A stretch of DNA of 63,791 nt, counting the filler, from Folioceros fuciformis (lineage: Eukaryota), in assembly GCA_049999805.1 (NCBI GenBank). It is 8 parts of 8 records of this genome, joined end to end, with 100 filler letters (N's around TTAATTAATTAA, not from the genome) between each part and the next. Parts side by side here need not be neighbours in the genome. Positions count along the whole stretch, not along the records: positions 18,770 to 37,373 come from JBNGIO010005765.1; 7 more parts are not named here. One strand, given 5' to 3'. Made by a program: the position numbers and the translations under genes. The notes beneath the pieces are model-generated. The model searched no databases. It was not told the DNA's origin and saw only the letters and a list, made by a program, of their open reading frames with translations. This document shows, piece by piece, positions 1 through 63,791 of the stretch. The first letter of the stretch is position 1. Each line of letters opens with the position of its first letter.

Positions 1-875
1 CCTATCTATTAGCATATACCAAGTGCTACAGCAATAGGTCAGAATTCATGGTCTTGTCTTCAGCTCCTACCACAACACCAACCCTAGCCTCAACAAAATG
101 AGAACTCCAGCATTGTCTTCAGCCCTCGTTTCCAACTCCAAGTATCAATCACTTCAGTGCTGAGAGGAGGCTCCAGCCCCAAGTCTGGCCTCCAACTCTC
201 AGCACCTAGAGCTAGCTATCTCCGTAACTGAACGAGAGCCTCAACTTCAGCTAGCTCCTCACTCCAGCTTCAACACTTCATTTCACCACTTCAGCACCTT
301 ACCCCAGCATTTCAATCCTTCACTTCAGCACTTCAGCACTTCACTTCACCCTCCAGCCCCTCACTTCAGCTCAACTCCTCACTTCAACACTTCCACTTCC
401 AAAATTTGCAACTCAACCCATCTCTCCTGCAATTTAGAACACAACAACCTTCCCTCTTGCATCCTTCCCTTCAAGGCAGAGGTGAGGCCTAGGGCTGGGT
501 AGCCTCCTTGGCTTACGGCCCTGCAACCTCACCTCAACCAGCATGCAAGGTGGTCAGCCATTGCGGATCCGGCCAAACGAATCTTGGCAGTCTTGGGATC
601 CTCCACGTTCCCCTAGGGGCAAGGGAAATCAAGACCTTGGTTTAGTCTCAACCAGCTTAGCGCCCTAAGCCAGGAGTTCTGCACCCAAGGTCCAAGGAAA
701 TCACACCGTAGACAGCACCCTCCTCAATGGCAGGTCTAGCCTCTTATACTACCTTGGCCCAAACCTCCATCTCTATCTATTAGGGTTAGCCTCAGTCAAC
801 CACCCAGCAATCTCCCTCTGACCTAAGCCGCCCCTAATTCTGACCTAAACCTAACTCTGACCTAACCCTAACTTT

Positions 876-1135
876 TGATGTTTTTATAGAACGATAGATT
901 GATTAATAGCGAGCACAAGGCATGAATATTCAGCAATAGCAGCACACTCGCGTGTGTGTGCGTGAGAGACATAGTTGTAGCGGTTAGTTAGTTCTTGGTA
1001 CGTAACTATCTTGTAGTTGTAACTACCATGTAACCCTAACTTACTCGAAACGAAAAACTACATTAATATATTTATTTATATGTTTTATACCATATATAAA
1101 CCTAATTACGAGGTGCGAACCTAATCTATCCAACA
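876..1135 (-). repeat. 3' LTR of the copia element (about 260 bp)
   Basis: On the minus strand it starts TGTTGG directly after the PPT and ends ...CATCA at 876. The outer end is inferred from the terminal motif only. Confidence 0.65.
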
Positions 1136-1571
1136 CCCCCACTTGAGCTCATCGTGATTAGGTTTCGATGGCGACTGTCGCCTGGATTGATACTCTGTTG
1201 ATCAGTTGGATCGCCCAGCTCGAATTGACGCACAGCACACCCTGCACAGGCAACGGACTTCCACAGCATCTGATCAGACCTGCTCTCCTGTCCAGCACAA
1301 TTTTTGCGGAGGCGACTCTGTCGTTTTCAACTTCTCAGCAGCTCAGCTTCAGCCAGAGGAGGCTTCTTCCAGTTGGTTCGCTCAAGGGATGCACCCTGGT
1401 TTGCCGTGGACACAACTGGGCACCGCCCTCATTCATCTGCAGAACAACTGGACTCTACCTGCTGAGAATCGGTGTCGACAGCGAATCTACTCCTGGCTCT
1501 ACCTGCAACTTTTATGCAGCTGATGCGCTGTTTGAAGACCTGATCCAAGAAGATGCCGTGGCGCCGCCTTT

Positions 1572-4500
1572 CTAGTCATTCTTGCAGGGCCGAAGACCTA
1601 GTCTGCTTGCATGTTTGTTGTGCAGTTCCTTCGACAGGGCCTTCGTCAGTAGATCAGCTGGATTGTCTGCTGTAGAGATGTACTTGATGCGCATTTGTCC
1701 ATCCGCCACCACCTCTCTTATGAAATGGTGGTGGATTTCTATATGCTTAGTCTTTGAGTGAAACACTTGATTGTGTGAGAGCGCTATCGCTCCCTGGTTG
1801 TCACAGTGGATCACAGTTGCCTCAACTTGTGCCATACCTACATCAGATAAGTTCCTTCTGCACCAAATTGCCTCCTTGGCAGCTACAGTGAGTGCTTTAT
1901 ATTCAGCTTCGGTGCTTGAAGTGGAGATTGTGTTTTGCTTCTTGCTCATCCAGGATATGGGACCACCTGCTAACAAAAAAGCATACACTGACAGGGATTT
2001 TCTGCTGTCTAAGTCTGAAGCCCAGTCTGAATCTGTAAAACCCTCCAAGGTGAGCAACTTCTCTTCCATTCCTGCATAGACTATGCCGTGTGTTGGAGTC
2101 TGCTTAAGGTATCTGAACGTCCTTTTTACCTGACTCCAATGTTCTGGTGTTGGGTTCTCCAGAAACTGTGACTCAAGGCTGAGAGAAAAACCGATATCTG
2201 GTCTCGACACATTTGCAAGATAAATCAAAGTTCCCACTGCATGCCTGTACGGCGTTCTGGCCATATCCTCTGCCTCTTCTGGTGTAAGCGGGTCCTGGCC
2301 TCGTGCAAGCTTAACACCAGTCGCCAGGGGAGTTGCTGACCCATTTGCGTTTTCTAGATTAAATTTCTTTAAGCTGTCTCTCACATACTTATGTTGACAA
2401 ATGGTCAGCCTTCTGACCTTTCTGTCTCTAGCAATCTCAACTCCCAGGCACCACGTGAGCTCACCCAATTCCGTCATTTCGAACTCCTTTCTCAAGAGTG
2501 CTTTCACCTTCGGCAGCAAGCTATGCCTACCCTTGGTCGCAGCCAGGACCAAGTCATCCACGTACAGCAATAAAATTAAGAGTGAATCTCCCTCAGTCAT
2601 CACGTACAGGCCAGGGTCTGCTGTACCCTGCCTGAACCCCAATTGCTTCAGGTAAGAATCTATGCGTTGATTCCAAGCACGTGGACTCTGCTTTAACCCA
2701 TACAGGGTTTTCACCAACTTACACACCAAGTGTTCTGTTCCAGACTTGATGTAGCCCTCTGGCTGCTCCATGTACAAGTCTTCCTCCAATTTCCCATGCA
2801 GGAAGGCAGTTTTTACGTCCATCTGTTCCAAGTCGAGGTCAAGATGTGCTGCAAGTGCCAGCACCATTCTCAGGGTTGTGAACTTTACAACTGGGGCAAA
2901 AGTATCATTGAAGTCCACTCCTGGGATCTGTGAAAAACCTTGAGCTACCAAGCGTGCTTTGTACCTCTCAATACTGCCATCTGCCTTCATTTTTCTTTTA
3001 AAGACCCACTTGCATGAGATGGGCTTGCGTTCCTTCGGCAGCTCCACAAGAAGCCAGGTACCATTCTGAAATAATTGATGCATATTCATCATCTACGGCT
3101 TTCTTCCATTGCTTAGCTTCAGGTCCTGAATACGCTTGTGTCAGTGAAACAGGCTCGGACCCATCTGTAGTGGCTGCCAGCAGAGCCTGGATGTACGCAT
3201 TTGAATGCTTGGTGTCTCCCTCTATTTCAGCGATGCTGCTTGACACATCTCCTGCAGGCTCGCCAGTCAAGGCGGGTTGTTCAGAGGTCGCAGGTACACC
3301 CTCAGTTCTGGTCCTCAACATTTTTGTTTTGACCTTATTCACCCGCCAATCCTCCATCTCTAATGGAGGCTCTTTCCACTGTTTATTTCTCTCTCTGAGA
3401 TTATAACGACCTCGTGTTTCAGCTGCAGGAACCTCCTCAACAATGGGTATGTCACCATCTACTTCAGCATGCATATCAACTTCAACTTGCTGGTTCAAAC
3501 CAGAGTCACCCAGAGGAGTGCTGTCCAGTTCACCATCGTCAGGTTCAGGTGCGAAAGTTTCAGCATCTTCTTCAAAGTAAGAAACTTCCACATCTGTTGG
3601 TTCAGCATTCTCTCCTGCAGGGGACCACTCCAAGACATCTTCGTCCTCATTGTCAGGCTGATCCACTACCCCACCATCAGGATTGGGGCTGGAATCAGGT
3701 AAGACTGTACTTGATGGTTTTAACAAGCTCTTTTCATCAAAGATAACACTCCTTGCATGACTCACGACCCGTGACACAGGGTCATATAGTTTGTATGCTT
3801 TTATACCATCAGTATACCCAATAAAAATTAACTTCTGAGCTCTGTCATGCAGCTTGGTCCTACGCTTGGGTTTGGGAACGAAGGCATACGCAGGTGAACC
3901 AAAGATCCTTAAATGTTGAACAGCAGGCTTCCGACCCCACCATGCCTCGAACGGAGTAGTACCAGGTAACGCTCGAGTTGGCAGCCTGTTCAGTAAATAG
4001 TTGGCAGTGTTGATTGCCTCACCCCAGTAATGCTGAGGCAGACGTGCTTGCTTGAGCAGGGCTCGTGCTGTCTCCTGAAGGAGCTGGTTCTTCTTCTCAG
4101 CTACGCCATTGAGTTGTGCAGTGTACGGGACAGTCAGCTGTCGTTGGATGCCAAGACTCCGGCAATAAGCAGTGAACTCTCCTGAGGTATATTCCCCACC
4201 ATTGTCGGATTGAAGGCATCTCAGACTGCGACCATGATGGCGCTCTCCTAACTGCAAATACTCCTTGAAATGTTGCAGGGTCTCACTTTTATGCTTAAGA
4301 ATATACAGCATGCAATAACGAGTGCAGTCATCAATGAAGGTCAGGAAAAATGAGCCACCACCAATCGAAGGTACAGAGATGGGACCACAAATGTCCGAGT
4401 GCACAAGCTCCAAGGGGACTACAGCCCGATGTGCTCCTGATTTATCACAAGGTAACTCATGATGCTTGCCATAAATGCAAGCCTCGCACAGGGGCAAATC

Positions 4501-6035
4501 CCCCACTTGTCCTGGAATCCCATCTGAATATAATGTGCTGTTGGTCATGGCCAGGAGTTTGTTTCCATGCGGATGCCCACAGTGTAAATGCCAGACAGTT
4601 GCAACTTCTTCTGGAGACAAGTTCCCACTAATGCCTGCAACGTGCAGCTCAGGTAACCTGCTCCCTAACAGGCTAAGTTGATAAATGTCATTAACAGGGT
4701 AGCCTTCCGCAACAGCAACTCGCGGATCTCTACTCTCAACTATCGTGCATTTATCATCCTTGAACAGGACGTGCATGGGTAGGTCAGATGTCAACTTGCG
4801 TACTGACAGCAAGTTTTTGGTGACCGCAGGTACGTGCAGAACATCTGCCAAATCCAAACTTCTGCCATGATGCAACTTCAAAGTTACTTTACCAGTCCCA
4901 AGAATAGGTAAAGTGCTCTCATCTCCCAACATTACTGACTGCGCTTCATTGTACGGTGTATAGTCACTGAAGCATGATTTGTTATGGCAGATGTGCGCAG
5001 AGGCACCAGAATCAATAAACCAATCTAGAGTTCGAAATCCAGACGTGGTGAGGCACACTGTCAGAATAACTTGTGCAGGTTTCTTCTTTGGTGCATTCAC
5101 AGCATGTGCCTCAGGCACCCCAGCAGCACCCTCCTTCCTAGGCTCTCCAGCCTTCTTTTTATGGCAATCACGTGCCCAATGACTAGGTATTCCGCACCAG
5201 TTGCAATTACCTGTCCTCTTTGGATTGTTAGAGCTCTGTCCAGGTCCAGTTGACCTGCCCCCTCGACTAGCATTCCATGAACCTCCTCTGCCTCTTATAA
5301 AGGGTTTACCCCTACCAGCAAACAGGGCTTGCTGACCCTGTGTCTGCTGCCTTCCAGGTCTGGAGGCCAGCCGTGTGGCTTCCTCCTGCAGCATGGCTCC
5401 AACAACACCGTTAAATGTCATGGACTCTGCATCTAAATTCAAGGCCTTTGAGATTCTTGCTTCGACCTTTGCCATGGCCTGCTGGCCAGTGACAAACGGA
5501 CCATAACTTGGAGGTAACGAGCTCAGCAGCCTGCATGCTGCCTCATAATCCGTGACTTTCACTCCTGTAGAGCTCAACTTAGCACGTGCAATGCGAAATC
5601 TTGCAATGTAGTGCTCAACCGACTCACCCTCTGTCATGCGCAGGCTGTGATATCGTGCAGACGAGACATAGATGCAGCCATGTCGTGGGAGGCAAACATC
5701 ATTGCCAGATGATCCCACATGTCTTTTGCTGTGTCACCTGGACCATCAGAGGCCTGCCTCTGCATCTCAGGGGCCAGGCCTGACCTGATGAGATTCCTGG
5801 CTTTGATGTCTCCAAGTGCCCACACTGGATAATCTGCTGAAGTTACTGCAAGTTTTTCTACATCTCCATTCACCACTGCCCACAGGTTCTTTTCCTCGAG
5901 AGCTCCTTGCATTCTCATTACCCATATATCATACTCGCTGCCAGTGACCAGTCTGTCCTTCTCTTTAAATCCTCCGCTGGTCTGTGCCTGCAGGGCTGAG
6001 AGCATGTCCTCTCTCGCTTTGTCTTCATCACCCAT
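1572..6035 (-). pseudogene. copia gag-pol polyprotein with two single-base frameshifts (about 5655 and about 3070)
   Basis: Three overlapping ORFs (5634-6035, 2998-5718, 1572-3092) join into one polyprotein: ...MSRL/ARYHSLRM... and ...DDEYASII/QNGTWLLVELP... Confidence 0.9.
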
Positions 6036-6949
6036 TTTTTAAGTTTCTATACCACTTATAGTCTTCGTGTGAATAATGTGTGTTCACCGAGGCACGATCA
6101 GAAGCAGCATCAACCTGAGTGTTCAGGTCATGATTATCCTCACTAAAGTCATAGAGTCCTACCTCCTAAGCTAGTCTACTTAACTATTCAGGTGTTGTAT
6201 ACGAAATCTCCTGATCACTCATAGATCAGCAGCTCCCATCATGAGCTGAATCAGCTTGCTTTGACTGACACACTGCACAGGTTGGATGACCCTGCTTGGA
6301 CTGACTCGTCTGAGCGGCTCTCTCGTTTTCTTGCCAATTTGGCTTCATGATAACAAATATTTTCAAGTCAATTTGTTTCAAGTGTTCTTCTAACCTGACA
6401 ATATTGTCTGTCAAGGTATCTAAGGTGGTGAGAATGTGCTGGGTACGACAGAGGGCTGTACTCTTAATGTTATCAAGTCTTTGGGTCAAGTGGTGGAAAG
6501 CAACTGCAAGGGATTCGTTTGATTCTCTGGCAGGTTGACGAAAACGTTGTGGTGTGACAAGATCTCTCAAAACAAACTGGTTTCTACTCTGGAGTGACCT
6601 ACGATGGGCATGGATACTAGGATTGGCTATTGCTAGCTCAGGAATTCTATTTAAAAGATCTCTCCAGTCAGGACGACCTTTTCGAAGGGGCAGAAGAGCG
6701 AGAGAAGGAGCAGCAAGGGGTGACGCGCGAAGGCCAGGAGGAAGCCGCCAGCGGCGTGGGAAAGGGCGATAGTAAATGCAGGCTAGAATAGGATTTTTTT
6801 AGCGTGCTTTATTTGGACCTAAGTCGCTCAGAATTTAAGAGCATAGGTCCCCTGCCTGACAGACTTTATGGCTAAAAAAACCGCCATCACCGTGTACAAG
6901 AGGCCGGTTTGAAGGCCTAAGAAATCAACAAGAACCAGCCGAACTGTCG

Positions 6950-8150
6950 ACCTTGCAGGGACCTAGCGATGGCCATTGCTGGATAGGAGGTCCAGGCAAG
7001 CGAGCGCACGTAGCAACCTGGGGTGCGGGTGTAGGTGTGGGCGCTCCATGATCAGGTCCGGGGACGAATCGGGAGGAGGAGCCTCGCCGAGTGGGAGAGA
7101 AGCTCCCTAGCTATCCTCGAGGTGGTCACATGGGGTGGTGCGGGTGTCGGAGCCGAATCCGCGAGTGCGGAGTGGAAGTGACTCCTCTTCCCTTAGCTCC
7201 CGTACTCCACCATTCCTCAAAGTTAATAGGAGCCCAGGAGGGGCATCGGTGAGAAAGGGTTTAGGGTTTAGGGTTTAGGGAAGAATCGGAGAAAGGAGAG
7301 CGCGGGAGTGCGTGTGTGTGAAAAGGAGCAGGAGCAAGTGGCCGAGTAGTGGATAAGAGCGAATGCAAAAAGGAAGCCAGAAGGAGTGTAGCAGGGAGTG
7401 AAGCGGAGTGGAGGTGATTCGACGACTGTTGAGACGGGCAGAATGTATACAGAGAACTGGTGAGTGGGGTAAGAGAGAACAAATCCGGGGAGACCCCGGA
7501 GGCGAGGTGGGTAATGTGTGGGGTGCAACGAGACGTGGTGTGTATGAGTGACTGGTCGCGATGAGACCGCAGAGACTGTGAAGAAGCTGAATGAAGACTG
7601 CAGGGGGTGTATCTAAGGTGTGAGATCACGCGTTTGGAAGGCATCTAACAGATTGCTGCTATTCATGTGTGTGTGCGCTTGTTTTTGAGGTGAGTGAGGC
7701 GGTTTTGTGGTGAACCAAGGAACGGAAGCGCCAAAGGAGATGCGCGGGCAGGAGGTAATCAGTCGGGTAGGAACAACCCGGTGGAAGAGAAAATCCTAGA
7801 GAGAGGGAACTAAGAGAAATAGAGAGAGAGAGAGTGGGACCCACGAGCGGTAGACCGTCAGGCGACCGTAGCCCGGTGGGCAACCAAGAGTAGTCTAGGG
7901 GGAGGTAGTCCCTGGGGCAACCGGGTGGTCGAGAGGTCGCCAGGTGGGAGAAGTAAGGGGGCTTGGTAAGGTCCGAGCGCTGGACGTGTGTGTGTGGGTC
8001 AGTCAAGCTTTAGGTGTTAATTGACTTTAGAAGCTAACCTGTGTAGTTTAACACAAATCATTCCCTTGAGATCGAATCCCAGAGCTACAACGACATAGAG
8101 GGCTTGTGTGGACCTCACGGTACCCCCGGGTATCATATTTTAACCCCACA
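6950..8150 (-). mobile_element. Unclassified LTR-like insertion (non-coding, begins TGTGGGG on the minus strand)
   Basis: The neighbouring copia RT (...PCKWV) stops abruptly at 8151 and is replaced by TG-initiated sequence. The left boundary is uncertain. Confidence 0.4.
7256..7280 (+). repeat. Short plant telomere-type repeat AGGG(TTTAGGG)3
   Basis: Read directly from the sequence. Confidence 0.85.
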
Positions 8151-10752
8151 ACACCCATTTGCATGGCAACACCTGCTTGCCCTTAGGCAACCGAACCAAC
8201 TCCCAAGTTTGGTTCTTGTGGAGCGAATCCATCTACGACTGCATCGCCTTTTCCCGCTTGTCCTTGTCAGTCACTGACATGGCCTCTTGGTAATAAGAGG
8301 GTTCCCCACAATCGGTCAGCATGACATAATCAAGAGATGCAACATACCTGTCAAGAGGACGTGAAATCCCTCCTGACCTATGAAGCACAAGCGTTTGGAC
8401 CGGAGCTGGTTGCACTCTCTCCTCTTGTACAAGTGGAGGAACTTGTTCGTGCATATCACGACGTTCAACCTGCGCGGGACGGTCAAATCCATCTTCTTGA
8501 AAGACCACCCCTCGCACCTCCACAATTGGAGTAGGCTTCTTGTGCATCTTGGTCTCATTGAAGAACACGTCATTGTTGCGAACCATCCGCTTGGCTTCTG
8601 AATCCCATAGACGGTATCCCATCTCAACAGATTCACCATAGCCAAGAAAAATACATTTCTTCGACTTGGGTGCCAACTTGTCCCGAAACTCCTTCGGAAC
8701 ATGGTAGTATGCCTCGCAACCAAACACTCGTAGATGCTTGTATGACGGCTTCTTTCCAGACCACATCTCCTCTAGAACCTGTTCATCCACAGCCCTATTA
8801 GTAGATCTGTTAATAAGATGCACCGCAGTAGCCATTGCTTCTGCCCAAAATCCGTTAGGCAATCCAGAGTTCGACAACAAACTACGCATCCTCTCCTGGA
8901 TGATCCTGTTCATCCATTCGGCCACACCATTCTGGGGAGAAGTGTACGGGGCAGTCAATTCTCTCTTGATTCCCTTGGAATCACAGAACAACTGGAAAGC
9001 CTTCGAAACATACTCTCCCCCATTGTCTGTCCTTAGACATTTTAGTCGCAGGCCAAATTGATTCTCCACAAGAGTGACGAACTTCTGAAACACTGTCAGA
9101 ACATCATCCTTTTTCATCAAAGAATAAAACCACACCTTGCGTGAGAAATCATCTATGAAAGTGACAAAATAGGATGCACCGCCTAATGATATAGTGGGCA
9201 TAGGTCCACAAACGTCACTGTGAACCAACTCAAGAGGTTTACTTTTGTGTTCACCTCTTGCACCATGTGGTGACTTCGTCTGTTTCCCATACAAATAGTG
9301 CTCACACACGGAGAAATCGGAGAAGTCAAAAGCACGGACATAACCAAAACGAGATAAGATCTTCATTCCTTTTTGAGACAGATGTCCTAGCCGATTATGC
9401 CACAAGGAAACACTTGGCTGTTCCGTTACACAAATCACATAATCCTTGACAGTGGTTACCTGAAGTGAGTACAAAGTGCCACACTTGGATCCACGAGCTA
9501 ACACAAGAGAACCTTTGGAGATCTTCCAAGAACGGTCTCCAAACCAACAGTGGTAGCCAGCATCATCCAATTGCCCTGCACTAATCATGCTTTTAGCCAA
9601 CTTTAGAACATGCCTAACATCCTCTAGTATGAATGAAGATCCATTGTCAAACTTTAGCTGCACATCACCAACGCCTACAATCTCGCATGCGTAGTTATTT
9701 CCAAGCCGAACACATCCTTTCCTAGTAGCATTATAAGTGCTAAACCACTCCCTATGCGGAGTAACATGGAAAGGTGCTCCCGAGTTAATTATCCAATTAG
9801 AGAGTAAGTGACTCTCCAAGGCTGTCAGTTGTACAGAATCGAAGGAAGAAGAGGTAAGAACATCTCCATCATCAACAGAGTTCACCTCGTCACGCTTGAC
9901 ACTCGGACTTGCCTTGTTGTCGCTGTGCTTCTCCTCTTTTCCTTTGTCCTTCTTGAACTTCTTCCAGTCCTGCCTAATGTGACCCTTCTTGTGACAGTGG
10001 TAACACTCAACATTGATACGACTACGAGATTTACTACGGGAAGAACTTCGCTCCTTGTACTTCCCCTTTGAAGTGGACCTTCCTCTCACCATGAGGGCAT
10101 TGGAACCTTTCGAAGGTTTCATATTCTTTCTGTTCACCTCCTCTGTTAACAAGCTACCTTCTACATTTACAACGGTACGACCACTGGCAGATGCGGAATT
10201 ACTCAAAGCTGTACGAAAGGTGTTCTAGCTCTTTGGTAATGTGACCAACAGAAACATAGCTCTCATGGAATCTGGGAATGAGATACCTTGAGATGAGAGC
10301 TGGCTAAAAATGGTATTGAACTCATTCAAGTGATCGGACATCCTCGTCCCTTCCTTCATCTTCAAGTCCACCAGCTGTTTCAACCAATACACCTGAGAAG
10401 CCGCACTTTGCTTCTCGTACAGGTCACACATCTTCTGCCATAGCTCGAAACTTGTGGTCTTGTCTTTCACGTTGAAGTAGACCGACTTCGAGAATATTAG
10501 CATGATGGTAGACCTAGCAAGCTCATCTAGAACCTGCCACTCATCCTGAGTCATGCTAACGGGTTTCACTCCTAGCAGCTTGATGGGCTTGATCTGCTTC
10601 TTTTGAAGTAGAACATTATACACTTGTTCTTTCCAGAATGGGAAGTTAGTACCATCTAACTTCTCGATATTGAACATGACGTTTGCTAAGGACGTCATGA
10701 TTCAAAAAATCGATGCAAATCAACCAAAAGGCTAGTTAGAAAACGGTCGGAA
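8151..10752 (-). mobile_element. Ty1/copia (Tnt1/Tork-like 'family B') gag-PR-INT fragment with start of RT
   Basis: IEKLDGTNF gag start, CYHCHKKGHIRQD knuckle, VHSDVCGP and RTDNGGEY integrase. Nonsense TAGs at 10225 and 8233. Ends at the assembly gap. Confidence 0.93.
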
Positions 10753-10852
10753 NNNNNNNNNNNNNNNNNNNNNNNNNNNNNNNNNNNNNNNNNNNNTTAA
10801 TTAATTAANNNNNNNNNNNNNNNNNNNNNNNNNNNNNNNNNNNNNNNNNNNN
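10753..10852. other. Assembly gap with TTAATTAATTAA linker (also 18670-18769, 37374-37473, 46076-46175, 52035-52134, 56463-56562, 62136-62235)
   Basis: Identical 100-nt N-linker-N blocks. Confidence 0.98.
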
Positions 10853-13600
10853 CGCGCAGGGCGCGAGCGCTGCGACGCGGCAAGGGCAACGAGCGACACG
10901 AGCGTCACAAACACCGCGGGTGACGAGAGCGACACGAGCACGGGCGACGCGGGCGCAGGCGTTGGGCACGAGCGAAGGTGCGGGCTGAATCAATCCTGAC
11001 CATAAGGCATTAGAATCTTGAATCAGACGACAGGACTGTAGTCGTGAGCAACCGAGGCCTAAATTGTGGATAGCCGAATCAGAACGAGTTGTGAGGGTAA
11101 CTTTTAGAATCTACATTACATTTCAACCGTTTTCTAACTAGCCTTTTGCTTGATTTGCATTGATTTTGAACATGATGTCCTCAGAAAACGTCATGTTCAA
11201 AACAAGTGTGTAATGTTCTAGTGCAAAAGAAGCAAATCAAGCCCATAAAGTTGCTAGGGGTGAAAACTGTTAGCATGACTCAGGATGAGTGGCAGGATCT
11301 AGATGAGCTTGCTAGGTCTACCATCATGCTAACATTGTCGAAATCGATCTACTTCAATGTGAATGACAAGACCACAAGTTTCGAGCTATGGCAAAAGTTG
11401 TGTGACCTGTATGAGAAGCAAAGTGCGGCTTCTCAAGTGTACTGGTTGAAACAGCTGGTGGACTTGAAGATGAAGGAAGGGACGAGGATGTCCGATCATG
11501 TGAATGAGTTCAATACCATTGTCAGCCAGCTCTCAACTCAAGGTATCTCGTTCCCAAATTCCGTGAGAGCTATGTTTCTGTCGGTCACATTACCAGAGAG
11601 TTGGAACACTTTTTGTACAGCTCTGAGTAATTCCGCTCCTGCCAATGGTCTTACCGTTGTAAATGTAGAAGGTAGCCTGTTAACAGAAGAGGAAGAATAT
11701 GGAACCTTCGAAAGGTTCCAATGCTCTCATGGTAAGAGGAAGGTCCACTTCAAAGGGGAAGCACAAGGAGCGAAGTCTTTCCTGTTGCAAATCTCGTAGT
11801 CGTAACAATGTTGAGTGTTACCATTGTCACAAAAAATGTCACATCAGAAGGGATTGCGAGAAGTTCAAGAAAGACAAAGGAAAGGAGAAGAAGCAGAGTG
11901 ACAATAAGGCAAGTCAGAGTATCAAGTGTGACGAAGTGAACTCTGTTGATGATGGAGATGTTCTTATCTCTTCTTCCTTCGATTCTTCACAACTGACAGC
12001 CGTGGAGAGTCACTTATTCTCTAATTGGATAATTGACTCTAGAGCATCTTTCCATGTTACTCCGCATAGGGAGTGGTCTAGCACTTATGATGCTACTAAG
12101 AAAGGATGTGTTCGGCTTGGAAATAACTACGCATGCGAGATTGCAAGTGTTGGTGATGTGCAGGTAAAGTTTGACAACGAATCTTCATTCATACTGAAGG
12201 ATGTTAGGCATGTTCCGAAGTTGACAAAAAGCATGATTAGCGCAGGGTAGTTGGATAACGTGGCTACCGTTATTGGTTTGGGGATCATTCTTGGAAGATG
12301 TCCAATGGTTCTTTTGTGATAGCTCGTGGATCGAAGTGTGACACCTTGTACTCACTTCAGGTAACCACTATCAAGGATCATGTGATTTGTGTAACGAAAC
12401 AACCAAATGTTTCCTTGTGGCATTGTCGGTTAGGACATATGTCTCAAAAACGAATGAAGATCTTATCTCATTTTGTTACGTCCCTGCTTTTAACTTCTCG
12501 GATTTCTCTGTGTGTGAGCACTGTTTATATGGGAAACAAACAAAATCACCACATGGAGCAAGAGGTAAACACAAAAGTAAACCTCTTGAATTGGTTCATA
12601 GTGACGTTTATGGACCTATGCTCACTACATCATTAGGCGATGCATCCTATTTTGTCACTTTCATAGATGATTTCTCACGCAAGGTGTGGGTTTATCCTTT
12701 GAGGAAAAAGGACGATGTTCTAGTAGCGTTTCAGAAATTTGTCACCCTTATGGGGTATCAGTCTAGCCTCCGACTAAAGTGTCTAAGGACAGACAATGGT
12801 GGAGAGTACGTTTCAAAGGCTTTCCAGTCATTTCGTAATTCCAAGGGAATCAAAAGAGAATTGATTGCCCCGTATACTCCTCCCTAGAATGGTGTGGCTG
12901 AACGGATGAATAGGACCATCCAAGAGAGGATGCGTATTTTGTTGTCAAACTCTAGATTGCCTAACGGATTTTGGGCAGAAGCAGTGGTTACTACGGTGCA
13001 TCTTATTAACAGATCTACTAATAAGGCAGTGGATGAGCAGGTTCCAGAGGAGATGTGGTATGGAAAGACGCCGTCATACAAGCATCTACAAGTGTTTGGC
13101 TGCAAGGCATACTACTATGTTCCGAAGGAGTTTTGGGACAAGTTGGCTCCCAAGTCAAGAAAATGTATTTTTCTTGGCTATGGTGAATTTGGTGAGATGG
13201 TATACCGTCTATGGGATCCAGAGGCCAAGAGGGTTGTACGCAGCAACGACGTGTTCTTCAATGAGACCAAGATACACAAGAAGCCTACTCCAACTGTGGA
13301 AGTGAGACGGGTGGTCTTTCATGAAGATAGACTTGACCGTCCCGCGCAGGTTGAACGTTGTGATGTGCAAGAAACACTTCCTCCGCTTGTAGAAGAGGAG
13401 AGAGTGCAACAAGCTCCAGTCGAGGCGCCAGTGCTTCGTAGGTCAAGAAGGATTTCACGTACTGCTGACAGGTATGTTGCATCTCTTGATTATGTCATGC
13501 TGACGGATTGTGGGGAGCCCTCTTGTTATCAAGAGGCCATGTTAGTGACTGATAAGGACAAGTGGGAGAAGGCGATGCAATTGCAGATGGATTCGCTCCA
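10853..13600 (+). mobile_element. Second family-B copia copy (GC-rich leader, gag-PR-INT), degenerate
   Basis: ORFs 11206-13640 are clearly homologous to 8233-10698 and carry several frameshifts and stops. Cut at MDSLH by a TG-starting insertion. Confidence 0.93.
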
Positions 13601-14330
13601 TGTGGAATGCGGGTTTTTGGCAAGTACCCGCAATAGGTAGGGAGCGGCTAATAACATTTTTAGTTTTGTTTGGTTTTAGTTTAGTAGGTTAGATGAGTGG
13701 CGATAATAAGGGGTAGTATTATAAAGAAGTTACCTTCTTTGGGATGGCTACCTATAGGGAGGTATGCCCACGTAGGGAGGATATCTCTGTGGGAGGTAGT
13801 ACCCAAATAAGAAATATAGTTGTGAAGGGCAAGCTACCTACAGAAAAGGGACACCTATGTAGGGTATCTATTAAGGGCAGTTACTACATATAGAAGTATA
13901 CCTACAACAAGAGGGTATTTAAAGGGGTCCCTACCTAAGGTGTCCCATCAATGAAGGGTGCTCACCTCCACGTAGGGAACTACATCTACCTACATAGCGG
14001 GGAATAAGGAAGTAGTTGTGCGACAAGACACCTACGCCGGGGACCTACTTGTTGTGGCCAAGCGGACTCAAAGAGAGAAAAAGGGCTTTGCTATGGTGAG
14101 AGCCATAGGGAGAAACGGTGCAAGGGACGTGAAATCAGCTGCACAGAAGCTGGGAGCAGTTGCCTACGGAGGTAGGGGTATAACCTTGCGTAAAGGAGGG
14201 TGACCGACATTCTTGGGGTTTTGTTCCATCAACTATGGCGCAGACCTCCAACAATACTCAGGTGGGTTTCGGTAGTAGGGGACGACCCACGAGGGCAGCC
14301 AACTCTCCCCGAATGTGAAAATTGTGCAAA
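13601..14330 (+). mobile_element. Unclassified LTR-like insertion beginning TGTGGAATG
   Basis: Abrupt loss of copia homology at 13601, a TG start and non-coding content. The right end is uncertain. Confidence 0.35.
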
Positions 14331-14336
14331 AACGAT

Positions 14337-16710
14337 TGTTGCCAAAACTGAATGAATAAAATAATCAATACAAAATGTTTACAAAACATGTGTTTAAATA
14401 TTCATGACTTGGAGTCATGTTGTTTCACTTTAACTAAACATAATTAATCTAAATTAAATACATACAACCCTAAGTGTGACAGGGCTTGTTATCTTAACAC
14501 TCCCTCTCAAGCTTCACGCTTAGGTAACAACTGGTCTAAAGCAATCTCCACAGAAATGAAGCAAGGCAAATAGTCCACCAACGGGCAATGATTCTCCACA
14601 CATGAGGCGTCCCCCACTTTGTGGTAGAAAACACATGTGCTGGCGGCGTAGCAGCAGTAGTTTTGAAATTGAAGAAAGCTCATAAAGAAAAATGGAGATA
14701 AATAACTCACAACTGGTTGTCTACTTGTGGCTTCATCTACTAAGTCGTTCGCTCCCTCTGTAGGTCTAATCCTACACTATGTGTCATTCACATAAGCTGA
14801 GTAATCACCCAGCCCTAAGCCATCCATATGCTTATAGTGTTTTGGCTTAGAAAGTGCTTTGGTTAGAATGTCGGCCACATTGTCATTTGTTCCAACATAA
14901 CTAACCTTCGTTACCCCTGTATCCACGGCATCCCTGATGTAATGATGGAATATCTCTATATGCTTGGTGTGTGCATGGAATCGAGGGTTAGCGACCAGGG
15001 CAAGCGCTGACATGTTGTCACAAAGTATGGGGGTAGGGTTCTGTTGTGTCTGCCCCAATTCTTGTAAAAACCTCCTCTCCCATTCAGCCTCCTTGGTGGC
15101 TTCAGTGAGAGATTTATACTCTGCCTCTGTTGAAGAAAAAGATATAGAGGGTTGCTTCTTGCAACTCCAATTAATGGCAGCTCCTACAAGAAGAAAGCAA
15201 TATGTGGAGAGGCCGCGACGGGAGTCAGCATCAGATGCCCAATCGGCATCTGTAAAACCTTGTAGAATGAGTTTAGCCTTGCCACTACGCTTGTATATGA
15301 GCCCATGTGTCATTGTGCCTTTTAAGTATCTGAAGATACGCTTGACGGCAACCCAATGAGCCCTACCAGGGTGCTCTAAGAACTGCGACACTGTACTAAC
15401 TGCATACTAGATGTCAGGTTAGGTCCAGTTCGCCACAAAAATGAGACTTCCGACTGCGTGTCTATATGGAACATCTTGCATATCCAACTACTCCTCTAGG
15501 GTTTGCGCACATTGAAGACTAGTGAGCTTCACACCCATAGCAGCTGGGGCTGGTCGTGCCTCGTCCATATGAAACTTAGTCAAAATTTCCTTGATGTACT
15601 TGTTTTGATGTATGGCCATCACCCCATCAGCTCTCACCAACTGGATCCCTAAACAAAACTTCAAGTCACCAATATCCTTCATTTCAAATTTGTTGGATAA
15701 AAGCTGCTTGACATGTTCTAAAAGGGTCTTGTCATTTGTGGCTAATATTACGTCATCAACATATAAAGCCAAAATGAAGTATGAGGAGCCTTGGGTAAGC
15801 ATATATATATTGGAATCAGCAGTACTTTGTACAAAGTTAGTTTCCAATAAGTAAACATGCATGGTAAAGTACCATACTCTACCAGATTGCTTGAGGCCAT
15901 AAATACATTTGAGAAGTAATAAAACTTTGTTGGGGTATTTAGAATCAACATACCTCTCAGGTTGTTGCATATAAAGTTCCTCCTCAAGCTTGCTGTACAA
16001 ATACGCTGTGCAAACATCCATTTGATGCAGATACAAATCATGTTTTGTTGCCATAGCAAGTAACATCCTAATGGATTGAGATCTAACCACAGGACTGAAT
16101 GTCTCTTGATAATCTAGGCCTTCAACCTGCGTGAATCCCCTAGCCACGAGTCTGGATTTGTAACGTGCAATCTCTCCCTTGGAGTTGAGTTTGTGCTTGA
16201 AAACCCACTTGCACGAGATGGGTTTCCTACCAGGTGGCAAATCCACTAACTTCCATGTATTATTCTTGATCAAGGACTGATACTCATCCTCAACTGATAT
16301 ACGCCACTTGTCATCCTCAGGGCCAGACAAGGCTTGCTTCAAGTTGATTGGCTCATCAGGGATGACAGTAGCGAGTGATGTGAAAGTGTTGCGGAAATTT
16401 ATAGACTCATAGGGGGGCTCGATCCACTCGGCTCTAGGTAGTCTATGGCGGGTGGATCTACGCAACTCGGGCTCTGGTGGAACTTCTACAACTTGTGGCG
16501 GCATGACATCTGGCTCTAAAACAGGTTCATGGTCATCCTGAAGAGGGTCAGGAACTGCATCTTCCATGAAAGGTTCAGGGTGATGTGCAAGGTTGTTCTC
16601 CACAGCTGGTGCATTTAGGTGTTCATGTGCCAGCTCATCTACGGGTGCATGGGCAGGCTGTGTTGAGATGTCACCCCCGCCATGCTCAAAGGAGGTTAAA
16701 ACAAGTTAGT
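14337..16710 (-). mobile_element. Ty1/copia 3' half (INT-RT linker, RT, RNase H, PPT, short 3' LTR about 14337-14499)
   Basis: ORFs 15488-16603 (YVDD) and 14777-15391 (TDADWA, EAEY, DILTK). PPT TTGAGAGGGAG followed by TGTTAAG at 14499. Confidence 0.9.
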
Positions 16711-18669
16711 TGAAGCAAGATGCAGAATCCCAAAACTAAGAGCACTATAACAAGGCTCTTAAACTAAAATAAAAAGGAGAATTACAAAAACAACACAATA
16801 CAAGTGAAGAGGGAGTTAGACTGCATCTACTAAGTGGGTTCATCCCTTCTTTTATGGACCTATGGGTGGCACTCTCATTTAGTGCCCAATATGGGATAAA
16901 TGACCCCAACCAAACCCTACAATACTTCTTTTGCCCAACATAGCAAAGTCTAATAAGCTATATATATATATTAATCATAACCTTAATCACTCTTACCACT
17001 AATTAGTACAAACTCAATAAGCTGGATTAGCACTAATTAATATCAACATTAATCATGCTTAACACTCCCACTCAGCGCACTTGAGTTTGCTTCAGTCCAA
17101 GTAGTCCCCTGCATTTCTCAAACTTGAACTTACTCACTGCCTTGGTTAAGAAATCTGCAGCCATTTCCTCAGTGTTGCAATATTCAAAGGTAACCTCCAA
17201 TAACTTCACCTTCTCACGTACAAAGTGATGTTGAATGTCAATATGCTTTGTCCTTGCATGATGCACTGGATTCTTGATCAAGGCCATACTTCCTTGACTA
17301 TCGCTCCTAAGAGTGGTCGGATGCAATTGTTCATAACCAATCTCCTCCATGAGCTTTCTCAACCATACGGCCTCCTTGGTGGCTTGTGTGGATGCCATGT
17401 ACTCAGCTTCAACTGTCGATATGGCCACCGTGGGTTGCTTCTTACTATTCCAGGTAATGGCACCTCCTCCTAAAATAAAAGTATATCCTGTAGTTGATCT
17501 TCTATCATCAAGATCACTTCCCCAATCGGAGTCACAATACCCAATAATATTATGGCATTTGATTCCACCCGAGAATTCCAACCACATATCACTTGTACCT
17601 CTCAAGTATCGCATGATCCTTTTCACCGCAATCCAATGTTGCTTTCCAGGGCTTTGCATAAATTGGCTCACTACTCCCACTGCCTTTGCAATGTCTGGAC
17701 GTGTTCCTACCATGGCATACATCAAACTTCCAACTGCTGCCCTATATGGGATGTTACTCATCTCATGCTCCTCCCCATCATTTGATGAGTAGTCAACCTT
17801 ACACAACTTCACACCTAAGTCTTGAGGGGTCCCAATAGGCTTGCAATCCATCATTCCAAATCGCTCCAATAATCCCTCAACATACCCTTGCTGACCAAGC
17901 CTGATGATACGTGCTGCCCTATCTCTCCGCACTTCAATTCCAAGACAATAGTTGATGTTCCCTAAGTCCTTCATTTCAAACTTCTTTGACAACATCTCCT
18001 TCACTTTATCAATACTGCTTAAAGATGGACTCAACAAGATAAGATCATCCACATATATGGCTAAGATTACCTTACTTTGGGAGACCTCAAAAATGTAGAT
18101 GCTCTCATCTGATGTGCATTGCCGAAAACCCTGCTCCAAAAGATATGAGTTAATCTTTTGATACCAAGCTCTCGGAGCCTGCTTCAATCCATAAAGAGCT
18201 TTCTTCAATTTGCAAACCATGTGCTCCTTGCCCATAACTACATAGCCTTGGGGTTGCTCCATGTAAATGTCTTCCTCCAAGTCCCCATTTAGAAATGTTG
18301 TTTTCACATCCATTTGATGAATCTCCAAATCATACATTGCTCCCACTGCAAGTAAGGTTCTGATGGATGCAAACTTGGCAACTGGTGCAAATGTCTCATT
18401 GTAGTCAATGCCCTCCTCTTGGGAGTATCCCTTCACCACCAACCTAGCCTTGAATCTATCAATTTCCCCACTTGCATTTCTCTTGATTCTAAACACCCAC
18501 TTACACCCAATGGCATTCCTTCCTGCGGGCAATGTTGTCAACATCCACGTATCATTACCTTCAAGGGACCTCATCTCCTCATCCATGGCTTCTTTCCAGT
18601 GCTCGCAATCCTTCCCTTGTAGAGCTTCAGCCACAGTCAATGGTTCCCTTCCGTGTGTCATAGCAATGG
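16711..18669 (-). mobile_element. Ty1/copia RT-RNase H with 3' LTR (about 16711-17064), apparently nested in the previous element
   Basis: Uninterrupted 529-aa ORF 17072-18661 (QMDVKTTFLNG, YVDD, CDSDWG, DFLTK). PPT GAGTGGGAG followed by TGTTAAG at 17064. Confidence 0.92.
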
Positions 18670-18769
18670 NNNNNNNNNNNNNNNNNNNNNNNNNNNNNNN
18701 NNNNNNNNNNNNNTTAATTAATTAANNNNNNNNNNNNNNNNNNNNNNNNNNNNNNNNNNNNNNNNNNNN

Positions 18770-19786
18770 CCTCCTCTAACAATGCTGCAAGAGCCATGTT
18801 TGTATCTCGAGGTCGAGGACGACGTACCACTAGTGGCCCTCGTCCACCTTACAAGCCGACTGGTTCTCGCCCAACATGGCCAGCCTCGAAGTCTAACACT
18901 TCAAAGAGGGGCCCCTGCACCTGGTGCAGAATTCCTGGCCATACAGAAGCTGAATGCCGTAAGAAACAAAACGGCGAACCTAAAAGAGAGGCTCCACCTT
19001 CAGCTCATGTATCCTCAAAGAAAAGTTCGGGTGCCATGCTTCCAGTATGCATGGTTTCCTCGTCCCAAGATAGACATGCTTGGTATCTAGACTCAGGTGC
19101 CACAACACATGTCTGTAATACACGTACAGCATTCACCACGTTGATACCTTCTCCTAAGGGACGGTTTGTCCTTCTAGGTGATGACAGTGGTCTATGCATT
19201 GAGGGCATGGGTACAGTGGTCCTCCATCTTGCACATGGTCAACAAATTACGTTGTCAAATGTTATCTATGTGCCACAGATGGCAAAGAACTTGGTGTCTC
19301 TTAGGCGTCTGTCTCCTCCCGGAAAATCTTTTCTGCTCCCAAGTGGCGACACAGACTAGCAGCCCAAGCAGGAGCAGCAGGATAAAGCTGCCGTCCAAGT
19401 GCGAAATTCCGCCAACACTCAGCATAGCTACAACTCGATCTGCAGACGGAGAGTATGCGCAAGTTGAGAGACGGCACGGATTACGGCGCATGTGAGGTTC
19501 ACGACGGCGGGATTACAGTCTAAGTGGGGGTAGCGAGATAGGTTGCCCTTAACTAGCCCGTATCCCGGCGTCATGCATAGTTTAGGTCGTTAAGCGAATA
19601 GTTACACATATATATATATTTATTATATAAGTGCACGAACAGGTGCACAGTCGTAACGTTAATAGTCAACCGCCGTACCGGTTCACATGACACGGCCTCT
19701 TATGGCCTTACACCCACATTCACAAGTGGCTATTCTGATTTTCTAAGCTTTCTCTCTACGCCGTGTGCTACCGATCCTACGCTACA
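18770..19786 (+). mobile_element. Internally deleted copia (gag knuckle and protease joined to 3' region, PPT and LTR)
   Basis: CTWCRIPGHTEAEC and WYLDSGAT in ORF 18796-19359. PPT-like AAGTGGGGG at about 19522. The LTR-like stretch ends ...GCTACA at 19786. Confidence 0.75.
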
Positions 19787-22772
19787 TTTGGTAAGGATGG
19801 AATGGCAAAACCAGGATTAACTGGAGTCGGAACAGGGCCTCCAGGTGGGGCCTAAACCTGTGGGTTGACAACCGGCAAGGGGACATCGTGTTCCATATCA
19901 TCCAAGGGATAATTACTACTGTCTAGATATGATTATGTAGAATCAGCATCTTGAGAGATATGAGGGAAGCTGTAGGTGCCTTCATTATTCACATTCAAAG
20001 ATGGAGGTGCTGGCTCAATAAACTTCACACTTCTGGTAAGTGTCATGGATCTAGTTTTTGTGTTAACCAACTTATATGCTTTTGCAATTTCACTGTACCC
20101 AACGAAGAGTAGCTTCAGTGAACGGGAATCAAGCTTTTTTCTTTTATCAGCTAGGATATATGCATAGGCTCGAGATCCGAAAACCTTCAAATGTAGTAAG
20201 CTAGGCTTGCAGGACAAGAACACCTCATAAGGAGTCTTGTGCGGGACAGAGCTAGTCAACACCCTATTCAAGATGTATGTCGCTGTGACAATAGCCCTTG
20301 CCCAATAACCGTGAGGTAATCCGGCCCAAATGAGCATGCTTCGGATCATTGCTAGCAAAGTTTGGTTCTTACGTTCTGACACGCCATTTTGCTGTGGTGT
20401 GTAGGGAATAGTGAGTTGGAGAAGGATCCCATGCTCTTGCAACAAGTCATCAAAAGCCTGGTTCATGAATTCCGTCCCGTTATCTGTTCTGAGCACTTTC
20501 AGCAGCATTCCAAACTGCCTCTGCATAGTGGTCAACCAATCCTTGAAGTAGGAAAATCTGTCGATCTTCAACTGCATAAGGAATGTGCAGGTATATCTAC
20601 TGTAATCATCTATCAATGTAAAGAAGTATTGAGAACCTCCCAATGAGGGTTTTTGGATATTTCTAGATATGTCAGCGTGTACTAAGCCAAGCACTTGTGT
20701 TGCCATGTGTGTAGGTGCATTAGGAAATGGAGATTCTTTTTATTTCGCTAGAATGCAAGACTCGCACACAGGTAAATGCTTAAAGCACTTTGGAAGTGGT
20801 TCACGATGACATTCTATAATTGACATATCTATCAGCTTAGAACAATTGATGTGCCCTAGTAGGGCATGCTACAAAATGGCTTCTTGCTGGGAGCTAAGTG
20901 ACTTAGCTTCTGCTGAATGGGCAACATGTTTGGCAGATTGTTTTTGATAGGTAATGTCTAACCTATACAGATCATTCTCTAAAATAAATTTGAAAATGCA
21001 TATGTTAGGGAACTGCTTTCTGTAGAAGCAACACGTGTTAAAATCTGCAAGCATGTGGAAGGTACGTAAACGCATGACCTGACTCATGGACATAAGGTTT
21101 TTGGCCATGCCTGGGAGGAAGAGAACATCTTCTAACACGAGAGGTGTGTGATCATGAAGCATGAACACACATGTACCTCGACCTTCTATCTGCAGACTTG
21201 TCTTTGATTGCTCATCACCAAGAAGCACCTTGTCATCAACATGAACAAGGTTGAGGGAAGTGAACAACACCCTATCTCTGCAAATGTGAGTTGTGGCGCC
21301 AGAATCGATGTACCAGTAGCCTTCGTCTTGCAGAGAACTTGACAAGCAGATGGTAAGGATCCTCACACATGCCTTGGAGTCACTTGTCTTGTCCTTGACT
21401 GCCACGTTTGCAGCAGGTTTTGGTTGCTTCTTGGGCTCACTTGCCTTCTTCTTTTGGCATTCTCTTGCCCAACGGCCAGGAGTCTTACACCAATTACAAG
21501 AACCTAGCTGCTTAGTGTTTGAGGATTCTCCCTTCTATTGCTTGGAAGTGTTGTTTCCCCCTCTGAATTTGTTCTGTCCTTTAGAAGAACGAAAATTCAT
21601 ACCTAACACCTTCTCGGCTTTGCTCTTAGGAACACCAACAGAGAATGCATAGCTCTGCTCCTCCTGGAACAAGGCACCAATCATCTCTTCAAGGGTGATG
21701 GCGACAGGTTGCCCAGCAGTAGCAGCTGTGTGTGTAGTACGAATCAGTCCGTTTTGGCTTGTAACAAAAGGTTGATAGGAGACAAGGAGACTGGTTAGTA
21801 GCTGGGCCACAGCGTCCACTTCAGACATCTTGTTGCCAATCAGGGACGCCAACTGTGCCCGCAGATGTCAAAATCTACTAGTATGAGTTGCCACCTTATC
21901 GCCTTCCTTCATTTTAAGTGCGTAGATCTCCTACCTTATAGCGCAGAGAGTCATCGTGTTCTGTACTTGATATTTCTTTTCAAGTTGTGTCCAGATTTCA
22001 GCCGCAGCAGTGAAGAACTCGACTTCAGGAACGAGATCAGCATCCAATCCTCTGATGAGTAGGGCCATGGCTATTGTAGGGTTATTAAAGCCCAATGTGC
22101 CTAGACTAATGTGTTTAGTCTAAGATTAGTGTCTAGTTAAGTATCATTAGTTTAAATTAGCTTAAGCTAATCTCAAGGAAGCTTCTTGTTCAGCTTCCTG
22201 TGGGCTTCTTGTGAAGCTTCCTAGGGAGCTCTTCTAGAGGGTATAAATACCCACTTGAGCTCTCTTGTATGTGTGACTCTATTGTGAGAGTGTGACCTCT
22301 CTTTCTCCTCTCCTCCTTGCCTCCTCCTCTCCTCTCCTCCTTGCCTCCTCNNNNNNNNNNCTTGCCTCCTCCTCTCCTCTCCTCCTTGCCTCCTCCTCTC
22401 CTCTCCTTCACCATGTAGCTCCTAGAGCGTTCCTTCAGCTATGCCATTAAGCAAGTCCCATTTGGCAATCTCATCAGCCGAGGGTGCTGGGGTAGCATTG
22501 GGGTCTGGTTTCTTGGAGGTGCCATCCACGACAGGATAGACACCACGTGCTATCAACATGCTTTTCATGTAAACTCTCCAAATCGAGTATCCCTCTCCCT
22601 TGAACCTATCCTTCTCTTTAAGTTCTGAGGTAAAGGATGGGGTGCTTACAGCTGCTGCCATTGGAATAGGTGAAGGCTGAGTTGTTTGAACAACTTGGTT
22701 TAGACTAAGCTGTTGAAAGGTATTTATTAATGTGTTCAATTGTGCTAACAGGGATGCAGTGGACATGAACAC
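19787..22772 (-). mobile_element. Degenerate Ty1/copia gag-PR-INT
   Basis: Gag KEKDRFKGEGYSIW (22422-22772), protease WYIDSGAT (20869-21405), integrase RTDNGTEF/PQQNGVSER (19933-20706). Confidence 0.9.
22075..22437 (+). mobile_element. Solo LTR of copia family B with 5-bp TSD GCTAT, inserted in the gag of the host copia
   Basis: TG...CA ends. GCTAT at 22070-22074 and 22438-22442. Matches the LTRs at 59997 and 61512, and the host gag reads across the site. Confidence 0.92.
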
Positions 22773-23839
22773 CTGGTCAGATTGTAAAAGGCTATGGCTC
22801 TTACTGTACAGGTAGGTGTGCTATATCCAAGGTCTACGTGCACGTTGTTAATGAGCTAACGAAGGTATCCAGGGGAGGAGTGCTAGGGGGTTAGCCAGAG
22901 GAGGGGCAGCTGTTGGCTATGCCCTGCTCATGCTAAACTCCTCAACCTTCCTTTCGAGCTATCATGAAACGTTATTAACAGAACCCTTAAAAAATAATGC
23001 CTTAGCATTATGACGTTTTGATTAGGTCAAAAACAACTATCGTGTTCCATTCATGGGAAACGACACTAACTGACCAATGTTCTGCTGTGTAGCAATTTTG
23101 TGATGAGGTGCAGGGCAAAAAAGCACCACTTCATCTCTGGGCAGCAAATTCTCCTGCGCCTCGGGTGTCCCCACTCATGGGTAGCAAAAATTTTCAAGAA
23201 ACATGAGCACTGGATTCCACAGGTGAGCAATCTTGTTCAAGACTCTAAAGCTTTAGACCCATTTGTTGCAAGAGATCAGTAATATTGCTGATGTCTTGTT
23301 GGAGTTGATCTGAACAGGCAAGAATTGCTCGTTCTGCTTGGGAGTCCTAATAGCGGATTCTGTTCTTGAGGCAAATTTGATTTGTAAACACAAGAGAGGG
23401 ATTTGAAGGGTATGTGGTGGGATCTGAAGAAAGCATATTTGGAATCTGAGCAACCAACACTAGCTGCCACCTAGCCTACCCAAACTCTCCTTTCCCCTCT
23501 ATCTTTAGCATGAGAGTCTCCATAGTCGCAGCAGCTAGCTTCTTGAAAGCAAGCTGGCCACCTCCCTCAAGAAGGGACTCTACCAATTGACTCTAAAAAA
23601 CTCTTGCAGCATGTATAGACAAGTGAACTCTCGTTAGACATCGACATTTCAGGCCTACCACATGCTTAGGTATGATTGACTCATAAGTTAACCACCAAAG
23701 ACCAAGGAAAACCAAATAGGACTAACTAGACACAAATGAGAAAAGAACGAAAAAACCAAACCACACGTTGGGCAAAACACGTCCAACTACAGGATAGGAG
23801 CCCATCCCAAAATTTCTTGTTCCGTAGTGCAGCTGCCTA

Positions 23840-24910
23840 ATAATGATAGCTATGGATGGAGCCTACAACAAGATGTATATGTTCCACATGAGGGTGCACG
23901 TAGCAATCAATGGTGCCACCCACTACATTACGTGCCTAGCGCCAGTGGACGACAAAAGAGAAGAAATAATCTATGATGAGGGGTTGTGGAGAAGTTTGGG
24001 CACCCACGATGAATCCAATGTGACTTTGCTACAAAGCAGAAGTTGGTGGAGGTAGACTTCATGCATGCAAGACCCAAGAAGAACAACAACAACTTCAAAA
24101 GAGGCCCGTTCGTGCACAATCAAGTGAGGTTGGAAGGGCTTATGAGCTTGGGAGAAGGATGTTGTAGTGGTGGTGAGGGTGTGCAGTCAGCTTGTGATGA
24201 AGTCAACAACCGTATAGTCATGTCACAACCTCCTTGGGTAAGTGGGTGGGTAAGTGCCCACATGTGGAGAATCCACGCGATACCCTCTTGTCGCCCTCCT
24301 TGTCCAATAGGCAGGTGGCATAACTGCCCCCAGGTGGTTGGATTCTCGCAACAGGTCGAGGGGCCTCCACAGAAGGTCTGGACAGGAAATTTGATGAAGC
24401 TGACATTGAAGATCGAGGTGTGTAGTACAGGCCAGGGTTTTGCCCACGCCGGTAGCAACGTTCTCGATATAGTTTGTCAACTTCTTGTTTTTTGTTCAGA
24501 GTCCACCTTCGTGTAGGTGTGTTGTGAGAATGCCTGGTAGTGAACTTCTGTAGCCAAGAGGGCAGGGTAGTTTTGCTCGTAGAGGTCCAGCACCGTATGT
24601 AGATGTGTGGATGTTGTGTGCCTTGGTGGAAGTCCTTCTAGACGATTGTATCTAGAGAACCCACCTCCAGTGAGCCGCTACGATTTCTACCGTGCCTTGG
24701 CATCTTCAAGATCTTTGCTCAAATGCGTACCATGCTCTGATATCATATGAATAAATGAGTGGTAGACAAGAGAGCAGAACATTGATTGCTAAGAATAATT
24801 ATTGATGAGGTCAAAACAAGTCTTAAATACATAACATAAGCAATAGTTCATTAATTAACCCTAATCCATAACTAACCTAAGATATAAGTTAAAGTTGATT
24901 CTCTTTAACA
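23840..24910 (-). mobile_element. Old LTR-element remnant: LTR (about 24746-24910) plus tRNA-iMet-type PBS and degenerate internal region
   Basis: Minus-strand TGATATCAGAGC at 24734-24745 (one mismatch to TGGTATCAGAGC) adjoins an AT-rich block that starts TGTTAAAG on the minus strand. Confidence 0.45.
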
Positions 24911-25112
24911 TTTTCTTCCATACAAAGAGTGCTTATATTACACAACTTTGGGTGCTTACACTACCCAACTATGGGTGTCACTTAGAACACATCTCTTTTT
25001 GTCCTTTTTTTATTAGGGAGGAATAAATTTGTATGCCAATGTGGTTATTATAGAAGAGTGGGTTTCTTCTCTAGTGCTTGTAAGGAGTGCTTGTAGGTTT
25101 CTTTTGTGCAAG

Positions 25113-25490
25113 AAGTGCTTGTGTACAGCATATCCATTAGGCAGTGCTTGTGTACAGCATATCCATTAGGCAGTGCTTGTGTGCAGCATATCCATAAAGC
25201 AATGCTTGTGTACAATATATCCATTCCTGGGTGGTAGCCTTCCTTCTTCATCATGGCATATCCATTTCTTCAGCAAGGCATATCCATTCCTCGGAGGTAG
25301 CCTTCCTTCTTTCAGCAAGGCGTGGTGGCTTTCTTTCACATCCATTCCTCAGTGTTAACCTTCCTTCTTTCAGCAAGGCATGGCTTTCAGCAAGGCGTAG
25401 TAGCCCTTCTTTCATATACAGTCCTGTGGCTTTCAGCAAGGCGTGGTAGCCTTCGGTGGTAGCCTTCCTTCTTTCAGGAAGGCGTTGGCC
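25113..25490. repeat. Minisatellites: about 29-bp unit GTGCTTGTGTACAGCATATCCATTAGGCA (about 4 copies) followed by degenerate GGTAGCCTTCCTTCTTTCAGCAAGGC units
   Basis: Repeated units visible directly. Confidence 0.8.
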
Positions 25491-25656
25491 TGTACAATCT
25501 TTAGATCATGGCTGCACCAGTAGTAAGTTCATCATGTCAATTCGTCATTTCATATCATAACCCAGAACCTTGGGAAAGGACGGAGGTGTACACCTTTGAG
25601 AGTGCAAAGTTTAGCACACAATAAAGGGTCACTGGCTAATTCTCCACTGGTTGTTC

Positions 25657-28584
25657 TCATGGTCGACCTTTGCAAGTGCAATAACCAGCTGCAAACCGAT
25701 GCACACGGTACCCATCCCTCACAACAATGTCTCTGTTTTCAACTCTGGACATGATCTCGGTGGAAGTGTGGCAGTCACTGCACATGCGGAGGTTCTTCGT
25801 GACCAGCAAAGGTGTGCCACTCGGAGTGTTCAACAAACCAAACGCCAGGGCCAGTTTCTCAGCATGCCCACAGAGCGCATCTTCCTTCTCCTTCTCAGAC
25901 ACTGGCTTCAACACCAACTTGGTGTGCGGTACGTGGCCCCCTTCCTGCTTCAGTCGTGCATTCATGCTCTCCACCTTCACTGCAATATCATCTCTGTTTT
26001 CTCCCACCACAAATGTATGTACCTCCCTCTTCACCTCAATCGTCACCACTGCAGGTTTCTTGTTAGCTCCTGCTCCCACCCGCTGCGTCTCGATTCTATC
26101 TGCATCGGCCCACCTACCTGCGTCTGCGAAGGTGTTGGCCATGAGCACATATGCGGATGCATGCTGCGGCTCCAGTCTCACCAGACTTTCGAAACAGCGC
26201 GTTGCCCTCTCTATATCCCCGTGACTTTTGCAAGCATTCAGCAAAGACGTCAACCCCACAACGTTGTGTTGGCCCTCACATGACAGTAGCATGTTCTCAG
26301 CCTCATCCAAATGGCCTGCGCGCCCAAGAAGGTCGATCATGCAAGTGAAATGCTCCACAGTGGGTTTGATGCCATGCTGTTCAACCATGGAATCGAAGTG
26401 CATGCGGCCCTCGTCCACAAGTCCCTCGTGACTGCATGCCGCCAGAAGGCAAGTGAAAGTAGCTTCATCAGGCTGGATACCAGAGGCTAGCATCTCCTCG
26501 AAATAAGCTACTGCCTTCTGGCCATCATCACAAGCACCACACCCGGCTATCAGGGCCGTCCATGTCACCACATCCTTCGTGGCCATGCCGTCAAAAACCC
26601 GGCGCGCATTTTCCAGTTCGCCGCATTTTGCATACATGTCCACCAGGCAGTTGCCCAGCACTACGTTGTTCAGCTGCCCTCTTTCCACAATCTGTGAGTG
26701 CAGCTGAGTGCCCGTCTGTAAGGCACCCACGTTTGCACATGCCTTCAGAAGGCAAGCAAAAGTAACGTCGGTAGTCAAAATCGGGCTCTCCTGCTCCATC
26801 TGTGCGTACAGATCTAGCGCCTCCTGGCTCAGCCCTTGATGTGCGTACCCTGCAAGCAGAGCATTCCATGTCACCACATTTTTCGAGGATAGGCTGTCAA
26901 AAACCTGCCGTGCAAGTTCCAGTTCGCCACATTTCGCATACATGTCCACCAGGCAGGTGCCCAACAACACGTTATCAAGCTGTCCACTTTTGACAATCTG
27001 TGTGTGCAGCTGCCTCCCCTTCTGCACGGCACCAGTGCTTGCACAGGCCTTCAGAAGGCAAGCAAAAGTAACCTGGTCAGCCACAACGAGGCCCTCTTGC
27101 TCCATTTGTCCATAAACAACAAGCGCCTCCTGACCAAGCCCTCGCTGCGCATAGCCAGCGATCAGGGCATTCCATGTCACCACATCCTTTCTGATCAAGC
27201 TGTCAAAAACCTGGCGAGCTTCTCGCAGTTCGCCACATTTTGCGTACATGTCCACCAAACAGTTGCCCAACACTATGTTATCCAACAGTCCTCTTTTCAC
27301 AATCTGTGAGTGCAAGTGCCTGCCCTTCTGTAAGGCACCAGTGCTTGCACAGGCCTTTAGGAGGCGAGCAAAAGTAACATGGTCAGCCACAACCAGGCCC
27401 TCTTGCTCCATTTGTCCATACACAACAAGGGCCTCTTGGCCGCGCCCATGCTTTGCATACCCAGCAATGAGTGCAGTCCATGTCACCACATCCTTGGTGT
27501 CCATCCTGTCAAAAACTTGGCGGGCACGTTCCATTTCGCCACATTTTGCGTACATGTCCACCAGGCAGTTGTCGACAAACAAGTTATCAGGAATGCCACT
27601 GCGCAACACATCACAGTGCACTTGTGTGCCAGATTCCAAGTCCACAGCAAGTGCACAAGCTTGAAGGGCAGCTACGAAGACGTGGGCATCCGCCTTCATA
27701 CCTGAGCGACGCATCTCATGGTACAGTTGTATGGCCCTGTCAGGCTGCCCATGTTTCGCATGTGCAGAGATTATGGAAAACCACATGAAGGCATCTGGTT
27801 TGCCTACCCTGGTGAACACATCCATGGCCTCCTGTAACCTACCTCCACATGCATACATTCGCAAGATATGGTTCCCCAAGTACGCATTCGACTCGTATCC
27901 ACGTTTCACCGTGAGAACATGAACTCGTTGCCCCAAAGCCAGGTCCTTCCTTGCTGTACAGAGTTTTAGCACAGTATAAAACAGAGACAGAGAAATGGGA
28001 CAATCTGTGTGCGCGAGAGATTCCAGAGCTCCAACGGCCTCACTGAGCTTCCCCTGCTGACATAACGTACTCACGATTTCCACGGTGACGACCCCCATAT
28101 CCGATCCTGCACGCCCTCCGGGTTCATGCTTATCCAAAGAGATGGAGTCAGAAGAAAAGGCACCATGACCCATCTGCATATCCAACGAGACGAGTTGCTC
28201 ATCCACCCAAGCTGGCTTCAACATGTTGTTTAACCACAGGACCTCGCTGGACCCCTTCCGCCGGAAATCAGGCCACCTGGAGCTCTTCTTATCTCGTCTG
28301 TTGTCCCACCACATGGTAGGGTCGTGAAAAAACTGTTTCCACAAGAGCTCCTGCTCCTCGCGACCACCATGGCTGGAAAGACCATCCCCACCCACACCTT
28401 CTCTGGGAAGTGGAATTGCTGGGTTCCTTGCACTACTGCAGCTGAAGGCTTGCTTGTTTCCCAGCGCTTGACTTCCTAAGGCGAGGTGAGCAGTAGCCCC
28501 TCGTACACTCCCTGTACACACACCAATTTGATGGGTCCACAACAGGTCCGGCTGCCATTCGACTGCCATCGTATCCCGGAGCAT
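25657..28584 (-). CDS. Intronless PLS-class PPR protein with E1/E2 and a DYW:KP (GRP-type) deaminase-like domain, plus N-terminal OSB-like PDF motif; candidate organellar U-to-C editing factor
   Basis: About 18 P/L/S motifs ending P2-L2-S2-E1-E2, then KKPAVVTIEV, HAEKLA, CSDCH and terminal CTCKGRP. First ATG at 28584; true start uncertain. Confidence 0.95.
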   Translation of the reverse strand: MLRDTMAVEWQPDLLWTHQIGVCTGSVRGATAHLALGSQALGNKQAFSCSSARNPAIPLPREGVGGDGLSSHGGREEQELLWKQFFHDPTMWWDNRRDKKSSRWPDFRRKGSSEVLWLNNMLKPAWVDEQLVSLDMQMGHGAFSSDSISLDKHEPGGRAGSDMGVVTVEIVSTLCQQGKLSEAVGALESLAHTDCPISLSLFYTVLKLCTARKDLALGQRVHVLTVKRGYESNAYLGNHILRMYACGGRLQEAMDVFTRVGKPDAFMWFSIISAHAKHGQPDRAIQLYHEMRRSGMKADAHVFVAALQACALAVDLESGTQVHCDVLRSGIPDNLFVDNCLVDMYAKCGEMERARQVFDRMDTKDVVTWTALIAGYAKHGRGQEALVVYGQMEQEGLVVADHVTFARLLKACASTGALQKGRHLHSQIVKRGLLDNIVLGNCLVDMYAKCGELREARQVFDSLIRKDVVTWNALIAGYAQRGLGQEALVVYGQMEQEGLVVADQVTFACLLKACASTGAVQKGRQLHTQIVKSGQLDNVLLGTCLVDMYAKCGELELARQVFDSLSSKNVVTWNALLAGYAHQGLSQEALDLYAQMEQESPILTTDVTFACLLKACANVGALQTGTQLHSQIVERGQLNNVVLGNCLVDMYAKCGELENARRVFDGMATKDVVTWTALIAGCGACDDGQKAVAYFEEMLASGIQPDEATFTCLLAACSHEGLVDEGRMHFDSMVEQHGIKPTVEHFTCMIDLLGRAGHLDEAENMLLSCEGQHNVVGLTSLLNACKSHGDIERATRCFESLVRLEPQHASAYVLMANTFADAGRWADADRIETQRVGAGANKKPAVVTIEVKREVHTFVVGENRDDIAVKVESMNARLKQEGGHVPHTKLVLKPVSEKEKEDALCGHAEKLALAFGLLNTPSGTPLLVTKNLRMCSDCHTSTEIMSRVENRDIVVRDGYRVHRFAAGYCTCKGRP

Positions 28585-29169
28585 GAGACGCACACCAAAC
28601 TATGTCATGGATTGCATGACCCCACCACCCTCAGGAAGGGCAGTGCAGCTACTTTTGGTAATAGATGGCCAAGACAACAAACCACAAGCATTCATTCCAG
28701 CGCTCGCATCAAAATACTCAGCGAATGGGAACACCAGTATCAAAAATCCATGATTCATTCCTCTCAGCCCTCTCTGATGAGGTTGTGAATGGACGTGCAG
28801 TGTAGCAGTCGTTGAGGTGAGCAGCCCGTGCTGAGCTGGCTGCAAGCTCGTTTATACTACTGAGTGGTTTCCGATGGGGTGGGGAAAAAGACGGATAGGG
28901 CAGGGTTTGGGAGCGGGAAGGGCACCTACAGAGGCTCAGCGGGGGATGCACAGTCGTCAAAGCATCTATGTAACCCATGAGTCATTCTGCTATGGAGTGT
29001 GACAAGGTGTGCCCTCAACATACCCGAACCTGGTGATGTGCGCTCCCATGCTGTCTCCAGTCGTCGTTGCGGATTCAGAATTCTTGGAAAATTCATTCTG
29101 TGCTGCGACCAAGCTCACATCCATTTCAGCCTGGTGGTAGCTACCCTTGCCTTGCTGTCAGAGAGGAGT

Positions 29170-29265
29170 AAAGGATTCCAGCCTTTGGTCTCACCCAGTC
29201 TTTGGTCTCATCCAGTCTTTGGTCTCATCCACTCGTTGGTCTCATCCAATCTTTGGTCTGATCCC
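29170..29265. repeat. About 17-bp tandem repeat CTTTGGTCTCATCCAGT (about 5 copies)
   Basis: Read directly. Confidence 0.8.
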
Positions 29266-29389
29266 ATCTTCCACCAAAACAACAATCTTACAGCATCTCA
29301 GGAACTTACAACGACAATGTACTCGAGATGTTGCAGGCTTTTGTGGTTTTGAAGACCTTGTGTTGTGTGAGTTTCACGTCAAAACAAGA

Positions 29390-29530
29390 CATGCAACAAG
29401 GATCATGAATGATATGGCTTCGAGAAGTGCAACAAGGATATGAATGATCTAGCTTTAAGAAGTGCAACAAGGATATGAATGATCTAGCTTCAAGAAGTGC
29501 AACAAGAATCATGAATGATTTTCTTCAAGA
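29390..29530. repeat. About 35-bp tandem repeat AAGTGCAACAAGGATATGAATGATCTAGCTTCAAG (about 4 copies)
   Basis: Read directly. Confidence 0.8.
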
Positions 29531-30869
29531 TGTACAAGTTACAAGGGATCATAAGTGATCTAATCAGATCCTACATACATGCGAGAAATCGAAGTGCCCA
29601 TTTGTTGTATGCTTTAGCCAAACTCCTAGGGGGGTGGATTGTGGTATTTTTAGTGGTCTAGCTGAGTCAGTAGAGACATTGCAATATATCATTCCTCAAT
29701 TTGTCTTCCGTAGTTGAGTCTTAATTGAGACAAGTTGTAGGCTTTGTGCCCACATAGTTGGAATAGCTTAGCAAGGAATCTTATCAAAGTTAGTTAAGTA
29801 TTGCAGTCAAGTTGGATGTGACATATTGACACTAAAGAACCACACCTCTATGAGATAATGTGCGGATGTGGATGGATGTCAATAAAGGGAGAGATTGAGT
29901 TTGTTGGGAGGTGTGTTTTGGGCCTTTTGTGGAGTGAATTTGGTGGCTCTAGGCTATTGGTAATGAGGCCTTCTATTATCCTCACCCGTACCCTTATGAA
30001 ATTGATTATATAATTACAACTGAATAACCCTAGATTTATAAACAATTTAATTTATAATATATAAATTAATTTTATACATGTACCTTCATAAAATCTTAAT
30101 AATTTTATACAATGAACTTTATAGCAACACAAAGAATATTCAAAATTGAGATGGAAAATTTTATCTACCTTGAAAAAAATGAGAAATAGCAAAAAAACAT
30201 ATGAGAGGGCCAATCTCTTTGTATTGCTGCATGATTTGACTGATCCTATTTTCATGAAAAAAGTGAAAAGACAGTATTTTTAGGGATTCTAGGGACCCAA
30301 GACATACCTTAAGCTAGTGCACCCAAAAAATTGTGATGCAAAGATCATACAGCTTGAAGCAATGAGAACGATTGATGACTTATCGCAGGCAATCTCCTAG
30401 TCTTTCTAGTTGCCCCTTGTGGCTCTTGTGATTGCGTTGTGATGCCAGCACACAAGGTCCTTTTGATTGCATTGTGATACTAGTACTTCTTGATGGTACA
30501 ATGTGCTCGTCTTGCCTTGTCACACTTGTGATTGTGTTGTGATATTGATGCTGGTACTTCTTCATTGTACAATGTCTTGCTTCCTTTCATTCCAAATGAA
30601 GTTAGGACACACACGAGAAGGGGAAAGTGGGAGAGCCCACTCCTTTGAATATTAGCAAGAGGCTTCATAAGATGGCAGTGCATAGTATTATGGGTTAGCA
30701 AGCATGATCCTAAACAAGCATCAGAGAAATGGTTGCTTTGCCTGCCTCCAAGATAGGATAGGATAGGATAGGATAGGTTGACTAGCCTTGTGGGTCTAGG
30801 TCTAGATGATAGGGAAATAAGGAAAGGCATGCCATTGGACTGACGTGTTGCAAAAGTATGTAATGTACT

Positions 30870-31790
30870 TACTCATGTGCCAGTTGCAACCGTATTCATA
30901 CATGTAAGGCTTGCCTGCTTGCTAGTGACACATGACATGACACCACACCACATCATACCCACATCCTGTCGGTTGCATGGAATACGTCCCAACTTTTCAC
31001 AATAATGTATTCGTACCTTGCAAGTTGCCCCCCGGCGTGATACAATACGGTACAGTACAATACTAGCCTAGTCTGCCAGTTGCACGTGACAGGATTCCTA
31101 CCCTACCACTTGCCAAGTTGCACATGACACTATGTTTATAGCTCACCAGTTGCACGTGTATTCATACCACACCACTCGCTCAACTGTGCCTATATTCATA
31201 CCTCACCACTCGATTGTGCCTGCATTCACACCTCACTACTTTCATGTGACGCTAGCCAGTCACAGTACCTCTATTATTGAACCATACCCTCACCTTTCCT
31301 TACCGTTGCACCTAACACTGTATTCATACAGTTGGGCGGACGGGGCGTGATACCTGCCAGATGCCAGTTGTGTATTCATACTGTGCATGATACTTGTCAG
31401 TTTTGCCACTTACGCCTGACAATGTATTCATACCTTACAGTTGATACCTGACAATTCTACCTGTATTGATACCTTACAAGGTGCATTGCATGTGATACTT
31501 GTCACATGCAATGTCATTATATTCATACCTTACCAGCTGTGCCGGTATTCGTACCCCACCAGTTATGCATGATACGTGTCAGTTTGCCAACCAGGTGTGC
31601 CAACCTGTATTCATACCTTTAAGTTACCGTATACCCCCGTGATGCTTGTCAATTATGCCACGTCTAGGCGTATTCATACCTTACCAGTTGATCTGAGCGT
31701 GATACTTGTCAGCTACGCCAGTTGTGTATCTATACTGTATCGTACCTTACCTAACCTTATCCATTGCTCTTGTAAGAACCCCGTGACACT
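30870..31790. repeat. Degenerate array of TGTATTCATACCTTACCAGTTG / CGTGATACTTGTCA motifs
   Basis: More than ten dispersed occurrences of GTATTCATACC-like cores. Confidence 0.6.
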
Positions 31791-34413
31791 TGTACGAGAT
31801 ATATGTGTACTATGCATACATACCGTATGTCCTCTCAATCCAAAGCTTTGTTGGGTTATTACCGTAGTACTCTTAGATGAAGCAAGAAAATTGATAATAA
31901 AAGTTATACCTGTTATTAATCGTTGTATCATTGTCCAATTATATAATTATAACCCTAATCCTCATAGATAAGGTAGTTGGTGGAAAAGCTAGGGCTAGGA
32001 GGAAGGACAGCTTAGCCCTGCTGTGCGTGATTGGACTGTCCACCCTAACCCTAGTTAGTAATTATGAGGATGAGAAAGAAGCTGGGTCGTTATTACAAAA
32101 TATTCTTGGGCCAATTTTTTAACATAAGAAGCCACCTAGGTACACATACCGTTAAGATTGCACAGGCATGTACACACATGGGCCCTCAGGGCCAGCGGCA
32201 GGGCAGGGCATGGGCAGAGGAAAGAGTGGGGCCTGGCCTGGCATGGCCTCCGACTCCCAGGGTTGGGTTGATGGAGTGAGTGACGCCAAACGGCCAAACA
32301 GCTGTGCCGCGCCAGCCAGCCTCGCAACCGCACTAATTTGCCCAATCATGGCCACAGTCCGATTCACCGACAAGTTTCTGTCTTCTCCACTGCCATCCGT
32401 TCCGTTCCGTTCCGTCCCGTTCTGCGGGGCTGGCCTGGCCTGAGCTTGGCTTGGCAGTACCGGGAAACGCGACAGCGCAGCGGAGCGCCACGCCGCGCCG
32501 TGCCCTTTCCTTTCATCAACTTTGGCGCCGCGCCCAGATTGGAACACTCGCAGCCTCCAAGGGGCCAGCTTCCAGCCAGCTAGCAGCAGCTGCTGTCACC
32601 CTGTCCAGTAAACTACCTACAGTAAACGCGGACCAGGGCCAGGAGGATCAGGAGTCCAGGACCATGGCAATGGCAAGGGCAAGGGCATGGCTTGATTTTT
32701 TGGCTGGCTACACGTCAGGTGCGTCGGGAGATTTTTCTACACGTCACCCACGATTCCCACAGCTGAAGCTTCGACGCGGCCAACGTCTAGCATAACCTTG
32801 TTATCAAAATAGTGGCCGGCAAGGCCAGGCCAGGCCAGGACACGCCAGGACCAGGCCAAGATCAAGCCAGGACCAGGCCAGTCCAGTCCACCTCCCATGC
32901 ACCTTGTTTCTGTTATCAAGTGGCTCATAACGCCTCCAGCTCTGAATCCCACCTTGGCGTCCGTGCTTCATCCAACCCATCTTGTGTTTTTATCCTACAC
33001 TAGAGTAGACTAGACAAGACTACACTGGTCTAGTCTAAACTAGACTAGGGATGCACAGACCCGTCCCTTCCACCATCACCTCCACACCGGTGATGTACTG
33101 TTTTAAATCACAAGCCAGAGAAAAACAACTGTCAGATACTGCTCACGCCACCTCCAGCAAAGCAAAAGAAGGCAATGATGAAATGTGCTTGCCTTGCCTC
33201 GCATCCCCTCCCCTCCCCCTCCCCTTCAAACAACCCAAGGATAAGCGCTGGCCACCACAAGATAAACAATTATCATGGCCACATGTACTTTCAAGCACCC
33301 GGTGATTGCATTAAGGACGGGCCAGTGTAGCAAGCGTTTGTCCCACCCGGACTGGATATGTTCACGTACTTACAAACTCAAGCGCCAGCCAGGTCACTGC
33401 GTCCAACGTCCTCGCAATCCTGGAGCCTCCCCCCCAGTACATTCCTTGGTGGGCTAGCCATGCCAGGCCATGCCATGCCTTGCCTTGCCACCCACGTCCA
33501 TCCGTAACTGGCACTTTCTCCAGCACCTTCACCATCTCCTCCTCCCTCTGTCTCCATCACCTTCACCTTCTCCTCCTGCCTCTGCCACCACGTCTGCCGC
33601 TGGAGGACATATAACACACACTTGCTATCACCTCTGTCACAGCAGCGTGCTGCTCAAGTGATGGTAAACACGGATTCAAATTGTAAGTCTTTAAATGCAT
33701 TACAAGGGGTGACCTTCCCACGAATGGGGGGAAGGCTCACTAATGTACAAACAGGCAGGCCTGCACATAGAACCCAATCTTCCACCACATGGACGACCAA
33801 GCCCCTCACACTACTCTGCCAATTCATCCATGGACGGCCCACATCCAGTACAACTCAATTCCGTGTGGGCCATGGAGCTTGACAGTTATCAGCAATTCCC
33901 ACACTAACCAGCCAAATTAGGCAGGGACTCTCTTTGAGACTAGGAAGCAAAAGAGGCACCGGACTGCTGCAGCCACTATAACTAAATTTCGCCTCATTCT
34001 ACATTGTGTCTCAAGTACTCTCGAGGCTCTCAGTGGACACTGCAGGGTGTGAGGGGAGACAGGAGGGCAACTGCCAAATTGTTATCCTCCAGTCCGACAC
34101 AGAAACAGCAGTAGCAGCAGCAGCAGCATTGAAGCTTGGGCAGCGTTGGGCTCCCAAAAAACCATGAACTAGGTTTAACCACAAGTTTGAACCGAGATTG
34201 TAGCCTCGAAACCGATGATGGGTGGCAAATATGGGAGCACCGGAACATGAGATCGCCACTCCTAGAGTGACGGAAAGGACATCTGCTGCTGTGCTAAGGT
34301 CCAACATGGGGTACTGATGAGTTAGAAGAAGTTAATAAGTTCGACAGCACAAGCATCCAGACGAGTGCAGACACACCTTTATCCCATAGGATTGGCCTGT
34401 ACCCTGAAACACG

Positions 34414-34746
34414 TCATGAACGAGCTTCCTGTTTCCGGAGGGAAGACACTTTCACCTGTGAGCTGACACTCGAAAGTTCGGAAGCTCCTGCCAGTGCCTG
34501 CAGCATCTTCACCACCTCCACCGTGTCATCCATGAAGTACTTGGCCTTACTTGGCTTGTTTCCCACAGTGCAGGCGAACACCTCGGCTATCGATGAGTGG
34601 GGCCGCAAAGCCATGTGGCTGTCGATGCTTTCAAACATATCTTCATCGGATCTGTCATCACCTATGCACAGCAGAAAATCTGCAGGTTCCCCTCTCTCAT
34701 TCATCGAAGAGAGAAGTCGCTCCACTATGACGCCTTTGCTAACCCC
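34414..34746 (-). CDS. TPS: Class II TPS exon 3
   Basis: Acceptor TGCAG|GGG. Encodes GVSKG...CIGDDRSDEDMF...ACTVGNKPSKAKY. TGA at 34414. Confidence 0.93.
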   Translation of the reverse strand, partial: GVSKGVIVERLLSSMNERGEPADFLLCIGDDRSDEDMFESIDSHMALRPHSSIAEVFACTVGNKPSKAKYFMDDTVEVVKMLQALAGASELSSVSSQVKVSSLRKQEARS

Positions 34747-34858
34747 CTGCACAAACAGTTGCAAAGATTTGTTTAGGGAGGACCCAGCATATATTGCTCA
34801 TCTCATGAACAAGAAGGAAGAGACCAAAGAAAACACATCCACCAACACCTTGTTGTAC

Positions 34859-35132
34859 CTGGGGTTTAACTTCCACAATGTGTTGACCACTCTTGACAAC
34901 CACGGGCTCATTGGCCAGAACACTCTCAAGGTGATCGATCAGCTCTTTAGCCTGCCATGAACCGAAATCTGGATCCGCGTCTCGATGATTCCACACGTAC
35001 GCACTTTCTTTCTCCTCAACGTAAGACCCATCGGTGCTGTCACGATAGAGATACATGATAGGCCTTGCAATTTCCTGCCACTCGAAATCAGAGACGGTGA
35101 CAGATGTGCTCCACTCCTCGTCACCACGCCAC
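34859..35132 (-). CDS. TPS: Class II TPS exon 2
   Basis: Acceptor GGCAG|G. Encodes WRGDEEW...DPDFGSWQAKEL...VEVKPQ. Donor CAG|GTAC. The 274-nt length keeps the frame. Confidence 0.93.
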
Positions 35133-35357
35133 CTGCCGAGGCATGTACAGGAACAAGGGGGATAAGGATGTGTGACACGACACGACACGACACGACACTA
35201 CACCACACGAGCACATCACATCTGGCTGTGACAAACCATGAAACAACACTCCTCCTCCTCCACCACCGCCTCCTCCTCCTCCTCCTCCCATTCCTCTTTG
35301 ACCAACGCCAAACCAAGGTGAAGAGAGCAAGGACGAATGCAGGTTACAAGGCATTAC

Positions 35358-37373
35358 CTGTACAGATAGCCGTGCTCGGCTGCAATTCCCAGCCGAGGGC
35401 ATGCGGAAAACCAGGGATCCAGTTCACGTCGAGCCCGGCCACTGACGATGAACACCACATTTTTGGGGTCATTGCAGAGCGTGTTGAGCACGGCCAGCAC
35501 TTCGGGGGTGGGCTCCCTCTGCAACGAGGACTGCGGCTTCATGGTGCCATCGTAATCCAGCAGCAGCACCCTGCTCTTGCTCTTCCTGTAGGCAGCCACA
35601 ATCTGCTCCGTCAAGAGCTTGCGGAAGTTGGGGTCCAGTGCCACAACGCGGAAGCCAAGGCCGAAACCGATGCCATAACAGCGCCTGCGGGCATGGTCCT
35701 GACAAGTGCGGGAGAGATCCGCGATAAAACTACTGGCCCAGTAATCCACATCCCGGTCCTTGACGAACTTGAAGTGCTTCTCGTGCCTCATGTGCTTCTC
35801 GGGCTCGGGCATGGTGACGGCCATGTTCATGGCTTCCGCCACCGCCTCGATGTTCCACGGGTTCACCCGGATGGCTCCGCTCAGGGAAGGGGAGCAGCCG
35901 ATGAACTCCGACACGATGAGCATGCTCTTCTTGAGTTCTGCGGGGGCTCCCGGAGTGGTGGTAGCGTCCGCGGTGGAGCTGGCCGCCTCCCGGCACACAA
36001 TGTACTCGTAGGGGATGAGGTTCATGCCATCCCGGACGGCGGTCACGACGCAGCACTCCGCCACAGTGTAGAAGGCGATCCTCTCGTAGAGAGGCACATG
36101 GCGACCCAGCAGCATGACAGGTTCGTAGCCGGGGAAGCCGAAGTCGCGATTAATCCTGTCCGCAATCTGCTTCACCTCCTCCTCCAGCTCCTGCACATCC
36201 TTGCCCCTGCCACGCGCAGGGTTGGCCACCTGAACGAGGATGAGCTTGCCCTTCCACTCCGGGTGCTGTTTGAGCAGCTGCTCCATAGCCAGCAGCTTGA
36301 GGTCGATGCCCTTGAAGATGTCCATGTCGTCCACTCCCAACATGACAATCTTGCCCTGGAGCTGCGCCCGAAGCTCGCCAATGCGCCACTTGGTGTCGGG
36401 AAGGCGGAGGCGATCCTCCAGCTGTGCCATGTGTATGCCAACGGGCATGATTTTGATCCCTACAGTGCGGCCGTAGTATTCGAGGCCAATGTAGCCCCGC
36501 TTGGACTCGAATTCCAAGCCAAGCATCCGGGAGCAGCAGGAGAGGAAGTGGCGGGCGTAGTCGAAGGTGTGGAAGCCGATGAGATCGGAGTTGAGGAGAG
36601 CTCGCAGGATCTCGTCCCGCACGGGCAGGATGCGGTAGATCTCAGAGGAAGGGAAAGGGGAGTGGAGGAAGAAGCCGAGGCGGACCCGGTTGAAGCGCTT
36701 GCGCAGGAAGGTGGGTAGCACCATGAGATGGTAGTCGTGCACCCAGACGTAGTCATCATCCGGGTTGATCACCTCCATCACCTTGTCCGCAAACACCTTG
36801 TTGACCGAGACGTACGCCTGCCAGAGAGAGCGGTCGAAGCGGCCTCCGTGATCCGGCGTGAGCGGCAGCATGTAGTGGAAGAGCGGCCAGAGCTGCTGCT
36901 TGCAGAAGCCGAGGTAGAAACGCTGGCGGAGGTCGGCGTCGAAGAAGGCCGGCACGCAGTTGAAGTTGTCGAGCAGATTGGCGGCCACCTCGTCCTGCTC
37001 GCTCACCTCCACCTCCTCCTTGAGGCAGCCGATGTAGAGCACCTCCGTGTCGGCCGGCAAGCCCCGGCGCAGCTGCAACAGCAGCGAGTCCTCGTCCCAG
37101 AAGAAGGTCCATCCCAAGTTGTCCGGCCGCCGCTGCGCATGCAAGGGCAGAATGTGAGCCACGAGGATGATGCGCTCCTGCGCCACGGACGAGGCCGCCT
37201 CCGAAGTAACGCTGTTCGTGCTGGCCGCCTCATCCAGGTCGCTGGGCGTCCGCTGCTGCTGCTGCCCTGCCGGCGGCTCCGTCAGGATGCCTGCCACTGT
37301 CATAGCGCGCCGCATACTGCTTCCACCTTTTTTTTTTCCGCTACCTTGCACTCCCCTTCCGATCCCTACTCCC
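35358..37373 (-). CDS. TPS: Class II trehalose-6-phosphate synthase (GT20 plus TPP domain), exon 1; 5' end runs into the gap
   Basis: FCKQQLWPLFHY, WVHDYHL, GFFLHSPFPSSEIYR, LGVDDMDIFKGI, RDGMNLIPYEY, SEFIGCSPSLSGA, LLDYDGT. Donor CAG|GTAATG at 35357. Confidence 0.96.
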
Positions 37374-38046
37374 NNNNNNNNNNNNNNNNNNNNNNNNNNN
37401 NNNNNNNNNNNNNNNNNTTAATTAATTAANNNNNNNNNNNNNNNNNNNNNNNNNNNNNNNNNNNNNNNNNNNNGGGCAGCATGTCAGCCGCCGCCGCTTC
37501 TGGAAGACGAGAAACAAAGTAACAACGCGAGTTCCAGCAGCAGGCTTGATGGTGAGTAGAGGTTTGCAAGCCCTGATCAGATAAACATTGATCTTGAGCT
37601 TCATCCTAGACTCACGTGCTCTGTTGTGCATACAATCAATACATTTGCATTATTCTCAAGCTTCTCGTCCTATGCCCTCTGCACATTGTCAGATTCCTGC
37701 GAGGCAGTGCGGGAAACTGCAATTTTCTGTTTCGCAATCTAGATTTTGATAAGCGCAGACGCTTTACCCCGGTGGTATCATGAGTGAGAAGAAACGGAAA
37801 TTTTCTTTTAAGGCTATAGAAGCTGAGCGTGTCATATTCGAAGGCTGAATACGAGAGCCGATCCAGTTCCAACAATGTTCCACAAAACAAAATCAAGAAC
37901 GAAGCTTCCGTAAGAGTGAGCCCCAAGAAGACACCTGTTGAGGACGATTCCTCAACATTCTGAGCAGACTCACAGCTCTTCCGGACACTCCTGGTCAACG
38001 CACTTGTGACATTCCGTGACATGAACCAGAAGCTCCACATCTATCC

Positions 38047-39200
38047 TTAAACAGATGCACTCCTGGGCGCGAGGAACTTTGGAGAACTGTCCAAGGGTGA
38101 ATTGCCAGTCTCGCAACCCCGGGTCCACTCGTCAGACAAGGTGTGATAAGCGATTATCTCCCCATCCTCTTCCTTGTGAAACACAAGCATCAAAAGTGTG
38201 TCGCGAACAAACCCTACGTCCGCCACCCTAGAAGTGTACACGAATTCCTCCGGAGGGAGGGAGACAAGCGTCCACGCTGTACTGCCGTCATCCAACTTGA
38301 GAATAGTGCGTTCGGGCAGCACTGCGAACAGGGTCTCGCTGGAAGCGCTTGGAACCAAATACACATGTTTCCAAGAAACACTTGGATGGATACGCGGCAC
38401 TGTGCTAAGATATTCGGCCTTTGCACTCAAGCGCACCAGAACATACAGCTGTGAGACCCCCAAGCCCGGAAGCCTCAGCAAGGCATACATGAACCGCCGA
38501 CTTAGAAAATAGCGATACACACGAATGCCACCCGAAGCCAAGTCTGCGCCCACATCCAGTCCCACCTGATCAATCGAAGCCCGCGGAATGGCAAACCTGT
38601 TCCACGTCAGCGGCGGCACTCCGTTGGCAGAGCTGCTGGAGTAGATGTAGAAGCCGACCTCACCGAGATCCTGTGGAGTACGGTACGACACGGCAACACG
38701 GAAGCTGTTATCTCCGTCCACAACCATGGCCGGGTCACCCACACTGTCCTTCCACGGAAGGAGAGGAAGCTCCTTGGACGGGATTTCTTCCACAGGATTG
38801 AAGACGAAGACGCGCATCCTGCCCAAGCTGCAGCCGCTGCACTCGCGCACGACTAGTGCCAGCAGGCCACCTTGTGCGCACCAATTGCCGTCCTGCTTCA
38901 AATCTGACTCGTCCACATCCGCCGGGAGCATCATCTTCGCCACCTTCAAACGCGCCGCGCCTGTATCAAAGGCTTCCAGGGCACTGCACACAGCCATAGA
39001 TTTACCCGAGCGCAACGCTATTAAGGCCGTCTGATCCTGGAATTTAGAAGACAAAATGAGCTTCCACCACCGCTTGCACACAGTAGAGAAGCGAGCTTGC
39101 ACGGCGGCTGGAAGGAACAGCAGCACATTCTTCATCACAGATTCTCGAGTGAGAATCAGAATCAGAATCAGAATGTTCTCGAGTATGAACAGAACAGTGT
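38047..39200 (-). CDS. Single-exon F-box protein (5' end uncertain or possibly disrupted)
   Basis: F-box motif ESVMKNVLLFLPAAVQARFSTVCKRWWKLI followed by a typical GGLL...VFNP...ELPLLP association region, within ORF 38047-39351. Confidence 0.75.
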
Positions 39201-39259
39201 ACACAAAACGGTTCGTTCCCTGCGTGGGAAGACCTGAGATCCCCGGGTTAGAGGAATGT

Positions 39260-39880
39260 TGGCCCGACGGGTGCTGGCTATGGAAATGTTTCACTTGAGA
39301 TGCTGGTGGAGTGGTGGCAAAGGAAGTCTTGTATGCAACAGCTCTTCTCACGTCTCATCCTGCCAGCAACATTTCTACCACAACCACTCATGGTCCTCTT
39401 GTTTTGTTCAAGGTAGACAACCAATCCGCTCTCGCTCTTGCTGGCAACCCGAAGTTCAGCCCCAAGTGCAAGCACATCGATCTCCAATATCACTACATGC
39501 GCAAGAAATGTGCATCGGGAACGAGGGTCTTGAGTATTGCCCGAAAGAGCTTATCGGGGCAGACGTCTTGACCAATAGCTTGCCTCGTGTCAAACACTGA
39601 GCGTGTACAGCCCTGCTAAGGAGTCAATGGTCATCTTTATCAAGACAGTAAGCTAGCCAAACAGACTTAGCCTGAGGCGAGTATTAGAATATCAATCTAG
39701 ATGTTAGGCAAACCTCCTCCTCCCCTGAAAGTCACACCCTTTCGGGATGACAATAAGATTTGCTGTAACCAAGTGCAAATTAATCATTCTTACATTGGTT
39801 ACAAATTAATCATACTTACATTCCTTCGCACCCACTGATTTTATATTTCGTAGGCGTCAACAATTCCAGACTTGAAATGT
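39260..39880 (+). mobile_element. Degenerate copia RNase H fragment plus probable 3' LTR
   Basis: DNQSALALAGNPKFSPKCKHIDLQYHYMR; purine tract near 39673 followed by an AT-rich block. Confidence 0.7.
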
Positions 39881-39884
39881 TGGA

Positions 39885-39990
39885 GTTGTCATGGAACCAT
39901 TTGCACGCCCATATCCCGTCCTCCCTGCTGGCCACCGTTATCTCGGACCTGTCCCACAACAACTTGTCTGGGCCTATTCCTCAGAACTTT
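39885..39990 (+). pseudogene. Isolated LRR fragment paralogous to the downstream LRR-RLK
   Basis: TTGTCATGGAAC...GACCTGTCCCACAACAACTTGTCTGG matches 41616-41702 and about 43070-43142. Confidence 0.75.
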
Positions 39991-40775
39991 GAAATGAGCG
40001 CACACAAAGCTTTACTGGACGTACACTAACTGGAGCTCCTCTCGCAACTCACTCGCACTTCAACTGAAACCAGTAGCCGCGAATTTGAGATGCTCCTCCT
40101 AAGCACCCACAAGAAGGGGGAGAGAGAAAGCAGAGAGAGAAGGCAGAGGAGTGGAAACGGGGAAGGAAAAGATGGAGGGAAGGGGAGAGACGGGGAGACA
40201 GAAATAGGAGAGAGAAACATACACGGGGTGTGTATGCTGGTGGCCGGTGAGAGGAGCATGGCATGGCATGCCGGCATGTCTCCGTTGGAGAGCCTTGGGA
40301 AGCGGGCGACATTACTTTGTCCGTGTCATTAGCTCATGCCTGCCTCATTAGTGCTGTACAGCCGAATACTGTCTTGGGTTCCAGCACGCGACTGGACCTT
40401 CGAAGGACTTGACTCCTGTGGTGACAGGCCTGTTTGCCTGCGCGTTGACGGTGACGGGGAAAGGGTCATCCGGAGCTTCCACCTTAAAGCCAAGGTTGCG
40501 CAGTTAGTTGCGTAGCGGAGTCTTGAGTCCCGGGAGTGTGTGATTGCAGCAGGTGCGTGGTGGCTTCGTCCTTCCTTCGCAGTTGGTCGCCGCAGGAGAA
40601 GATTTGTTGTCGCTTGACAGTGTGCGGATTTGCATGCAGGATGAAGGCCTTTGCAACATCAATGCTGGTCGGGGTCGGGGTAGGGCGGCTCGTGGCTGTG
40701 GATTGCAGGTGTGGCGGGGCCTGGGGTGGTTCGCGTTCAGGACCGGGCCTTGGCTTGTGGATACGCGTCACACTC

Positions 40776-43059
40776 ATGATGACATGCAGTTTGCTGCTGG
40801 CAGTGTGCCTCCTTGGAAGCAATGTCGGTGCCGAGCTCTCCCTTGATGGACAGATCCTGCTCGATTTTGCGTTCAACGACGCCGCGGGATACACGGGGAA
40901 CTGCGAGTGGTTGGGTTCGGGTGTTTTGCAATGCCGATTCCGCTGTTCGCCGGGTCGATTTTTCCGGTTGCTCTTTTTTAATTTCGGGTACCCTGGACCG
41001 TTTAAGTTGTATGAGAAGCCTTCAAGAGTTGGACTTGTCCTCCAACCCCTACCTGTCGGATACCGAAGGGCCTGCTGTTGCCAATTTCCCTGAGTTAATG
41101 TGGCTGGATGTGTCCGGAAGTTGGTGCTGGGACTACCCCGTTTTCAGCGAAGCAACAAACCTTCGCTACCTGTATGCGGACGGAGTGTGCGACCTTCACT
41201 CCTCGACCAAGACCAAGGTAACCCTCCCGAGCTGGAACTGGCCGCGGGGCCTGGTGGTTTTGTCTCTGTATGACGCTCTTCTGACAGGAGGCTTGCCAGA
41301 GGAGTTCACCAAACTCACCCAACTGGTGACCCTGGATGTGTCTCACAACTTCTTCAACGGAAGCATCCGCAATCTGGAAGGACTTACACACGCCTTACCC
41401 GCCTCTCTCTCACCAGCCACAATTTTAGCGGGGAGGTGCCCGCTGCCCCGGCTCTGCGATACCTGGATGCCGCCCTCAACAATTTCACGACCTTCCCCGA
41501 TGCCTTCTTCCAGATGCATCCAGTTCTACGGCGGGTGAACCTTTCCCGGAACAGACTTGGAGGACAATTACCGGATTTCACAGGCGTCAACGTTTCCAGT
41601 CTTGACACGTTGGACTTGTCATGGAACTATCTGCACGGCCGTATCCCGTCCTCCTTTCCGGGCACCTGGCATTTGGACTTGTCCCACAACAACTTGTCTG
41701 GCCCCATCCCTCCCGACTTTGGCGTTGGGTTCTTCGGACAGATGGATCTCTCCGGAAATGAGCTAAATGGCAGCATTCCTGCCTCTTTGCTATATTCTGC
41801 AGGCCACATAATCTACTTGAATCTCTCCAAAAATTCTCTGGTGGGCAGCATACCGGAGGTTCCCCCGGAGATTCCCTATCCCATCGTAATCTCTACACTG
41901 GATCTGGGTGACAACCAGCTGAATGGTCCTCTTCCTTCCTCCTTCATCTCCAAATGTATCTGCTTCCATCTGTGGCTTCAGAACAACCATTTATCTGGTG
42001 ACTTGATCGTATTTCTCAGCAGGTCACTTCCCCAGACCTTTAGCACGAGCAATATCCGAGTCCAAGGCAACCGATTCACCGGAGACCTCACCAACTTGCT
42101 CGAGATCCGCCTTTCATTTGGGCGGGTTTTCGACTTGAGCCACAACAATTTCATCATGACACCTTCTGACAACTTCTCCAATCCCTTGCAGAGTGTGCTG
42201 GAGGTCAGTTGTGTCCCTGAACTTGATGGACCTGAGTCCGACCCTCAAACCTCTACCATCCCGCCCGTGCTGCAGGAATTTCGGCTAGCGGGTACCGATC
42301 TCATGGGAATACCTCTGCCGGACAGCATCAAATGCAAATTTTCAGCCTGGACCGGTGTGGAGTCGTTGCGGATCTTGGATCTTGCATCCTGCAACTTGAG
42401 CGGAACAGTGCCGGACAAGCTTTTCAATGTTTCCCTGCTCGACTTGACCTTCCTCAACTTGTCCAACAACAGATTATCTGGCCCTATTCCCCCAAGCTTA
42501 CCTGTCACTCTCGCCGTCTTGGATCTCAGCAATACCAATGTGGAGGGAACCATTCCGGCTGAGCTTTTCACTGGTCTGCCCAGCCTGTTGCACTTCAACG
42601 CATCCCGCAGCAAGCTGAACGGCCCCATCCCAGACAGCTTTCCAGTCTCTCTCCAAGTCTTGGACCTCAGCCACAACAACCTGTCAGGACAAATACCTGC
42701 TAAGCTTTTCTTTGCATTGCCTAACCTGAGGACCATCAATCTGTCTGGCAACGATCTGTCAGGACCCATACCAGATGGCCTGCCTCCGGATCTCAATGTA
42801 ACCAGCCTCTTCGCCGACAATCCGGGACTGTGCGGCGGACCTCTTCCGCCCTGCTGGAATCAACGTCCTGTAGCGATGGCCATGGAATCAACGTGTGGGT
42901 GCTTGTGGCAGTGGTGGTTGCCTCCGTCACGGTTTCCGCGGCCACTTGTTTGTTCTCCGTGTGGAGATGGAGAGTGTATTCCAGAAAGCACCAGCAAGAT
43001 GCGGACTTGATTGCCGCCTTGCTCGAGAGGGGAACGGTGACGGTGATGCCTCTTCGGGA
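40776..43059 (+). pseudogene. LRR receptor-like kinase copy 1 (signal peptide, LRRNT, LRRs, TM) with three frameshifts
   Basis: MMTCSLLLAVCLLG...DGQILLDF..C.W, many LxxLDLSxNxLSGxIP repeats, NPGLCG cap and TM. Frame changes at about 40915, 41388 and 42872. Confidence 0.85.
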
Positions 43060-43069
43060 NNNNNNNNNN

Positions 43070-44676
43070 ATCTGCACGGCCGTATCCCGTCCTTCGTGCC
43101 GGCTCTGGCGTACCTGGACCTGTCCCACAACAACTTGTCTGGCCCCATCCCTCCGGACTTTCGTGGCATGGCATGGCTGGATCTCTCTGGAAATGAGCTA
43201 AATGGCAGCATTCCTGCCTCTTTGCTATACGTCGAACATCTTAAGGCATATGCGGATCTCTATGTGAATCTCTCCAGAAATTCTCTGGTGGGCACCATAC
43301 CCGAGGCTCCCTTGGACAGTCTCGAGACATTCCCATTTGGTGGGCTGGACCTGAGTGACAATCAGCTGAATGGTTCTCTTCCTTCCTCCTTCAGCTCCCA
43401 CTGCTACTTCGACCTGCTGTGGCTCCAGAACAACCAGCTATCTGGTGACTTGATCGTCCTTCTCAGCAGGTCACTTCAACTTGGCAGCAGTAGTATCCGA
43501 GTCCGAGGCAACCGATTCACCGGGGACCTCCCCAACTTGCTCCAGACCCACAACATTTCCTTCGGGCCAGTTTTCGACTTGAGCCACAACAATTTCATCA
43601 TGACACCTTCCGACGACTTCTCCAATCCCTTGCAGCGCATCCTGGAGATCAGTTGTTTCCAACCTCAAGACTACTCCCCCCCGCCCCAGCTGCAGGAACT
43701 TCGGCTAGCGGGTACCGATCTCATGGGCATACCAATGCCGGACAGCCTCAATTGTACCTTTTATGGCTGGACCGGTCTGGAGTCGTTGCAGATCTTGGAT
43801 CTTGCGTCTTGCAACTTGAGTGGAACAGTGCCGGACAAGTTGCTCAATGTTTCCCTGCCCAATTTGACCTTCCTCAACTTGTCCAACAACAGATTATCTG
43901 GGCCCATTCCCCCAAGCTTACCTGTCACTCTCGCCATCTTGGATCTAAGCAACACCAATGTGGGGGGAACCATGCCGGCTGACCTTTTCACTGGTCTGCC
44001 CAGCCTGTTGCACTTCAACGCATCCCGCAGCAAGCTGAACGGCCCCATCCCAGACAGCTTCCCAATCTCTCTCCAAGTCTTGGACCTCAGCCACAACAAC
44101 CTGTCAGGACAAATACCTGCTACTTTTTTCTTTGCATTGCCTAACCTGAGGACCATCATTCTCTCTGGCAACAATCTGTCAGGACCCATACCAGATGGCC
44201 TGCGTCCGGATCTCAATGTAACCAGCTTCTTCGCCGACAATCCGGGGCTGTGCGGCGGACCTCTTCCGCCCTGCTGGAATCAACTTCCTGTAGGTGATGG
44301 CCATGGTATCAACCTGTGGGTGCTTGAGGCAGTGGTGGTTGCCTCCGTCATGGTTTGCGCGGCCAGTTGTTTGTTTTCCGTGTGGAGATGGAGAGTTTAT
44401 TCCAGAAAGCACCGGCAAGATGAGGACTTGATTGCCACATTGCTCGAGAGGGAAACGGTGACGGTGATGTCTCTTCGGGAACTCCGCAAAGCCACCTCCA
44501 ACTTCTCGGACTCGGCCCAGATCGGGGCTCGCGGCTTCGGCACAGTCTACAGGGGCGAACTCGACGATGGCACGCCAGTGGCCATCAAGAAGGGCAAGCG
44601 TGAAGGCTCCCCAGAATACAAGCACCAGTTTCTCAATGAGGTCAGGATTCTGTCGGGAGTCAGTTCTCAAGGCACA
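43070..44676 (+). pseudogene. LRR-RLK copy 2 (LRRs, TM, kinase subdomains I-III), truncated by a copia insertion
   Basis: Duplicates 41630-43059, then continues SLRELRKATSNFS...IGARGFGTVYRG...VAIKK...FLNEVRIL until homology ends at about 44665. Confidence 0.88.
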
Positions 44677-46075
44677 TGAATTTCAGAGAAGCGTAGAACA
44701 AAAGTGTATATATATTTGAAAGGTCAACAAAGATAATGTTTTAAGAGCATATAAAAGTAGTTATAAAAACTGAATCTAGATGTGTATTCATATTGCTATA
44801 ACTAAGGCTCTAATAGTCATAACCTCTACACTCCCACTCACGTTTGAAGCAACATAAATAAGACTAGTAAACTAACACGTCCAATTCACTCTTGATAAGA
44901 ACATATATATGTATAGCAAGTTAGTGTATGTGCATAGGAGCTCCCACTTAAGAAGAAGCATAGGAGCTCCCACTAAAGAAGAACCATTTGATAAGTCCAC
45001 AAGGCCTAAAGCAGAAGAGAAATACTGGTCCTTGGCCTTGGATAACCTTTTGTAAATATATCTACCAAGTTCTCTTTTGTTGGGATGTATTCAATAGTTA
45101 CATGATGCTCGGAGACAAGATGTCTAATAAAATGATGATAAACACCTATATGCTTGGTCCGAGCATGGTACTTGGCATTCCTGGTTAAAGCTATTGCCGA
45201 CATATTGTCGCAATACAACAAGGTAGGTGAGTCTTGAGCTTGATCCATCTCCGCTATTAAGGACCTTCCAACTACAGCTTCCTTGCCAACAAGCGTTAAG
45301 AAAGCATACTCACTCTCGGTTGAGCTAAGAGATACACTCTGTTGTTTCTTACATGTCTATGAAACTGCAGCACCACACAAGGTAAAACAATAGCTAGATA
45401 GGCTTTTCCTTGTCACGGGATCAGCTGCCCAATTAGCATCAGACCAACCCTCAAGTAATCGTCTTCCTGTTCCTGATTGCTTATATTGAAGTCCTATATG
45501 AAGGGTCCCAGACAGATAACGATAGATGCGTTTTACATCAAACCAATGAGCTAAACCAAGATTAGAAAGGAATTGCGATACAATAGAAACAGCATGAGTG
45601 ATATTAAGATGATTCCAGCCACTAAGGAAGAGTAAACATCCTACTGCCTCCCTATAAGGTGTGTAAAGCATCCTCTCTCGTTCCTCCTCTGTGGGTGGGC
45701 TGTCCTGAGTAGATAAGACTTGTCTAGCTGCAAGGGGAGTGGCTGTAGGACAAGCTGCCTCAAGCTTGAAACGATTAAGAAGCTCTTTAACATATTTGGT
45801 TTAATAAATACTAAGTGTACCTTTTGCCCTATTCCTAGCAATTTGAACTTCAAGACAATAGGTAAGAGTCCCAATGTCCTTCATCTTGTACCTAGAACTA
45901 AGAGAGGTCTTCACTTTTGACAATAACTCCTGGTTGTTAATAGCAATTATGATGTCGTCCACATATAAAGCAATAATAACCAGCTTTGCATCTTTGCGGA
46001 GGAAGTATACATTCTCATCAGAATCACAACAAACAAAGCCAATCTCGACAAGAGTACCATCAATATCAACATACC
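44677..46075 (-). mobile_element. Degenerate copia RT/RNase H with 3' LTR (about 44677-44830)
   Basis: YVDDII, WSDANWA and CDNMSAIAL...HARTKHI fragments. PPT GAGTGGGAG followed by TGTAGAGG at 44830. Confidence 0.85.
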
Positions 46076-47203
46076 NNNNNNNNNNNNNNNNNNNNNNNNN
46101 NNNNNNNNNNNNNNNNNNNTTAATTAATTAANNNNNNNNNNNNNNNNNNNNNNNNNNNNNNNNNNNNNNNNNNNNGCCAGGATGAAACCTGGCGCAGAAG
46201 CAAGGAAGAAGAGCACAGCAGCTGCGGCCGCCACCTTAATCTGCATTCCTGTCCCTGATTGATTCGTATGTGCCGCCATCGCTAAAGGCCCTAGAACGTT
46301 CCACTGTTGCCTTGCAGAACGGGTATTGCTGTACGCAATAGGCTGACGAACAGCCTAACAAATAAAATCTGAAAAGTTCCGAACAGGCCTTCCACGTGAT
46401 TGGGGCACAGCTTCAGGTCGATGGAAAGTGAGATTGCTCGTTGCCGATGAGACTAGTGAGACAGCAATCGTGAGCAAGCCTGAATGTGTGAAAAAGCTAT
46501 AGCTTGGTGACATGCTGGGCTCCGGCTACCTCTTTTATAGTGCTCAAAGACGCGCCTGCAGTTGCGACGCAACATCCCAGCCTGCAGGTGCTTCACCGCA
46601 AAAGTCACATCTTCCACGACTTGAGTCCCCTGCGATCAAGTCAAGCTGAGCACGCCATCTTTCCGACATTTGACTCCTGCAGGATGCATAGTGTAGACTG
46701 CTCCCAGGCCCAACGGTCCCACACAGTCCCACCTGAAGACTGGCGTCACATCCCCACTAGGAGCCTGACAGGAGAAGCCGCACACGAATCAGGTAACGAA
46801 CTGAAACTGTTTGGTTACAGGGTAGAGTCCTAATCAGATTAGCAACATGGTATCCACCGGTAGGCCATAACCGTAATTCCTTGAACATAATATGGACATG
46901 TGTCAGCGCATTGCGCAAGCAAGTTTGCCTCCAATTCGCAAAGGCATCCACGGATGCAGTTAGCGATTGGAAACTCTCCGAACCAATCAAACACCTTGGT
47001 TACATGTGTGAAACTGACCCGTTTCGAACGATTTCCGTATCCGCTGCTGAAATACCGACCAGATGCGGTATCCTCCACAGATGCCTCAGAATCGACTGCT
47101 TGAAGATGGATTGACTGCATCCCGCGTCCACTCGACGGTGACTGGACCCAGAGAAGGGTCGTAAAACCGCGCTGCACCCGGCCCTGCCCCCCTCTCCTCT
47201 TAG

Positions 47204-48290
47204 GAAGAAGAAGAAGAATTTTATTTAAGTCCATTAAAGATGGATTTCTGTCATGGGACTGAATTGTCAAACATTGAAAAGAAGAAAGAAATACTTAACA
47301 GTTATTCTGAGCCTAATGTATGATCCGTGAGGTTGAACTGTTGCATATCGTGCTCTCATCTTCCACATTTGTTTCAAACAACCTCCGTAATAATAGGATC
47401 CGGAAAACAAAAAAATCCCCTAAGGTAAAATTTTGCACATTTATTTGCCGCCACAAATAAACGTTCAAAGTTCTATTGAATATCCTCATACATGAGACAA
47501 AGAAACACAAAGTGTTCCTCTGTCTCAACAACCCTATCGCATAACCTGCAAATTCGGGACTCCTTTAGGGGCTTTGGGCGAAGCCATCTATATGTCTCAA
47601 CCCTGAGACGATGAGAGCCAACCCGAAAATGGCCCATAATCATCCTAAGGTTAAAAGACACATGGGTGCGAAGATAGACAGGAAGGCTTGGTTTCTTGGA
47701 CTTGGAGAGGACAGGAAAACATTGTTTGTACGTGTCGAGCCTAGTAGGTAAAGGGGACAAAGGCGACCAAGTATATGACAGACAGGTAGTTTGTAGCTCA
47801 AGGCGAATGGACTTATTTGGGGGAGGGGGGAGAAATGGGAAGAGGTGGTGGGCTGGGAGACTCTCAAGACAAAAACCAAGTTTTTGGAGCGAAGAGCAGG
47901 ATTGAGCATACCAACATGTTTGATTTCCTGAGAGACAGCTAGTTTTCAAGAGGACTGAAAGGCAACAAGAAGGTACGAGGGAGAAGAGGTGGGGTTCTCA
48001 AACTGGGCATCCTCTAAAGAATAGAGGCGGTATAGGAAGTTGTTTAAGCGGAACAAACCCTCAAGTTCAAGTGGGAAGGTAGCAAACTCAGCAAGAAGGA
48101 TGGCCAAGGGAACATACCTCTTACATGTAATGTGGGGCCGAAGAAAGGATGTCTAAACTTCCTCCACTTTGGACCAATCATCGAGTGAGAGATAGGGTCC
48201 CCAAAATTCCGTTGCATACATTGCAGAAGGATCCTTGGTGTCACCAAGCGAGGGTGGGCAGGAAGCTGCACGAGGTAACGAATGCCGCGT
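47204..48290 (-). mobile_element. Non-LTR retrotransposon (LINE) 3' fragment
   Basis: Post-RT region YATEFWG...FLR...ILLAEF, then FRVGSHRLRVET and CCHC finger CRLCDRVVETEEHFVFLC. The 3' end is AATAAA followed by a (TTC)n tail at 47204-47225. Confidence 0.8.
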
Positions 48291-49485
48291 ATTTGACTTC
48301 TTTTATTGTTTTGCATTTTACTTTGAACTTTGAAAGTCTGCTGCCAAGACGTACTCGAATGCCCATCATGACGGACAACAAACAAGGTGGCCTCCACTAA
48401 TGGGTGTGGAGAGTGTGTTTCCATTCTTACAAATGGACTGTTGTTGGACATCTCTTAGTCACGTGATCACAACTGAACCATTCCTACTTTGTTTGGCTGC
48501 CGTGCATATCTAGTTTTTTTTGTAGTGACACTTGACGGCAGGATCCGCAGTTTCGAGTTCGAGAAGATTCCAACTCTGATACGATGACGACGTAGATTAC
48601 CCACATAGCGATTGTAGGTGCAGCATAAGATTGTAGTCTTGTGTCAAGTTACACACGTTGTCATACGCGCCGGACAGATGGTTACCATTCCAGGTCTGAT
48701 CTTCAGCGATCAAGCCTATTGATCACGACGCTTGGATTACACCCATTATGGGTGCCTTTCCATTGAGCCATGACCAACTCGCACCTACTGGCTCCAAGAT
48801 TGCACCAACTTCTTGGTGACGTTAATGCATAGCGAGCCTCTTCCTTTGGCCTGAGCGTTGCTACCCTCTTTTTTGCGTTGTTGTTACAAATGATCCTGGG
48901 ACTCCAATCCTGGAGAATGTCAACAGCACCAATCAAGGATAAGCAACCATGCCTGGCCTATGAAAGCGGCAACGTCTAGCAAGAAGGGCTAGAGACAGCG
49001 AGCAATCCTTGTGTGGGAAGAAAGGCAGGAGAAGGCTTACCTACGATCTCTTGCCCCCACACGCTGGCAACAGGTTTGGATCAGAATTTGCATCATTTTT
49101 GAGCTAATGGCAACAAATATTGTTCAGGGGTTTCCTACCTTAGATGGTTACGACTGGAGCCATATTGAAATCTCTGATCTTTTGTGATCAAAATGCTGCT
49201 TCCCAGCAATCAGGAAATCCTGTATTTGCAGCTTCCAACTACAGTTGAATCAGCGTATCAATACTTGCCCTATCATCTTAAGAGCCTATTTATAAGAGAA
49301 AGAGTTCAAAAACCAGCCTATGTAATTGGGCAGTATGCCTCTTATTTGCTGTATCATATTCAGTTGGAGTATTCCTTAAGCGAAACACTAGCCTTGAAGG
49401 TGAAGCTAGAAGTGTGTAGAGAACCTGGTCAGCCGACTTCTTATGAGGTAGATTGGTCCACAGTAAGGCTATAAATCTCTAAAGC

Positions 49486-51760
49486 ATGGCCCAGCAGCAA
49501 GCTTCCTCGACCTCCCCTGTCATCAACATCCCCAAAGAAGATAAGTTCGATGGTGAGAATAATCATGTGTGGAAGAAAAGCATGGAAGAAGTGCTTAAGT
49601 CGAGGAAGCTCTGGGCACATGTCAATGGTGTGGGCAATCCACCCGTGCCCACACCTAAACCAGGACCAGCTGCACCACTAGATGATGTGCTCAAGTGGGA
49701 GGAAGTAGATCAGCTGGCGCGCACCCTCCTGCATTTTAGCGTCAAGAGCAGCCACTCCGGCGTTTTTCAGGGAGCTGACGAACTTGCATCAGCCTGGTGG
49801 AAACAAGTTAAGATGCTCTACGACTCGAGGGACCTCATGTTACAAACATACGAGTTAAAACAATTCATGGCCTTAAGATGAAGGAGACAGTTGACAAGCA
49901 CGTACTTGACTTCCGCAATTGGAGAGCAAAAATGGTGTCAGCAGGCTTCAATCTTGAGGAGGAGCTCTTAGCAGTCATACTCCTCACCATAGTACCAAAA
50001 ACTTGGACAAGTGTGGTACAAGGCCTTCAAGATGTGCGTCCCATTTCAGTAAATCGAGTGATAGCTACAATGCTCGTGGAGGAATCTCGTAGAAAGATCT
50101 CTAATATGTCTCTCTCAACAGGAGGAGACAAGGCCCTTTGGATGGGCAAACCTGGAAGAGGTCGGGGACGAGGACGTCCCTTTAAGAGAGGTAGAGGTAG
50201 AGGCCGAGACTTCCCCTCGAAGCCCTCAGGTTACAACAACACCAACGGATCTAGGCCTCCTTGTGGCCACTACGGTATGACAAATCATACCTGGTAGACG
50301 TGTAGGAAACGTCTTGCTGGAGAAGGTGGACCCTCAGGCCAGATGGCTATGACCATGCAGAAATATAGTAGGGCTTTCTGCACAAGTGTTATCTCAGAAC
50401 ATTTTCTTCCCTCCTCTCGAGATGACAACAGCAACCTGTGCAATGTCGTCACTTGCTTTGCAAATCAGCATGAGCATTCATGGTACATTGATAGCGGGGC
50501 CTCGCAGCATATGACCCCTCATGCTGCATACTTCACAAAACTAAAGGAGAGCAACCTTGCTAAGTACGTGTGCCTAGGAGATGATTTGCAACATCAGATA
50601 GCAGGCCAGAGGACCATCCGACTCGACTTACAGCCTAATCAACACTTAGAGATAATGTAGGGTAAATGTATTGTTGAGAAGAAAGATGGCACACTCTTGG
50701 CTACTGGACACTTGCAAAAGGATGACTTGTATCATTTGGACATGAAGAACGACAAGGCGATTTTTTGCCTATCCGAGTACACATTATGCAAGGCCATCTC
50801 TTACTTACCTTTGGCATCTTCGTTTGGGCCACGTTAACTTTCACAAGCTTGTTAACATGTACAAATCCCAGCTTGTGGATGGCATCCAACTGGACAATCT
50901 GACGGATTTTGGAGTATGTGAGGCTTGTGTGCTTGGGAAGCACAAGCGCTCCTCATTTCCTATTGGGCAAGCAACACGTGCCACAGAGATTTTAGGCCTT
51001 GTGCATAGTGACATATGTGGTAAACTTCCAGTTTCACTCGGAGGGAAGGAATACTTTACCACATTCAATGATGATTTCACACGCTTTTGTGTGGTGTATT
51101 TTCTGAAGCACAAGTCCGAAACCTTCTCTTGTTTTGTTGCATATAAGGCGTGGGCCGAAACTCAAATTGGCAAACGTTTAAAAATGCTGAGGACGGACAA
51201 TGGAGGAGAGTACCTTACTGGAGAGTTCGTCGCCTTCTGTCAGCAGTATGGCATTGAACAACAGCTGACTAATGCTTATAACCCTCAGCAGAATGGGGTC
51301 TAAGAGAAGGAGAACCAGTCCTTGGAGACATCCGCGTCCAGTATGCTGCAATATGCCAAATTGCCCAAGAGTTATTGGGCAGAAGCTGTCTCCTATGCAG
51401 TCTATATCCAAAATCGAATAGCTCATGGGGCAGTGAAGAACAAAACCCCATATGAATTGTGGTAAGGGCGTAAGCGAAACCTCTCTCACCTTCGTGTGTT
51501 TGGGTCTTCCTTTTACGCTCAAGTTCCCAAGGATCTTCGTAGCAAGTTCGACCCCAAGTCCACCAACTGCATATTCATCGGCTTTACAATGGGTGTAAAA
51601 GGTTATAAGTTGCTGGACCGGCGGACTCGCCGTGTTACCCAGTCACGAGATGTTGTGTTCGTGGAGGGCATCAAGTCTGACCATCCAATGGGAGCTTTTT
51701 CCCCTGGTGATTCTGAGGCCGAGTCCGCAGCCCAGTTCCTCTTCCTGCTGCGCCTGTTGT
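49486..51760 (+). mobile_element. Degenerate Ty1/copia gag-PR-INT
   Basis: KEDKFDGENNHVW gag, WYIDSGASQHM protease, VHSDICG/RTDNGGEY/PQQNGV integrase, with stops and frameshifts. Confidence 0.9.
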
Positions 51761-52134
51761 GAACGAAAAAAACTTTCGGAACCCCCATTTTGAGCGACGG
51801 AATGAGCAGGTTGTGATTTTTTTTTTTGTAGGGACAGGCGAATCGGCTTAGTAGGTAAATAAGACCAGGGCGTTTATGCCTAAAGTCCCTCTTGGGCTTT
51901 GGGGTGTACTGAAGACCAGGACAAGGAGGAGGGATGAGCGAGTGTCTCCTTGCCTCTCGGGTCATTGAGAACATTAAGGACCAGGTCTGTAGGTAGGTGA
52001 GTGGGGCATGTCCTTGGCCTTTGGTGGTCCGGGGNNNNNNNNNNNNNNNNNNNNNNNNNNNNNNNNNNNNNNNNNNNNTTAATTAATTAANNNNNNNNNN
52101 NNNNNNNNNNNNNNNNNNNNNNNNNNNNNNNNNN

Positions 52135-55100
52135 GACTGTAGAAAGAAAAAAGCCGGGGAGCCGAGGAGAGCACTTGAGGCTCATGTAGCTACCCGGGCC
52201 AAAATGACAAATCCAAATACCATTCTTACGGTGTTCCTCGCACACACCAAGGCTGATCAAAATCACTGGTTTGTCGACTCGGGTGACTCCGCACACATAT
52301 GCTACATGCGAGAAGGCTTCATCAAATATAACACTTATGCACTTGGACAGTTTGTCCTACTTGGAGATGGGAGTGGGCTTGCAGTTGCTGGTTGCGGCAT
52401 TGTGCAAATTCAGCTGATAGATGGATCAACCCGCTTGCTCCACCAAGTGCTACACGTCCCACAGATGTGTAAAAATCTCATGTCAGTTCGGCATATTTGC
52501 AGGGACTGGATGGTTCATATTTCCTTCAGCTGTGAGCTGAAGGAAATCACTGTGAGCTGCGAGAGACGCAGACAGACCATATCCTAGCCCTGGGTACCTT
52601 ACAAGATGATCTATACAACCTGGATTGCTTCACATCACCTGCTGGAAATCCACAAGTCAACTCGACATCCCAAGCCATGTTGGCAAAACGTCTTCCATAC
52701 AGTGTGATGCTCAACTCTTGTGGCATTCAAGGCTTGCACATCCGAATTTCATGAAGATGAAATGGATGATAGAGCAAGAGTTGTACCGTGAGAAACTTGA
52801 CTGGAAGGTTACTGACACGCATGTATTATGTGGCGCTTGCATCCATAGTAAGATGGTCGAAAAGAAGCCTAAGAAGAGTGAACATGACCGTGCATCTGAC
52901 TTATTGGAAATGGTCCATACGGACCTTTGTGGACCGATGTCAACACCATCCTTGGTGGTTCCCCTTACTTCATGGCTGTCATTGATGATTACACCAGATA
53001 CACTGTCACATATTTCTTGCGGCAGAAGAATGAGGCCTTAGAGAAGTTTCAACAATATGTTGACTTCTCTCAACGACAAACTCGGAAAACTCTCAAGGTG
53101 CTCAGGACTGATAATGGGGGCGAATTTATTAGTGGTGATTTTCAGTCATACTGTCATTCTCTTAGCATTGCCCGCCAGCTGACCTCCCCACACACATCCA
53201 GCCAAAACCCATTGGCAGAGGCGAAGAACATATACCTCCAAGAAGCAGCCAAGGCCATACTTTATCAGTCCGGTTTATCCAAGCCATTTTGGGCTGATGC
53301 AGTGCAAACTGCCACATATGTGCAAAACCGTTTGCCCACTTCTTCTTTCATAGGTGCTACCCCATATGAACAGTGGATTGGTCGTAAACCATCCATTTCA
53401 CATCTGAAATTTTTTGGCAGCCGTGTGTATGTGCACATCCCAAAGACCCAACGGAGGAAGCTGGATTACCAAGCCTGTGCTATGACTTTCATTGGATACA
53501 CTGAGGGTATCAAAGGGTATAAGGTTTATGACCCTAGCTCCGGCCATGTCACTCATACCCGTGTTGGCATTTTTGATGAAAACAGCTTGTTGGTTGTGGC
53601 TTGTGCTAGAGAGGGGGGCCGATAGGATGTGATGTCTGACTCTCAAGTTACTGAACTCCAAAGCGATAGTGATTTTGAACTTGAGCAAATAATTCCACGT
53701 GCAAGTCAGCCACAAGTAACTCCACTACAAGCCCCAAGCCATACCTCAACTCCAGGCTTAAATCCACCACCACAAGTTGACACTAATGCTGGCGATACAT
53801 TTGAGGCCAATGCAAGTGAGGGTGAAGCTGAAACCAATGTGCCAACACAGCCTGAACTTGGTCAGCCTGCTACGCTTAGGAGGTCAGCGAGACACCATAC
53901 AAGCTCTCCCCTGGAATGGAGTCAAGTGCCGCTTGCCATGGAAGGGCACATACGGCCAAATGCAAATATGAATGCCATGCTGGCTCAAATACTCATAGCA
54001 GCCCAAGACCTAGGTGCACCAACATCCTACAAAGAAGCCATAAACTCACCGGAGAAGGAGCAGTGGCAAGCAGCGATCAAATCAAAGTTTGATTCCCTCA
54101 TTGAGAACGAGACTTGGGAATTAGTTGATCTACCTCAAGGAAGGAGGCCGATTTCAAACAAATGGGTGTTCAAGAGGAAGCTCAACCCTGATGGCAGTAC
54201 AACTAGGTTCAAAGCTAGACTAGTGGTGCGTGGATTCTCCCAAAGAGAAGGGATAGACTACAATGAGACCTTCTCTCCTGTTGTGCGTGCGTCATCATTA
54301 AGGACACTCATGGTCATCGCTGCTCAAGAAGGTTACCACATCCACCAAATGGATGTACAGACGGCTTTCCTTAATGGCCTCCTTGAAGAAGAGGTATATA
54401 TGATGCAGCCTGAAGGCTACATTGATGCCAAGCACCCAAGCAAGGTTTGTAGGCTAAAGAAAACCCAGTATGGCCTCAAACAATCGACCCAGTATGGCAC
54501 TTGAGGTTGCACACATATCTCGTAAGGAGAGGGTTTAAGCAATCAGATGCTGATGGCAGTGTGTATGTATATAAGAAGAAAGGGCAGACTGCCTACCTAG
54601 CGGTGTACGTCGATGACACAATCATATTTGGGTCCGATGATGGCATGATGAAAGAGGTGAAAGGTATCTTGTCATCAGAATTCAAAATGACAGATTTGGG
54701 CCCTTGCAAATTTTTCCTAGGTGTCCAAGCACTCATGAACCTAGTGACGGGAAGCATATTTCTCCACCAGCAGCATTATGTGAACATATTACTTGAGAAG
54801 TTCAACATGCAAAATGCGAAGCCAGCAGCAACTCCAGCTGCAGTGGGGGCCACCCTAACACAAGATCAATGTCCCAAGACGCTTGCTAAGCAGAAGGAGA
54901 TGGAGAACACACCATACAGAGTCTTGTAGGGTGTCTGCTATGGCTGAGTGGCTGGACCAGACCTGATATTGCCCATGTGACATCACTTACCTCATAATTC
55001 TTAGCCAACCCAGGACAGCAGCATTGGATAGCTGCTAAGCGTGTCCTCAGGTACTTGAAAGGCACATCTGACCTAGGACTTTTGTACAGCAAGAAAGGGG

Positions 55101-55850
55101 TTGATGGAAGAGCTTGGATGGAATGCAAGACGGACTCCGATTGGGCTGGTGATAAGGACTCGTGTAGGTCCATATCTGCATATTGTATTAAGGTGTGTGG
55201 GGGCCTCGTTATGTGGTCCTCAAAGAAGCAGACAATGGTTGCACTATCATCTACGGAGGCCGAATATGCAGCAGCCACAACTGCAGCTCAAGAAGTTATG
55301 CACCTACGGAATTTCTTGGAAACTCTAGGTTACCAGCAGTAGGAGCCCACGCCAATGTATTGCGATAATCATTCTGCTATTGCTATAGCCAGGAATCCTA
55401 TCTCACATGCTCGTACGAGACATGTGGAGGTGAAACAACATTTCATAAGAAATACAATTGCCAACAAGATAATTAGTCTCAGTTACATCCCCACAGATGA
55501 CAACACAGCTGATTTATTGACCAAGGCTCTAGCAAAAGAAAAACATAACTTGCATGTTGTTGGACTTGGCTTGAGACACAGATCTGACATTGAAGCCGAG
55601 AAGAAAGAAAATGAAGTGACCAAGAAAACTGGCGGCGACTGACAATTGCGACTAAGTGGGGGTGCAAAGTGAAGCCTAGGAATAGTCTAGCGTCAGCTAG
55701 TCAATAGCTAGGCTAAGTTAAATAAGTTTTAGCTAGGGCTAGATAGCCTAATGTGAAAAGACACATAATAAAAAAAAATTACCTAACCGCCATAGCGTAT
55801 GGCATAAGACACTAAACATTGTTTTGTATTTTTACACGATCATTCTCATG
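52135..55850 (+). mobile_element. Degenerate Ty1/copia (gag end, PR, INT, RT, RH, PPT, 3' LTR from 55663)
   Basis: WFVDSGDS, RTDNGGEF, QMDVQTAFLNG, YVDD, TDSDWAGD, DLLTK. PPT AAGTGGGGG followed by TG at 55663. Confidence 0.92.
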
Positions 55851-55869
55851 TAAGATACTTCTCTTGATT

Positions 55870-56462
55870 TTTGTAGTGGTCTTGTCTTTCACATTGAAGT
55901 AGACCGACTTCGACAATGTTAGCATGATGATAGACCTAGCAAGCTCATCTAGATCATGCCACTCATCCTGAGTCATGCTAACAGGTTTCACTCCTAGCAA
56001 CTTGATGGGCTTGATCTACTTCTTATGTACTAGAACATTATACACTTGTTCTTTCCAGAACGGGAAGTTAGTACCATCTAGCTTCTCGATATTGAACATG
56101 ACGTTTTCTGAGGACGTTATGTTTCAAAATCGATGCAAATCAACCAAAGGGCTAGTTAGAAAATGGTAAAAATGTAATGTAGATCCTGAAAGGTACTCTC
56201 ACATCTTGTTCCGAATCGACTGCTCACAATTTAGGCTGACATGATGGGCCTAAATTCTCCGATCAAAATCTGGCTGCCTCGCGGTTGGGATTTCGGTTCG
56301 ACACCCGTGCCCTCGCTCTCGGCATTGACGCTCCGGCGCCCGACGTTCGCGATGCTCACACCCCTAACGCCTATCCTTGCGTCGTCACGCCTCGGCGCCC
56401 GCGTCAGGCGTGGTGCTCGGCCGCGATCACGATCACCGTCACTCACCGGTCACTCAATTTTG
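55870..56462 (-). mobile_element. Third family-B copia fragment (GC-rich leader and gag start)
   Basis: Matches 10455-10745 (gag) and 60880-60930 (leader). Confidence 0.88.
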
Positions 56463-56562
56463 NNNNNNNNNNNNNNNNNNNNNNNNNNNNNNNNNNNNNN
56501 NNNNNNTTAATTAATTAANNNNNNNNNNNNNNNNNNNNNNNNNNNNNNNNNNNNNNNNNNNN

Positions 56563-56945
56563 CCACCAGAGAGTGGAGTGATGACCAGTAGCCTTGGGTG
56601 CACGATGGGGAGGAAGCACACAAGGGAAGTCATCTTTTTATGTTAATTGTGATCACCCATCTACATCAAGGGAGAAAGAGCAGAGAAGCTGTTTCTTTCG
56701 CCGATCTCATGTAGAGTGATCCACCAGAGAGTAGAGTGATGACCGGTAGCCTTGGGTGCACGATGGGAAGGAAGCACATAAGGGAAGGCATCTGTTTATG
56801 TTAGTTGTGATCACCCATCTACATCAAGGGAGAAAGAGCAGAGAAGCTGTTTCTTTCGCCGATCTCATGTAGAGTGAGCCACCAGAGAGTGGAGTGATGA
56901 CCGGTAGCCTTGGGTGCACGATGGGGAGGAAGCACACAAGGGAAG
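56563..56945. repeat. 158-bp tandem repeat, about 2.4 copies visible, continuing into the gap
   Basis: Unit start CCACCAGAGAGT at 56563, 56721 and 56879. Confidence 0.9.
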
Positions 56946-57064
56946 ACGTCTAATGTGCATTGAGTAAGCATATACGCGTATATTAATGTAGGGGTTGGCC
57001 ACCCCATATAAGTCTACTTTAAGTATATACATGAAAAGTATAAAGTGACTAAACAGTCTTCACA

Positions 57065-59452
57065 TTCAAGATCCAGATATTGAAAGGTCATATCTTGTTT
57101 GGCACGACACCATAAATAGTGGTAGGAGGCATAGAAGCTCTAGGCTGGAGTTGAGAAGCATGTTATTGAAGAAAAATATCTTCATTAAAAACCTCACTCC
57201 GAGAAATAGTCAGCTGATGTGTTGAGGGATCAAACAACTTGTAACCCTTCACATCATCAGAATAACCCACAAAAATTCTATGAATGGCTTTCAAATCCAT
57301 CTTACGACGAGTAGCTCTAGGTACATAAGCATAAGCTAGAGATCCAAATATGCGCAAGTATGTGATGCAAGGCTTACGTCAAGTCCCTCGCTCATAGGGA
57401 GTAGTCAAGCCAAGCTCCTTAGAAGGTAGGCGATTCAGAACATAATTAGCAGCCATCAATGCCTCAGCCCAATATCCACGAGAGAGACTATCAAAAGTAA
57501 GAGATGCCAAAGTAGCCTCCTGGAGTGTTCAATTTTTCTTCTCAGCAAAAGAATTTTGAGCAAGAGTACATGGTACAATGAGCTGGTGATGGATCCCTTC
57601 CGCACAATAAAATTCCTTAAAAAGCATTGCTGGCGTACTTGCCACCATTATCACTACGCAAAATCTTAATCTGGTGACCTGTTTGCCGGGTTGCAAAACG
57701 CACATAGGTTTGAAAACATACAAGAGCCTCGCTCTTATGTTTTAATACATAAACAATATAATAGCGGCTCCATTCATCAATGAAGGTACTAAAATAAGTG
57801 GCTCCTCCAAAAGAGTTGGTAGTCATAGGGCCACAAATGTCACTATGTATAGTTTCCAAAAGGGTAGAGGCCTGTGTTAAGTGGAGATCCTTATGTGGCT
57901 TAGAAAATGCTTTACTAAGCTAACAGGAGTCACAAAAGGAGTGACCAGAAAGAGGAGAAGGGAGTGGATCTCTAAAGCTATTACCCTTTGTAAGAGATGC
58001 TAAATGCTGAAAATGAACATGGGCTAGACGACAATGCCAAAGTTGCATAGACGGTGGCCTCTGAATGGCATTGACAATTTGAGTGGGCTGTGGTTGCACT
58101 ATTGATTTGACATCTAACAAGTGCAAATCATGAAAAAGAGTGCCTAGAAAAAGGTCCTATTGTGAGGAAACATGTGTTATGGTGCAACCAAATTGATCGA
58201 AACATACTCGGAAAGAGTGTTCTTGTGACAACTTAACCACATACATCAAATTTTTGGTCATACAAGGGACACAATGAGCACCAATAAGGGTGAGTGAAGA
58301 CTCATTTGGGAGCTATATGACTTTTGAGTCAGAGCCCTTGATGGAAAGCCCACTATCATCACCCAAAAGCACAAATTGTTTGGCATCACGTGTGGGTGAG
58401 AAGGTTTAAAAAGAATGCCTATCTAAACAAATATGACTAGCAGCTCTTGAATCTAAAAACCAAGTCTCCACTTGAGAGTGAACAGAGAGGAAAGAAAAAT
58501 AAGTAAGATAGTGGGGGACTTAGCTTTTGTGGTTGTAACATTTGATTTAAGAAGACTTGCATCTCGTCAAGGCTCACCAGCCCTTTTGTTTCGGCAATCC
58601 TTCTCAATATGGCCGGGTATCTTACACCAACGACAAGTGACATTTCTTCTTTGATGATGTTGTAGATTATTTGTGGAACGCTGAAAATTTTGGTTGGGGA
58701 AGCCACGTCCCCTGCCACGTCCTCAAAAACCCCCTCTGCCTCAAGAAGTGAACAAAGTTCTTGAGTTAGGTTGACCACTTGAACTAGCCTTCATTTTGTT
58801 GAGTCCAAGGGTTCGCTCCTCTACTAGAAGAGCTCAAAGCACCTCATGAAGTGTAATAGCTGGAGTTGCACCTGTAATTGTTGTTTGACTAACCGTCCTT
58901 ATAATGGCGCTTTGTGCGCTTACAAAAGATTGATATGGTTCAGGAAGAGTAGCAAGTAGGTTGACAGCAGCCTGAACTTCACTTAAATTTGTTCCACAAT
59001 ATGCAAGGTTAGCACAACAGAGTGCAAAACCTATTGATGTAAGACTCCACAGTCTCATTGTCTTCCATACGAAGACTAAAGAACTCCCTTAAGGCTTGTA
59101 CTAAGGAGGCTGACCTCCTATCCTTATAAATCCTCTTAAAGTTATTCCACACATCACTTGAAGTGGTAGCACCTAAGGTATGTGTCATCATATTCCGATC
59201 TAGAGCACAAATAATAATAGGTCTCGCACGTCGATCCTTCCGTTGGCATTCCAAAATGAGATCATGGGCGGCTCCTGAAGCAGGAGTAGGTATAGACCCG
59301 TCTACAACCCCCATCAATTCATTTTCTTCTAGAATTTGGGACACCTGCATTGCCCATACAATGTAATTTGTTCCATTAAATGAATCTCTATCCTTGAATT
59401 CTGTCATAAGAGGAGTAAGAAAAGCGAAAGGCAAAGGAGAAGGTCCCGACAT
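57065..59452 (-). mobile_element. Degenerate Ty1/copia gag-PR-INT
   Basis: FKDRDSFNGTNYIVW gag, CRWCKIPGHIEKDC knuckle, WHCRLAH and IHSDICGP/RSDNGG integrase. Confidence 0.88.
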
Positions 59453-59682
59453 GTTTAATCCAGATTGTACAGCTTGTGGAGAAAAATCCCAAATAGAATA
59501 CTCTACAAGTGTTCTATCCCTAAAGTTTCAAATAAATTGAATGCTTCACTATCATCACTATCACAATTGAGGTCAAAATACATAAAAAAGAATGATTAGT
59601 ACCAACGCATATTACAACTAAATGATGTAAAGGAATTAAGCTAGTATATATCAATTTAGTAAAAGCTTAAGTATGATAAGAA

Positions 59683-59755
59683 ACTGCCTTGGTATAGTGG
59701 TTAGTAATCCTGTCTTTCTTGTATGTCAATTGGGTTCGATTCTCGTCAGATGTGA
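59683..59755 (+). pseudogene. Degenerate tRNA-like sequence (Glu/Asp-like) or SINE head
   Basis: A-box TGGTATAGTGG and B-box GGTTCGATTC at tRNA spacing, with an anticodon-loop-like CTTTC. The acceptor and anticodon stems pair poorly. Confidence 0.55.
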
Positions 59756-59996
59756 CACCTCTAGGTTTGAAATTTCCTTTTTATTATTTTTATTTATCTG
59801 CGCTTGAGGTGCAGCCGCGGAAACCCGGGACACGGCCACAGCGGTTACCATGACATGCCCGTTGCGCAGCTGCTATTACTGCGGCGCCTCTAAATTGTGG
59901 CTGCAAATCAACTGCAACACCTTCACAATTTGATGTAGATTGCATGTTGGAAAGCTCGGGTCATGGGCGCCGTTGTGCACACGTCTGCCAAAAAGC

Positions 59997-61805
59997 TGTA
60001 GGGTTATTAAAGCCCAATGTGCTTGGACTAATGTGTTTAGTCTAAGATTAGTGTCTAGTTAAGTACCATTAGTTTAGATTAGCTTAAGCTAATATGTAGG
60101 AAGCTTCTTGCGCAGCTTCCTGTGCGCTTCTTGTGAAGCTACCTAGGGAGCTCTTCTAGAGGGTATAAATACCCCCTTGAGCTCCCTTGCTATTGAGACT
60201 CTATTGTGAGAGCGTGACCTCTCTTTCTCCTCCTCCTTGCCTCTCCTCCTCTCCTCCTTCATCATGTAGCTCCTTCGAGCGATCCTTCAAGAAGTATCAG
60301 AGCAGGTGGTGGAGCAAGAGGATAATGTCCCTGGTGCTGCGAACAAAGTGCCTGTGAGGGAGACATTGGAGTGGCTGTGTGCGGCATCCGAGGTGCAAGC
60401 GTCTCTAGCCCGGACAGGAAGCCAGGAGCAGGGCGACCCCCAGGCCTCGGGACGCCCATCCACAGGAGGACGAGCGCATGCGCATTGAGCGCCGTAGGCG
60501 CACATAGCGCCCCGGGCACACAAGACGCCGAGGCTAGGCCGAAGGCCAGACAGCACGCACGGCCGCAGGGTGCCTCGGGCGGCCAACCCCCGGGGGCGCC
60601 CCCAGACCGGGGGGGGCGGTGCCAGGCTCCCAGTGGGGCCGCCAGCCCCGCAAGCCGGGGGCTCCCGGCCAGGGTTGCCGCCAAGCGCGGCGACCGCTAG
60701 GCCGGGGCACTAGCCCGGCAGTGCCAGGCGCAGACGCCCGAACGCGAGGCACTAACAGGCGCATGGACGTGGGGCGCCTGATCGCGCTAGGCGCCACAAT
60801 CGTCGCTGAGGGCGCGGCCATCGGGCTGTCGGGCCAGTAGGGCCAGTCGCGGCGCGAGTGTCGCAAGCAGATGCAGGATTACGGGCGCCGGAGTGTCGAC
60901 GCCGAGAGCGAGGGCATGGGCGCCGAATCGATCCTGGCCGTGAGGCATCGGGATTTTGAATTGGACGAAAGACTGCAGGGTTTTGGTAGTTTTGGTAGTA
61001 TGTGCTTATGTTTTGGTAGTGAAGATGCATCTGTAGTGGGATATACGGATGCTAATTATGCAGGGAATATGGACAAAAGGAGGTCCACATCAGGTTATGT
61101 CTTCATGTGCACTAGAGGGCCAGTCTCATGGCGATCTCGTTTGCAATCGCGCATAACGCTATCTACCACAGAGGCCGAGTATGTTGCAGCGACTGAGGCT
61201 TGCTCGTTTAGTGGGAGATTTGGGGATCAAGGTTGAGCTGCCAGTGTTGCATTGTGATAGCCAGAGTGCTATCTAGTTGGCGAAGAATCTAGTTTCATGC
61301 GAAGACCAAACATGTGGAAGTGAAGTATCACTTCATTCGAGAGGTGTTGGAAGACAAGAGGGTACAGCTTGTTAAAGTTCACACCAGTCAGAACCCTGCA
61401 GATATTCTTACCAAGGGGCTCTCTTTGGAGCAATTCGCACAAGCTCGGACACTCATGGGCATGAGGTAGACCGCTCTCCTATGAAGGTAAATTGGCCTTT
61501 AAGGGGGAGGTTGTAGGGTTATTAAAGCCCAATGTGCTTAGACTAATGTGATTAGTCTAAAGATTAGCGTCTAGTTAAGTGCCATTAGTTTAGATTAGCT
61601 TAAGCTAATTTGTAGGAACCTTCTTGCGCAGCTTCCTGTGCGCTTCTTGTGAAGCTTCCTAGGGAGCTCTTCTAGAGGGTATAAATACCCCCTTGAGCTC
61701 CCTTGCTGGTGAGACTCTATTGTGAGAGTGTGCCCTCTCTTTCTCCTCCTCCTTGCCTCTCCTCCTCTCCTCCTGCACCATGTAGCTCCTTCTAGCGATC
61801 CTTCA
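59997..61805 (+). mobile_element. Internally deleted family-B copia, 1.8 kb, with both LTRs (59997-60289, 61512-61805) and TSD AAAGC
   Basis: TG...CA LTR pair; AAAGC at 59992-59996 and 61806-61810; mutated PBS AAGTATCAGAGC; PPT AAGGGGGAGG. Only an RNase H remnant is retained. Confidence 0.95.
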
Positions 61806-62235
61806 AAAGCTGCTGAGAGAATCATCGCAATTGTGCTGGGGCTTCTATACTCTGAGGCATGGCTCCCACTAAAAATTGCTGGGCCAAAGCTATCATTATG
61901 GCATGGCAGGTAATTGTAGAAAAAATTTATAGGGTTGAATTGCCATGGAGAACGCTCCTGCTGCATCCTTGTGAGGCAGGCCCTTCGTTTTTTTGTGCAC
62001 CCATGGAGAATCACTAGGGGGATATCATCGCGATTCTCCCTACAACCTAATGCAATCCAGAAACACGAGGGGCATGAGCGCGTGGGATGGCGATGAGCGT
62101 GAGCGCAAAGGAAAGGAAAAACGGTTATATAAATTNNNNNNNNNNNNNNNNNNNNNNNNNNNNNNNNNNNNNNNNNNNNTTAATTAATTAANNNNNNNNN
62201 NNNNNNNNNNNNNNNNNNNNNNNNNNNNNNNNNNN

Positions 62236-63791
62236 AGGCTCGACATGGAACTTGTCCAGATGGATGTGAAGTCGGCATTTTTGCATGGTGATCTCCAGGA
62301 AGAGGTATTCATGCAACAACCAGAGGGTTTCATTGAGAAGGGCAAAGAGAATCTAGTGAGCAGGCTAAAGAAGAGCCTTTATGGTTTAAAGCAGGCACCC
62401 AAGGAGTGGTATTTCAAGTTCCACTCATTTATGCTTTCTCAAGGCTACAAGCGTAGCGCTGAGGATCATTGCCTCTATACGAAGCAAGCTAAGGATGGAA
62501 GCTTGCTCATTCTGGTCCTCTATGTGGATAATATGCTAATTGCTGGGACTAACAGTGATGAGATTTCAACGTTGAAGTCAAAGTTGAATGGTCGCTTTGA
62601 CATGACAGACTTGGGAGAGGCAAGCCATATTCTTGGCATGCGTATTCGTCGAAATAGACAGAAGCGTTTGCTGTACTTGTCTCAAACTGAATACATTAAC
62701 AAGGTGCTTCAACGCTTCAATATGGAGAAGGGGAAGGTATTAAGTACTCTATTGCCTCTATATGTGAAACTGTCGAGCAAGGATTGCCCAAGCTCTGCGG
62801 AGGACAAAGCTGAAATGGAGAAGGTTCCATACTCATCAGCTGTAGGGAGTTTGATGTATGCAATGATTGCTACACGTCCTGACATTGCCTTTGCAGTGGG
62901 AGTGGTTAGCAGGTTTATGTCAAACCCTGGCAGGAAGCATTGGGAGGCAGTGAAAAGAGTTATGAGGTACTTGAATGGTACAAAAGCTTTGTGCTTATGT
63001 TTTGGTAGTGAAGATGCATCTGTCGTGGGCTATACGGATGCTGATTATGCACGGGATATGGACAAAAGGAGGTCCACATCAGGCTATGTCTTCATGTGCA
63101 CTGGAGGCGCAGTTTCATGGCGATCGCGTTTGCAATCGTGCATAACGCTATCTACCACAGAGGCCGAGTATGTTGCAGCGACTGAGGCGTGCAAGGAAGC
63201 CATGTGGCTTGCTCGTTTAGTGGGAGATTTGGGGATCAAGGTTGAGCTGCTAGTGTTGCATTGTGATAGCCAGTCAGTCACCAGTCAGAGCCCTGCAGAT
63301 GTTCTCACTAAGGGGCTCTCTTTGGAACAATTCGCACAAGCTCGGAAAGGGAAAACCATTGCACAAGAGAAAAAGACCGTTAAGATACTTACGGTTTGCC
63401 TCAACACCCAGATGCACCAAGCTTCGGGGTGGTATCTAGATAGCGGAGCCACCGCCCACATTTGTAATGACCGTACTCTATTCACCAAGCTGGACACACG
63501 TCCCCTCAGAGAAAGGGTGCTCCTTGGTGATAAACAAAGTAGGTCTAGCTTGCCTATTGAGGGACAAGGCACTTGCGAATTCTCCCTTAAGGATGGTTCG
63601 GTGCTTATATTGGAGCCTGTGCTCCTCGTCCCTCGCATGGGCAAAAATCTCGTCTCCATGACCCAGCTTTTGAAGCATGGCGATCTTGAGATGCTTGTCA
63701 AAAGGGGGTCATGCCGTTTCTTCCGGGCCACCAACCCTGAGCAGTGCCTCTTCACCATTGATCCTCAGGACAGTCTCTATAAGCTATCCTT
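62236..63791 (+). mobile_element. Chimeric copia sequence: family-B RT-RNase H fused in frame to the protease of another copia family
   Basis: Manual translation from 62245 shows no stop to the window end: QMDVKSAFLHG...YVDN...TDADYA...DVLTK...ILTVCL...WYLDSGAT. Confidence 0.88.

Follow-up and report, generated by a model that had tools for sequence, protein, structure and literature searches.

An OSB-type PDF motif precedes the PPR array of a predicted DYW:KP (GRP) editing factor of Folioceros fuciformis

Introduction

In the usual description, a PPR editing factor consists of a targeting peptide followed by a PPR array and E/DYW domains, and fusion of a PPR tract with a further module is exemplified by the RRM-PPR protein PPR4 of maize. 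U-to-C editing in E. coli has been reported for the designer proteins KP2 and KP3 of the GRP subgroup, a subgroup known from hornworts (PMC9478123). The PDF motif is known from another group, the plant OSB proteins; that of Arabidopsis OSB1 was reported to be sufficient for binding of single-stranded DNA (ssDNA; PMC6963530; PMC6451138), and according to a review the recombinant forms of AtOSB1 and AtOSB2 bind ssDNA in preference to dsDNA or RNA (PMC4166229). Here we describe a gene of Folioceros fuciformis (assembly GCA_049999805.1) for which an earlier note had claimed that both groups of features meet in a single protein.

Results

Organization of the Gene

The gene is located on the minus strand of the window, i.e., the whole stretch of 63,791 nucleotides analysed, in the part derived from JBNGIO010005765.1. 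The frame 25657-28599(-) is unbroken over 980 codons from stop to stop and holds the PDF motif, PPR repeats, an E motif and a DYW deaminase, in agreement with the claim that the motif shares one open frame with a PLS-PPR-E-DYW protein. The coding frame proper, which does not require an intron, extends from the first in-frame ATG at 28584 to the stop codon at 25657-25659 (25657..28584, minus strand). A second in-frame ATG occurs at 28569, with A at -3 and G at +4. The earlier note had considered a translation start downstream of the motif, which would separate it from the protein, but both of these predicted starts lie upstream of it. The stretch 25657-28584(-) thus encodes one polypeptide (P0001), consisting of a presequence, the PDF motif, a linker, a PLS-type PPR array, an E motif and a DYW:KP(GRP) deaminase. 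Starting from each of seven candidate Met codons, the exact protein was absent from the protein collection searched.

The presequence (28351..28584, minus strand; ca. 78 residues) is poorly conserved, predicted to be disordered, and a putative organelle-targeting peptide; this function stays putative because its 6 R+K against 7 D+E are atypical of such peptides. It is followed by the PDF motif (28180..28350, minus strand; residues 84-140), which contains the interval 28192-28347 that had been indicated without a strand. The 52-residue core of the motif is encoded there exactly, on the minus strand; read on the plus strand, the interval yields unrelated residues, including a stop, and that reading was ruled out. 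A likewise poorly conserved and predicted disordered linker of ca. 25 residues (28102..28179, minus strand) leads to the first PPR helix.

The PPR array and the E motif occupy 25939..28101 on the minus strand, where Pfam recognizes PPR_2, PPR_1 and E_motif, with 12 PPR stretches (2.2e-85) and the E motif at residues 793-855 (26035-26223, minus strand; 2.5e-12). Within the array, a tandem repeat (26541..27589, minus strand) with a period of 306 nt, 3.4 copies and 79% matches corresponds to 102 codons per unit, i.e., one P-L-S triplet, and near-identical triplets are indeed visible in the translation. The DYW-type deaminase of the KP class, GRP subgroup, terminates the protein (25660..25938, minus strand; residues 888-978; Pfam DYW_deaminase, 2.2e-32).

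Contigs of sequencing runs were also compared with the locus; a search for runs recorded as RNA gave none for this gene. Run X1 contains exact pieces matching 27807-28247 and 28295-28700, which is not independent support since X1 may be the source sample. At position 28325, within the PDF motif, another letter was found in 32, 71, 56 and 35 contigs (at least 85% alike) of four runs, which hints at many similar copies, the contigs themselves giving no copy number.

Identity of the PDF Motif

The N-terminal stretch of P0001 is a true PDF motif, as judged by homology with the motif repeated at the C-terminus of plant OSB proteins, and the resemblance suspected in the earlier note is thereby borne out. 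A phmmer search with the 83-residue N-terminal piece against 1.84e9 proteins gave 589 matches at E<=1e-3, of which 141 reach E<=1e-10 and 16 reach E<=1e-30; the 589 include a Populus nigra protein annotated as “protein OSB1, mitochondrial-like” (P0038; E 5e-21). A profile of the motif was built with P0038 as the seed from 371 motif instances, solely from the 133 listed matches without PPR repeats. This non-PPR profile aligned with residues 84-140 over positions 2-57 of 57 with a score of 65.0 bits (E 2e-22 for one target); the highest score in 1000 shuffles of the N-terminal 170 residues was 9.2 bits. The phmmer matches and the difference between these two scores exclude a chance origin of the match. 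In a six-frame scan of the whole window the profile detected a single copy, at 28180-28350(-), with 60.3 bits.

In an alignment of 53 motifs, both OSB-type and PPR-linked, columns W20, D32, R34, K37, F45 and W55 are invariant, and P27, W30, P43, D44, K48, L54, P62, W64 and V65 nearly so. All of these are present in P0001, the consensus lines of the groups agree, and the same signature set is invariant in the 23 PPR-linked motifs. The 52-residue core contains 6 W, 3 F and 10 K+R.

Pfam assigned no family to the N-terminal piece at E<=1. An SSB domain, present in 41 of the 132 non-PPR matches scanned (P0057, a further non-PPR match, was left out), was found by Pfam neither in full-length P0001 nor in its first 145 residues; P0001 is, therefore, not an OSB protein despite its PDF motif. 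Against the sequences of the PDB, phmmer returned only chance-level matches to the piece (best E 0.19), and the ESM Atlas gave no usable match. A word-index search likewise gave no match for the 83-residue piece among longer proteins, nor for residues 1-260, which reflects the limit of word sharing, as phmmer and the profile search gave hundreds of matches.

Predicted Structure and Conservation

AlphaFold2 modelled the piece alone with a pLDDT of 84.8 as a helix, three short strands and a helix. The same fold, with a core pLDDT >90, was obtained in a model of 325 residues, in which pLDDT is <50 for model residues 1-65 and 67-70 (presequence) and 141-156 (linker) and PPR helices are modelled from residue 162 (numbering from Met-6). 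The PDF motif is thus predicted with confidence to be a compact, autonomous module, flanked on either side by a disordered segment, the presequence and the linker. Foldseek revealed no clear relative of the modelled fold in the PDB (best E 3.8), and of the 48,161 chains compared with VIA-align the best had Z 4.5 and none reached Z 5. No fold is assigned to the model on this basis, and the lack of a solved match is no proof that the fold is new. A confident prediction and the lack of any clear relative among solved structures make the fold a target for structural work. Complex prediction with two PDF copies yielded a score of 0.01.

In comparison with P0140, its closest listed relative, P0001 is 57.9% identical over the PDF motif and 59.4% over the PPR-E region, and only 25.8% over the presequence and 27.3% over the linker (11 of 31 residues alignable).

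Deaminase Class

With its PPR array, E motif and a DYW deaminase containing the zinc-site motifs HxE and CxxC, P0001 has the make-up of a PLS-class PPR-E-DYW editing factor. The deaminase was classified by alignment with five canonical DYW domains and P0140, using the subgroup features described for DYW:KP proteins (PMC9478123). It has KKPAV where canonical domains have the PG box, together with HAE, NLRMC, CSDCH, Glu replacing Lys after CxDCH, and a terminal GRP. These are the features of the DYW:KP class, GRP subgroup, to which the protein is assigned from its sequence, as had been claimed before.

The idea, implicit in the earlier note, that the fusion is linked to reverse editing is not supported. 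A GRP end occurs only in P0001 and P0140 among the PDF-PPR relatives listed, whereas all 10 named relatives listed that retain a DYW domain, i.e., Sphagnum P0091 and nine from Diphasiastrum, have the canonical DYW end. An enrichment of PDF fusions among KP/GRP proteins is not supported among the matches listed, a set that has no proteome-wide denominator. Judging from these relatives, the PDF-PPR fusion is not specific to reverse editing.

Occurrence of PDF-PPR Proteins

The fusion had also been considered as a possible singleton, but it recurs in many paralogues and in moss, lycophyte and fern lineages. PDF-PPR proteins were encountered in Sphagnum compactum, Selaginella moellendorffii, Diphasiastrum complanatum (47 protein clusters among the matches listed), Ceratopteris richardii, Adiantum capillus-veneris and in transcriptome ORFs of Pteridium aquilinum. 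PPR proteins account for 9 of the 10 long phmmer matches with an N-terminal motif and for at least 18 of the 150 phmmer matches listed (17 and P0144). In the profile search, 49 of the 120 entries listed have PPR Pfam domains; they contain one (7 proteins), two (35) or three (7) PDF copies, and in 48 of these 49 all copies precede the first PPR. No PDF-PPR protein of a seed plant was present among the entries listed. The gene is, therefore, a member of a large PDF-PPR family, recognized by sequence in mosses, lycophytes, ferns and this genome, which comprises canonical DYW proteins as well as proteins that have no DYW domain at the end of the sequence listed.

On a tree of the motifs the PPR-linked copies group together, with three label changes. 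A tree constrained to a single origin had a better likelihood (p-AU 0.619), so that the motif sequences are compatible with a single origin of the PPR-linked copies. The fern group and this genome have a K-P-x-W-V-D variant in common. No report of a PDF-PPR architecture was found in the literature searched, and the main text of a survey of PPR proteins does not mention OSB, PDF or single-stranded (PMC13386178).

Discussion

Possible Function of the PDF Module

Since the N-terminus of an RNA-bound PPR tract points to the 5' end of the RNA, one or more flexibly tethered PDF modules at the N-terminus would meet single-stranded RNA immediately 5' of the PPR footprint. We tentatively propose that the PDF motif is an auxiliary module that binds single-stranded RNA 5' of this footprint, and that it is a general accessory of editing factors and not a device specific for U-to-C editing; we give this reading a probability of roughly 0.45. 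The module would keep the activity of OSB proteins, i.e., sequence-independent binding of single-stranded nucleic acids through its conserved aromatic and basic residues, and the upstream contact would either raise affinity or keep the site open, with the C-terminal deaminase at work farther downstream. In favour of this reading are the homology with the OSB motif and the ssDNA binding reported for the latter, the retained signature residues, the conservation of the PDF relative to its flanks, the recurrence of the fusion and the autonomous fold predicted for the module. Against it, no clear solved fold relative of the modelled PDF is available to support a nucleic-acid-binding mode, and the 78-residue presequence with its 7 acidic residues is atypical of a targeting peptide.

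The ssDNA preference of AtOSB1 and AtOSB2 also counts against it and favours another reading, in which the PDF motif tethers the protein to the nucleoid by binding ssDNA exposed in transcription bubbles, in R-loops or in intermediates of replication and recombination, leading to co-transcriptional editing. The earlier note had raised tethering to nucleoids or R-loops, co-transcriptional editing and action on ssDNA, all of which are speculation. Arabidopsis OSB2 has been reported from the plastid transcriptionally active chromosome, the residues of the ssDNA-binding signature are fully kept in the PPR-linked copies, and their 1-3 tandem copies resemble the repeat arrangement of OSBs. In OSBs the PDF motif is the ssDNA-binding element, and OSB1 and OSB2 are reported to favour ssDNA over RNA (PMC6963530, PMC4166229, PMC6451138). 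However, the remainder of the protein acts on RNA and a generic tether has no obvious need for a place 5' of each PPR tract, and we consider this explanation rather unlikely. Small helix-strand-helix modules are often interaction domains, and the PDF motif could, without contacting nucleic acids, oligomerize or recruit OSB proteins, parts of the editosome or a polymerase. AtOSB2 is indeed reported to be a tetramer (PMC6963530) and OSBs to modulate RecA reactions in a pathway-specific manner (bioRxiv 10.64898/2026.10.24.761589). Such a role is unlikely, since the conserved set is composed of exposed-type aromatic and basic residues typical of nucleic-acid binders, none of our results points to a partner, and the motif alone is reported to suffice for ssDNA binding (PMC6963530).

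The massive, duplication-driven expansion of PPR proteins reported for these lineages (PMC13386178) and the compatibility of the PPR-linked motifs with a single origin (three label changes, p-AU 0.619) would also fit a functionless OSB-derived exon, captured once by a PPR gene and copied along with a retroposing family. Such an inert passenger would not be expected to keep its invariant residues across moss, lycophyte, fern and this genome, to be as conserved as the PPR region while its flanks decayed to 26-27% identity, or to be raised to two or three copies in many genes, which makes this very unlikely. It is even harder to believe that the motif lies outside the protein, either through a downstream start at Met141 or Met143 or as a chance or annotation artefact. 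The start codon is, admittedly, predicted from sequence and the exact protein is absent from the collection with all seven Met starts tried. However, the frame opens at 28599 and has two ATGs before the motif is reached, and a start at Met141 would leave only ca. 25 residues before the first PPR helix, without room for a targeting peptide. The 57.9% protein identity of the PDF, against 26-27% in its flanks, and the same arrangement in continuous Pteridium transcript ORFs and dozens of gene models argue for translation of the motif, and chance is excluded by the phmmer, profile and shuffle results.

In a more ambitious and improbable scenario, the RNA editing factors of land-plant organelles have, since ancient times, had in the PDF motif a helper within their own chain. 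An OSB-derived PDF exon would have been joined early, and once, to a PLS-PPR gene, supplying an intrinsic single-strand clamp; as the PPR family of hornworts, mosses, lycophytes and ferns expanded, the clamp would have been carried along and multiplied. By coupling to nascent RNA or to ssDNA exposed at the nucleoid, it would allow co-transcriptional editing and would do in cis what MORF/RIP, ORRM and OZ proteins do in seed plants. If this were true, such enzymes could, as a bolder corollary, also reach single-stranded DNA.

The presence of 1-3 OSB ssDNA-binding motifs in dozens of PLS-PPR genes of non-seed plants joins two subjects that have hitherto been treated apart, i.e., organelle genome maintenance and RNA editing. 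Surveys of domain fusions rest on Pfam-type libraries, and the Pfam search performed here gave no match for the N-terminal piece. The lineages concerned are not known to have MORF-type helpers, and the fusion bears on the mechanism of their editing factors. It is likewise relevant to synthetic PPR editors, in the design of which an added single-strand-binding module could matter.

Comparison with Known Systems

The PDF motifs of Arabidopsis OSB1-4 are the closest known counterparts of the motif described here. They are modules of ca. 55 residues with W, D, R, K, P-D-F, L-W and P-x-W-V at the same positions, and PDF-PPR proteins share with the OSBs the occurrence of 1-3 tandem copies. In the OSBs, however, the motif is C-terminal and follows an SSB-like OB-fold, whereas in P0001 it is N-terminal, precedes the PPR array and is not accompanied by an SSB domain. 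The PPR-linked copies, moreover, cluster on the motif tree, and those of the fern group and of this genome share K-P-x-W-V-D. With the DYW:KP factors of the GRP subgroup (PMC9478123) P0001 shares KP in place of the PG box, HAE, Met before CxDCH, Glu for Lys after CxDCH and the C-terminal GRP; the available text on these factors does not describe an N-terminal accessory domain (PMC9478123), whereas P0001 has a PDF motif before its PPR array. The RRM-PPR fusions counted across the Archaeplastida (PMC13386178) are similar in that a sequence-specific PPR tract and a small module for general binding of single-stranded nucleic acids are combined in one chain, the added module being an RRM in those proteins and a PDF motif in P0001.

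Gene Structure and Genomic Setting

The 52 residues in which the earlier note recognized a PDF motif, i.e., the ~50-residue ssDNA-binding motif of plant OSB proteins, are encoded exactly at 28192-28347, but only on the minus strand; the plus-strand reading of this interval gives unrelated residues with a stop inside. They correspond to residues 85-136 of P0001, the 980-codon stop-to-stop frame at 25657-28599 (minus strand), in which Pfam identifies PPR repeats (12 stretches, 2.2e-85), an E motif (residues 793-855, 2.5e-12), and a DYW deaminase domain (residues 888-978, 2.2e-32). The PDF motif and the PPR-E-DYW part are, as had been claimed, held in one open reading frame and, since the gene can be read without an intron, no gene-model error produced the fusion here. 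In-frame ATG codons occur upstream of the motif at 28584 (residue 6) and 28569 (residue 11; A at -3, G at +4), both on the minus strand, and the next Met codons lie within the motif or past it. The PPR array contains a tandem repeat with a 306-nt period, equal to one P-L-S triplet (3.4 copies, 79% matches).

An 83-codon open frame (28600-28851, minus strand), unlike a targeting peptide, adjoins the PPR gene upstream in the same frame, with a lone stop (28600-28602) between the two. Two short tandem repeats (29177-29264 and 29385-29500), one with a 17-nt unit (5.2 copies) and the other with a 35-nt unit (3.3 copies), lie 600-900 nt upstream of the gene start. The setting is a retroelement-rich stretch of plant nuclear genome, with Ty1/copia-type gag, integrase, and reverse-transcriptase sequences in long ORFs, several of them broken, at 1572-5733, 8233-10224, and 14777-21534 (minus strand) and at 11176-13640, 52900-54504, and 62188-63789 (plus strand). 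By eye, a trehalose-phosphate-synthase-like ORF (35354-37417, minus strand), an F-box-like ORF (38047-39354, minus strand), and two adjacent, alike LRR receptor-kinase-like ORFs (41274-43010 and 42874-44679, plus strand) were also recognized. The window contains 636 Ns.

Identity of the PDF Motif

With phmmer, an 83-residue piece (28150-28398, minus strand) was compared to 1.84 billion representative proteins. Of the 589 matches at E<=1e-3, 141 reached E<=1e-10 and 16 reached E<=1e-30; the top 150 of the 589 were listed. P0038, a “protein OSB1, mitochondrial-like” of Populus nigra, matched with E 5e-21 in two stretches near its C-terminus. With the motif of this protein as seed, a PDF profile was built from 371 instances in non-PPR proteins only (57 match positions); it matched residues 84-140 of P0001 over model positions 2-57 with 65.0 bits (single-target E 2e-22), whereas none of 1000 shuffles of the N-terminal 170 residues exceeded 9.2 bits. 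Scanned in all six frames, the whole window yielded a single copy (28180-28350, minus strand). Pfam gave no family match in the N-terminal 145 residues, which indicates that the Pfam copy searched lacks a model matching the PDF stretch. The window protein keeps every invariant column (W, D, R, K, F, W) of a 53-motif alignment, and every nearly invariant one as well (P, W, P-D, K, L, P, W-V). Because of these phmmer and profile matches and the presence of all conserved columns, homology to the OSB PDF motif is secure, and the feature recognized upstream of the PPR array is a real one.

An SSB domain (Pfam, E<=1e-3) is present in 41 of 132 non-PPR proteins among the best 150 phmmer matches (132 of the 133 listed, P0057 being omitted for its size), and an iterated search from one SSB-like domain seed marked 73 of 152 proteins. 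P0057, a 1526-aa protein of Coptis chinensis, combines three PDF motifs with an annotated kinesin motor domain and may be a merged gene model.

Recurrence and Origin of the PDF-PPR Fusion

Nine of the ten long phmmer matches with an N-terminal PDF motif are PPR proteins according to Pfam, two of these nine with DYW domains. In total, at least 18 of the best 150 matches contain PPR repeats (17 plus P0144); among the 132 others, Pfam identified PPR repeats in 2. Several short matches resemble N-terminal fragments of PDF-PPR proteins. The fusion is not a singleton but recurs in a moss (Sphagnum compactum P0091, ending in DYW), in lycophytes (Diphasiastrum complanatum P0135/P0168 and P0118; Selaginella moellendorffii P0101), and in ferns (Ceratopteris richardii P0126/P0167 and P0131; Adiantum capillus-veneris P0052 and P0087; Pteridium aquilinum P0093 and P0151, two transcriptome ORFs). 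These proteins are labeled “hypothetical protein” or generic PPR in the databases.

A second profile, made from 23 PPR-linked motifs and run against longer proteins (7995 candidates scored), gave 524 matches at E<=1e-6. Many of the rows listed bear the names OSB1, OSB2, or OSB3, and 49 of the 120 listed have PPR Pfam domains (47 come from Diphasiastrum complanatum, as clusters at 90% identity, and one from Adiantum). These 49 carry one (7), two (35), or three (7) PDF copies, and in 48 cases every copy precedes the first PPR; in the exception, P0183, a second copy lies mid-protein, and this looks like two merged gene models. A DYW domain occurs in nine of the 49. Over 25617-28424 of the window, thousands of contigs from sequencing runs of four organisms (X1, X2, X5, and X19; 3681-19935 per run) align at 85-95% over the PPR, DYW, and PDF parts, consistent with very large families of mutually similar PPR genes in these organisms.

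A FastTree phylogeny covering 379 motif instances requires 12 label changes for the 24 PPR-linked motifs, compared to 22-24 in the ten shuffles shown of 200 run; many of their “other” neighbors are probably PDF-PPR fragments. They fall in two adjacent groups, one comprising ferns and the window genome (K-P-x-W-V-D) and one comprising moss and lycophyte. When these 24 were analyzed with 60 motifs drawn randomly from 179 SSB-linked ones, the free tree had three changes, and with the PPR-linked motifs constrained to a single clade the log-likelihood was 7.14 higher (p-AU 0.619). The motif sequences are thus compatible with a single origin but do not prove it, since the alignment has only 54 columns and the group was defined after the first tree had been seen.

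Deaminase Class

An alignment of the P0001 C-terminus with canonical Sphagnum and Diphasiastrum DYW domains showed that P0001 and P0140, its closest relative listed (ending in GGRP), depart from them at five positions: the PG box (K-K-P-A-V instead of K-x-P-G-x-S/T-W-I-E-V), the active site (HAE instead of HSE, or HSV in one row), the residues before CxDCH (NLRMC instead of NLR-V/I-C, or NLWVC in one row), the position after CxDCH (Glu instead of a conserved Lys), and the C-terminus (GRP instead of DYW). All five are features listed for DYW:KP domains and their GRP subgroup in sections of PMC9478123, where hornworts are given as the source of this subgroup and U-to-C editing in E. coli by designer GRP proteins is reported at about 22-26%. 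The match supports the earlier designation of P0001 as a DYW:GRP enzyme and hints, short of proof, at a hornwort origin of the window.

Constraint and Possible Role of the PDF Module

Identity between P0001 and P0140 is 25.8% in the presequence, 57.9% in the PDF motif, 27.3% in the linker (11 of 31 residues alignable), 59.4% in the PPR-E region, and 73.7% in the DYW domain; conservation of the PDF motif is thus on the level of the functional domains, whereas its flanks have drifted. That it is an inert passenger is very improbable. The motif follows the first Met by 78 residues in P0001 and by 79 in P0140, with similar spacing in other relatives. Were translation to begin at Met141, no space for a targeting peptide would remain. 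A PDF motif that is not translated seems barely conceivable. Of the 78 residues of the putative presequence, 7 are acidic, a weak point of this reading.

An AlphaFold2 model of the PDF piece with 53 aligned motifs (mean pLDDT 84.8, pTM 0.69) shows two helices with three short strands between them. In a longer model (325 residues, from Met6), residues 1-65, 67-70 (pLDDT <50), and 141-156 are disordered, and the PDF module and the PPR helices from residue 162 have pLDDT >90. Because the confident fold sits between disordered segments, the predicted module resembles an independent domain held by a flexible tether. Foldseek against the PDB (best E 3.8) and VIA-align against 48,161 representative chains (best Z 4.5, none at Z >=5) assign no known fold to the model, which is no proof of a new fold.

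PPR tracts lie N-to-C along the RNA in its 5'-to-3' direction, and the DYW domain acts immediately 3' of their footprint. A tethered N-terminal PDF module would, for this reason, contact the strand on the 5' side of the recognition site. If it retains OSB activity, it would be a sequence-independent single-strand binder. The architecture, its homology, its constraint, and its recurrence are demonstrated; as to the mode of action, we tentatively prefer an auxiliary RNA clamp that would raise affinity or keep the site single-stranded (probability roughly 0.45). The main rival is the ssDNA or nucleoid tether proposed in the earlier note, for which it speaks that OSB1 and OSB2 are reported, in part of PMC4166229, to prefer ssDNA over RNA; we consider it unlikely. 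A role of the module in protein interaction is less likely still. Whatever the role of the module, it is general and independent of U-to-C chemistry, since canonical DYW proteins and proteins whose sequence, as listed, ends without a DYW domain also carry the motif; the special tie to reverse editing implied in the earlier note is not supported, as all nine DYW-bearing rows listed end in GDYW.

Comparison with Known Systems

No description of a PDF-PPR fusion was found in the main texts of papers searchable in full; papers retrieved on related terms deal, among other subjects, with DNA metabolism or with PPR localization in Arabidopsis. The PDF-motif text of a review of mtDNA replication proteins (PMC6963530) is without such a fusion, and the terms “OSB,” “PDF,” and “single-stranded” are absent from the main text of a kingdom-wide survey from 2026 on domain fusions in editing factors (PMC13386178). 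PDF-PPR proteins thus form an apparently unreported, broad architecture in non-seed land plants, of which the window gene is one member.

In passages of PMC6963530, PMC4166229, and PMC6451138, the motif is described as ~50 residues long, placed after the OB-like domain of OSBs in one to several copies, and, in AtOSB1, sufficient for ssDNA binding. Arabidopsis OSBs are described with one to four copies, far fewer than the 9-13 tandem motifs in each of P0002, P0003, P0004, P0008, and P0011 among the best 150 phmmer matches; one of these, a 1160-residue protein of Kingdonia uniflora, carries 13 and matches SSB weakly. P0001 and P0140 share all five features of the DYW:KP GRP subgroup as described in part of PMC9478123. 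Both the PDF motif and this editing-enzyme family are thus known; it is their combination that is new.
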